Assembly: GCF_004010195.1 (NCBI RefSeq)
Contig: NC_057748.1
Location: forward strand, 27,690,180-27,754,179
Direction: 5' to 3'
DNA from: Chiloscyllium plagiosum
Taxonomy: Eukaryota
Length of the DNA: 64,000 nucleotides
A program made the translations under genes and the position numbers. Each line of letters opens with the position of its first letter. Position 1 is the first letter of the stretch. Below are positions 1 to 64,000 of the stretch, in pieces. The notes beneath the pieces were generated by a model. The model ran no database searches, was not told where the DNA came from, and saw only the letters and a program-made list of their open reading frames with translations.

Positions 1-2635
1 AACTAATTAGGGAGACAATTCCATATTTCTTACTCCAGTCTGCCGGGCTCAGCTCGACAAAGTCCTGTGAAAGAATGAAGTGGGAGTGGGAATACATTCC
101 GTCAGTTGGATCTCCCTGAGCCTCGATTAACTGAGCTCTTTCTGTTTAAGCTGGCCTCCCTCCCTGTCCTTTCCTCGCTCGGCCCGTGAAAAGACAGATT
201 TTTATTAGATAATGAAGTCATCAAGGGAGAAAAGGGTTATTAGACCTTGAGGCCATGATCAGATTGAATAGCAGAGCAGGGTCAAAGGGCTCAATGGTCT
301 CCTCCTGCTCCTAGCTTCTGAGTCGCCCTTACCCTCGCTCTGTGGCTGTTCGTCTGCCTCAGGAATGTCGAAGGGGCCTGACAAATGAGGCTCAATGAAA
401 TATTGTTGGCTTGTGTAGCAAATACAATGTGCACTACATCAACGCCCAAGGAGTACTGCACTTGGCTTGTCAAGAAGGGTTTTTACCTGGTGGAGGCTGT
501 ACGTTATCATTACAGTGATAGCTCTAATAAACTCTACACCCCCCACATCCCCCAATGGAGTCCTTTTGACTCAAATGTGCAAGTATGCCTCTCCTTAACA
601 TCTTGTTTCCTTCCAAACACACACACTTTCACTTTTCCTCACACCCATGACGGTACACTAGATAGAAAAGGTATTCAACTGTGGGCACCATGGCAACGTG
701 ACCTGAAATGGCTCTATCCCTGCTGGATGTATCTTAGTGGCATAGCGTGTTACAGCATGGGGGCAGAACCAATTAGCCTTTGTACCTGCGGATTCAAAAT
801 GCAATGAAATTAATCTCATTAAAGATCGTCAAAATTGACCCCAATGAATTCTAACCAGAAGTTTTTCAATGCGAATCTCAGACTTGATGAATAAGCAATT
901 TTCAACACTAGTTCATTTCTTAAACAAAAGATTTAGGAAATTATTTGAAATGTCCAAAATTCAGTCGGACAAGACTGAGTAGTAAAGAGATTGGTCTATG
1001 CGATAGCACTTATGTTTTCATTCCCATTCACAGAAGAGAAGGCAGACAAATGAATACAGTTAAGGCATAAACAATTAAAAAATCCAGCCAGAAGACTTCA
1101 CTGGCTTTCATGATGTAATGTTCCACAAGCATAGGATAATGATTTCTTGACTTATATGTTGACTGTGTCGATCAGGGTCACCTCTCCAGCTCACTCAGAT
1201 AAAGGCACAAGTATTTATGACTTAGTTTTATTTTTTCTGTACTTCCAAAATCTGATAAACGATGTTAGACGGAGAACCTCCAAACCCTCATATTGTAACA
1301 GTAAAAGCAAACATTCCTTTTTTCTCATAGAAGACACTGTCTAAAACACAAATGAAACTCTGAGCACTCCTTGAAAGCATGACCATCTGCTTCACGAGGT
1401 CCCAACATATGCCATCTGCTTGAGCAGGTCTTTTCCAGAATTGCTCGAATCAATGACCAGGTATTCACGTCATTAATGGAAAACTTCTGTCCTCTGTTTA
1501 AGCTCTCCCCTGTTTATGAAGCAACTTCAGAACCTTCTGTTCAGGAACCTGGCCTCACAAATAAACAAAAGCATGTATCGTCTGTTTTCCTTTCAACACA
1601 AACTGGCATCCAGAGACGAAAAATCAACTTTAGTTCAGAGTTCACGCTCGAAACCAACATTGAGAAGAGATTTTACATTAAAATGATGAAAAAAAATCAT
1701 TGTAGTTTGTTCCAGATGGAGCTGACGGGCTCTGGATGCAGCATGTGAGGTAGTGTGTGACTGTGTTGGGGGATGGGGACGGAAGTCAGGGTGAGGATAG
1801 GCCGATCGGGGCATTGTTATTGATGGGAGATGGACAATTAGAGAAAAAGTAATGTGGCGACGGTTCAGGAATTATCAGACGTACTTGGTATCAAAATTCA
1901 AGAGTCTGCACCCAACAGGACATCCCTTTGCCTTTAATCAAGACACAGGATACTGGCCCAACTCAATAAACGCATGCAAAACACAGAAAAGAATATCTAA
2001 CGTCAGATGTCATTTCACAGTTTGACAGAATTTACTCAGTAATCGCACGTGATCTACGAATTGCACAAGCAGCTAATTTAGGTTACTTATTGGAGCTTGG
2101 AATGTGGTTGACTTATGCATGCTAGCTCCACACATGTAGATAGGAAGGGATATGTCCTCTCCAGCCAAAATGAACACCTCCGACTACTCTTGGACCAGCA
2201 TCCACTGCCTCCTTTTCGCTCCCGACAGAAAGGCAGCTCGAGATGATTGTATCAATATCAGCGCATTGGACCTTGTTGTAATCCAAATAGCCTCATTTTC
2301 TCTTGTGATATACATTATTGCTCCCTTTGAAATGTTGTATCCTTGTGTCTTGTCCTGATGAATTCAAACTATCTTTGACACCTTTGGTAAGACAAAATAC
2401 AAGGTTGATACAAGGCAGAGAAAGAGGCCATTCAGCCCATACCAGATCATACCAGTACTGATGCACCATTCCTGCCTCCTTGCATCTTCTCACATATTTT
2501 TCATTATGAGCCTTTATCCCCTCTTCCCTTCCACTTCTCCAGATTCCCCAGAAGTGCATCGATTTAATGCACTTCGCTACAGTTCACTCTCTGGAAGAGC
2601 AAGCTCAACTTCTCAAATTCCTTGCCTGACTTAAT

Positions 2636-3390
2636 CATAGAATCGTGAAGAGTCATGGAGTCCCACAGCATGAAGACAGGCCCTTTGGCACAATCTGGCC
2701 CATGCGAATAAAATGTCCACGCTGACCCCCATTGCCCTGCACTTGGCCCATATCCTTCTCAACCTTTTCTATCCATGTATTTGTCAAAATGTCTTTGAAA
2801 TTTTGTTAATGTGCCCTCCTCAACCACTGACACCAGCTGCTCATTCAACGTGTGTACTGCTCATTGTCTAAAAACGTTTTTGCTCGAGTTCCCTTTTATT
2901 CTTTCCCCTCTCGTCCTAAACGGATGCCCTCTAGTGCTCAATTCCCAAACCCTGAGAAAAACTCTGACAGCATTCACCCTATCCAGGCCTCTCATAACCT
3001 TATGCACTTCGATAAGTTCCCTCCTCAGTCTCTTATGCTCTAAAGGAAAAAAAAAAACCCCAGCTTTTCCACCTTCTACCTATAACTCAGACCGTTGAGT
3101 TCTGGCAACATTCTTGTCAATTTGTTCTGCACCGTTTCCAGTTTAATAGCATTCTTCTGATAGCAAGGTGGAGAGAACTGAACACAATACTCCAAGCTAA
3201 CGTGACCAACGTCCTGTGCAATTGCAAAATAGTTTCCCAATTTCTATACTCAGTGCCGTGACAAACAAAGGCCAATGTGCCAAAGGCCTTCTTTACTGAC
3301 CTGTGTCACTGCAACACATCTTTCGGAGAAGCGTCCATTTGAACTCCAAGGTTCCTCTGAACCACGAGATCCCTAAGGACCTCCCATTCA
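2636..3390 (-). mobile_element. CR1/HER1 LINE 3' fragment
   Basis: Typical antisense CR1 3' end (CAGAACTG..ACAATACTCCAAG; CATAGA tail); paralog at ~44520-45230. Confidence 0.75.
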
Positions 3391-3519
3391 TCATAATCGA
3401 ATCCATTGGGCCAGGAGGAGACAGTTCATCCCCTTCAATCAAGACGTGAGACTGAGTTGCATCTCAACTCCCTTAAAGCACATGTATAATTACTGAAGTA
3501 TTTAATCTCCTTTACCAAC

Positions 3520-4210
3520 GCAATCATTACAATGAGTCGGGTTGGAGTGAGGTGTGTGGAAATCGTGTTGCTGGGAAACAAAACAGGATCAGCCACATAA
3601 ATAGTCTAGCTTCAAAAGATGGGCAGAATCTGCGAACTCTGGGGTGGGCAACGTACCTCTTAACTTGCCAAACACTTTCCAACTTCAACAAGGTACAAGT
3701 CAGGAATGTGATGGAATATTCCCTGGTTGCCTCTCTGGGTGCAGTCCAACTGCACTCGAGAAGCTTGACATCATCCAGAATAAAGAAGCCGGCTTGATTG
3801 GCACTGCATCCACAACTGTCCATTCCCTTCATCACCGACACTCAGAAGCAGTAGAGTACCAACTACAAGACAAATTGCAGCAACTCTTCGAGGCTCCTGA
3901 AACAGCATCCTCAAATCCTACAGCCTCGACCCGCTAAGATGACAAGGGTAGCTTATACATGTGAGCACTACCACTTGCAAGTTCCCCTGAAGCCACACAT
4001 TCTAACTTGGACATCTCTCCTCCATTCCTCCAGTGTGGCCGTGTCAAGATGCTGGAATTATATCGCTAACTGCACTGTGGGTTTCTCTGTACCACCCAGG
4101 AACTGTGGCAGTTCAAGAAGGTGGCTCACCACTGCGGTCGCAAGTTGGAGCCAGGATTCGATAATAAAAGGTTGGCCAAAGATCAGTGCTCACATCCCCT
4201 GAAAGAATGA
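3520..4210 (+). mobile_element. CR1/L2-group LINE ORF2 C-terminal fragment
   Basis: KVQVRNVMEYS / LEKLDIIQNKEAGLIG; paralogs at ~29930-30520 and ~45380-46040. Confidence 0.7.
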
Positions 4211-5124
4211 AAATAATAAAAAGTGTTGACGTTGTGGAAGCTTGGTGTGCACAAATAGGCTGCCGTGTCAGCGTGATCACAAAATTACCACCGTACAAAA
4301 ATTAATTGCAAAACACGCAGGAACACGCTGAGGATGTGAACGGTGCTATATGAATGCAACTTTCTCGCTTATTCTGAGTGAGCAGCCTGCAACTAATCAG
4401 GCATGGCATGTTGAAGGACTGCGAGTGGAGCTCAAAGTCAGAGGAAGATAAAAAAAAAGTGCTGCAGGCATTTCCTGGCCAACATTGATTTGGAAATTCT
4501 ATTTCTTAAAAACAAAAGTAATTCGGTTCTGTTAAATGCAGCCCCTGGCTAGGTCGCAGAGGGCGAATGGAACCATAGATGAGGGGTTTCAGTTTAAATT
4601 TCGCCCTCCCCCTCCTCGCTCATGATCCTCTTGCGGAAGTAACGTTTCAATATCCATCAACAAACACCGATACTGAGCAAGAGGCTATTAGTTCTATAAG
4701 TGAAAATAAACATGATTTCTCCGAAGCATTTCAAGGATTTCTTAAAAACGCTTTACATCAAGTCAAGATTTCTTCAAGACTGGAGGAGAGTACATAAATG
4801 GGGAGGGGCGAATGGGCTTGAAGAGGTGAAAGAGGTAGTGAGGGACGAAGGGACTAGAGCAGGTAAAAGATTGGGAGAGTCTATAAGAGGTTGCATACAT
4901 AGGGAGCAGCGTCGCAGCTACAGTCAGGGAGGTATGTCGAATGTGGCCAAGGCTTCAGAGATAGGGAACACAGTAGGTGCTGGAGGATGTGCCAGATATG
5001 GAGAGGTGTACAGTTACTGGAGGAGGTTACATACAAAGGGAGGATGTTGGAGCTGGAGGAGGTAACAGAGACAGTGATGGGTTTTGAGTCTGGAAGGGGG
5101 TACAGAGATAGACTCATGGAGTTA

Positions 5125-5870
5125 TGCAAACCGGATATAGATCCTTTTGTCCAAATCATACAGATATGTTGATTTTATGTCGTCCCATTTGCCAGAATTT
5201 GACCCTTATCCTTCTAAACCCTTCTTATTCAAGTACCCATTTAAATGCCTTCTAAGCATTGTAATTGTACACACTTCTGCCATTTGTTCTGGCAGCTTAT
5301 TGCATACACACACTATCCTGTGTCTGAAAACGCTGCCCCTCAGGGCCCTTTTAAATCTCCTCCTCCCACCATAAAGCTATGCCCTCGAGGTTTTAACTAC
5401 CCTTTCCTGGGAAAAAGACCTTGGCTACTCACCCTATCCATACTTCTCATGAATTTATGAAGCTCTATAGTGTTTATAAGCCTCTCAGCCTCTTACGCTC
5501 TAGTTTCAATTGCCCCAACCAATTCAGCCTCTTCATTCAGCTCAAAGCTGCCAAACCTGGCAAATGATTGCGAATCTTTTCTGAACCCTTTCAAATTTAA
5601 CAACATCATTCATGTAGCAGAATTCAACGCAGTAGTCTAAAAGTGGCCAACCAAAATTCTGTACGCCTGCAACATGAGCTCCCAACTTCTATACTCAACG
5701 TACTGATTAATGACGGCAGGCATGCCAGAGGCTTTCTTCACCACCCTGTCACATGCGACTGGACATTGAAGAATCTGTGCACCTCCACGCCAGGTCTCTT
5801 TATTTGGCAACAATCCACACGGCTTCCCAGAAACCCGAAGTCCCATCTTGATTTGCATAGCCAAAATAAA
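5125..5870 (-). mobile_element. CR1 LINE 3' fragment
   Basis: Minus ORF KKASGMPAVINQYVEYRSWELMLQAYRILV; paralog at ~47390-48130. Confidence 0.75.
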
Positions 5871-5879
5871 AGATCTTAT

Positions 5880-8090
5880 TGGAATGTAGGGGCGAGGGAC
5901 GTTCATACAATTAGGGAAAGATTTGTAACTGGCGGAAGTGAGAGAAAGAGGCCGACTGTTGGAGATAGAGGAGATTACGGTGATAGGGAATCCCATAAGG
6001 TTTCAAAGACGTTTCAGTGTTAGAGACGGGGTGTCAGGGCTGCAGGAGGCCTTTGAGATAAAGTGATAATAAGACCCTGGAGGAGATTGCAGCGATATGT
6101 AGATGATTTCGCGCTGGAGAGGTTTGCAGAAAGAGGGAGATTTGTCGGAGCGGGTGGAGGTTAGAGAGATAAGGATAGGTGCAAGGGCTGGAGAAGGTTA
6201 CAGAGAGGAGAAGGGGTGTGAGCACTGCAGGAGGTAAGAGAGTTTGTCAGAATGTAGTGACAATGAAGCAGAGACGTGCAGAGGATGAAGGAGGTGAAAC
6301 ATTTAGGTAGGGGTTGTAGGAGGTGGGGGAGGTTACGAAGATGGGGAGAGGTGAGGAGTTTGGAAGATGTGGCAGAGATAGGGAGGGATATCGGGTCTGG
6401 AATCGCTCCCAGAAATAAGGGGAAGTGTGGGGTTGGTAGGATTTAAACGAGGTACAGTGTGATGTAGTATCTAAAGGATTTTATAGAGATAGGGAGGAAT
6501 TTTGTGGAGGGGATTGCAGAGATATAGAGGGTTGTAGGGCTGGTGGAGATAACAAGGGAATATTATAAGTACTTGAGGTGCTCAACGTCATGGGGATGTG
6601 TGTCGGCACTGGATGTGTTGACACATCAAGGAGGAATCTAAGGGATGGATGAAATATCAGAGATAGAGAAGTGTGTCAGAACGGGATGGGGAGGGGGTGT
6701 AGGAACTGGAGGGCTGCCAGAAGATAGAGACAGGGGCAGCAGCGGGTGGAGGTGACAGAGATTGGTAATAGTGCTAGTGTTGGAAGTAGATGCAGGGGTA
6801 AGTAAGGGTGTAGGGGCGATTGGAGATATATGGTGAATCGTATTGGGACCTGAGGTGTTTACAAAGATAGGGATGGGTGTAGGCACTGGAAGGTTTGTTT
6901 GAAATAGCGATGAACCAAAGTTTGGATGAAGTCATGGAGATAAATAGACATGTATGGTCGGGAGCAGATAACAGAGCTAAGGAGTGATATAGGGACTTGG
7001 TGAGCTGACAGGGATAGGGAGGAACATAGGGATGGTCGTAAGTAACACAGGTGGGGAGAGATGTATGAGTTTAAGAAGGACACAGAGATAAGAACGTGTC
7101 TCGGTGCATTAGGAGGTGACAGTGATAGAGAGGGGTGTAGGGCCTGGAGGAGTTTACAGAAATGGGGAGGGGACTAGGGGCTAGAGCACGTGGCAGAGAT
7201 AAGGACGAGTGTAGTGACAATAGTTGGTTACAGAAATAAAAACAATGTTGAGTCCGGATGAGATAACAGAGATAGGAAGAGTTTTAGTGTACAGAGGATC
7301 TTATAGAGATAGGGAGGAATGTTGTGAGTGGAGGGGATTGCACAGATATGGAGGGTAGTAGGGGCTGGTGGAAGTAAGAGTGAAAGAGCATAGGGATCTG
7401 ACATGATTACTACAAAAGTCAAGGGTGTGGGCAGAGATAGAAATAATGAGGAATCGAGGATCGGGGGAAAGTGGTGAAGACAGGAAAAGGAATGGAAAAT
7501 TGAAGGAGAGTATGGAGATAGTGCAGCATTTCAGTGCTGAGGGAGGTAAAAGAGATTTGAAGCGGTTCAGGCGCTGAAGAAGATTACTGAGATAGGAGAA
7601 ATTGGAGGAGCAGATAGTGATAGAGTGATGCATAGATTGGAGAATGTTACAGAGATATAAAGTGGTGTAGGGTCTGGAGTAATTTACAGAGAAATGGAGG
7701 GGTTCAAGAGCTGGAGGTGTTTTCAGAGTTCCAGAGGCAAAGGGCCTGAATAAGGCTTTAGAGATGTTGAGGTGGGTAGGTTTTGAGGAAGTAACAGAGA
7801 TAGGGAATAACAGAGGAACTTGAGGAGGTAATAGGGATAAAGAAGGATTTAGTGGCTGGAAGTGTTCAAAGAGATAGAGAGGCGGGTAAAGGCTTGAGGT
7901 GGTTACAGAAAGACGAATAGGTATAGGTCTTTGTTGAGGTGGCAGAGAGGAAAACGTGTGTTGATTGATAAGGCAGCAGATATGGGGAGGCGTGTAGGAG
8001 CGGGGGAATGTTACAGAAATAAGAAGGTGTGCAGGGAGAGGTATTGGTGCTGGATAAGTGAAAGCTGGTGTGAGATCTGGGGATTGAGTG
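5880..8090. repeat. Degenerate ~37-bp purine-rich minisatellite (GTAGGGCTGGAGGAGGTTACAGAGATAGGGAGG-like)
   Basis: Recurrent CTGGAGGAGG..ACAGAGATAGG units; also at 4788-5125. Confidence 0.85.
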
Positions 8091-9894
8091 ATGGGAACAG
8101 GAGTAAACTGGAGACTGTGAGAGTCCAGAGGGTGAAAAGCTCATCTCCACTTTGATTACTCAGAGTGACCGGTCTATCGTGGCCCCATTTGTGTAAATGT
8201 GTGACATGTCTAAGAAGGTAAGGGTTTGATGGAGCCTCTGCATTTTCCCTCCAGCTCGTGGGCGAAGCCACAGCCGCCTGTGTGATGTTTTGGGGCCGAC
8301 GACTGATGGTGCCACGAGTGTTGCTGCTGCTAATTGCTCAGCGATCAGAGAGATTTCAATTCCTCCAACGACATAACCCTTCCTTTCCCCTCCATCTGGA
8401 GCGAGGGACCAAACCACCTGCAGCCCCTCCACAAACAGGTCAAAAACAGCATCGTTTTGCCTCTTGGGAGCTAGATTGAGGCACTTGAAACGCCTTCCAG
8501 GTGCCCCGAGGTCGAGTCGTGTACTGCATTGAACGCAGATGCAGAGTCAACCTTGAAACCCCCTATTCGACTCTGTGAAGCATCATTCAGATGGCTTTAA
8601 TCAGATTGATAAAAGGGTGATGTTGTACAGCAGCTTTGAAAGCAAAAAGCCTTAAAATCAAACTGAGGACTCCATTTAAGAAACAGGAGGCCATTCAGCA
8701 CTTTGACCTTTCTCTTCCATTCACTACAATGAAAGATAATTATTTCACAACTGCACTTTCCTATCCCATATCCATCAATTCACTTAGTGCACAAATTTCT
8801 GCCCATTAGAATCTCTGACAGGCATCGAGAATGCCATAGATTCACCGGGCTCTGAGCGAAAGAATTTCTCTTCATCTCAGTCCAAATTAACTACTAGCTA
8901 TCCCAGCCCTTTCAGAAATATCCTGTATTCCATTCCGGCAACCTCAGCATATAACTCCACATTCTCCCACATCAAATTGCATTTACCACTTCCTTCCCCA
9001 TTTGTTGACTCAGTCTACATCCCGTTTCAGACTTTCTATTCCTCCTCAAAGTCAATTCTACCAAAGAGGTTCATTTCCCCCCTTCTGCGAGTTCACGTCA
9101 CTGATGGTTGCACCATTCCAGATTAAAAATTATTGTGAGACAAATGCTAGCAGTGCATCTCCTCTGCCAAGGGTGCTGACTCAGAGCAGCTTTGCGAATA
9201 TGTTTTTGAAAGTGATATGATTAATATTTCGAAAATATTTGAAGAGATCAGTCAAAACTTGTGTCTCAGAGTCCTAAAGGTCTTCAACACAGGAAAAGGC
9301 CATTCAGCCCAACATGTCTGCGCTGATGTAAAATGATCCCCTAACTAATCCAATCCCATTTTCTAGCACTTGCGTAACTAAATACATCTTCAATGTTATG
9401 GGGAATTCTCCGTTTACCACCCTTACAGGCAGTGCATTCCACATACCCACCACACTGTGGATGAAAACAGTTTTCCTCAAATGTTTTCGAAACGTCCTGC
9501 TCCTTACTTTAAATCTATGAAACAGGTCAGCATGAATGCATTGAGCTGAACGGCTTATTTCTGTGTGATAGCTTGTATGACTCTGTGACTTTGCGATACC
9601 ATGGAAGTTCAGAGAAGGAAAAGGGAAGTGTGAACCATTTTTAGAAGTCCATGTGTTCAGAAGGAAATGGACATAGGGTTCGGGCTAAAGGGATCAAAAG
9701 GTATTGGGGGACAAAGTGAAACAAGGGACTGATTTTTATGTTTAACCATGATCCTACTGAATGGCAGAGGCAGGTCTGATGGGCCGAATAGCCTATGTTT
9801 GCACTTACTTACTGTACTCCTATGAGAACCAAATCCAATCACATGTTAAGCACCACAAACATGGAAGCTCAGATTATGGACGTTGACTGAAAAG

Positions 9895-9975
9895 CCAGAA
9901 GGAGATCGGTGAAAACCTCTAGTGTCCAGTTGCCTGGTCGCTGGGCCTTCACTTACATTCCACTGAATCAATAGA
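9895..9975 (+). promoter_or_regulatory. V1 promoter block with degraded octamer
   Basis: Conserved ATCGGTGAAAACC block. ACTTACAT (9951-58) aligns with ATTTGCAT in the paralogs. Confidence 0.6.
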
Positions 9976-10100
9976 GGCGGGAAAGCCCTCTCCGATTTAC
10001 TGACACTAGGTGCAGAGGGGCTGTTGGGAGTTCACAACAAATGTTTCGATTAAAGGCAACACTCAGTCAGCTGACCGTTTCCGTGTATTCGCCAGCAGAA

Positions 10101-10579
10101 ATGCTTACGATGCTGTATCTGCTGCTCGGCTCGGCTGCTCCATGTAACAGGTCAGAAATTGCTCTGGATTAATGTCTGACCATTAAATACCCACGCCGTA
10201 CTGTTTCACACCTGCTGGCAAAATCTCTCAATCTGCGTGTTTTACTACTGCAGTTGTAGGCACTTTGGCTGTTCCTGTCCTCAATCCGAGGCCATCACCT
10301 GACCCAGTCTCTGCCGGTCAGACCACCCGATTGAAGTGTGCGATGCAGAACGGTTTTGTTGGCAGCTGCGATTTGCTCTGGTACCGACAGAGTCCCGGAG
10401 AAGCCCCGGTCTGGGTGATCAGGTATGAGCACGATAATGACATTTTCAGAGGCTTCACTGACAATTTCCAACCTTCTCGAGACACCTCCAGTAACATTTA
10501 CATCCTAACCATCGGAAACCTGGTCTCCGGTGACTTTTCCATCAATTACTGTCCTGTGTGGGATAGCTCAGTTGGTTAT
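10101..10579 (+). pseudogene. Ig light chain V1 (type I/sigma-cart, NS5-like): leader exon 10101-10150, intron, V exon 10260-10579
   Basis: V exon reads PVLN...SAGQTTRLKCAMQN...WYRQSPGEAPVWV...SRDTSSNIYILTIGNL...YCPVWDSS, with both Cys and the Trp present. GT at 10151 and AG at 10258-59. The leader exon is 50 nt versus 49 nt in the paralogs (+1 frameshift). There is a 6-nt in-frame loss in CDR2/FR3, and the octamer is degraded. Confidence 0.93.
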
Positions 10580-10607
10580 CACAGTGAGACAGACCAATAC
10601 AATAACT
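10580..10607 (+). promoter_or_regulatory. 12-RSS of V1
   Basis: CACAGTG (10580-86), 12-nt spacer, ACAATAACT (10599-607). Confidence 0.93.
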
Positions 10608-10933
10608 CAGGGTTCAGAACCGTTCAAATTGACAGCAGCGTCTGAAACATCACTACATGAGGACATAGCACTATCTTCAGCAATCCTCACTGTGCAAATT
10701 CCTGCAGAGCCCAGCTGAAATGTGAGGGCTTTCAGTCAGATCTCCAGAGATGTTAGTGTCTGGATTAAACCCTGCGCCGTCAGGGTCCTCAGAGGTGAGA
10801 GGGATTACTGAATCGCTATCTAGTCTGCGCATACGTCTTACCCACATACCTCTCATTTCCCCGAGAAAGGTGCAATGTGGAAAAAGACAAATTATTAATA
10901 CTTTTCCTCTTCGCCGCCTGCAGTTCTTGGTTG

Positions 10934-10972
10934 GGTCCTTGGTGGGACACAGCATTGGAACGCTCCTCTGTG
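10934..10972 (-). promoter_or_regulatory. 23-RSS of J1 (weak nonamer)
   Basis: On + it reads GGTCCTTGG, 23-nt spacer, CTCTGTG (consensus GGTTTTTGT/CACTGTG). Confidence 0.8.
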
Positions 10973-11010
10973 GTTCATCCTCGGAGGTGGGACCGCTCTG
11001 TCTGTTCACA
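10973..11010 (+). pseudogene. Ig light chain J1 segment
   Basis: FILGGGTALSVH (FGXG changed to LGGG), followed by donor GTAAAT at 11011. Confidence 0.87.
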
Positions 11011-11159
11011 GTAAATGATTCTGCTTTGTCTCTCTTTATCATTCAGATTAAATCAATTTTTATCCCTTCAGTGTCGATTCAGTTCTCCAAATTTCGCTAA
11101 TTCACAATTTGACACATTTCACAACAAATTGAACTTGCACACACAATTCAGTATTGTAA

Positions 11160-14100
11160 AACAATTCTCTCACTCTCTCATTCAATCACAGAGGTAAAAG
11201 TACGGTATATATCAATAATTCTCTCACACATACAGTTCGGCATTCTTTTCATAATTCTGTGCGTCTCACAGACACACGTAGATCGGAGTATTATTTACAT
11301 CAATGATCCTCTCTCTTCCTCTCCTGTGTGTGACACTCTGGTCAGTTTTACATTAATAATTCGCTCTCTCACAGGAATACCCAGCATCATATTATATTTA
11401 TTACTAATTGTTGTTATTTTTATTTTAAAATTCTCTGTCGTGCACACACATGAGTCAGAGATTATATCAGTAATTGTCTCACACGTACCGGTCAGTGTTG
11501 CATGAATAATTCACTCTCATGCAGACAGTCGCAGGGTCAGAATGTTATTTATATTAATCTATCTGTTAGTCTCTCTCTCTGTCCCCTTCTCCCTCACACA
11601 CACTGATGGACATGCACATGTGCGTGCACGCGTGTACACACACACACACGCACACACAAGTCAATGTGTTATTTATATTAATCATTCTTATTATCACAAA
11701 CACACAGATTAGAAATTATATCAGTAATTCGGCCTCGCACACTCACAGGTCAGTGATATATTTATATTCCCATCTCTCAAAAATGCATCCAGGTCAGTGA
11801 TTACAACAATAATCCCCTCTCACACGCACATCTCAGAGATTCTAATAATAATTCTGTCACATTTACAAGTCAGGGCTTCTAATAATTCTCTCTCTCCCTA
11901 TCTGTCGTTCAAATGTAAAACACACGCGGGTCTGAGATTATAACAAAAATCCCCTCTCACACAAGCGGGTCAGGATATTATCTATATTTTAGTAATTCTG
12001 TCTCTCTCAGACACACATAGGTCAAAGCGTTATTCACATTACCATTAATATAGTCTCTGATGTTTGCATTTGCGTGAGAGATAATTACTAATGGCTCACT
12101 GGCCTGGATGTGGGAGAGAATTATTGATAAGCTCTGATGTGTGTATATTTGCATGACAGAATTATTAATATAAATGTCACACTGAACATTCTATGCATTG
12201 GGGTGGGGAGGGGACCAGACAGAGAGGTGGGAGAGAGGTAAGAGGGAGAGAGAGAGATGGAGAGAGCGAAGTATTAACATCCATGAAACACTTGTGTGAC
12301 TGTATGCGTGAGAGACAGAACATTTGTGTAACGCTGACCTTTATATGAGAGACGGAGAGGCACAGAGAGAAAGATTGAAACAATTAAAAGTCAGACCTGT
12401 GCGTGTTTCTAAGTGAGACAACTATTAACGTAACTCTGAGTGGTGTGTGTAAGAGAGAATTATTGATACAATCTCTGAACTGCTTTTGTTTGTGAGAAAG
12501 AGAATTATCAATGTAACACTTACTGGATACAATCTCAGACCTAAACATTCTATGCATTGGGGTGGGGAGGGGACCAGACAGAGAGGTGGGAGAGAGGTAA
12601 GAGGGAGAGAGAGAGATGGAGAGAGCGAAGTATTAACATCCATGAAACACTTGTGAGACTGTATGCGTGTGAGAGACAGAACATTCGTGTAACGCTGACC
12701 TTTGTATGAGAGACGGAGAGGCACAGAGAGAAAGATTGAAGCAATTAAAAGTCTGACCTGTGCGTGTTTCTAAGTGAGACAACTATTAACGTAACTCTGA
12801 GTGGTGTGTGTAAGAGAGAATTACTGATACAGTCTCTGAACTGCTTTTGTTTGTGAGAAAGAGAATTATCAATGTAACACTTACTGGATACAATCTCAGA
12901 CCTATCTATTTACATTACCACTCTGAATGGTCCCCTCCCCACCCCAATGCATAGAATGTTCAGTGTGACATTTATATTAATAATTCTGTCATGCAAATAT
13001 ACACACATCAGAGTTTATCAATAATTCTCTCCCACATCCAGGTCGGTGAGCCATTAGTAATTATCTCTCACGCAAATGCAAACATCAGAGACTATATTAA
13101 TAACTCTCTCTCACACAAACACAGGTCAAGATTATATCAATAACTCTCTCTTAGACACGCAGATCAGTATTGTATACCCAATCTCTCTCTCAAACAAAGA
13201 CATAACGATCATACTTTCTCCCCCTCTCTCTCTCTGACGTACATACACACACAAAGGTCAGTGTGTTATATATGTGAATAATTCCCAATCTCTAACAAAC
13301 ACGCAGTTCAGAGGTTGTAAAACATTTCTCTCACACACAATGCAGGTCACAGTTACATAATAATTCCCTCTCACACGCAAACCCATAGATATTTTAGTTC
13401 TCTTTACATTAATAACTCTCCTACTCTCTCTGAAAAACTCACACATACACATGCATAAAGACAGGTCAGATACTCTACCAAAAATTCTCTCACACACAAT
13501 CATAATACTCTCACTCACAAATGCACACAGGTCAAATGGTTCATATCAATAATTCTCCCCCCCCCCCCCCCCCAACACACACACACATAGACAATGTTAT
13601 ACTTGTAATTGGCTGTCTCATATACGCGCACACACCAGTCAGAATGCTACATATCTTCGTAATTCATTCTCTTTCTCTCTTCCTCTCTCTTTCTCATACT
13701 GATACATATGCACACAGAACAAAGCGTACATCATTAATTCTCTCTGTCACGCACGTCAGATAGATCATCTTAATATTTGTCACACATAGGTCAGAGTATA
13801 CATAACACTGTTTATTCTCACAGCAGATCATATAGCTATATTACTAACTCTTGCCCTCTTTCTCATACACAGGTCAGTGTTACATTAATCATTAGAACAT
13901 AGAACACAGAAATTAGAAAAGTACAGCACAGAACAGGCCCTTTGACCCTCGATGTTGTGCCGAGATTTAGTCCTAATGTAAAAAAAGTTACAACCTACGC
14001 ACCCTTCAAGTCACTGCTATCCGTGTGCATGTCCAGCAGTCGCTTAAATGTTCTCTCTCACATAAATATTTAGCAGCCAGTGTTATTTATATCAACAATT

Positions 14101-14534
14101 CTCTCTCTCTATCTCTCTCACCCACTCCCCAACACACATGAACACGCTCACACGCAAGGACAAACACGTCAGACATTGTTAGATTTCTCTCTGACAAGCA
14201 GGTCAGTGATATATTAATAGTTCTTCCTTTCACAAAAACACCCAGGTCAGTGTGTTAAGCAGATTAACAATTCTCCCTCTCACTCATACACATCTCACAC
14301 GCAGCTCCGAGATTTAATCAAAAATTCTCTCACACTCAAATAGACCAGCGTGCAATTTATATTCTCTCTCTCTCCCTGTCTCCCTAGCTCTCTCTCACTC
14401 TCTCTCTATCACGCACACACAAGGACACAGATCAGCACTAACGTCAAAATTCTCTTTAAACTACACAGGTCAATCTTACATTAATACTTCTCTCACACAG
14501 ACGCACACGCCAGTGTGCTAATTGTCCTTATGAT

Positions 14535-14567
<33 letters not shown>

Positions 14568-15560
14568 ATCTCTATTTCACCTCACTCCCTTCATACATGC
14601 ACACACAGAGGTCTCCTTTATATTAATAGTTCTCCCTCATAAAAAGGCACAGGTTAGAGTCATACTTATATTCATAATTCTCTGTTTTACAAAAACACAG
14701 AGGTCAGTGTGTTATTTAGGTTCGTAACTGTTTGTCTCCCTCTCTCTGACATATACACTAATACTCATTAGAAATTACAACAACAATAATTCATTGTCAC
14801 AATACAGGTCAGATGGATTATATCAAGTATTTACTCACAGAGAGAGGTCGGAGTTATATTAATATTTCACTGTCTCACTCAATCACACTGATTAGAGTGT
14901 TATGGATATAAGTAATTCTCTGTCTCTCATATTCACACACATAACACCTAGATCAGATTTTACATCAATAATTATATCTCTCACACGCAAGTCTTATCGT
15001 ATGTCTTAATAAAAAACATAAATTGCTAGAAAGGCTCAGCAGATCTAGCAGCATCTGTGTAGAGAAATCAGAGTTAAAGCTTCGGGTCCAGTGGCCCTTC
15101 TGCGGGAACCATTATAAGATTTCTGTCACATACTAGTCAAAGTGTTTTATATATACTAATAATCATTTCTCACACGCAGATCAGATAGTTATGTTAATAA
15201 CTCTCATCCTCTCCCTGTCTCTCTAACACACGCAAATACACAGAGATCAGATTTTCCTATTAAGTATTCTCTCTCAAACACACACTCACACATACAGGAC
15301 AGCGTGTAATATGCCACTAATTCTCTCTTGCCTCGTTCTCATACACAAACCTAAGCATATATGTCAGAGCGTTATAGATAGGAATAAACCCGTCTCGTGT
15401 TCAGTGTCTCTCAAACACACATAGGTCAGACTGTCAGGCATTAAGTATGCTGTCTTTCATGCGTACTAATACATGAAGTCAGAGTATTATATATTAATAA
15501 TTTAGAGTTTCTGTCCCTATGCACACAGTTCAGACTCTTACATGTTTCGTAATTTTCCCT
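11160..15560. repeat. J-C intron degenerate ~40-bp minisatellite (CACACAGGTCAGAG.TTATAT.AATAATTCTCTCTC)
   Basis: Dozens of recurrences of CAGGTCAG and AATAATTCTCTC. Confidence 0.85.
12044..13101. repeat. Inverted repeat (12044-12217 / 12928-13101) enclosing a ~360-bp tandem duplication (12185-12543 / 12544-12904)
   Basis: Arms are reverse complements with ~3 mismatches; the tandem copies are near-identical. Confidence 0.9.
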
Positions 15561-15632
15561 CTCATGCATTGGTCAAAGTGTTTTTTTTGTTCGTACATTT
15601 AATCATCTTTTGCTCTCTTTCCCCACACGTCG

Positions 15633-15944
15633 GTAGTAATGATCTGAAACCTTCTGTCCTTCTGCTTCCTCCTTCGCCAAATCAAATACACACGGGGTCA
15701 GCGATTCTATCCTGTCTGGTGAGTCATTTTAAGCCAGATCCTCTGGAACGTAGGAGGGAAAAACACAGACGGCGGGGTGACCACAAGTCCCGTGTCCCTG
15801 GACAGCGATCAAAGCTACAGGCTGAGCAGTTACCTGACAGACCCGGCCACTGACTGGAGGAAAGGCTACAGGTATTCCTACACTGTGAGATACGGTTGAC
15901 TGAACTCGCCTCTTCTCAACGCCATCAGCGCCAGCGACTGTTAG
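15633..15944 (+). pseudogene. Ig light chain constant exon (type I/sigma-cart), disabled
   Basis: SNDLKPSVLLLPPS...LSCLVSHFKP, then a frameshift at ~15737 (apparent ~11-nt loss) into ILWNVGGKNTDGGVTTSPVSLDSDQSYRLSSYL...DWRKGYRYSYTV. The second Cys is Tyr (15879), there is a premature TGA at 15897, a terminal C-stop at 15939-44, and the acceptor is CG instead of AG (15631-32). Confidence 0.92.
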
Positions 15945-16234
15945 CTCTGAGGCAAACGATGACCCGGATCAGTCGCTGTCAGTCATGCGGCATTTTGATG
16001 TTTGTTTTAGTTTTGCAATGTAATTTCTGCAGCAAAACAGTATTTAGAAACAACATGAATATTAAAGGGCATCAGGAGCGAGTGAAATGCTTGTTCAGTT
16101 TGGTGAGTGGGGGGTTTCTGCTGCAATTGGCCCCAGTATTTTGTGTGTAAACTCGAGATCTGGGTAGAATGTGGACCAACATCCCTTTTAGACAATGACC
16201 ATGTTGCATTTGTGAACTATATAACGCAGTTCTG

Positions 16235-16240
16235 AATAAA
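16235..16240 (+). terminator. Putative polyadenylation signal of the C exon
   Basis: AATAAA ~290 nt after the C stop codon. Confidence 0.55.
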
Positions 16241-16721
16241 CATGAAATGGCATCATGAAATGACTGTCCTCATTATTGAACATTGAAAAGGGAGTCTTAG
16301 CAGTGGATAGTTTTCACCTGTGAAAGAATCAAAAAGAATTACATTAAATGATGGCGTGGGATCGCACATCAATAACATTCACCTCAACCAATGCCGATAC
16401 GAGCGTGAGCCTATTCACCCCCTACTCCCTATGGGTGTGTGGCTCATTCGCCCCACTCCCAGTGGTAGCGAGTCTTTTAATTTCCCTGCCTGAGGAAGTT
16501 CATTTTGGATTACTGCCTGAATTTATTATGACTGGGTGATGCTGATCAACTTTGACATTGTTTTATTTTCAAGAAATAAAACATTCCACTCCATCATATC
16601 CTTAGCACTTTAAGAGTCTCAAACAAGTTAGACACTCTCTCCTGATTCTTCTAACCCCCCAGTTCTAGAATAAACCTTTCAACGAAACCCACTTTCCGAG
16701 TGCCTCTGTAATTTTTTTAAA

Positions 16722-17031
16722 GAATAGATTCTCTACAGTATAGAAACAGGCTATTTTGCCCAACAAGTCTACACCGAGCCTCTGAAGAGTAACCCACCCA
16801 GACCCATTCCCTTACCCTGCATTTACCCCTAACTAATGCACCTAAAACTATGGACAATCTGCCATGGTCAATTCATGTAACCTGCACATCTTTGAACTGT
16901 AGGAGGAAACTCACGCAGACACGGGGAGAAGATGCAGACTCCACACAGACAGTTGCCTGAGGCAAGAATCAAATCCGGGTCACTGGTGCTGTGAGGCATC
17001 ATTGCTAACCACTGAGACAGCATGCTGTCCC
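16722..17031 (-). mobile_element. HE1-type SINE (older)
   Basis: Homologous to the 41053-41368 element. Confidence 0.8.
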
Positions 17032-17249
17032 AGAATTTGAGCTTCAATTAAGCACAGTAAGCCTGACGTGATTCTGTAATAGAACTAGGTGACTTGGACT
17101 CTATACCTTAGTGTAGTCTAACTGACAAATATAATTAGTGGCTGCACTGTGTAAGACACATGCTGTGCCGGGGAAAGCATACTTTTGTTCACAAACAGGA
17201 AACTTGCAGAGAGGTGTCCATCACTGCCCTGTTTCCCAGTACAGGTCTC

Positions 17250-18460
17250 TCGCTCTCTCTCACTCTGTGTCTCTGTCTCTGTCTCTGTCTGTCTCTCTCT
17301 CTTTCCCTCTCTCTGTCTTTGTCTCTCCCTCTCTCTCACACACGAAACTCATGCCATCCAGCTTACAACATTCCTAATATCGACAAGTTTTCAGTCAGCC
17401 TTGACTACCCCGTCTCCAAATCTCAACGTCTGCCTGATGGACAGTCAGCTTATTCTGAGAATGTGGAGTCTTTGTCCTTTCCCATGTCATCCAAAATGAA
17501 CTATCTCTACTTCCTCAAGGAAACGTTTGTAAGATACCAGCAGAGGCAGTCAGGGGAGCCTTTGGCAGAAAGAACGGTGAGTGCATGTGGGCTGTGGGTG
17601 AGCATAGTCACTACTTAAGTTCACGGTCCCAGCTAACAGCAGGCTGAGGTGAGAAAGTCTCGCCAGCATTGGTGGCACTTACTAATATATTTGAAAAGGC
17701 TTTTCCAATCTAAAGCTGCAGGCTTTATTTGAGGCACAACCCTTATCTACACATACATTCACGTACACATATATACTTACATACACACATGCACACTTTG
17801 TCTTTATGCACACCTAACTCTCTCTTGCACACGCACTTTCCATCTTTTAGGAACACACCCTCATTATACCTACATACATTAACAAACTTTTCATCTGTCT
17901 CACACACACGTTAATGCACACTCACACATACTTTCTTGCACGTACTCTTGCTAATCCCCCCTCGCACACATGCATACTCTCGCTCATATGCACACTCTTT
18001 CTCTCTTTTTCACGGAGCCTCTTTAATTGTTTGTCTCATACACACAATTTCCCTTTTCACATACTCTCACTCATGCACGCATTCACAATCCCTTTAACAT
18101 TCTCTTTAACTCGCCCTCAGCTTCTGGCGCATTCTCTCTGTAACTATCTCACATACTCTCTCACTCAGCCACTTACACTCTTTCACACACACCTTGTTTC
18201 TCTCATACACAGACATTTTCACTTTTTCACACACTCATTCTTTACATTCTGTCACTCTCTCTCACACACGCACAAACACACATATATATGCACATTTTCT
18301 CTCTCTTACATGCACTCTCTGCATCTCCTTCCGTATCACGTACACATTTCTCTTTTAGACATGAATTCACTCCCACACGTTTTCTCCCACACACATGCCC
18401 TTGCTCTTACACAATTTCTCTTTTCACACATTCTCTGTCATACGCCCATAGATACAGAGT
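17250..18460. repeat. (CT)n/(CTGTCT)n and CA/CT low-complexity tracts
   Basis: 17250-17340 and 17730-18460. Confidence 0.8.
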
Positions 18461-18889
18461 AGCACATTTGGGACTGAGATTAAGAGAAATTCTTACTTTT
18501 GGCGGATGGAAGGCTGTGCACGCCAGGTCAAAGATGTCTTTTTTTTTTAGAAAGAAATCGCTTTTTTTTTAGGAATAAACATGATGAGGGGTATGGAGAG
18601 AAGAGTAGCAAAATGGCATTAAGATCGAGTTTGAGCAAGACTGGAATTTAATGACAGAGCTGACCTGATGGGCCAAATCTTCTCAAACTGCTCTTCTGCC
18701 TTGTGTTTTTTGACACAGACATTGGACTCACACATGGAGAGAGGGAAACACAAATGCACAAATTAATATCTTCTACCACGATCTAGAGTGGGAACCAAAT
18801 CTCAACATAGTTAGCATTCACTCTGCGATTATCCAGATATTTTTCTCTCTTATTTCATGTGCTTCATAATCCTGAAGCTAAGTAATTAA

Positions 18890-19340
18890 CAAGGGAAACC
18901 CACTGGGGAGACCTCAGAATTATCTTATGCAGAGAAATTGGGTAGACTCGACCTATACTCCCTAGTGTTTTAAAAATGAGAGGAGAACAAATCGAGGTGG
19001 ATAATATGCTAAATGGGATTCACAAAGTAGACGTGGAGAGTATGTTTCCTTGTGTGAATTATCTAATCCGAGAGGTCCTGGTTTTCGGATATGTGGTAGT
19101 CATTTAAAATTTAGATGAGGATGAATGATTTCTCTTAGAGAGAGTTGTGAATTTATGGAATTTATGGAATGCTGGATCACTGAGTAACGTGGAGGAAAAG
19201 ATAGATGTTATTTGAAAATGGGTTCAGGGGCTCATGGGGCATGAGCAGGCAAGTTAAGGCTGTGACGAGATCAATCACGATCGTATTATATCATGTAACA
19301 GGCTGAATGGCCTCCTTCCGTCCAAGATCTTATCTTCTGA
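18890..19340 (+). mobile_element. CR1 LINE 3' end
   Basis: Degenerate CR1 ORF2 end plus GGCTGAATGGCCTCC tail; paralog at ~36600-37040. Confidence 0.65.
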
Positions 19341-20124
19341 TGAGACTCTCCCTGCAGAGGCGAGACAATAGAGCAAACCCTGACTGTCTGTAACCAGAAC
19401 AGAAACTGCTGAGATAACATGGTGGAGAACCAAATGCCACCAAGGTATGAGCCTACAATACTTTAACTAGACCTTTCTGAATGTGGATGACAGTACAGCA
19501 TTTGCGTCCTTTAGAGTGGAAGAAAAGTAGTGACAACAACTACAACTGCCTCTATAACAAGACAAGGAAAGTTCGGTTGAGAATGATCAAATCAGTCAGG
19601 ATCTCATTAAATTGTGGAGCAAACTGAAAGGGATGAGTGGCTCACTCCTCTTCCTTCGTCTGAAAATCCTTCCAAGTCGGAATTGTATGAGTCCAAACCG
19701 AAAATGTCCTGGTAAACAATGAATGGACATCACAATTGGTCAGTTCAGTCAGAATCAATCCTGACACCGCATGAATGATAGATTGAAGAAGAAATAGAAA
19801 TAATGAACTGCAGCATTGGACTCAGTGTTCAGATGAACTGGATTTCACTCTGTATCAGGACGCTGCAGAGAAAAGAGGAAGCGATATCTACACAACAAAA
19901 CAGCGCATTGACTGTGACGTTAGCTGTCTCATTTTGGCTCGGTGTTGGGGAAATGGTGGATCTCGCTGGTTGAGATTGTGACCAGCATGACCAGTGTCTG
20001 GGAAGGCCAGTCAGAGCATCTGAGCGGTTTTGCATCGTTTGGTTCCCACTGAAACTGTTCGTACAAGATGATTTGTTACTCAGATGGGGGTGTGGTGGAG
20101 GAAAGATAGTGCAGGAGTCGGTTC

Positions 20125-20483
20125 ATAGAAGCATAGTATCCCTACAGTGTTGAAACAGACCATTCCACGCAAGAAGTTCACATTGACCGTTCAAAGAGCA
20201 ACTCAATCAGACACATTATCTTTCCCTAATAGCTTACATTTACCGTTGACTAATGCACCTAACCTACATATCGCTGAATATTATGGGCAATTTAGCATAG
20301 CCAGTTCACCTGACCTCCACGTCTTTGTAGTGTGACAGGATACCAGAAAACTTGGAAGAAACCCGAGCAGACACGGGGTAAATATGCAAAAATCCAGACA
20401 GGCAGTCTCCTGAGGTGGGAATCTACCACTGATCCCTGGCACTGTGAGGCAACGGTGATAACCACTGAGTCACTGTGTTGCCC
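20125..20483 (-). mobile_element. HE1-type SINE (older)
   Basis: Homologous to the 41053-41368 element. Confidence 0.75.
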
Positions 20484-20665
20484 AGAATGGTTCAGAACGC
20501 TTGTTCTACCTATTCTTGTGAATATTACCTGGCCCGAGTTTGAAAGGCAGTACACTGTCTGGAAGCCATCAGCACAGAACAAAAATTTAGGAGAAAGTTT
20601 CCTGCTCATGGATTAGAAGTCTCGCCTTGGCATTTTTCTGGAGGTGGACAGCACCCTTATTCATG

Positions 20666-21742
20666 CCGCAGGGTGGCGCTGTGACTAATGTGTGCCCTCA
20701 ACAAAACTGCTGTGTGGTGCTTGACTGATTGTTTCTTTTTTTTCTTTATTCTTGAACAGAATGAGAGCGTCACTGGCTAGGCAGTGACACACATACACAC
20801 ACACGCACACACGAACACTCATCCCTGCTGCTAGGTGGTGCTCCAACTGCAGGTGATGCTCGAACATCAACACGTACTCATCCCAGCTGTTAGCTCCTGT
20901 TCTAGCTACTGTATATACAGAGGAACCTGGATTAGCTGAACGTGACGGACGGACAGTATTTCGTTTGAATACATAATTATGCAGATAATCAATTTGACCT
21001 AAAACAAAGGAAACCATACTAATCTGATGCTTTACTCTACCGGAGAGTTTAATTAAATGCAGTACGTTGATGAGGCTGCTATTCAAATGAACAAATTTTT
21101 GCATTCTGCAAATTGCAGGTTAAACTGAGAAGGACTGAACCCTTACTGCCACGTAAGTGTTGACGACAAGGTTTTAAAATAGAGAAAACATTTATTCAAA
21201 AAATTACACGATGAAACACAAAGACCAGAATAAATAATCCACACAGAACTCAGTCTATCCAACTAGACTTAATAATGCTGTTCCAAATATACACAACAAT
21301 GCCAATAAGCAAACTCCCTTTGAAAAACCAGTATAAATGGAACACATGCTTACAGATTAAAGTGGGAGGGCAGAAAAAGAGGGAGAGAGTTTCCACAGAG
21401 GACCCCGTTGAACTCCTGGCTAGTTCAGACTGAACTAAACTGCTCAGCTCAGCTGGAGAGCTGACCGTTCCCCTTTCTTTATACAGGTGACTTCTGAAAC
21501 GTGACCACTTTGGCCTGAAGTCTCATCTGTTTGCTAATAAACAAAAGACCTCTCAAAATCATTTTCATCTCAAGCCAAACCAGACTGATTGGAGCCCAAC
21601 CCGGTTTATTACCATCTGAAAAACATCAAGGATAGAGTATCCTTGAGCTTTGAGTACAAAACAGGAGTAGCTGTATGACACATACACGTGCACACACACA
21701 CACACACACACATACACACAGATCCCTGAGGCTAGGTGGCGA
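20666..21742 (+). promoter_or_regulatory. Cluster of CTCF-consensus-like motifs downstream of C1
   Basis: CCGCAGGGTGGCGC 20666, CTGCTGTGTGGTGC 20707, CTGCTAGGTGGTGC 20828, AGGCTAGGTGGCGA 21729. Confidence 0.55.
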
Positions 21743-22729
21743 TATGTTATACTTTTCCCCAAAATTCTTGCATTCTCAGTAGTTCTGTATACCTAAAATG
21801 ATCGAAACAATTGATCGTGCGGTACTTGCTTGAAATGAGTTATATGAGATAAAATGCATGGTCTGAGGAAGGCTCCAACATGGACCCAAAACATTAAGTT
21901 TGATTTCTCTTCTCAGAAGCTGCAAGATCTGCTCATATTTTCCAACAAATTATGTTGCTGTTTCTGTTTTACAGGAGTCACAGTTGTTTCGGTTTTAATT
22001 TGTTATTTGGGGTATTTGAGTTCATAATTTGTTGTCACATTAGACATTTTAAAATTACCTTTGTTATTGGCACATGTATCGAAGTACACTGAAACCTTTT
22101 GTGTTGCGTGCAAAACTGGTAGAATGCATCATTTAAAGTGTACTCGGGTAATAGAACAGAGCGAGTAATATAATGTTATGGATGAAGAGAAGCTGCACAA
22201 GGAGTAAAATCATTATTATATTTATTATTGGAGTGTTTCATTCAGAAGTCTGATAACAACACGGAAGACGTCATTCTTAAATTTGTTCCTGCGAATGTGC
22301 AAGCCTTTGTATCTGCTGCCCGATAGAATAGATTAAAATCGGGATGGGAGGGTTGTTTGATTATGTTGGCTTTCCTTCCGAGGCTGCGAGAAGTATCGAT
22401 GGAGTCAATACATGGAAGGTTGTCTTGTGTGCTGGACTGGACTGTGTTCACAACTGACCATATTTTCTTACAGTCCTGGGCAGAGCGGTTGACACACAGT
22501 GGTTGAATGGGGTTTGTGGGTGGGGCGGTTTTGGGGGGTGGGGTGGGGACGGGGTTGGATGGGGTTGGGGGCGGTCCGTGCGCTGTGTGCTGCTGCAGTC
22601 TCCTGAATGGGGAGCAGACTTTAAAAACTCCGAGCCCCAGAGGAAAGGCATTTAATCAATTAATCGAATAGTCGATTATCCAAACGAAAGAGTGCCCACC
22701 CATCTCGTTCGGATAATTGAGGTTCCCTG
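20918..22729. mobile_element. Tc1/mariner (Tigger-like) terminal inverted repeat ends
   Basis: TA|CAGAGGAACCTGGATTAGCTGAACG at 20918 and CGTTCGGATAATTGAGGTTCCCTG|TA ending at 22729 are ~55-bp imperfect inverted repeats. Confidence 0.55.
21120..21680 (-). mobile_element. LTR-like fragment
   Basis: Ends in TGACA (TGTCA on minus), with minus-strand TATAAA (~21478) and AATAAA (~21191); absent from unit 2. Confidence 0.45.
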
Positions 22730-22997
22730 TACTGCATATTATACACACTGCCCTAATCCCTGTCGGTAGGTGACGGTGTGAGACATAGATATCCCTTAGT
22801 GTCTGTGTACACATAGACATCTGATATATACCCCAAGTCCATCGCTAAAGGCTGCAGATACATAACGCCATTCTTGACAATAGGAGGCGCTATGAATGAT
22901 GTACATCTTCATCTGAGATGCTGGGTGATGCTCCGACTGACGATTTCATTTTCCCCATACTCATCACTGCCCTTATATTCTTAACAGTTTTGCATAG

Positions 22998-23695
22998 TGT
23001 TAGGACACGGGTAAACCCTCCTGCTTAATTTAAACCAGCAACACAGAAAAGATATACCCCGTGCAGTAATCTGTGAAAATCGAGAGGTCAGGAACTAAAA
23101 GAAGTAAAAATTAATAACTTTCTTTCTTAAAGTATAACACAGAATAATTGACAAACAACCATTAGCAACTCTTTTCTCTGACTTATCTTTTACTTTCCCT
23201 TCTATAAAACTAATCCAATACAACCCCCCGATTCAGATTTATTGAAAAATTCAAATTTCAAAACCAACCAGCTGTCGAATTTTCTCCTTTCAGATTCTGT
23301 CTCTAGGTCAGTGTCGATTTTTTTTCTCTCTGTGCAAACTCCATCTCCAGACAGGTACCTTTCAGACAGTTCTGACTAGCAGTCTACACCTGTTGGTGTC
23401 GTGGCAGTTGTCCTCCCAACAGTTCAATCTTCCCCGGTCTTATACCCCAAAGCATCGGCTTTTAAGATTGTCAATATACTAAATTCAAACTTGATTGGAA
23501 TTTGGTATTGTTCGGGATATAATTTAAACTGATTGGCCTAATTCGAAACTGTTTTATCGTTTCCAGGCAACCCAGATAATATAACTTTCGACTAAGTGTT
23601 ATGTTGTTGCCTTATTGTGAACACTTGGTGCAGATAATATAACTTTCTAGCTTCTAACTCTCTTAAAGGTGCAGTGTACCCACATCTTCATAACA
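22998..23695 (-). mobile_element. Solo LTR
   Basis: TGTTA...TAACA termini and a 4-bp TSD ATAG on both sides; on minus, TATAA (23440-44) precedes AATAAA (23238-43). Confidence 0.8.
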
Positions 23696-24839
23696 ATAGC
23701 TTCAGCGATCGAAATAATTGATCATGCAGCACTTGCTGTCCTGTTGCAAATTCTTCAAAAGTCCTGAAACTTTTCTTTCTTGTCATTGCAACTTTTAATG
23801 CATACGTTTCAGGGACAAATTCATGGAGTCAGGAAGTGAAAAAGCTGGACAGGACAGAAACAGATCGTTCGATAAACGTTGTCCATGCCAACCAGATGTC
23901 CGAATATGGTCCAGTCCCATTTGGACCATTCAAAATCCTTCCTATTTATGGGCCCGTCCACTTGAATGTATCATACTTAACTACACCCTTCGCCATCTCA
24001 TTCCACACACCTAGCAGCCCTTGTATGAAAATGTTGTACCCTTGTATATCTTTCCTCTCCCACTATAAACCTGTGCACTCTTGTTTTGGACCGCCTACAC
24101 TGGTTAAAAAAAAAGACATTGAATATTCACACTATCCATGTTCCTCATCATGTTATATATCTCTACAACGTCACCACTTAGCCTCAACGATTTACAGAGG
24201 CACTTCCTTTCATCTGCAGTGTTATAGACCCAGAGCTGGGACGTGAGATGAGGCCAGCTACATCTGTTTGTCACTATGGACATTATATACCACATGTTTT
24301 CTTCAGTCAACTTTCCATGTCTGTGTCACCTCAAATCGAAATTGGTGCAGCATTTCTTCCACATCCAGGCAGTCTAACAATATGTCAAATGAGCGAGTCT
24401 GGGTCTTTGACTGGACGGCCAATTTCACAGATATCATCAACTACAGTTGAACTGATTACGTCAATGGTTTTGATGAAGGCATCAACTTCTCCAGCTATTC
24501 CGAGTCACTGAATTGCAGCATGAAACATTTCTGTGTTTGCACGAGCAAGGAACACAAGTAAAACCCTTCTTACCCAGATTTGTCCCCCTTGGATTAGCAG
24601 GAAAATTGTTTGCGTCCTGACTCTTCTTATTTTAGGCCTTTTGTACCACTCGGTGGCACTTTGGTATGTATTTGCCTGCCAAGCTGACCTGTCTGACTCC
24701 AACACTTGTAGCTGCAATCGACTGCCATTAGATGGAGTTACTGCGTCTCCAGAACGTGCAAAATCGTGAAACTTTTCAAGTAACAGAACCGGTCCCGGTT
24801 CTGCTATGACAGCATCATTAGTAAACTTCAATCTGGCTC

Positions 24840-25510
24840 TCTCTTGCGCTCGCCACCTTCTCTCATCCAATTTCTCTCCTCAAACGTTTTCTTTTACCAT
24901 GCCTCCATCTGTACCCCCTCTCACTCTGTTGTCACTGGCTGCTTTGCTCAATCAGTGGCACTCTGTTCCACTCCTCCCTCCCTTACTGCCACCATCTCTG
25001 ACTCCCCTCTTTTTCTCTCCCCCTCACTGCTTTTATTACACTCTCTGAATCCCCTTCTCTCCACCTGACTCTATGTCTCTGCCTTGCCATCTCTACCTTA
25101 CTGTCTCCCTCAATTCCCTTTCTCTCCCACGCACTGTCCTCCCATTTTCCCTCCCTCTCCCTCTCTTCTCCGTCACCTGTCTTTCTAAAAACTCTCTCTC
25201 TCTCATCCTATCTGTTCCTAAGCCTCTCTCCCCCTTTCTCATCACTCCCACTGCATCCTCTCCCTTTTTCACAGCACTCCCCTCTCGCTCCTTCCCCGTC
25301 TTTATCTCTCCCTTTCTCTCACTCTCTCTTTCTAACACTCTCACACATTTTCTTTCTCTTACTCAGTCGTATCTCTACATGTCTTCCAGTCCATATGTCT
25401 TTCTCTCTCACCCTCCCCTCTCACGTTTGGTTCCTCTCACGCTCTCATTCACCATTTATCACCCGCCTCACGTCAATTTCTCTCCTTCCTTTCTCTGTCG
25501 CCACATCTCC
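24840..25510. repeat. Polypyrimidine (CT-rich) low-complexity tract
   Basis: Almost exclusively C/T runs. Confidence 0.85.
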
Positions 25511-26269
25511 CGTGCCTATACCTATTAAGAAGCCGTAGCCCGGTGCCAATCTCCTCCTCACTTTCTTCCCCATATGTCGAAACTGAGGCACATTGCAACC
25601 ACTCTCGCCATCAGTTTCAGTCACTGTCCTCATGACTTGAGCTCTGAAATTGGAGCTGGCAGACCTATTTGGGCCTGAGTGAGGGTAGAACTATCAGTGG
25701 TGTCATCCAGCTGTCCCCGACTGTGAAGTTTAAGCCCAGAAACTATCATTTTTGTGCGCGATGATAAAGTGAAGTTGATGATGGGGATGGGGGTGAGGGA
25801 ACAGGGAATACCTTTAGTACAACCCAATGCATTTCCAAAAACCTGTGCCCCTGTTTTGACATTAATGCCTGCAATTGGCTTCCTGGTGATATCACGGAAC
25901 TAGCAAAACAGAGTCCAATGAGCTTTGTACATGCCTACACATGTTTAAATGCCTACACAGGATTAATCAATATATTCATCAGTTAATCTGGAATCTAATC
26001 TGATTCATGGTTATGGAGACAGTTATCTTTGAGTGTCATTAGGAACAAATCTTACCATTCTGTGTTCATTAATTGGGGAAATAAATTCGCCTTGTCCAGA
26101 CAAGCTCAATGATGGGAGGGAGGGACGACACAGTGCTGCCCAGTGAGAAAGTCGAGGGGTAGTTAGGGATGGGTGATGGGTGATCGGCTCAGCTGGTGAA
26201 AGTCCTGAGAAACAGTGAAGTGGAGGCGGGAATACATTCTAGCAGTGGGATATTCCTGTGTTTCGGCCT

Positions 26270-26518
26270 TCTGTGTGGAGTTTGCACATTCTCCCCCCGT
26301 GTCTGCGTGGGTTTCCTCCGGGTGCTCCGGTTTCCTCCCACAGCCCCAAAAAAAGTGTGCAGGTTAGGTGAATTGGCCATGCTAAATTGCCCATAGTGTT
26401 AGGTGAAGGGGTAAATGTAGGGGAATGGGTCTGGGTGGGTTGCTCTTCGGAGGGTCGGTGTGGACTTGTTGCGCCGAAGGGCCTGTTTCCGCACTGTAAG
26501 TGATCTAATCTAAGTAAT
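26270..26518 (+). mobile_element. HE1-type SINE, 5'-truncated
   Basis: Matches the body and tail of the 41053-41368 element. Confidence 0.85.
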
Positions 26519-26567
26519 CAAGGTGGGAGAGTGAAGGAGATGGTGCTCTGAAATAGAGGTGATGGCT

Positions 26568-26824
26568 GGGCGGCACGGTGGCTCAGTGGTTAGCACTGCT
26601 TCCTCACAGTGCCAGAGACCTGGGTTCAATTCTCTCCCTCAGGCGACTCTCGGTGAGGGGTTTGCACATTCGCCCCGTGTCTGTGTGGGTTTCCTTCAAA
26701 GATGTGCTGGTTAGGTGAATTGGCCATGCTAAATTGCCCGCAGTGTTTGGTATAGGGGAGTCGACCTGGGTGGCGGGTCGGTGTGGACTTGTTGGGCCTG
26801 TTTCCACACTGTAAGTAATCTAAT
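26568..26824 (+). mobile_element. HE1-type SINE (internally deleted)
   Basis: A box TGGCTCAGTGG 26579, B box GGTTCAATTC 26623, TAATC tail. Confidence 0.85.
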
Positions 26825-29800
26825 TCCCCGAGTTCCTTCTGCTTTTATTGGCATTGGTACGCACTCTCCCTAACTCTCTTGTCCTTCCTTGAGCAGTAAA
26901 AATATGTTTGTTTTTTTTATTTAGATAATGAAGGCACAAATGGAGAAAGAAGGAATGTGACGTTGAGGTCATGGTAAGATTGAATGGCTAAGCAGACTAG
27001 AAGGGCCAAATGGCCTCCTCCTACTCCTCGCTTCTGCGTCGCCCTCATTGTCGCCCTCTGGCTGTTCCCTGCCTCAGGGATGTGAAGAGGGCCTGAGAAA
27101 TGAGGCTCAATGATGTGCTGTTGGTTTGTGTTCATCCCTGAGCAAAAGTTTCACCGCTGTGGCAAGTACACTGTGTGCCACGCCAACTATGTGTGGTCCG
27201 AATATGTGAATCAATGCAAGGAGTGCTTCAGCTGGCTTGTCTCGTAAGGTTTTCACCTGGTTGGAGTGTACATTACGATTACAGTGACAGCTGTATCAAC
27301 ATCTATCCCCTCCCCCCATTGCAATCCTTTTGACTCAACTGTACACGTACTCCTCCATTGGCATCGCTTTTCTTCCAAACACACGCAAGTTCTCTCGTCT
27401 CCATACCTATCACCACACATTGGACAGAAAAGCTATTCAACTGTGGGCACCATCACAATACGACCTGAAGTGGTTCTCTCTCTCTCGCTCCCTCTCGAGC
27501 TTATTGCTATGTCGTGTTCCAGCATGAGGGCAGAACCAAATAGCCTCTGAACCTGCGGATTCAAAAAATAGTGAATTAAAATCTTGGATGATCATCAAAA
27601 TTGACCCCAATGAAACCTAAGCAGACATATTCGAATATGAGTCTCAGACTTGATGAATAAGCAATTCTCAACACTCTTTTCTATCTTAAACAAAAGGCTC
27701 AGGAGCTCATTAAAAATCCACAAACTTCAGTAGAGCAAGATTGAATAACAAAGTAATTGGTCTATGTGATAAACCTGATGTTTTCATTCCCATTTACCGA
27801 AATGACAGGCCGACAATGGAATACTTGTAAGGCATAACAAAACTTTGAAAAATAAAACGAATCAGATTGCATCACTGGTTTTCATGATGTGCTGCTCCAC
27901 AATCATAGGATTATGTTTTCTTGGTTGATGTCTGAAGCTGTGCAGCAAGGCCACTTCTCCATTTCACTCAGGTAAAGGTAATTAGAACGATGACAGAATT
28001 CTCTACTCTCTGAACTTCAAAAATTTGATGAAGGAGGTTAGACAGGGAACCTTCAAACCTTCATGTTGTAGCATCAACTGCAAAAAATCCTCTTGTTCTC
28101 AGAAGACACAGTCTAAAACACAATTGGAATTCCGACCGCTCCTTGAAAGTATGACCATCTCATCCTCGAGGTCCCAGTTAACATTCAACAAAAAACATCT
28201 GGTCGAGCAGGAGGTCTTTTCCAGACTTGTAGGAAGAAATTACCAGCTATTGACGTCATTAATGGCCAAGTTCTGCCCTCTGTTTAAGCATAATGCTCTC
28301 CCTGTTTATGAATCAACTTCGGCAACATTTGATTAGGAACCAAACGACAAGGAACTTCCAGACTTGGCCTCAGAAATTGTCCAAACCTTTTTTGGTCTGT
28401 TCTCCTTTCAATACAAGATGTTATCCAGAGTCGGACTGTCATCTTTGCCTCAGAGATCACAGTTCCAAACCAACTTTGAGAAAAGATTTCCAATAAAAGT
28501 GATGAAATATCATGGAGGGTTCTAAGAGTTGGAGAATTCTTTAATGTTCCTCCAGTGAAGTAAGTGTCCTTCTCATGTTTTTGATTTCGCTTACAGCAAA
28601 CGCCATACTGATTTTATGCGATGTTCCCCAATGTCCTGCCTACACATTTATTGCTTTACGAGGCTAAAGTCGTGAGAAGAATAGTGATGAGTCCACTGTA
28701 GCTGGGATTCCCATATTGATTCATTACGATGTCTGCTTAGAATGGCGCCTGGCTGGCGTGGTCGAGCTCTGTATGGATCTGGAGAGGTGGCGCTTGACAG
28801 TATTGGTGGTTGGGTGAGTGGAGGAAGAGTGACGATAGGCAGTTCGGGGAGCTGTTATTAGTGGGAGATGTGCAGTTAGAGATAGTTGATGTGGGGAAGG
28901 GCCAAGAATTATCAGGTATACCTTTTACCAAAATGCAACAGACTGCACCTAACGATTGGTGGATTGCATCCAACAGTACATCTCTTTGCCTTAATCAATA
29001 CACAGGATATTGACATAACTCAATAAACGTAAGTAAAACATAGAATAGAATATCTAATTTCAAATGTCATTGCACAGTTGGACAAAACTGGCTCAGTGAT
29101 CACAAGTGAACAATGAATTACGCATGCAGCCAATTTAAGGTCAGCAGTGGAGCGTGGAAAGTGGTACAGACATGCATACTAGCTCCACACATGTACATAG
29201 GTAGAGACCTATCCTCTGCAGCAGATCGAACTTTTGCTGTCTACTCTTGTAACAGCTACTGCCGTTTTGCACTCCTCACAGAAGGGCAGTTAGAGATGAT
29301 TGGACCAACGTCTATGACTTGGATATTGTTGGAAATTAAACGTAAGTATGGGATGGACTTGGGGGCGTGAAGTGTTGTGTGGTGGGAGTAAGTTCCTGGG
29401 GAATTCTCTATGGCAATGCGTTTGCCAAAAGGAGCTGGCAGGAATCCAGTTGTACCCTGCTTCTCTTGTGGTCTAAAGTATTGCTCCCTTTGAAATGTGA
29501 TTTGCATCTTGTCTTGCTGAATGCATGATGAAAGTTTTTGACAGCTTCAGTAAGACAATGTATTATATCGGATATGTGACACAAAGAGGCCATTCAGTTG
29601 ATAACAGACCACGTCAGTGCTGATGCTCCAAGTGAACCTTTTTGCATCATTTCTCATTTCTATTTACTATTGGGACCCTTTCTTTGCATGTCTATCCCAC
29701 TCGTCTATATTCCTCACAAATGCTTCGATACCCCTCACTTTGGGACCAATTTCTACATTCTCACTACTCTTTGACCAGATTGACTCAAAAGGTGTAGAAG

Positions 29801-30819
29801 GAGACCGTTCAGCCCCGTGAACCTCTTCTGCCCTTTAATACAGGATTGAGGCTGAGTTGTGTCTCAACTCCCTCAAACGACATGTATGATTCCTGAAATG
29901 TTGAATCACTTTACCCAACACAATCAGTGCAATGAGCTGGAAAATAGTGATGCTTGAAAAGTCGCAAAATACAGAGCTTCCAAGACCAGGTCAGCAACTG
30001 GAAATTGTGCAAGGAGTGACTCACCTCCTGACTTTCCAAAACCTGTCCACCATCAACAAGGCACAAGTCAGGAGTGTGATGGAATATACCCTAACTTGTT
30101 TCACTGGGTGCTCGACACCATCTAAGGTAAAGCAGCCCACTTTAGTGGCGCCACAATTCCAAATATCAATTCCCTCCACCACCGACGGTCAGTGGCAGCA
30201 GTATGTAAAATCTACAAGGCAAACTGCAGCAGTTCATCAAGGATAGTTAGCGCCTTTCAAACCTACAAGCTCTAACCTCGAAAAGGACAAGGGCAGCAGA
30301 TGCACGGGGGGCACCACCACCGCCTGTAAACCACACACTCTAAATGGGAAATCTAGCCGTCAATCCTACAGTGTGACTGCGTCAAAGTAGTGGAGTTATC
30401 TCGCTAAGTGCACTATACCACCTCGTGACATTTCAAGAAGGTGTCACCACCACTGTCTCAAGGGTGAGATAGCATTAGATAATAAAAGGTACCCAGACAG
30501 CAACGCCTACAACCCCTGAAAGAATCATGCAAACTAAAAAGGGCTGAGTCTGTGGAAGATTACTGTGCACAGATGGGCTACCACGTTGAGCGTGCAGTGT
30601 TCAGCTGCAACATTATATCCAAACTCCTACGCTCAATGCACTAATTAATGAAGGCAGACATGCCAGTGGCCTTCTTCACCACCCTGTCAAACTACGTCTC
30701 CACGTTCCAGGATCTCTATACCTGTAGCCCTAGGACCCTTTGTTTGGCAAGAGTCCCCAGGTTTTCCCATTGACTTTCAGTCCTGTCCTGAATTGCCTGG
30801 CCAAAATGAATACCATTTT

Positions 30820-32700
30820 GGGATGTAAGGGCTGGAGGAGTTTATAGACTTAGGGACAGTTTGCGACTGGAAGAGGTGAGAGAGAGGAGTAAGCTGTCGG
30901 AGCTTGAGGAGATTGCAGTGATAGGGAGGCGTGTAGGGCTTCAAAAAAGCTTCACTATTTGGGACAGAATGTCTCAGCTGTAGGAGGGCTTAGAGATAAA
31001 GTGATAGTAAGGTCCTGGAGGAGATTGAAGTGATAAGTAGATGTTTCGGTGCTGGAGGGGTTTGTCGGGGTTGAACGAGATTAGAGATATAGGGGGAAGG
31101 CGCAAGGGCTCGAGGAGGTTACAGAGACGAGGAGGTAAGAGATTATGAGGCCAAAGTGAAGAGTGACGCTGCAGAACATGGAAGGTTTAGGCAGTGGTAT
31201 ATGTGCTGCAGGAAGTTGCAGAGGTGAGGAGGGATGTAGGGCTGGAGTTATGTCCAAAGTTAGGGAGAGGTATAGGGATTGGAGGGTGAGACAAAGATCA
31301 TGAGCGGTGTAGGAACTGGGGGGCAGCCAGAAGGTAGAGACACGGGTAGCCATTGGAGGAGGTGACAGAGATTGGGAATAGTGTTGATGCTAGAGACAGT
31401 TACAGAGCGATGTAGGTGCGATTGGATATATCTGTGGAGCAGTATTCGGATCTGAGGTGGCTACAGAGATTGGGATTGGTGCAGGCAATGGAGAGTTTTT
31501 TCTGAAATAATGAGGAACCTTCGGGTCTGGAGGGAAAGTCAGAGATATTAAGGCATGTAGGGTCTGGAGCAGATAACAGAGCGAAGGAGTGGTATATGGA
31601 CCTGGAAAGGTGATAGGATAGGGAGGGATGTAGGGGCTGCCATAGGTTACAGAAATAAGGAGAGATGTATGAGCTTGAGAAGTTTGCAGGGAGAAGAAAG
31701 GGAATATGTGCTGCAGGAGGTGACAGTCATAGGGAGGGATGTAGGGACTGGAGGTTTTACAGAAATACAGAGGGGAGTAGGGGCTGGAGGTGTTGGCAGA
31801 GGTAAGGAAATGTGTAGTAACAGGAGATGGTTAAATAAGTAGGGACGAGTGTTGACTCTATCAGATAAAACAGGTAGGGAGTGATGTAATGTCCAGAGGA
31901 TGTTGTAAAGATAGGGAGGAGTCTTGTGCGTGGAGAGAATGGCACAGATATGGAGTGGTGTAGGGACTGGTGGAGATATCTGAGGAGGGTTATCGGGACC
32001 TGAGTGATGACTGCGAAAGGAAAAGGTGTAGGCAGTGCTAGAAATAGTAAGGAATATCGCATCTGGAGGAAGTGTCAGAGGCAGGGAAAGGAAGGGAAAA
32101 CTGAAGAAGAATTTGGCGATAGGGCGGGATATTTGGGGCTGGAGGAGGTAAAACAGGTTTTGGCAGCGGTTCAGGTGCTGAAGAAGGTAACTGAGGTAGG
32201 AGGCATTGAGGACCATATGGTGATAAAGTGAGATGCATGGATTGGAGAATGTTTCACAGATATGGAGTGGTGTATGTTCTAAAGTAATTTATAGAAAAGG
32301 AGGAGGGTTCTGGGGCTGGAGGTGGTTTCAGGGTTAGGGAGAGGCAAAGGGCCTGAATATGGTTTTAGAGATGTTGAGGCATGTAGGGCCTGAAGGAGGT
32401 AACAGAGTTAGGGAGTGATATAGGAAATTGAGGAGGTGATAGGCTTAAGGAATGATTTAATGCTGGAGGTGATTATAGAAATAGTGAGAAGTGTGCGAGC
32501 TTGAGGTGGTGGCAGAAAGACGAATGGCTATAGGGACTTCTTATGGTGACAGCGATAGGAAAATGCATAGTGGTTTATAAGGTGACAGCGATTGAGAGTC
32601 GTGTAAGTGCTGGAGAATGTTACAGAGAAAGGTAAGTGCACAGGAGATGGAAGGTGTTAAAGAAGGAGGGAGAGGTATAGGTGCTAGATAAGTGAACGCT
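30820..32700. repeat. Purine-rich minisatellite, unit 2 copy
   Basis: Same unit as 5880-8090. Confidence 0.85.
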
Positions 32701-34480
32701 GTTGTGCGATCTCGTGTGATGCTAGAGTGATTGGAAACAGGAGTGAACTGCTGAATGAGAGATTCCAGAGGATAAAGAGAAGATGTCCACTTTGGGTATT
32801 TCGGTTGCCTCTGTCTTTCATGGGTCTGTTTGTGTAAATGTACGAGATGTCTGAGAAGGTGAGTGTTTGATGGATCCTCTGCATTTTCCCTCCTGCTCGT
32901 GGGTGAAACTACAGCTGCCTGTGTGATGTTTTGGAGCTGACGACTGACGGTGCCACGGGGTGGCGCTGCTGCTGCTGCTGCTTCTATTCGCTCAGTGATC
33001 AGAGAGGTTTCAACTCCTCCGCTGACATGCACTTTCCCTTCCACTCCATCTGGACGACAGGCCACACCATCTGCTGCCCCTTCACAAACAGGCCAATAAC
33101 AGCATCGCTTCAGCTCTCGGGAACTAAAATGAGGAACTCGAAATGCTCCCTCCCCCCAACCCCACATCTCAGGCCACCCGGGGTCAAGGGACTGCATTGC
33201 ATTGAACTCAGATGCAGAGGCAACTTTGAGACTGGCTCTTTGACTCTGTGATGCATCATTGAAGTGGCTTTAATGAAACTGCTAAAGGATTGTTGTTGTT
33301 GTACAGCAGCTTTCAAAGCAACAAATTTTAAAATAACTTGGAAGACTTCATCAAAGAAAGAGAAAGAGAAGACCATTCGGCCCTTCCACGTTTCTCTGCC
33401 ATTCATTACAATGAAGTGTGATTCTTTTCACAACTCCAATTTCCTATCCCTTATCTCTCGATAAGTTCATTTGAGTCTTCCATACGTACAGAGACTAACG
33501 TACCTTCATCCGACTCTGAGCGAAAGAATTTCTCTTCATCTCAGCCCAAATTAGCTGCTCTCCATCCCAGCCCTTTCAGAAATGTCCTGTTTATCTATTT
33601 TGCCAATCAAAGCAGATGATTCCACACTTTCCCACATCAAAGTCCATTTACTACTTCCAGTCCAGTTACTTACGCAGTCTGTATCCCGTTTCAGCCTTCC
33701 TATTCCACGTCAAAGCCTACTCTCCCAATGAGTTTTATATCTTCATTTCCTCCATCTGCCGAGTTGTCTTCACTGACCATTGTACCGTTACAGATTTAAA
33801 ATCATTGCAATACAGAGGCCAGCAGTGCATCTCCTCTGCCAAGGGTGCAGACTTGAAGCTGATCTGTGAATACGTTTTTGAAAGGCAAATGTTTAACATT
33901 TTGAAAAGATTTGGAGAGGTCAATCAAAACCTAAAGTCATAAAGGTATCCAACACAGTAAAAGGTCTTTCAGACCATCAAGGCTGAATTGATCAAAAATG
34001 ATCCCCAAACTATCCTAATCCCATTTTCCATCACGTGCAGAACTAAATATTTCTTCAATGTTATGAGAGGTTCTGCCTCTACCATCCTTACAGGCGGTGT
34101 GTTCCACATACCCAACACTCTGTGACCCGATGACACTAATGAAGCTCAAAGAAAAGAGAAGTGCAATTTTTTTTTAAAAACTGTATGTTTTCAAGAGGAT
34201 TTGGTTACAGTTCTTTGGGCTAAAGGGATCAAAGGGTATTGGGGGACAAAGTGGGAACAGGAGACTGATTTGGATGATCAACCATAATGATATTCAATGG
34301 CAAAGCAGGCTCGATGGGCTGAATAGTCGGCATCTGCCCCTATTTGTTCAGTTACGATTAACACAAAGTCACACGTTCACTGTTGGTAACCCCGAAATTT
34401 CAGGTAATGGAAAACGATGTGAGAAGCCAGGAATAAATCGGTGAAAACCCGATGTGTCGATTTGCCTCGTCACTGTCCCT

Positions 34481-34490
34481 TCATTTGCAT
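34481..34490 (+). promoter_or_regulatory. V2 light-chain promoter decamer/octamer
   Basis: TCATTTGCAT ~140 nt upstream of the ATG, followed by AT-rich AATAAATAGA. Confidence 0.85.
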
Positions 34491-34630
34491 TCCAGTGAAT
34501 AAATAGAGACATGAAATCCCTCTCCGGTTTACCAGCACTTGGTGGAGGTGTTCTCGGCTGTTCACAACAAATAGTTCAACTGAAGGCAACACACTCACAG
34601 CTGACTGTTTCCACGCATTCTCCAGCGGAA

Positions 34631-35109
34631 ATGTCTCCAATGATGCATCTGCTGTGGGCTCTGCTACTCCATGTAACTGGTCTGAAACTGCTCTGGATTA
34701 ATCTCTGACCATGAAATACCACTTGATTTTGTTTCACACACGCCGGCAAACTCTCTTAATGTGCACATTTTGTTTCTTTCATTGTAGGCACTTTAGCTGT
34801 TCCCATCCTCAGAGTCCAGTGTCCGACCCAGTCTCCACTGGTCAGACTGCCCGATTCGAGTGTGCGATGCAGAATGGTAATGTGAGCAGCTACGCTGTGC
34901 ACTGGTACCGACAGAGTCCTGGAGAAGCCCCGGTGTGGGTGATGAGGTACACTACTGGCGGTGACATAAACAGGGGCATCGATTTCACTGATCGTTTCCA
35001 ACCTTCTCGAAACTCCTCCAGTGACAGTTACATCCTAACCATTGGAAACCTGGTTTCCAGTGACTCTGCCGTCTATCACTCTGCTGTGTTGGATAGGTCA
35101 GCTGGCTAT
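34631..35109 (+). pseudogene. Ig light chain V2 (type I/sigma-cart): leader 34631-34679, V exon 34788-35109
   Basis: Leader MSPMMHLLWALLLHVTG with GT/AG intact. A 4-nt deletion (AATC) near 34810 shifts the frame, and the second Cys is Ser (TCT 35080). Confidence 0.93.
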
Positions 35110-35137
35110 CAGAGTGAGACAGGCTAATAGAATAACT
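35110..35137 (+). promoter_or_regulatory. 12-RSS of V2 (inactivated)
   Basis: CAGAGTG (CAC broken), 12-nt spacer, AGAATAACT. Confidence 0.8.
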
Positions 35138-35466
35138 CAATGTGCAGAACCGCTCCAATTGAAAACAAGTGTCTGAAACATCACAGACTAAAGGCATGTC
35201 AGCTCTTCTCGAAATATCTTTCTGAGCAGTTTCTTTCGCAGCCCAACTGAAATTTCAAAAGTTTCTGTCAGATCTCTAGAGTTGTTAGTTTCTGTATCGA
35301 CCCTGTTCTGTCAAAGTCCTCAGAGATGAGAGGGGTTTGGGGATCAGCCTTTCGTCTGTGAATTGGTCCGAACCACATATCCCTCATTTCCCCGAGAAAG
35401 GCAGAATGTGGAAAAGGATTGATTACTAATAGTTTTCCCTCTTTATCTCTCTCCAGTCCAAGATGG

Positions 35467-35543
35467 GTTTTTTGGTGAGCCGTGCCATTGTAACGCCTCT
35501 CTGTGATTCAACTTTGGAGGTGGGACGGCCCTGACAATTCGGA
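35467..35543 (+). pseudogene. J2 with 23-RSS
   Basis: GTTTTTTGG-23-CTCTGTG (35467-35505), then FNFGGGTALTIR; splice donor mutated to ATAAGT (35544). Confidence 0.88.
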
Positions 35544-35689
35544 ATAAGTGAATTTGTTTTGATATCTCTCATCGCAATCATTCAGTTTAATACAATTTTT
35601 ATCCCTTCGGTGTGGATTTCGTCCTCCGGATTTTACCAATTTACAATTTATGCATTTTGCAATGAATCTAACCTAGCACAAGTCGTTGT

Positions 35690-36390
35690 TCTATCACATT
35701 TCACTCACTCACTGTCTCACTCACTCACTCAGTCACTCTCTCTCTGACATACACACATATACGCGCACACACACACACAAGTTAGTGTGTTATTTATAAT
35801 GATCATTCTCTTTCTCACGAAAACACACAGGTTAGAGATTATGTCAGTAATTCGGTCTCACACAAACTCACAGGTCCGAGATATATTAATAATTCTATCT
35901 CTCACAAATACATACAGGTCAGAGGTTATCAGAATAATTCTCTGTCACTTACACAAGTGCGTGGAACATTAAAAGTTCCCGATCTGTCTCAAATGCACAG
36001 GTCAGAAATTCGAACAATTCTTTTTCACAACATATGCAGGTCATGGTTCCTTTCATAATTGTCTCTCATATGCTGACATAGACAGGCCAGATTCTTAATT
36101 ACATTTATAATTCTCTCTCTCCCTCTCTCGTGTTCAAATACAAAGCACAACCAGGTCAAAGATTATCTCAATAATTACCTCTCATGCGAGCAGGTCAGCA
36201 TGTTATCTGTATATTAATAATTCGTCTCTTCCACACACACTTGTCACACCATTATTTGCAGTAATAATTCTCTCTTACACATAAACGTAGATAAATCAGA
36301 GGTATTATCAATAATCATCCCAACATTCAGGTCATTGTTGCACTGATAATTCCCTTTCACTCAGACACAGATCAGAATGCTATTCACATC
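35690..36390. repeat. J-C intron minisatellite, unit 2 (truncated)
   Basis: Same motif. Confidence 0.8.
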
Positions 36391-37310
36391 AGACTTGATG
36401 GGCCAGTTGGTTTCACACTGTTCTGAAGCTCTCGATTTCTTACACAAACAATGGACATGTAGAGAGAGACACACAGAAATTAATATCTTCTCTGTCAATC
36501 CAGAGTGACAACCAAATTTCAACATGGTTAGAGTTCACTCCACAATTATGCCAGCATTTGTCGCACTTATACAAATCCTGAAACTAAGTGATTAGCAAAG
36601 GGCACAAACTTGTGAGAGCTGACATGTGTCTTTTGAGGAGAGATTAAGTAGTTTTGGCCTGTAGTCACTATTGTTCAGAAAATTGACAGGACAACCAATT
36701 TAGGTGGATAACACGCTAAAGGGGAATGACAAAGAAAAGATGGGGGGATGATTCTTCACGAGATGTAATCTAGTCCGAGGGGTCATGGTTTTTGGATAAG
36801 TGGTAGTAGATTTAAAACAGAGATGAGGGGGAGCGATTTCTTTCAAAAGGTTGTGAATTTACGGAGCTCCATGGACGCTGGATCACTGAGTAACTTTGAG
36901 GAAGAGACAGAGTTTTAATTAAGAATGGATTGAGGGGCTGATGGGGAGAGGGAAGGAAAATGAAGTAGTCCATTGTAGCAGTGTATGGTCGAATAAGCTG
37001 AATGACCTCCTTCTGCCCTTGTGTTCGATCTTGTGTTCTCATGAGACACTCTGTAGTGACTAGACCACCTTATAAAGGTTGAGTGTCTGTTACCACAAGA
37101 GAAACAGCTGAGATAACATTGTAGACAACCATCTGTCATCAAAGCATGACCAACGATAATCTAAATAGACCTCTCTGAATGCGGATGATATACAGTGTCT
37201 GCATCCTTTGGGGAGATGAAGAATGATGATTACAAACTACAACTGTCCTGCATAACATGGCAAGGAAGATACAGGTGAGGATGATAAAACTATCGGGATC
37301 TTATGAAATA

Positions 37311-39037
37311 TAACAGCCAAATACCAATTCCAATCCAAACTAGAGACCCAGACAAACACCCAGCAAGTATGGCAAGGACTTAATGACATCACACGTTCTA
37401 AAAAGAGACAATGCAAAATAGCAGAACGATGACACATTCCTCCCATTTCAACACCTTATATCCTCGCTTTGAACAGAATTTTGGCGGAGAGGTAACACCT
37501 ATTCTGACAAGTCCTGTCGAACCTATCACAACAGTCACTGCATCAGAGGTCAGATCAGTTTCCTTCATGTGAATCCAAGGAAAGCAATGGGGTGGAGTAC
37601 CAGGCCGTGCAAGCCATGCGCAGGTCAACTAGTAGAGGTCTTCTCGGGCATCTTCAAACTGTCACTGGAGCAGGCTACTGTCTCTGCCTGTTTCAAAAAA
37701 AAAGGGCCAACATCATCCCTGTGCCTAAGAAGGCTCATGCAGCATGTCTCAATATATACCACCTCGTGGCCCTAACTTCGGTTGTCATGAAGTGCTTTGA
37801 AAGGTTGATCATGGCATTAATCAACTCCAGCCTCCCTCCTGCTCTTCACCCACTCCAATTTACCTAACTGTCCACGTCAGAAGCCATATTACTAGTCTTT
37901 CACTCCTCCCTAGAACATCTTGACACCAAGAACAGTTACATAAAAATCCAACTCATTGATTACAGTTCAGCCTTCAACACTATTATCCCCACAAGTCTGG
38001 TTAATATTTTTATTGATCTCGGACTAAGCCCCACTCTCTGCAACTCGACGCTCAGTTTCCGGACCATCAGGCCACAATCAGTGAAGGCTGGGGTAAATAG
38101 TTTATCCTCACTAACACGCCACACTGGAGTCCCCAGGGGTGTGTACTCAGCTCCCTACTGTACTCACTGTATACCCATGGCTGTGTCGCAAAATACCAGA
38201 CTCATGCCATTTACAAGTTCGCTGATGACACCACCATAGTCAGTCCAATCTTAGATGGCGGCGAAACAGATTACAGACGGGAGATGGAAGACTTGGAAAA
38301 ATGATGCACTGAGAACAATCTAGCGCTCAAATGCTGGCAAACCCAAAGAACTCATTATTGAGTTTCAGCGGGATAGAACTCTTGCCCCCCACCCCACACA
38401 CACACACACACATTAACAGCACAGAGGTGGAACGAATGGAGAGTGTCAAGCTCCTGGGAGTGGTCATCCACAACAAGCTTTCATGGACTCTTCATGTAGC
38501 CGCACTAGTTACAAAGGCCCAATGACTTCTCTTCTTCCTCAGGCAGCTGACAAAATTTGGCATGACGGCCATCGAGAGCATTGTGTCTGGATTTATCACT
38601 ACCTGGTATGGCAACTGTTCGATTCACGATCGGAGACGGTTACAGAGTTTGGTGAACTCGGCCCAGACAATCACAAAGGCCAACCTCCCATCTGTGGAAT
38701 CCATCTGCCACCACAGCTGTCAACGAAAGGCTGCCAGCATTCTCAAAGATCCATCCCACCCTGGCAATGTTTTTCTACAACCTCTACCATCGGGGAGAAG
38801 TTTAAGAAGCCTGAACACACGCACCAGCCAGTTTTGCCATAGTTTCTACACTGCTGTTGTTAGAATTCTGAATGAACTCACAAAATTTTAACAATCATCT
38901 GTACCTTTATTTTTTTTTGCTGGTTTACTTATTTACTTCTCTATGCTACTTAACTCTGTGTTCAGCCTGTATTGCTCATAAGACAAAGTTTTTCATTGTG
39001 CCTCTGTACACGTGACAATAAATTCAATTCCATTCAA
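37311..39037 (+). mobile_element. 5'-truncated Rex1/Babar-like LINE (decayed RT)
   Basis: IIPVPKK...VALTSVVMKCFERL...DYSSAFNTI...YKFADDTT (38215-29); AATAAA+(ATTCA) tail; absent at the homologous site of unit 1 (~19610). Confidence 0.85.
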
Positions 39038-39719
39038 ATTGCAGAACAGACTCTATGGGCTGAACAGCCTACTTCTCTTCCTCCGTTTGAAAATCCTTCC
39101 AAGGCAAACTGTATCAGTCTAACGCTATAAAGTTTTGTTCAACTGTGATTGGATATAAAAATTCTTCAGTTGACTCTGAGTCGGTCCTGAGACCTTTCAC
39201 GCATACCATGAAAAATAGATTGCAGAAAAAAAGTGTTGGAATCAGTGTTGGTAGTGAACTGTATTTCACTCCATGCAGAAAAAAAGGAAGTGATACCTAC
39301 ACAGTAAAGCAACACACTGACTGTGACCATAACTGTCTAATTTCTCCTTGAGGTCTGGGAAATGGGGGAACCCGCTGGCATACATTCTGAACAGTATGAG
39401 TAAGGATCTGGTAACGGTGCACAGAATGTCTGAGCAGTTTCACATCTCCCAGCTCACACTGAAGATGTTCACATAAGATGATTGGCCCATCGGGATTGGC
39501 TGCATTGGTCGGCAGATGGGTGGGGGAGTCTGGTCCAAATGCTTATTCAATTCATTTTTGTGGATATTACCGAGCTCGAGTTTGAAAGACAGTAGACTCT
39601 CTGGAAAAGTCAGAGCAGTGCAAACATTTCGAGGTGTGCTTCTAGTTGATGGGTTCGGACCACAGGCTCGACATTTTCTCAGATACATTTTCTGAAAGTG
39701 CACACCATCCTCATCCCTG

Positions 39720-40530
39720 ACGCTGGTTGGCACTGTGACTCATGTATGTCCTCAACAAAATAGCTGTGTGGTGCTGTGACTGACATGCTACTCTTTCCTG
39801 CCGCTGGGTGGTGCTGTAACTGAAACATGTCTGTGCCATGCACACACGCAGACATACACACACACTCACGGAGAAAATGCTGGAAAATCTCAGCAAGTCT
39901 GGCAGGATCTGTAAGGACAGAAAAGAGCTGACGTTTCGAGTCTAACTGACCCTTTGTCAAGGATCAGTTAGACTCGAAACGTCAGCTCTTTTCTCTCGTT
40001 ACAGATGCTGCCAGACCTGCTGAGATTTTCCAGCATTTTCTCTTTTGGTTTCAGATTTCAGCATCCGCAGTAATTTGCTTTTATACACGCACTCATCCCA
40101 CCACTAGGTGGTGCAGTAACTGAACTACATTTCTCTCTCTCTCTCGCTCGTTTCAGATTTCAGCATCCGCAGTAATTTGCTTTTATACACGCGCTCATCC
40201 CACCACTAGGTGGTGCAGTAACTGAACTACATTTCTCTCTCTCTCTCGCTCGCTCTCTCTCACTCTCTAACATCCTTGCAGCTGGGTAATGCAGTCACTG
40301 ATATATATATTATATACATATATATACACACACAGTATATAACGTGTGTGTGTATATATATATTAACATACACACAGATATATATACATAAATGCATGTA
40401 TGTGTGTGTGTGGTGCATGGACACACACACATTCTCTTATTCCTGCCTCTCTGTGGTTCTCTAACTGAAAAATATACATGGATCATGCCCACACATACAC
40501 GCGCACTCATGCTGCCACTGGTGCTGCTGT
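39720..40530 (+). promoter_or_regulatory. Expanded tandem array of CTCF-consensus-like motifs
   Basis: CCACTAGGTGGTGC x2 (40101, 40203), CCGCTGGGTGGTGC (39801), plus degenerate copies at 39720, 39761, 40279 and 40515. Confidence 0.6.
39871..40080. mobile_element. Palindromic Penelope-like terminal-repeat remnant
   Basis: ~84-bp arms with ~5 mismatches and a ~4-nt loop (39871-40042); contains GAAACGTC. Confidence 0.6.
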
Positions 40531-41052
40531 AACTGAAATGCATATATGATATACACACACAGACACACACACACACGCGCAAACACACACACACTCAGAT
40601 ATCCCTGCTCCTGGGGAGAGTGGTGAGTTATTTTTCCCCCTGAACACATTACTCCCTGAGATTTATCAACACTTCTGTATACTTTCAGTGATCAAAGCAG
40701 TTGATCATGCAGCACTCGTATGTGATGTGTTGCTTGAGCCAAAATGCGTGTTCTAAGGAAGAATCACTGGACATGAAATGTTAACTTAGATGCCAGACCT
40801 GCTGAGATTTTCCAGCAAGATTTGTTTTTGCTTCACCTTTACAGTATTCACAGTTATTTCAGTTTTAATTAGTTATTTGGGGTATTGGAGTTACTTATTT
40901 ATGCTCACTTTTTTAAAATTTGATTTATGATTGGTACATGTACTGAGGTACACTTAAAACGTTGGTCCATGTAGTACAGATAGATCATATTATGCAAAGT
41001 GTGCTAGATAATAGAACAGGGCGTGGAACATAATGCTAAGGCTGAAAAGAGA

Positions 41053-41368
41053 TTAGATTTTAGATTACATTACAGTGTGGAAACAGGCCCTTCGGCCCAA
41101 CAAGTCCACACCGACCCGCCGAAGCGAAACCCACCCATACCCCTACATTTACCCCTTACCTAACACTACGGGCAATTTAGTATGGCCAATTCACCTGGCC
41201 CTGCACATCTTTGGACTGTGGGAGGAAACCGGAGCACCCGGAGGAAACACACGCAGACACAGGGAGAATGTGCAAACTCCACACAGTCAGTCGCCTGAGG
41301 CGGGAATTGAACCCGGGTCTCTGGCGCTGTGAGGCAGCAGTGCTAACCACTGTGCCACCGTGCCGCCC
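41053..41368 (-). mobile_element. Full-length HE1-type tRNA-derived SINE
   Basis: On the minus strand: GGGCGGCACGGTGGCACAGTGG (A box), GGTTCAATTCC (B box), CR1-like 3' tail ending in TAATCTA repeats. Confidence 0.9.
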
Positions 41369-41429
41369 ACAGGGGTGCACAATGAGCAAGATCGTCATTA
41401 GATTTACAATTTGAGAGATCCATTCAGAA

Positions 41430-42362
41430 GTCATTGAGTCTTACAGTCATAGACATGAACAGCATGGAAACAGACCCTTCGGTCCAACCTTCCCATGTCG
41501 ACCGGATGTCCCAATCCAATCTCGTCCCACCTGCCAACAGCCGGCTCATATCCCTGCAAACCTTTCCTATTCATATACCCATCCAAATACCTTTTAAATG
41601 TTGCATTTGTACCAGCCTCCACCACGTCCTCTGGCAGCTCATTCCATACACGTACCACCCTCTGCAAGAAAGGTTTGCCCCTTTCCCCTCTCATCCTAAA
41701 CCTATGCCCTCTAGTTCTGGATTCCCCTACCCCAGGGAAAAGACTTTACCTATTTATCCTATCCATGCCCCTCAAGATTTCAAGGAGCTATGAACCTGCA
41801 CTTCACGGTCTCTTTGTTCAGCAACACTCCCGAGAACAGTACCATTAAGTGCATGAGTCCTACTAAGATTTGCTTTCCCAAAATGCAGCACGTCGCATTT
41901 ATCTAAATTAAACTCCACCTGCCAGTTCTCAGCCCATGTCTGATCAAAGTCCCGTTATAATCTGAGGTAACCTTATTCGCTGTCTACTACACTTCCAATT
42001 TTGGTGTCATCCAGACAAATGTGACGTGATGTATTCAGTCAAGTCTAATTCTACAGCGAATTATACATTGAACGGAAGAGCGTTGGGAAAGGTTGATGTG
42101 CAGAGAGATCTGGGAGTGCAGGTCCATTGTACCCTGAAGGTTGCTGCACAGGTGGGTACAGTGGTCAAGAAGGCATATGGTATGCTTGCCTTCGTTGGAC
42201 GGGGTATTGAGTATAAGAGCTGGCAAGTCATTTTAAAATTGTACAAGACATTGGTTCTGCTGCATTTAGAATACTGTGTACAGATCTGGTCGTCACATTA
42301 CCAAAAGGATGTGGACACTTTGGAGAGGGTGCAGAGAAGGTTTATGAGAATGTTGCCTGGTA
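41430..42362. mobile_element. Abutting CR1 fragments in opposite orientations (minus 41430-42020, plus 42026-42362)
   Basis: Plus ORF QRDLGVQVH...KKAYGMLAFVGRGIEYKS...LEYCVQIWS..LERVQRRF; minus QRVVRVWNELPEDVVEAG. Confidence 0.85.
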
Positions 42363-44179
42363 ATTAGGAATTAATGGTGGGTGCTGGGCTCAGCTGCCAA
42401 AGGTCCTGTGAAAGAATGAAGTTGAGGCGGGAATATATTCTGTCAGTGCAATCTTTCTGTGCTTTTCTGCATTCCATGAGATCCTTCAGTTTTGGTTGGC
42501 CATGCTACACGCCCTCCCTCACACTCTTATTCTCCTTCGGCCAGTGAAAAGATGGATTTGTCAAAAAATAGTTAAGGCATCAAGGGAGAAAGGGGGGATG
42601 TGACATTGAGGTCATGGCCAAATTGAATGACGGAGCAGGCTCGAAGGGCCTCCTCTTGCTCCTAGCTCCTGTGTGGCCCAAACCGTAGTTCTTTGCCTGT
42701 TCTTCTGCCTCAGGCATGTCGAAGGGGCCTGACAAATGAGAATTAAAAATGTGCTGTTGGCTGGTGTTCACCACCTGGCAAGAACATGTACTGGGTTGGC
42801 AAGTACACAGTGTGCTACGCCAACTATCTGTGGAGCAACTATGTAAATAAGTCCAAAGAGTGATTTCACCTGGTGGGAACTGTAAATTACCATTACCGTG
42901 ATAGCTCTATTAACACCTACTCCTCCTCCCCCTCCCTCATTGCAATCCTTTTGACTCAAATGTGCACGTATGCCTCCCATTGGCATTTCTTTTCTTTCCA
43001 AACACACACACAGACACACACATGCTCTCTCTTTTCCTCACACCTATCATCACACACTGGACAGAAAAGCTATTCAAACGTGGGCAACGTCACAACACAA
43101 CCTGAAGTGGCACTCTCTCTGAAAGATGTAGCTTGGTGCCATGACGCATTACAGCATGGGCACAGAACCAAACAGTCTTCGTATCTGCGGATTTAACATG
43201 CAATCAAATTAAAATCAAGAAAGATCCTCAAAATTGATTCCATTGAATCCTACCCAGGTGTTTTTCGATACGAATCTTAGCAACTGCAGTTTTGATCAGG
43301 AACCAAACTGCAAATAACTTCCAGGCCTTTCGACACAAACTGTTACCCAGAGTCGAAAAGTCATCTTTAGCTCACAATTCACAGCTCCAGAACAACATTG
43401 ATAAAAGTTTTCAAATACAAACGATGAAAAATCATTGGGATTTCTAACAGGTGGAGCTGACCGACTCAGTTTGCACGGGTGAGGTGGTGCTCAACAGTGC
43501 TGGGGATTGGATGGCTGAAGTAAGTGTGAGGGCAGGTCGATCTGGGGGCTGTTACATGTGAGAGATGGGCAATAAGAGATAGTTGCTGATGTATACGCAG
43601 GATAATGAGCCAACGCAATAAATATATGCAAAACACAGAACGGAATATCTAACGTCATATGTCAGTTCCACAGAACTGACTCATTAATCGCAAGTGATCT
43701 ATGAATTGCACTAGCAGCCTATTTAGGGTCATCAATGTAGCTTGGAAAGTGATTCAATTATGCATGCTAACTCTACACATGTGGATAGGAAGGGAACAGT
43801 CCTCTCCAGCCAAAATTAATATCTTTGATTACTCTTGGACCAGCATCCACTTCCTCTTATTCACTCCCCATAGAAAGGCATTTAGAGACGAATGTATCAA
43901 CGTTGAGGCATTGGCCCTTGTTGCAATCCAAACATTCCCCTTTCCTCTTGTGATATAAGTTATGGCTCCCTTTGAAATTTTGTATTCTTGTGTCGTGTTC
44001 TGATGAATTCAAAAAGCAAAAATATATGATACGATATGATGTTGGCTGCAAGTCACAGAATGTTGCCAATCAACCAATGCCAGATTATAGCCGTGCTGAT
44101 GCTCCAATCGAGCCTACTTGCATCTTTGCTCATCCAAATTTTTCGATGTGACCCTCCATAACCTCTTCCCCCCGCCTTC

Positions 44180-44412
44180 CACATCGACCCTCCGAAGAGT
44201 AACCCAACCAGACCCATTTCCCTCTGACTAATGCACCTAGCACCATGGGCAATTTAGTATGGCCAATTCACCTGACCCGCACATTTTTGGATTGTGGGAG
44301 GAAACCCACACAGATACGGGGAGAATGTGAAAACTCCACACAGACAGTTGCCTGAGCCTGGAATCGAACCTGGGACACTTGCTTCTGCGAGGCAACAGTG
44401 CTAACCACTGCC
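44180..44412 (-). mobile_element. HE1-type SINE fragment
   Basis: Homologous body and B box. Confidence 0.75.
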
Positions 44413-47400
44413 CAACAAGTGGCAGGCTCCCACAAGTGCATCGAATTAATGCACTTCACAACCGTTCACTCCCTCTGGGAGCACGTTCCACTTTCTCAAT
44501 GCTCCTTCCCTTTAAAGAATTTTTTAGGGCATTCTAAAGACTCATAGGATCCAACAGAACGGAGATAGGCCATTTGGATCAAATTGATTCAAGCCAACAA
44601 AATATTCATCCATGCTAACCCCATTGCCCTGCATTTGGCACATATTCTTTAAAGCTTTAAATTTTGTGAAGGTACCCGCCTCAACCACTTCCTATGGCAG
44701 CTCATTCCATACGTGTCCCATTCTCTGTGTGAAAGCGTTACCCTTCGGCTTCCCCTTTATTCTTTCCCCTCTAACTGAAATGTCCCAAACCTGGGAAAAA
44801 TACTGAGTACATTCACTCTATCCATGCCTCTCATGATCCTATTAACTTCCATAAGGTCTTCTCTCAGTCTCCTATGATCTGAAGAAAATAATTCCTATCT
44901 TGTCCAACTTCGCCCTTTAATTGAGACTGTTGACTCCTGGCAATATTTTTGTAAAATTCTTCTGCACTCTTTCCAGTATAGTAACATCTTTCCTATAGCA
45001 AGGTTACCAACACTGCACACTGTCCTCAAGTGCTGCCTCATAAAGGTTCTGTCCAACTGATCAACTTATCCGCTCAAAGCCCTGACATAGAAAGCCCAGT
45101 GTGCCAAAATTCTTCACTGCCCTGTCTAACCGTGACTTGTCCTTCAGAGAACAGTGCAACTGAACTCCAAATTTCCGCTGTTCCACTAGACTCCTTAAGG
45201 CCAGACTATTTACTATGAAGGCCCTACCGTTCACCAGCATCGATTCCACAGAGATAGCACGAGACCGCTCAACCCCTCAATCCTCTTTGGCCCTTCAATC
45301 AAAGAGTGAGACTGAGTTGCCTCTCAACTCCTTCAAACCACATGTATATTTTCTAAAGCATTTAATGCCCATACCTACACAATAATTGCTGGGAGTTGGT
45401 TTGGGCTGGGGTGTGGGGAAATGGCGTTGCTCAGAAACTAAACAGGATCGGCCGCATAAATAATGTAGCCACGTAAATACCAAGAGAAGGGAAGAAGGGC
45501 AGAGACTCACCTCTTCGCTCTCCAAAACCTTTCCAATGTCCACATGGCACAAGTCAGGAATGTAATGGAATTTTCCCACTTGCTTCGCTGGGAATTAAAC
45601 ATGGCATCGTTCAGGATAAAGCAGCCTCTTTAATTGGCACTGCATCCACAAATGTACCTTCCCTCCGCCACCGACGCTTAGTAGCAACAGTAAGTGTCGT
45701 CTCCAAGCCAGACTGCAGCAATTCACAAAGGTTCTTGAGACAGAACCTTCTAAACCTACAGGTCTAGCCTCGAAAAGGACAAGGGCAGCTGATACATGTG
45801 AGCGCCACCACCTGCATGATCTCGTCCAAGCTACACATTTTAACCGAGAAATACATCCGCCATTCCTTCAGAGTGGTTGTATCTAAATTCTGGCATTCCC
45901 TCCCTGACAGCTTTGTGAGTGTCCCGATGCCACACGAGGACTGTAGCAATTCAAGAAAGTGGGTCGCCACACTGTCTCAAGAGGGAACTGGCATTCTACA
46001 ATAAACGGTTGCCTAGCTAGCAGTGCCCATCTCCCCTGACGGGAAAATGCAAAATAAAGCTTGCTGTGTACAAATGGCTGCCATCTTACCACCTTCGCAG
46101 CAGTAGAGTGGATTAGAGTAGCTTGATTTGTCGTTTCTACCATATATAACTGGTACAATTAAAAAAAAGAGCCAACGTTCCTCCAGGACCAAGGTACTAT
46201 ACTCGAGAATACAGTCATACACAGGGCAGCATAAAGTGCAAAGAAAAATACAAAACATCCAAGACAGCGAGTAATTCCTGATAAGACAAGACAATAGGCA
46301 CAGTGGTAGACGAATTACATTGTAACAATGAATGATCGTTAATAAAACGCTGTTTTAGCATCAATTCAAAAGGTCGTCCGAAAATTGCAAATGGAACCGA
46401 GTGTGATCATGCAATGTTAAGGCGTCTGATGACTTGGGGGAAGAAACTATTGCACAGTCTGGCCGTGAGAAACCGAAGTGACCGCATTACTGCAAGTAAT
46501 GAATTGGCTATGAAGCACTTTAGGACATGCTGATGTTTTGACCGGCGCTATGTTTAATGCAAGCTCTCAAACTTGTTCTGACAGCGCAGCCTGAACCTTA
46601 TCAAGCATGAAGGGTTAAAGGCTGCGAGTAGAACTGAAAGCCAATGAGGGTACAATAAGGAAGTGCTACTGACAGCTTCTGATCAACACGGATCATATCC
46701 TTTAAGCCACAAATTAGTGTAAAGAATTAATTGGGATCTGATAAATGCAGCCGTTGGCGAGAGCATAGAGGGAGATTTGCTAGAATGGGAGCAGGGATGA
46801 GGGTCTTCAGTTTAAATTTCGTCCACCCCCTCCTCGTTCTGGACACCGCTCACGGATGTAACTTTGCATATTTCAATATTCTTCAACCGACACACATGTT
46901 TGAGTGTCCTTTAGCAACTGGCCATTAGTTCTCAGAAGAGAAATCCCACATGATTTCTGCGGACCCTTTCCACAGTTTTTTAAAAGCTCTTTGCAACCAT
47001 TAAAAACTTCTTCAAGACTGTCAGGGCATAGAGAAACGGGGAGGGGTGAATGGTCTGGAGGAGTTGAAAGAGGTAGTTAGAGGTGAAGGGGCTAGAGGAG
47101 GTAACACATTGGGAATGTTGGAGAGGCTGGAGTAGTTTGCAGACATAAGGAGCACTGTAGCAGCTAGAAAAGGAATTAGCTGGAAGAGGTTTCGGCAATA
47201 CAGTGGGTTATAGGAGCTGGACGAGGTTTCAGAGATAGGGAGGGCTCTGGGTGCTTGAGTAGGTAACCGAGAATGGGTGGTTTGCGGGGCTCGAGGAGTT
47301 TACAAAAAGAGGGAGAGCGACAGTGCTGGAAGAGGTTATGCAGATAGGGAGGAGTTCGCGGCTGGAGATGGATACAGAGATAGATTCATAGAGTTATGCA

Positions 47401-48129
47401 GCATGAACACAGACTCTTTGGTTCATCTCGTCTAGTTATGCTAAACTAGTCCAGTCCTATTTACCAGCATTTGCCCCATAACTTTCCAAAATCTACCAAT
47501 TCATGTCCCCATCAAAATGCCTGAGAAGTATCTAATTGTGACTCACTTCCTGTGACAGATTATTCCACGCAAACACTGCCCTCTGTGTGAAAAGATTGCC
47601 TCTCAGGTCCCTTTGAAGTCTTTCCTTTCACCTTGCAACGGTGCCCTCCAATTTTGGACTCCTCTCCTCTGGGATAATACCTTAGCTATTCATCCTATCA
47701 TTCACCTTATAATTTTATAAGTCTCTATAAGATTTATAAAACTGTCAGCCTCCAACGGTCCAGGGAAAATAACCCCAGATCTTTCAGCCTTTACCTGTAT
47801 CTCAAAACCTCCAACCCTGGCAACACCCTTTTCAGTCTTTTATGAACTCCTTGAAGTTAAAGAACATCTTTCCTATAACAGAGAGACCAGAACTGAACAT
47901 ATTCTAAAAGTGGCCCAATCAAAGTCTGTACAGCCCCAACTCTTATACTCATAGCACTGATAGTTTAAGGCAAAGATGCCAAAGGCCTTCTTCCCCAGCC
48001 ATCTAACTGTTATTCCATTTTCAATGAACTATGCACCCTTATATCTGTTGGTTTTGCAGCACTCACCACGGTATCCTATTAAATGTCCAAGGCCTGTCCT
48101 GATTTTACTTACAAGGTGCAACACTTTAT

Positions 48130-51100
48130 TGTGCTGTAGGGGTTGAAGGAGATTATAAAGAAATGGAAAAAGTTGTGGCGAGAGGAGGTGACCAACATAT
48201 AGATAGTGCAGGGGCTCAAAAGGATGATTTAGGAAAGGATGGGTTGGAAGGGCATAGTGATACGGTCGGATAGAGGGGCTGAAGGAGGTGACAGAGATAG
48301 GGATTGGGCGAGGTTGTGTAGAGGTTGCAGAGGTGGGTATGGTGTACTGACGTTTTTACTTCCAGAGGTATGGTAGGTGTAGGGATTGGTGGATTGATAC
48401 AGGTAAGTTGACGTGAAGGGGTTGGAGGTATTTGCACAGATAAGTGGATTGTACGTGCTGGAGGAGGTTACGGAAATAGGGAGGGAGTTTTGGAGCTGGA
48501 ATAGTTGACAGAAATTGGGAGGAATATAGGGCCTGGAGGAAGTGGAAGAGATAGAGAAGGCTGTAGGAACTGGAGGAATGTGTGGAGATAGCATTGGATA
48601 TCAGGGCAGGAGATCTGATAGAGATAGAGAGTGTTGTCCTTTCTGTCAGAGGTTACAGAGGGGTGGAGGCGGTTACCAAGATATGGATTTGATAGAGATT
48701 GCGAGGGATTTACAGGCTGGAGGTGGTTACAGAGATAGGAAGGGAGAGTAGGAGCTGGAGGAATTGAGAATGATGTGGGGACTGTAGGCGGTCACAAAAA
48801 TACGGAGGGTCTCAGAGATAGTGAGGGACTGGAGTCGGTGAAAAAGATAGGTAGATTTGTTTGTACTGGAAGAAGATGCAGGTACAGTAATCGGTGTAGA
48901 GCTGGAGTTGCTGGCAGAGACAGGAAGAGGTGTAAAGACTGGATTGTGTGACAGAGATAGCTAAGTGGTGTAGCGACTGGAGGATATCAGAGATAAGTAA
49001 TAGGGAGGTGTGTAAACGTTGGATGAGTCTACAAAGTTTGTGAGTGTTGTAGATGCTGGAGGCAGTTATAGCGATTGGGACGAGTTTTCCAGCTGGAGTT
49101 GGTTACAGAGATAGGGAGTCATGTCATGGATGTTGAGGATTGGATGTATTTGTAGAGATGCAGGGCATGGTTTAGATAACAATGGAGCGATATAAAGACC
49201 TCAGATGGGTACAGAGAGAGATAGGGGTGTCAGCGCTGGAGGCATTGACAGAAACAGGGAGGAACCTTGTGGTCTGCAGGAAATGGCAGAGATAAGGACG
49301 TGTGTAGGAACTGTTTGAGAGTATGGAGATAGGGCGGGATACAATGGCTGGAGGAGGTGACAGAGATGTGATGGGGTTCAGGGATTGGAATTGTTTACAG
49401 AAATAGGGTTTAAAGAGGTTTGAGGAGTTTAAAGTGGACAGGGATTGTTTCAGTTGCTGCAGAATTACGTGGTGAAATAGTTTGTTACAGAGACTAATGA
49501 GTGTTATTTAGATACGGAGTGATGAAGCTTCGAGAGAAGGTTACAGGCTGGGGGAAAGGTTCTTGGGATATGGAGGTTCACGGGACTGGAGGATTATGTG
49601 GTGGAAGGCCGGGATACAGGAACTGAGTTTAGAGAGATAGGTAGAGTTTTAGGGGCTGAAGGAATTGACAGAGATAGGGAGCGTTTTAGTGTCTCGAGGA
49701 GCTTACAGAGCTGGGAGGAGAGTCAGAGAGATTGGAGATATCTGGAGAATGGTATTGGAACCTATGGTGGTTACAGAGATAGGGATGCCTGTTAGCGCTG
49801 GTGACAATGTTAGAAAAAAAAACAGGGAACCTAAGGACTGGAGGATGCTATCAGGGTTAGAGAGTTGGAGCAATGGGGAGAGGCTGAAGTGATAGGAGTT
49901 GTTTTCCCGGGAGCGTCAAAGGCTGAAGGATGACCTGATACAGTTGTATATAATCATAATAGGCATGAACAGGGTAAATAGAATGGTCTTTTCTCCAGGT
50001 GGAGGTTAGTGGTGGTTGTCCAGAAGTAGAGGGAATAGGTTTAGAGTGATAAGGGAATATTTCAAAAGGGACCTAAGGAGCAACGTTTTCATGCAAGTGG
50101 GTAGCGAGTGTAAGGAATGAGCTGCCAGAGGAGGTAGTGGAGGAAGGTACAGTTGCAACATTTAAAAAGGCATTTGGATGGGTACATGAATAGGAAGGGT
50201 GTACGGGGTATGGGGCAAGTGTTTGCAAATGGTACTAGATAATTTAGCATATAAGGTCGGTATTGAAGGATAGGACTGAAGGGTCTGTTTCCATGGTCTA
50301 TGACTCTAAGTGACAGAGATAGAGCAGAATGTTAGAACTGGAGGAGGGAATGGTGATTGGGATTTCTGGGTTGGAGGGGGTGAGAAGTAGGCAGGGGATC
50401 ACGGGCTGAATAAGATTATAGAGATATGGAGGGGTTCATGGGCTGTGGAGGGTGCGGTGACAGGGTAGGATATATGGTGTAGAGAAGGTTGCAGAAATTA
50501 GAGGTTCTGTGGCTGGAAATAGAGTGGCATAGAGTTTGAAGCGCATTGCAGAAATATTGAGGTGAGCAGGTCCTGCAGGAAGTAACATATCTCGAGATTG
50601 GTGTAGAGACTTGAGGAGGTGATATTGATAGGGAGGGATGTAGCCACTCGAGAAGGTGACAGGGAGAAGAATGGTTATAGGCCATGGAGAAGATTACAGT
50701 GATACTGACAGGATTGGGGGTGATGGAGTTCACAGAGACGGGGAGCGCTGTAGGATTGGAGGGGTCTGCAGAGATAGGGAGAGTATCAGGGGCTGGAGGA
50801 GGTGAGACATAAGGAATGTAGCGACTGGAGACAATTACACAAATAGGATCAGGTGTCGAGTCTGTCAAAGATAACAGAGGAAGCGAGTGGTGTAGTGTCC
50901 AGAGGACGTCAGAGCAATAGGAAGGATTGTGGTGATTGAAGGGGATGGCAGAGGTATGGAGTGTTTTAGGGCCAGGTGAAGATAATAAGAGAGATGTATG
51001 GGGATCTGATTTGGTTACGGCAAAAGGGAAGGGTGTATGCATTAACAGAAATTGTGAGAAATCTAGTCTCTGGAGAAAGTGGCAGAGATAAGGAAGGGTG

Positions 51101-51690
51101 GAGAAACTGGAGGAGAATATAGAGGTAAGGCAGGATACAGGGGCTGGAGGAGGTAGAAGAGATAAGCACGGGCTGAAATATAATATGGTGATAGGATTGG
51201 ATTTATGTAGTGGAACACGTTACCTAGATAAAGAATGGTGTGGGATCTGGAGGAATTTACAGAGGGTTGGGGTTCAGGGTCTGGCGGTAGCTCCAGATTT
51301 AGGAAGAGGTAAAGGGCCTGAAGAAGTTTGCAGAGATATTGAGGTATGTAGGGCCTGGAGAAGGCTGGACCCTGAGAAGGTGATAGGGATAAGAAGGATT
51401 TAGTGGCTGGAGGAGATTATAAAGGTGGCGAGGAGTTTAAGAGCTTGAGGTGGTTACCAAAATGGGTATTGGGGCTTGTTGAGATGTCAGAGCTAGGGAA
51501 ATGTATATTGGCTGATAAGGTGACACAGATGGGGAGGTTTGTAGGAGCTCAAGAAAGTTACAGAGACAGGGATGTGTGGAGGAGATGGAGGGAGTTAAAG
51601 AGATAGGGAGGTGTGAAGGAGATGGAATATGTAAAAGAAATAGGGAGGGTTATACGTGCTGCATGAATGAAAGATCGTGTGAGTTCCGGT
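48130..51690. repeat. Purine-rich minisatellite, unit 3 copy (interrupted by a CR1 3' end at ~49880-50310)
   Basis: Same unit; also at 47020-47390. Confidence 0.85.
49880..50310 (+). mobile_element. CR1 LINE 3' end inserted in the minisatellite
   Basis: AGGCTGAAGGATGACCTGATA...GAATGAGCTGCCAGAGGAGGT...CTATGACTCTA tail. Confidence 0.75.
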
Positions 51691-53433
51691 GTGGGGCTTG
51701 AGTGACTGGGAACAGGAGTGAACTGGAGAATGAGACACTTCAGAGAATGAACAGCAGATGGCCACTATTTGGAGTGACCCAGTCTATCACGGCTCTGTAT
51801 GTGTAAATGTGTGATATGCCTGAGAAGGTGAGAGTTTAATGGAGTCTCTGCATTTTTCCTCCTGCACATGGGTGAAGCCATAGCTGTCTGTGTGATGTTT
51901 TGGGGCTGACGACTGATTCTGCCACGGGGTGGTGCTGCTGCTGCTGCTCCTGCTGCTGCAAATTGCTCAGCGATCAGAGAGGTTTCAGTTCCTCCGCCGA
52001 CAGGACCTTCCCCTTCCTCTCCATCTGTAGGGAATGACCACACCACCTGCATCCCCTTCACAGACACGCTAAAAACAGCACTGCTGCGTCTCTCGGGGGG
52101 GGGTAAAATGAGGCATCTGAAACACCACCCAGGTCCCCGAGGTGGAGAGACTGCGTTGTTTTCAACTCAGATGCAGCGGCAGACTTGAAGCCAGCTCTTC
52201 AACTCTGTGAATCGTCATCGGGGTGGTTTGAATTAGACTGCTAAAGTGTCGTTGGTCTAAAGAAGCTTTCAAAGCAACAAACCTTAAAATCAAACCGAAG
52301 ACTCCATCTAATATAGAGGAGGCCGTTCAGCCATTCCACGCTTCTCTGCTGTTCATTAATGAAGAATGATTATTTCATAACTCCACTTTCCTAACCCACA
52401 CCCCTTGATTCACTTACTCTACAAATTTCTACCTATTAGAATCTTCCATACGCATCGAGAATGGCACAGCTTCACCAGGCACTGGGTGAAAAGAACTTCT
52501 CTTCACCTCAGTCCAAATTAGCTGCTCCACTATCCCAGCCCTTTCAGAAATACGCTGTTTCTCTGTTCTGCCAACCAAAATCGTGGCCGCACATTACCAC
52601 TTTAAAACCATTATACGACATAGGCCTGCAGTGCATCTCCTAAACTAATGATTCTGACTCAATGCAGAGCTCTGATTAGGTTATTGAAAGGAATGTGATT
52701 AATAATTCAAAAATAATTGGACGGGGACAAGCAAAAACTTAAAGTCACAGAACCATAACTGTCCCCAGCACAGAAAAACGTCTTTCAGCCTATCAAGTCG
52801 GAAGTGATCAAAAATCATCCCCCAGCTATTCTAATCCCGTTTTCCAGTACCTGCCTACGCAACTGTACAATTAAATATATCGTCAATCTGACGGGCTTTC
52901 TACCTCTACCAACCTTACGGCAGTGTTTTCCAGATAACCACCAACCCCTGCGTGAAAGCAATTTTTCTCATACTGTCCTTGAAAACTCCTGTCCCTTATC
53001 CTTAAATTTATGCCCCCAGATCAGCATTGATGATTTGAGTCAAAGGGCCTGCTTATATGGTAAATGTCTTTATGACCCGTGAGTCTATGCCACCAAGGAA
53101 GCACAAAGAGAGAAAATAGGAGTGTTTTTTTTGTTGAAAATCCATGTTTTCAAGACGACTTGGTTATTGGTGTTCAGCATGAAGAGAACAAAGGGTATTG
53201 AGAGAGATAGTGCGAACAAGGGATTGTGTTAGATTATCGATCATGATCCTATTTAATGGAAGAGCAGACTCGAAGGGCCGAATAGCCTCCATACACCCTT
53301 ATCTGCTGTGCCTCATGAGCACAAAGTCCAATCACGTGTTCAAGTATCATAAGCCCTGAAAGTTCAGATTTTGGACAAGCCAGAAATAGATCGGTGAAAA
53401 CCCGGAGTGTCAATTTGCTTGGTCTCTACCCCA

Positions 53434-53443
53434 TTATTTGCAT
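53434..53443 (+). promoter_or_regulatory. V3 light-chain promoter decamer/octamer
   Basis: TTATTTGCAT ~145 nt upstream of the ATG. Confidence 0.85.
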
Positions 53444-53585
53444 TCCGGTAAATAAATAGAACCGGGGACTCACTCTCCAGCTTACCATCACTGGGTGCGG
53501 ACCAGCTTCCAGGATTTTACAACAAACTGTTCGACTGAGGATAACACCCTGACAGTTGGTTGTTCTAGTGCATTCTCTAGTGAAA

Positions 53586-54056
53586 ATGTTTATGACGCAG
53601 CATCTGCTGTGGGCCCTACTGATCCATGTAACAGGTCAGGAATTGTTCTAGATGAACGTCTGTCAGTTAAGTATCATTCGGGTTTGTTTCAAACCCACTG
53701 GCAAAGTCATTCCATGTCTCTCTGTATTTCGTTAATTGTAGGTACCTTGGCTGATCCTGTCCTCAATCAGAGTCCAGTGTCCGACCCAGTCTCTGCCGGT
53801 CAGACTGTCCAGTTGAAGTGTGCAATGCAGAATGATGATGTGGACAGCTACGATGTGGACTGGTACCGACAGAGTCCCGGAGAAGCGCCAGTGTGGGTGA
53901 TCAGACATGAAACGGATGATGATATATACAGGGGCACTGGCTTCACAACCTTCTCGAGACACCTCCAGTAACAATTTCATCCTAACCATTGAAAATCTGG
54001 TCTCCAGTGACTCTGCCATCTATTATTGTGCTGTGTGGGATAGCTCAGCTGGTTAT
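53586..54056 (+). pseudogene. Ig light chain V3 (type I/sigma-cart): leader 53586-53634, V exon 53742-54056
   Basis: Leader, splice sites, C-W-C and YYCAVWDSS are intact. A single 11-nt deletion after 53946 (relative to V2) splits it over the ORFs 53495-53971 and 53907-54359. Confidence 0.94.
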
Positions 54057-54084
54057 CACAGTGAGGTTGGCCAATACAATAACT
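54057..54084 (+). promoter_or_regulatory. 12-RSS of V3
   Basis: CACAGTG, 12-nt spacer, ACAATAACT. Confidence 0.93.
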
Positions 54085-54397
54085 CACAGTGCAAAACCGC
54101 TCAAACTTACAAGAGCATCGAACCATCATTTGCTAAGGGCATGTCAGATCTTCCAGCAGTATCTTTCTGTACCATTTCTTTCGCAGCCCAGATAAAATTT
54201 GAGGTTTTTCTATTAGATTTGCAGAGATGTTGGACTCTGGATCAAACCCTGCGCTGTCAGTGTTCTGAGGGACTGAGGGATTTTGGAATCTCTCTCTCGT
54301 CTGATGAGCCCGATTATCCTCCTGAGAAATACAGAATGTGGAAAAGGGCAGATTACTAATATTTTTTCCTTCTTTGCTCCCCTGAAGCACGAGGTTG

Positions 54398-54474
54398 GGT
54401 TGTTGTTGAGCCACGCCATTGCAATGTCTCTCTGTGATGGATCTTCGGAGGTGGGACTGCCCTAGCTGTTCGGA
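54398..54474 (+). other. J3 segment with 23-RSS, apparently intact
   Basis: GGTTGTTGT-23-CTCTGTG (54398-54436); WIFGGGTALAVR; donor GTAAGT at 54475. Confidence 0.92.
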
Positions 54475-54589
54475 GTAAGTCATTTTGTTTTATGTCTGTC
54501 TCCGTATTATTATTCAGATTAGTTGACTTTTTCTTCCTACAGCGTTCTTTAGATTTTGCCGAAATGCATTTTCAACAAATCTATCTCAT

Positions 54590-56392
54590 ACATAGAAGTC
54601 AAAGTGTTACATTAATACTTCACTCAACTCACTCACTCACTCGTTCACTCACTTACTCACATGCACTCACACACTCACTCACTGATTCGCTCACACACTG
54701 ACTCACACGCACACCGGATCAACGTATTATTTATATTAACAATTCTGTCACACACTCGTACAACTGACTGTGTGGAGTTTGCACATTCTCCCCGTGTCTG
54801 CGTGGGTTTCCTCCGGGTGCTCCAGCTTCCTCCCACAATCCAGGTTAGGTGAATTGGCCATGCTAAATTGCCCGTAGTGTTAGGTGAAGGGGTAAATGTA
54901 GGGGAATGGGTCTGGGTGGGTTGCTCCTCTTTGGAGGGTCGGTGTGGACTTGTTGGGCCGAAAGGCCTGTTTCCACACTGTAAGTAATCTAATCTAATCT
55001 AATCTAAACTCAGTGTGTGTCATATGTATTAATTATTCTCTCGCTCTCTCACAGCCGCACGCAACTCAGTTTGTTATATGTATTAATGATTTCTTCTCAC
55101 ACACAAGCGTACATCAATGATACTTTCACATATTCTGGTCCATCTTACATTAATAATTCTGTCTCTCTCACAAATACAATCAGGTCAGAGATTGTATCAA
55201 ATTCACCCTCATGCACACAAGGTAGTGTAACAATGATAATTAATTTTCTGATTCCAATATCCAGCGGTCTGAGTGTTTATATATATATATATGTTATCTG
55301 TTATTATTTTTATTATTAGTATGTTATTGTCGTTATTAATAATCCTCTATCTCACAGACACACTCAAGTAAGAGTGTTGCATTCATAACACACACGCAAA
55401 CACTTAACAGTCAGAGTATTATTTGTCAACAATTGTCTCTCACATTATCACAAACGCAACTGAATTTATGACATTAGTTCAGTCACACACACACACACTG
55501 GGTTGGTGTCATGCTAATAATTCTCTCACTCACAAACACACGCAAGTGAGGTACGTTACATCAATAATTCTCTTAAACACACATGTCAATGTTGTAATTA
55601 TAATTTTCTGTCTCATGCACACATTGAATGTAATATATGTTCGCAATTCTTTCTGCCTTTATTTCTCTCTCGTCCTCAGACATATACACAGAGGTGAGAG
55701 TTTACATCAATAATTCTCTCTCACATGCACAGTCAGATAGTTCATCTTGCTATTTCTTATACATACAGGTCAGTGTGTTATATATGCTAATAATTGTCTC
55801 TCATACAGGTCAGAGTTTTATATTTATTAATAATGATCTCTCACACAAAGGTGAGATAGTTATATTAAGAAATTTGCCCTGTCTCTCACGCACGCAGGTC
55901 AGTGTTACATTAATCATTCTATCTCACACAAACACATAGCAGTCAGAATGTTACTTATATCAATAATTCTGGCTTGCATCCGCCACTACCACCCCCACCT
56001 ACCCCTCCCAAATGCACATACACACACACAAAACACACACAGGTCCGAGATTACATCAATAATACTCACACACACTGGTCACTGCTACATTAAGAATTCT
56101 CTCCACTACAGATACACAGAGGTCAGATGGTTATGTATATTAATAATTTTATCTCTTTTGCCTACTCACACACATGCACAGACACCCACACATTCACACA
56201 CACACACGGCAGTGTTATATTAATAATTCCTTCAGAATTATTCTCAGAATAACGCACAGGTCAAAGTATTGTTTATTTTCTCTCTTTCTCTCTCTCACAC
56301 ACAAAGCACACATAGGTCAGATTTAAAATTGATAACTCACACACTCAGATCAGTCTGTAGTTTAGATTAATAATTCTCCCCCACATTGTCTC

Positions 56393-56426
<34 letters not shown>

Positions 56427-56770
56427 ACAAACACACGCACACAGGTCATTCTGCTATTTGTAATAATAATTCTCTCTCATAGATTCAGATACAGAACAAA
56501 GGCTATAACAATTCTTGGCTATCAACTCACGGGTCAGAGTTATATTATTAATTCTCTGTCTCACCCAAACAGACCTGTCAGAGTGTTTGATGTGTATTAG
56601 TGATTATCTCTCTCTCTCTTTCTCTCATGCGCACACACATACACACAGGTCAGAGTTTACAACATAGTTCTATCTCTCACACACACAGGTATGGTAGCTG
56701 ATCTTAATATTTCTGTCACAGAGAGGTCAGCACAGAGAAATATAAATAATTGTCTCTGACACGCTGGTCA
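54590..56770. repeat. J-C intron minisatellite, unit 3
   Basis: Same motif; SINE inserted. Confidence 0.85.
54763..55007 (+). mobile_element. HE1-type SINE, 5'-truncated
   Basis: Same body; (AATCT)n tail. Confidence 0.85.
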
Positions 56771-56771
56771 G

Positions 56772-57560
56772 GTAGTTTTACAGAGATTGGGGTATTGGAG
56801 ACATTGTCAGAAGTCGCGAGGTACCTAGGGTCTGGATGAAGTGGCAGAGATAGAGAAGGGTGTTGGAACTGGAGGAAGGTATGACGATAAATTAGGATGT
56901 ATGGCTGAAGAAGGTGACGGAGATAGGGAGGTTTCCAGGGTCTGAAGAAGATTGCAGAGATAGGGAGGTGTTCAGGAGCTGGAGGAATAAATGATAAATA
57001 GGTTAACTACAGGGAATTAAAGAGGTTACAAAGTTGGGAAGTGGTGACTTGTCTGGAGGAGTTACAGAGATTGAGAGGGGTTCTGAGGCTGAAACTAGCT
57101 ACAAAAGTAGGGTCAGGCATAGGGTCTGAAAGGGGACCGTTGAGATATTGAGGACCCTGGAATAGGTAACAGAGATAAGAGTTCTATGGGATAAGGAGGG
57201 TGGAGGAGGTTATACAGATAGTGCGGAATGTAAGGGCTTTAGGAGGTTACAGAAAGATGAACAGGTGTAGGGGATTGTTGCTGTGAGAGAGACAGGCAGG
57301 CGTGGAGTAAGTGATAACGTTACAGATTTAGGGAGGTGTATAGGAGCTGGACAGCATTAACAATAGGGAGAGGCATGCATAATGGAGGATTTAACTTACA
57401 CATGGAGTCCTGTAGGGGCTAGAGACATATGCAAGAGATAGAGTTAAAGAAATAAGGAGGGGTATAGGGATGGTAACTATTTTACAGTGTTGGAGTGGTG
57501 TAGGAGCTGGAGAATGTTACAGATTGGCAGGGCAATATGAGCTGGATGATGAAAGCTGGT
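56772..57560. repeat. Purine-rich minisatellite, unit 4 copy
   Basis: Same unit. Confidence 0.8.
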
Positions 57561-59147
57561 GTGAGATTTGGTGTGGGCCTTGAATGCTTGGGAACATGAG
57601 TAAAATGGGGAAATGAGAGAGTCCAGAGGTCAAATAGCAATAATCCAATTTGGTTGTTTCGAGTGACCCAGTCTATCAAGGTCTGTTTGTGTAAATGTGT
57701 GACGTTTCTGAGAAGGTGAGGGTTTGATGGAAACTCTGCATTTTCCCTCCAGCTCGTGGGTGAAGCCACAGCCGCCTGTGTGATGTTTTGGAGCTGACGA
57801 CTGATGTTGCCACGGGGTGGCGCTGCTGCTGCTGCTGCTGCTAATTGCTCAGTGATCAGAGAGATTTCAGTTCCTCTACTGACGTGTCCCTGCCATTCCC
57901 CTCCATCCAGAGTGAGCCATAACACTAACTTCAGCCCCTTCACAAACACGCCAAACACAATAACACTTCGGCTCTTGAGAGCTGAATGAGTCACTCGAAA
58001 CGCCACCTAGGTCCCTCAAGGTCGAGGGACTGCGTTGCATTCAGCTCATACACAGAGGCAGCCTTGAAGCCGACTTTCGACCAAGTGAATCATCATTGGG
58101 GTGTGTTTTAATGGACTGCTAAAGAGTTGTTGTTGTACAGTTACCTCCAAACCAACAAACCTATAATGCAACCGAAGATTCCATCTCAGATAAAGGAGGT
58201 CATGCAGACCCTCAATCTTGATACACCATTCAGTATAATCAGAGCTCATTGTTTCACAACTCAATTTTCCTCTCGCAGATCCCTCGACTCACTTAGTGCA
58301 CAACGTTCTACCCATTACAGGCTTCCATGGGCATAGAGAATGTCATAGAGTCACGAGGCTCTGAGCTGAAGAATTCCTCTTCATCTCAGTCTCAATTGGC
58401 TGTTCCCGAAGAATGGAACGTGCACCGGCTTCCCCAACTGGTGTTGTTGGGACACGGGTGTTGTACGTTGCAGTATTGGGATGGGGGGGAAGCATTGTCT
58501 CTCCATATAAACCCTGCAAATCCCTCTCAAATGTTGCTACCTTTCAATAGGAGCCCTCTCATTTTTCTAGTTATGAGTGGTTTTACGCTCACTCTCCTCA
58601 CAAGATAGCCCCTTCGATTTAAGTCCCAATCCTGGCTGAAATTTTTTTTATATCTATTTCTCTAACTAAATTATACCGCATTTACCGATATTGATGGCCG
58701 TCTACCACTTCCTTACCTACCTACTAATTCAGTCTCTATCCTTTTCCAGCCGTAATATTCCACACCAAAGTCTTCTGTCACACAAAGATTTGGATCTTTA
58801 TCTCCTTCTTCTGCCGTGTTCTCTTCGCTCATGGTTGTACGATTACTGATTTAAAATCATTTCCAGACAGTGGCCAGCAGTGCATCTCCCGTGCCACCAT
58901 TTCTGATTCAAAACTCAAATGTTTTCAGAAAGGCATCTGATTAATATTTTGAAAATGCTTGAAGAAATCAATCAAAATTTGAAGCCATCGAGTTATAAAG
59001 ATCTCCATCACAGAAAACTACCCTACTGCCCATCATGTCAGACCGGGTCAAAGGCGATCCTGTAACCGTTCTAATCCCTTTTTCCAGTACTTTTGATTGT
59101 GGGCAGCACCTGGACAATTGGCTGTTTCTGTACATTCCCCAGTGGAA

Positions 59148-59869
59148 ATGTTTCCGACACTGTGTCTTCTATGGGCTCTGCTGCTCCGTGTAAAAGGTCA
59201 GAACTTGCTCTGGATTATAATCTAGAAGAAAGTGAGGATTTCTGATGCTGTATAGTCAAAGTTGAAAAGTATAGCGCTGGAAAAGCACAGCAGATCAGGC
59301 AGCATCCAAGGAACAGGAGTGTCAATGTTTCGAGCATAAGTTCTATATCAGAAATGACATTCCTCACGAAGGGCTTATGCCTGAGACATCGATTCTCCTG
59401 CTGCTCAGATGCTGCCTAACGAACTCTGCTTTTTCAGCACCATACGTTTCCACTCTGGATTTACGTTTGTCAGTGAAACAAGACTTGCTTTTCTTTCACA
59501 ACTGATCCCAAAGATACTCAACGTGTCTGTGTGTTTCTTTTATTTTCGGTACCATGCCTGTTCGTGTCCTCAATCAGAGATCAATAGCTGACCCAGTCTC
59601 CGCCAGTCAGAGAGCCCAGTTGAAGTGTAGGATGCAGAATGATAGTGTGAGCTACCATGTATTATTGCATTGACAAAGTTTCGAGAAGCCTCAATGTCAG
59701 TGATCACGCATACTACCGATGATAAAATATACAGGGGCAGCAACATCACTTATCGCTTCCAATATGCTCGAAACTCCGCCAGTAATTGTCATATCCTCGC
59801 CATCAGAAGTGTGGTCTCCAGTCCTCTGTCGTCTATTACCGTGCTATGTTGGCTACCTCAGCTGATTAT
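59148..59869 (+). pseudogene. Ig light chain V4 (heavily decayed): leader 59148-59196, V exon 59549-59869
   Basis: Leader MFPTLCLLWALLLRVK, with a repeat inserted in the intron. Acceptor is CG (59547-48), there are multiple frameshifts, and the Trp and second Cys are lost. Confidence 0.88.
59224..59460. mobile_element. Palindromic Penelope-like remnant in the V4 leader intron
   Basis: GCTGGAAAAGCACAGCAG...CTGCTTTTTCAGC imperfect inverted arms; absent from the V1-V3 introns. Confidence 0.6.
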
Positions 59870-59897
59870 CACAGTGAGATAGGGCAATACAATAACT
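59870..59897 (+). promoter_or_regulatory. 12-RSS of V4
   Basis: CACAGTG, 12-nt spacer, ACAATAACT. Confidence 0.9.
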
Positions 59898-60214
59898 CAG
59901 TGTGCTCAAGCTTACAACAGCTTCTGAAACATCACTGGCTGAGGACATGTCATTACCTCCAGCAATATCCTTCAGCGCAATTTCCAACAGAGGCCAACTG
60001 AAATTTGAGGTGGTTCTGTCAGATCTCCACAGATGTTCCACTCTGGATTTAACCCTGCACTGTCAGCGCTCTCAGAGATTAGAGGGATTTGGAAATCTCT
60101 CTCTCGATTGTGTATCAGTCTGACCCCACACCCTTCTCCATCCGAGAAAGGCAGAATGTGAAAAAGTCAGATTTAAAAATTCTTTCCTCCTCCCCTCCCT
60201 CCAGCCGTATGACT

Positions 60215-60291
60215 GGTTTTTGATGAGCTGTACCATTGTAAGATTTCTCTGAGAATTATCTACAGAAGTGGGACCACCCTGAACATTTGGG
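60215..60291 (+). pseudogene. J4 (degenerate) with 23-RSS
   Basis: GGTTTTTGA-23-CTCTGAG; IIYRSGTTLNIW (FGGG lost); donor GTAAGT at 60292. Confidence 0.8.
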
Positions 60292-60439
60292 GTAAGTGAT
60301 TTTGTTTCTCTTTCTCTGTCTCTCTCTTGTATCATTCAGATTCGTTCATTTTTTTTTACCCATTCACGGTCGGTTCTGTTCTCTGGACTTCACCAAATAA
60401 AGATTTAACACATTTCTCAACAAATCTAACTCACGTACT

Positions 60440-63064
60440 CAAGCCACAAGTTTTACATTAATAATTAGTTCATCACTCACGCAATCAACACTCACTCTCT
60501 CTCATACAAGTCAGGTTATGATTTATATTCATAATTCACATACTCGGACAGGTCAGTGTGCTTCATGAATTAATTATTCTCTCGCTGTCTGTCACACACA
60601 CACGCACACACAAATACATGCACACACACACGCACACACACACACGTCAGATAGATTATATAAATATTTCCCTCTCACAAGTAATAATTCTGTTTCTCTT
60701 ACTGACACACAAAGGTCAGAGGGTTACTTATATCAACCATTCTGCCTCTTCCTCTCCCTCTCTCTCACAGACCAGGTCGTGACATATTAATGATTCTCTC
60801 CCTCTCAGACACACATGTCAGGCGGTTATTTATTTTGATAGTTCTCTCCCACCCACTCTCTCACAAAACATAGCTCAATGTGTTTTTTCCATTAATAATT
60901 TTCGCTCACACACAAACATAGACAGATTTGAGCTCATATGAATACTTCACTCACACATCCACGTAAGTATTACATTAATGATTTTTTTTTTGCTCACGCA
61001 GACATACACAGGGCAGAGTTTTATTTGTATTAATAATTTCCCTTCATCCTCTCCCTCTCCCTCTCCCTCCCCGCACACACACAGGTCATTGTGTTTTTTA
61101 CATTACCAATTCCCTCCCTCACACAAATTGTCACAGGTCGGACATTATACCAATTATTCTCTCTCATACACAGTAACATGTCAGTAACACATTAATAATT
61201 CTACCTCTCACAAAAACACACGTCAGTGTTCATTATATTAATCATTCTCTCTCTCCCTCTTTCTCGACTATTTAAAAAACACACACAGGCATTGAATCAA
61301 TAATCCTCTCTCACATGCAGGTCAGAGCTTTATTTGTATTAACGATTCCTTCTCTCTCCCTCTCTTTCAGACTCTCACTGATCAGTGTTACATTCCTAAT
61401 ATTCTCTGACACAGACACATATGAGTCGTTACTTGTATTTATAATTCGCTCTTTTCACTCTCACTCTCCCTCTCTCATAAGCACACAGAGATCAGAGATT
61501 ATACCAATAATTCCATTTCAAACACGCAGATCAGTGTTACATTCGTAGTTCTTTCTCGCACACAAACACCTTGCAGTCGGAATCGTATTTATGTTACTAA
61601 TCACGCTCTCTTTCTCCTACACAGATACATACATGCAGACACAACACACACATCGTTCAAACACAAACAGTTCGGAGATTATATAAATAATTCTCTGTCA
61701 CACACAATGGTGAGTGTTATATTATTACTTCTCTCTCTCAGACATGCACAGATCAGCATGTTATATACGTTATGAAATCTCTGTCTTCCTTTCCCTTTCT
61801 CAAAAACGAGCACCCGTCCGAGATTACATCAATATTTGTTTCTCGCGCACTCACAGGTCAATGGCAAATTAATGATTCTCTCCCACACAAAGAAACAAGT
61901 TATGATGTTAATTGTATTCATAATTCGCTCTCTCTCCCTCGCGCAAAAAACAGAGGCCAGACTTACATCAATAATTCTCTGTCACACACGCTGTTCAGGG
62001 TGTTAGTTATATTAATAATCCTTTGTCATTCTGTCTCCCTCACTCCCTCTCTCTCTCACACACAAATACATAGGCGCAGAAACACACAGGACAGCCATTG
62101 CATCAATAATTCTCTCTCACAATAATCGGTCTGTGTTACATTGATAATTCTCCCTCACAAACACACGCAGTTCAGAGATTCTAACAGCAGTTCTCTCTCA
62201 CACACGCAGCTCGTTCTTGCATTAATAATATTGACTCTTACGCAAGCACCCAGATCAGAGACTGCATCAATAATTCTCTGACAGACGTTCACAGGTTAGT
62301 GTTATATTGCTGTTCTCTGACACAGACACACATAGGTCAGAGGCTTAGTAATATTGACAATTCTCTCTCTTCACTCTGCCCCTCTCACAAACACACAGGC
62401 CTGTGATATATAAATAATTCTCTCACGCACGCACTGAATGTTAATTACATGAATAATTCTCTGTCCCACAAAAAACACACAGATCCGAATGTTAATTAGA
62501 TTAATTATTCTCCCTCTCTGACGCTCACATACCAAACGCGCACAGGTCAGAGATTATATCAACGATTCTCTCTTTTGTAGACAGAGATCAGTTTGTTACT
62601 TATATTAATAATTCTCACTCTCTCACACACACAATCACACACAACTGCACACACGTCAGAGGTTATATCAATAATTCACTCTCAGGTACACTTCAACGAT
62701 TCTCTCTCACACAGACACACACAGCTATGTCTCTCACACAGTCTCTATCACACAAACAGTTCAGAGATTATGTCACTAATTCGCTCTCACATATACAGAT
62801 CAGTGTTATATTAATAATTCTCCTTTTTTTATATTGATAAGTCTCCATCACAAAAGTATACTGATCAGACTTTACATCAGTAACAATCTCTCACACAATT
62901 AGTAGTGTGATATTCTACGCTACTTTCTACGCTCCCCCCTCCACCCCACCGCAGAAAGTCCATTCAGAGATGAAATCGATTATTCTCTCTCATACATAGT
63001 TCAGAGTTACAGGGACAATTCTGTCTCACACAGAGAGTGGTCAGAGCATTATTTCTATTAATAG

Positions 63065-63103
<39 letters not shown>

Positions 63104-64000
63104 TTAGTGTAGTTTGATATTGATAATTTTCTCTCTTACAAACAACACTGATCAGCGATTGTAACAACATTAATAACACCCTCACCCAATCACCATCTCT
63201 CTATCTCTCTCTGTCTCTTCCACACGCATTTATACACACACGCACACTCACATACACACAAGTCAGTGGTTATATTAATAAACTGGTCAGTATTACATCC
63301 ATATTTGTCTTACTCGCAAAGATTCATAGGACAGTGATTGTAAGAACAATTTCCTCACACGCACTCACAATCCCGTGGGATATTAATAATTCTCTCTTTA
63401 ATATCAAACGAGTTATGGTGTTAATTATATTAATTCTCTCTCCCTCTCTCTAGATCACGCGCAAAACACACACAAGTCAGAGATTACATCAATAATTCTC
63501 CCTCACACACACAGGTCAGAATTACATGAATAATTCTCTCTCAAACATACATAGTCAGGATCAGAGTGCTGCTTATATTAATACTTCTCTAACCCCTATC
63601 CCCTCTCTCTCCCTCTTCTCAAACACACATGTCGGTCAATTATTTATATTAACAATTCTCTTTCACATACAACCATACATAGATTTTAAAAAATTATATC
63701 AATAATTCCCTTCAAACATTCAGGTACGTGTTACATTGCTATTTTGCTCACACATAATCACCCACATGTCAGAATTTATAGCAATAATTCTCTCTCTCCT
63801 CTTCTCTCTCTCACACACAAACACACGGAAACATACAATCCATAGCAAAATGCCAATAATCTCTCTCTCACTAAAACACACAGGTCAGTGTATTGATTAA
63901 AGTCATAATTCTGTCCCTCTGCCTCTCTGACACACAAACATACCCAGGTCAGAGAATAAGTCGATAAGTCTCCCTCACACACAGGTCACTGTGTTATACA
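60440..64000. repeat. J-C intron minisatellite, unit 4
   Basis: Same motif to the window end. Confidence 0.85.

What the first reader, a model, noticed from the sequence alone, without database searches (positions are those of the whole stretch)
39720..40530. Tandem array of same-orientation CTCF motifs between Ig clusters (candidate cluster-boundary element)
Seen: a ~30-bp unit CTCATCCCTGCCRCTRGGTGGTGCWGTAACTGA repeats at least 7 times, spaced by CA/CT microsatellites. It includes two CCACTAGGTGGTGC and one CCGCTGGGTGGTGC, all on +. Known: this matches the vertebrate CTCF core (CCASYAGRKGGCRS), and the mammalian IgH 3' end has a multi-site CTCF anchor that limits RAG scanning. Shark Ig clusters rearrange largely within a cluster. 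Inference: each duplicated mini-cluster carries its own CTCF array that insulates it from its neighbour, which could explain cluster autonomy. I am not aware of this being described for shark IgL.
Basis: partly seen in the sequence, partly recalled or inferred. Interest (0 to 1): 0.8.

Follow-up and report, generated by a model that had tools for sequence, protein, structure and literature searches.

The report
Decaying CTCF-like repeat between antibody genes
This is a 41-base tandem repeat that sits in most gaps between duplicated shark antibody light-chain genes and resembles the binding site of the chromatin-boundary protein CTCF, but most copies have decayed, so it is likely the remnant of an old boundary element rather than a proven working insulator.

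Summary
The repeat is real: 8 co-oriented units at 39709-40538. It is a ~41-bp minisatellite copied with the light-chain (sigma-2/NS5-type) gene unit. It occurs in 7 of 9 spacers of this ten-unit locus, and the tight unit patterns give only scattered hits elsewhere in the genome. Only 3 of the 7 ungapped units score as CTCF motifs (recalled MA0139.1 matrix), and two of those are one 99%-identical 102-bp duplication. Across the locus 8 of 44 distinct units pass, and losses match neutral decay. Class majorities point to an ancestral cluster of strong, same-direction motifs; strong motifs run 12 forward to 2 reverse. By the usual convention they face the next cluster, like IGCR1/Sis and unlike the IgH 3' anchor. 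This copy lies between two dead clusters; the only intact rearranging cluster has no CTCF-grade array on either side; IgNAR-, lambda- and sigma-type loci show none. New lead: kappa-type clusters carry a similar 43-bp repeat 3' of C. No binding data could be obtained. The scan's notes held no earlier report of this. Verdict: real and locus-specific, likely a decaying ancestral CTCF cluster; insulation unproven.

The parts
39709..40538 (+). Tandem array of the ~41-bp CTCF-like unit (array 1 of the spacer between clusters B and C); 7 ungapped units and 1 gapped unit
39717..39735 (+). Unit u1, weak CTCF match (4.9 bits, p 3.4e-4)
39758..39776 (+). Unit u2, no CTCF match (-10.9 bits); weak in all five paralogous copies compared
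39798..39816 (+). Unit u3, CTCF motif 12.1 bits, p 1.5e-5
39871..40042 (.). Inserted dispersed repeat, 84-nt inverted arms (94%); not part of the unit
   Evidence: 1282 exact matches of a 29-mer; no Rfam family at its gathering score
40048..40252 (+). Recent 102-bp tandem duplication (99%) carrying the tail of the insert and unit u4 twice
40098..40116 (+). Unit u4, CTCF motif 17.1 bits, p 8.9e-7
40200..40218 (+). Duplicate of u4, CTCF motif 17.1 bits
40276..40538 (+). Three decayed units (40276, 40443, gapped ~40511) separated by TA/CA microsatellites; no CTCF match
34483..35545 (+). Cluster B upstream of the array: octamer (34483), leader, V (frameshift after the leader, second Cys lost, heptamer CAC changed), J with 23-RSS; no C exon follows
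53436..54470 (+). Cluster C downstream of the array: octamer, frameshifted V with 12-RSS (54057), 23-RSS and J; no C exon
20655..24740 (+). Paralogous spacer after cluster A (broken C at 15646-15952): array units 20663 (12.2), 20825 (7.2), 22760 (10.3), 22874 (13.7) and single motifs S1 24643 (11.7), S2 24722 (10.2)

Best explanation
The array is a ~41-bp minisatellite that was copied along with the shark light-chain gene unit and is likely the decaying remnant of an ancestral cluster of same-direction CTCF sites in the spacer between clusters. Shown: the repeat, its confinement to this locus's spacers, its orientation, and decay at a rate not distinguishable from neutral. Inferred: the ancestral spacer held about seven forward motifs within ~4 kb. 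If CTCF bound them, they would stall cohesin arriving from the downstream cluster and so keep that cluster's J end and enhancers away from upstream V genes, in the manner of the downstream IGCR1 site or Sis. In this copy, between two dead clusters, two independent motifs survive. They may still bind CTCF but are probably not needed: V and J lie ~390 bp apart in deletional orientation, so proximity would explain most within-cluster joining.
For: Locus-confined: 5 of 5 BLAST hits and 4 of 6 tight-pattern hits lie in C39:27.64-27.73 Mb; looser patterns give 6 and 1 scattered singletons off-locus against 3 and 0 in controls. Arrays lie in 7 of 9 spacers and none outside the ten units. CTCF-likeness exceeds chance: permuted-matrix p 0.004 for the majority unit, 0.0009 with its CpG restored. 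Majorities of positional classes score 15.7, 12.1, 17.1, 10.5, 9.6, 17.7 and 10.2 bits for 7 of 10 classes. Strong motifs run 12 + to 2 - in 180 kb; 0 of 300 permuted matrices reach that. Decay: 8 of 44 distinct units pass p<=1e-4; high-information positions are less conserved (0.64) than low-information ones (0.77); at the CpG in positions 5-6 the damaging change (TG, 11) outnumbers the improving one (CA, 5). Score lost per difference is 1.99 bits against 1.9-2.1 +/- 0.32 in neutral simulation at matching divergence. Flanking clusters B and C are broken and lack C exons.
Against: No binding data (one search listed no ChIP run). The CTCF matrix and the forward-direction convention are recalled. 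The neutrality test is weak (40 members, star tree, sd 0.32), and 8 of 10 units are relics or pseudogenes, so relaxed selection there says little about intact genes. Mean member score (4.9) exceeded simulation at matching divergence (0.5-2.0; P<=0.014), which could reflect mild selection or a stronger ancestor. 5 of 9 spacers keep a forward motif of at least 12.9 bits, and the strongest (22.6) lies just upstream of an intact germline-joined gene. The related kappa-type repeat has mixed orientation (22 with, 13 against the gene), which fits an enhancer better than a one-way barrier.
Confidence: 0.55

Rival explanations
1. A working one-way boundary today: one or two surviving forward CTCF sites per spacer suffice, individual units turn over, and the barrier stops a downstream J from reaching an upstream cluster's V (a legal 12/23 deletional join 10-25 kb away) or stops enhancer sharing.
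For: Position and direction are what such a barrier needs. Strong motifs run 12:2 forward. 5 of 9 spacers keep a motif of at least 12.9 bits and 7 of 9 one of at least 10. Skate TAD boundaries carry inward-facing CTCF motifs (PMC10115646 passages). Shark rearrangement is reported to stay within clusters (PMC5192425 passage).
Against: No selection signal. The spacer upstream of the only intact rearranging cluster has array units of at most 2.0 bits and a best motif of 10.5; its downstream array is deleted, leaving one single motif. IgNAR-type clusters hold 3 strong motifs in 180 kb and no array.
Confidence: 0.2
2. An old light-chain 3' enhancer built of ~40-bp repeats, shared in origin with the kappa-type 3' repeat, whose CTCF likeness is incidental (other factors, e.g. 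E-box binders, read it).
For: The kappa-type repeat lies about 0.9-1.5 kb 3' of 7 of 8 C exons (one more unit at 3.4 kb), has a 40-43-bp period and mixed orientation, and matches the unit at 23 of 36 positions, 11 of 17 outside the CTCF span (binomial p 0.001; column shuffle p 0.00025). The unit's tail is better conserved (0.74) than its high-information CTCF positions (0.64). Primate IgH hs1.2 carries multiple copies of a 40-bp element (PMC3068965 passages).
Against: Neither intact gene of this locus has the array on its 3' side. CAGGTG occurs in 2 of 45 units here and 5 of 33 kappa-type units. An unrelated contig carries a 43-bp CTCF-core repeat with the same tail (C49222), so the likeness may be convergent.
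Confidence: 0.13
3. A minisatellite that never had a function; it resembles CTCF by chance and was carried along by tandem duplication.
For: Neutral decay. The majority unit has G at two positions where CTCF prefers A (positions 6 and 9). Any repeat will resemble some known motif if many are considered.
Against: Permuted-matrix p 0.004-0.0009. Two further motifs outside the repeat (S1, S2) lie in the same spacer and point the same way, with class majorities of 17.7 and 10.2 bits. A similar repeat lies 3' of kappa-type C exons.
Confidence: 0.12

Closest known systems
Mouse Igh IGCR1 (downstream CBE) and Igk Sis
   Same: CTCF motifs upstream of a J-side recombination centre and facing it. IGCR1 impedes upstream RAG scanning and Sis CBEs are downstream-oriented (PMC11153149 passages; PMC6439775 passages).
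   Different: Those lie between V and (D)J segments and hold two CBEs each; here the motifs lie upstream of a whole V-J-C unit, are parts of a minisatellite, and binding is untested.
Mouse Igh 3' CBE cluster
   Same: Several co-oriented CTCF motifs a few kb 3' of the C-exon position.
   Different: Igh 3' CBEs are convergent with the downstream IGCR1 CBE, i.e. they face back into the locus. These face away from the upstream cluster (direction convention recalled), and the last cluster of the locus has no array within the 105 kb to the contig end.
Tandem CTCF sites of the clustered protocadherins
   Same: Forward CTCF motifs repeated with each duplicated gene unit; tandem sites described as topological insulators (PMC7811963 passages).
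   Different: Pcdh sites are promoter-linked, bound, and paired with reverse sites at a downstream enhancer; here only one reverse motif (14.1 bits) follows the last gene and most forward motifs have decayed.
Primate IgH 3'RR hs1.2 40-bp repeat
   Same: A ~40-bp tandem element 3' of Ig constant genes, with low-complexity spacers and variable copy number (PMC3068965 passages).
   Different: hs1.2 is a tested enhancer in mammals; no sequence comparison was made and no homology is claimed.

Membership tests
CTCF-bound tandem insulator array | Several matches to the CTCF core motif | tested here: met
   3 of 7 ungapped units at p<=1e-4, 2 independent; matrix recalled
CTCF-bound tandem insulator array | Same orientation of the motifs | tested here: met
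   45 + vs 2 - unit hits; 12 + vs 2 - strong motifs in the locus; copies are paralogous, not independent
CTCF-bound tandem insulator array | Motif-specific conservation | tested here: inconclusive
   No signal among paralogues, low power; one biased statistic pointed the other way; no other species' DNA was available
CTCF-bound tandem insulator array | CTCF/cohesin occupancy and insulation | not testable with these tools
   No ChIP run was listed
Igh 3' CBE-type anchor | Motifs face back toward the V-J-C unit they follow | tested here: not met
   All on + strand, 3' of + strand clusters; Igh arrangement; convention recalled
Igh 3' CBE-type anchor | Located at the 3' end of the locus | tested here: not met
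   Only in internal spacers; none after the last cluster
Dispersed satellite / transposon-borne CTCF site | Many copies away from Ig loci | tested here: not met
   0 unit hits in 371 kb of control DNA; one off-locus look-alike array
Ig 3' enhancer repeat (hs1.2-like) | Present 3' of functional genes | tested here: not met
   Absent 3' of both intact genes of this locus; the kappa-type look-alike is present 3' of 7 of 8 C exons
Ig 3' enhancer repeat (hs1.2-like) | Enhancer activity in B cells | not testable with these tools
   needs reporter or chromatin data
IgL sigma-2 (NS5, type I, sigma-cart) clusters | One V (12-RSS), one J (23-RSS) about 390 bp apart, one C; mix of rearranging and joined genes | tested here: met
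   NS5-2 germline 880 bp vs rearranged ~490 bp (PMC2435157 passages); C 76% identical to horn shark light chains; no tree was built

The most novel reading that the evidence does not exclude
Sigma-2 and kappa light-chain clusters of sharks share an ancient 41-43-bp CTCF-core minisatellite in their spacers, inherited from the ancestral light-chain unit, which gives each mini-cluster its own loop boundary and helps keep V-J joining and expression cluster-autonomous.
Probability: 0.15. Interest if true: 0.8.

Novelty: new member of a known kind. Interest (0 to 1): 0.42.

Why it matters
Why shark Ig clusters rearrange independently is an open question (within-cluster joining is reported). A co-oriented CTCF-motif repeat in the spacers, pointing the way a barrier would have to point, gives named coordinates for a direct CUT&Tag or 4C test. 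The similar repeat behind kappa-type C exons raises the possibility of a very old light-chain regulatory element. If the best explanation holds, this particular copy is only a fading relic between two pseudogenes.

Tried and rejected
ChIP data: a run search with the word ChIP on window 32500-42400 listed none; that is no evidence. No reads were laid. A CTCF-like motif about 1.5-2 kb upstream of V (32950, 51919, 57807) was rejected as a conserved site: it scores 9-17 bits in 4 of 9 paralogues, 4.4 or less in the other 5, and is deleted in the intact cluster. A first selection test gave P<0.001; once the leave-one-out step was also simulated the same statistic gave P 0.07-0.44, so it was dropped. 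Structured RNA: 38 Rfam matches, all below gathering scores, none a hammerhead. 'Core plus TGA(C/G)T tail' as a general extended CTCF motif: 1 of 107 distinct strong hits outside the C39 locus has that tail, and two genome-wide patterns found only the C49222 array or nothing. Arrays in other antigen-receptor loci: no unit clusters on C25 (two stretches, 334 kb), C31 (60 kb), C44 (180 kb), C45, C14 or C100836; IgM clusters were not identified and not tested. A PDB search of the C domain did not help name the isotype. Rao 2014 and Hara 2018 were not held.

Full report
OBSERVATION. The sequence at 39700-40560 holds a repeated unit on the + strand. A profile built from it finds 7 ungapped copies in the stretch, and nhmmer adds a gapped copy at ~40511. 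The basic period is 40-41 bp: 16 of 33 short spacings in the locus are 40 or 41, and a paralogous array at C39:27772366-27772690 is a plain 40-bp tandem of 7.6 copies. In the finding the later spacers are stretched by microsatellites and by an inserted dispersed repeat with inverted arms (39871-40042), a 29-mer of which has 1282 exact matches in the genome. Scored with the JASPAR MA0139.1 matrix (recalled, not from a tool), 3 of the 7 ungapped units pass p<=1e-4: 39798 (12.1 bits), 40098 and 40200 (17.1 each); the rest score 4.9, -3.1, -6.6 and -10.9. The two best are one 102-bp tandem duplication at 99% identity. So the array is real, but it has two independent CTCF-grade motifs.

SETTING. 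The window is G000:C39:27690180-27754179. With 361 kb of neighbouring DNA the locus resolves into ten tandem units, all on +, at about 65-80% DNA identity: two relics that lost V-J-C, then eight with a V. V has a 12-RSS, J a 23-RSS about 390 bp away. This fits NS5 (sigma-2, type I), whose germline and rearranged PCR products differ by ~390 bp (PMC2435157, passages; naming from PMC5192425 and PMC2193156, passages). The closest named proteins are Chiloscyllium light chains (98%, 92% and 90%). Only two units look intact: a rearranging one (V at 27679378, C at 27683970) and the last, germline-joined one (VJ at ~27806000, C at 27808132). The finding lies between cluster B (frameshift after the leader, second V cysteine lost, RSS heptamer changed, C exon deleted) and cluster C (frameshifted V, no C).

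DISTRIBUTION. The profile finds 45 units on + and 2 on - in the 425-kb region, all inside the locus, and 0 in reversed controls. Arrays occupy 7 of the 9 spacers between units. They are missing after the intact rearranging gene (only an inverted piece of flank is left) and between clusters C and D, and there is none before the first unit (assembly gaps nearby) or in the 105 kb after the last. Genome-wide, BLAST gave 5 of 5 hits in this locus, a tight pattern 4 of 6, looser patterns 5 of 11 and 2 of 3 with off-locus singletons near control level (3 and 0), and the plain array matched only itself. Forty control stretches (371 kb without N) gave 0 units. It is therefore not a dispersed satellite.

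IS IT CTCF? The majority unit scores 12.1 bits, 15.7 with its CpG restored; column-permuted matrices do as well in 0.4% and 0.09% of 20,000 trials. Strong motifs (>=12.9 bits) number 12 on + and 2 on - in the 180-kb locus; permuted matrices average 1.0 and 1.2 and none of 300 reaches this; controls have 11 in 371 kb. These motifs are paralogous, so they are not independent. Sorting units by position in the array, class majorities score 15.7, -8.1, 12.1, 6.0, 17.1, 10.5, 9.6 and -1.3, and two separate motifs about 2 kb further on (S1, S2) score 17.7 and 10.2, all forward (one member there was off by a base and was corrected in later calls). I infer that the ancestral spacer held about seven forward CTCF-like motifs in ~4 kb.

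IS IT KEPT? Of 44 distinct units, 8 pass p<=1e-4 and 3 pass 1e-5; the mean score is -1.3. High-information positions are less conserved (0.64) than low-information ones (0.77) or the 3' tail (0.74). At the CpG in motif positions 5-6, the change that destroys the motif (TG, 11) is commoner than the one that improves it (CA, 5); position 9 is G in 27 and A in 10. Within positional classes (40 members in 10 classes; gapped units and the homogenised array before c7 left out) the score lost per difference from the class majority is 1.99 bits, against 1.9-2.1 +/- 0.32 in neutral simulation at matching divergence. An earlier version looked significant but was an artefact of its leave-one-out step. 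One result points the other way: mean member score 4.9 against 0.5-2.0 simulated at matching divergence (P<=0.014; 36 members in 9 classes). Simulated majorities fall below the observed ones, so a stronger ancestor explains this as well as mild selection. Power is low and most units are dead genes. By spacer, 5 of 9 keep a forward motif of at least 12.9 bits. The spacer upstream of the intact rearranging gene is not among them (best 10.5; array units at most 2.0); the one upstream of the intact joined gene has the best motif of the locus (22.6).

MECHANISM. By the usual convention (recalled; Rao 2014 was not held) a motif read as CCAC..AGGTGGC on + faces downstream and stalls cohesin coming from that side. 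The arrays thus face the next cluster. The better analogues are the downstream IGCR1 site and Sis (PMC11153149, passages). A downstream J joining an upstream cluster's V would be a legal deletional 12/23 join, and a forward barrier in the spacer is where it would have to be to hinder that. Sharks have CTCF (PMC7471279, passages), and skate TAD boundaries show inward-facing motifs (PMC10115646, passages). Against a needed barrier: V and J are ~390 bp apart, decay looks neutral, and the arrays are not general.

OTHER IG LOCI. A search with the C domain located other loci (150 of 505 candidates scored). Isotype names below are my inference from sequence and copy number. Two C25 stretches, C31, C45, C14, C100836 and four IgNAR-type clusters on C44 show no unit array; C44 has 3 strong motifs in 180 kb. 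The kappa-type locus on C11 has its own repeat: 35 hits (33 distinct) near 7 of 8 C exons in 200 kb, mostly 0.9-1.5 kb 3' of C, period 40-43, CTCF scores up to 11, 22 with and 13 against the gene. I found it through CTCF-motif clustering, after two hits of the unit profile there. Its majority matches the C39 unit at 23 of 36 positions in the same register, and at 11 of 17 outside the CTCF span (binomial p 0.001, column shuffle p 0.00025). An exact 25-mer occurs 38 times in the genome, 23 of them on contigs or stretches with a listed light-chain C hit; 15 on eight small contigs were not checked. This may be common ancestry. The caution is contig C49222, picked up by the unit pattern: next to a Cir_N-domain exon it carries a 43-bp repeat with CTCF scores of 13.6-16.6 and the same kind of tail, so convergence is possible.

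LITERATURE. Ten searches of the held library. 'cartilaginous fish + immunoglobulin clusters + CTCF' and 'shark + IgL + insulator + recombination' gave 0 papers. 'shark + CTCF + immunoglobulin + cluster' gave 41, of which 25 were listed and none is on this subject by title. The shark IgNAR papers listed show 0 occurrences of CTCF. Most subscription journals are not held, so this is weak evidence of novelty; no supplements were read. The scan's own notes held nothing on this.

VERDICT. A real, locus-specific, co-oriented CTCF-like minisatellite; likely the drifting remnant of an ancestral CTCF cluster in the sigma-2 spacer (0.55), possibly still a working one-way boundary (0.2), an enhancer repeat (0.13) or a chance look-alike (0.12). 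It works like a tandem CTCF array only if binding is shown; it is not an Igh 3' CBE-type anchor.

Noticed in passing
G000:C11:91.52-91.71 Mb (L049-L068), e.g. 91558563-91558903; also C11:81686492-81686990 (L170): 40-43-bp repeat 3' of kappa-type C exons, in direct and inverted pairs, CTCF-like and partly E-box-like, similar to the finding's unit (23 of 36 positions).
   Followed up: partly
G000:C11:91554846 and 91555940 (L053); paralogues near 91608765, 91635206, 91664182: A divergent pair of strong CTCF motifs (13.5-19.0 bits) 2.5 and 1.4 kb upstream of C in 4 of 8 kappa-type clusters.
   Followed up: no
G000:C25:45204004-45254992 (L117-L122): Three to four different CTCF motifs (12.7-19.8 bits) upstream of V in lambda-like clusters, all in the gene's direction; in C25:44.15-44.24 Mb the motifs all point against the nearest V's direction.
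   Followed up: no
L047 (G000:C49222:10-1177): Tandem 43-58-bp repeats with strong CTCF motifs (13.6-17.0 bits) on both sides of a Cir_N-domain first exon, facing each other.
   Followed up: partly
L048 / G000:C94280:12726-12838: Three co-oriented CTCF motifs within 115 bp, one matching the finding's unit; no Ig exon seen in the 13-kb contig.
   Followed up: partly
G000:C39:27760370 and 27857319 (L026, L036): Two C1-set Ig-superfamily exons only ~28% identical to the light-chain C, one of them inside the locus.
   Followed up: no
window 6000-8000, 31000-33000, 48000-52000, 56900-57500: Strongly G/A-skewed tracts of degenerate 37-bp repeats upstream of each V (GC skew up to +0.64).
   Followed up: no
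window 35805-35941, 55762-55847, 63466-63558: Degenerate 38-45-bp repeats in the J-C introns.
   Followed up: no
G000:C39:27805926-27806400 (L031): Germline-joined, in-frame VJ with a very short junction and an intact C exon; last gene of the locus.
   Followed up: partly
window 39871-40042: Inverted-arm dispersed repeat inside the array; earlier scan notes describe short Penelope-like inserts in this genome, but Rfam gave no hammerhead match here.
   Followed up: partly
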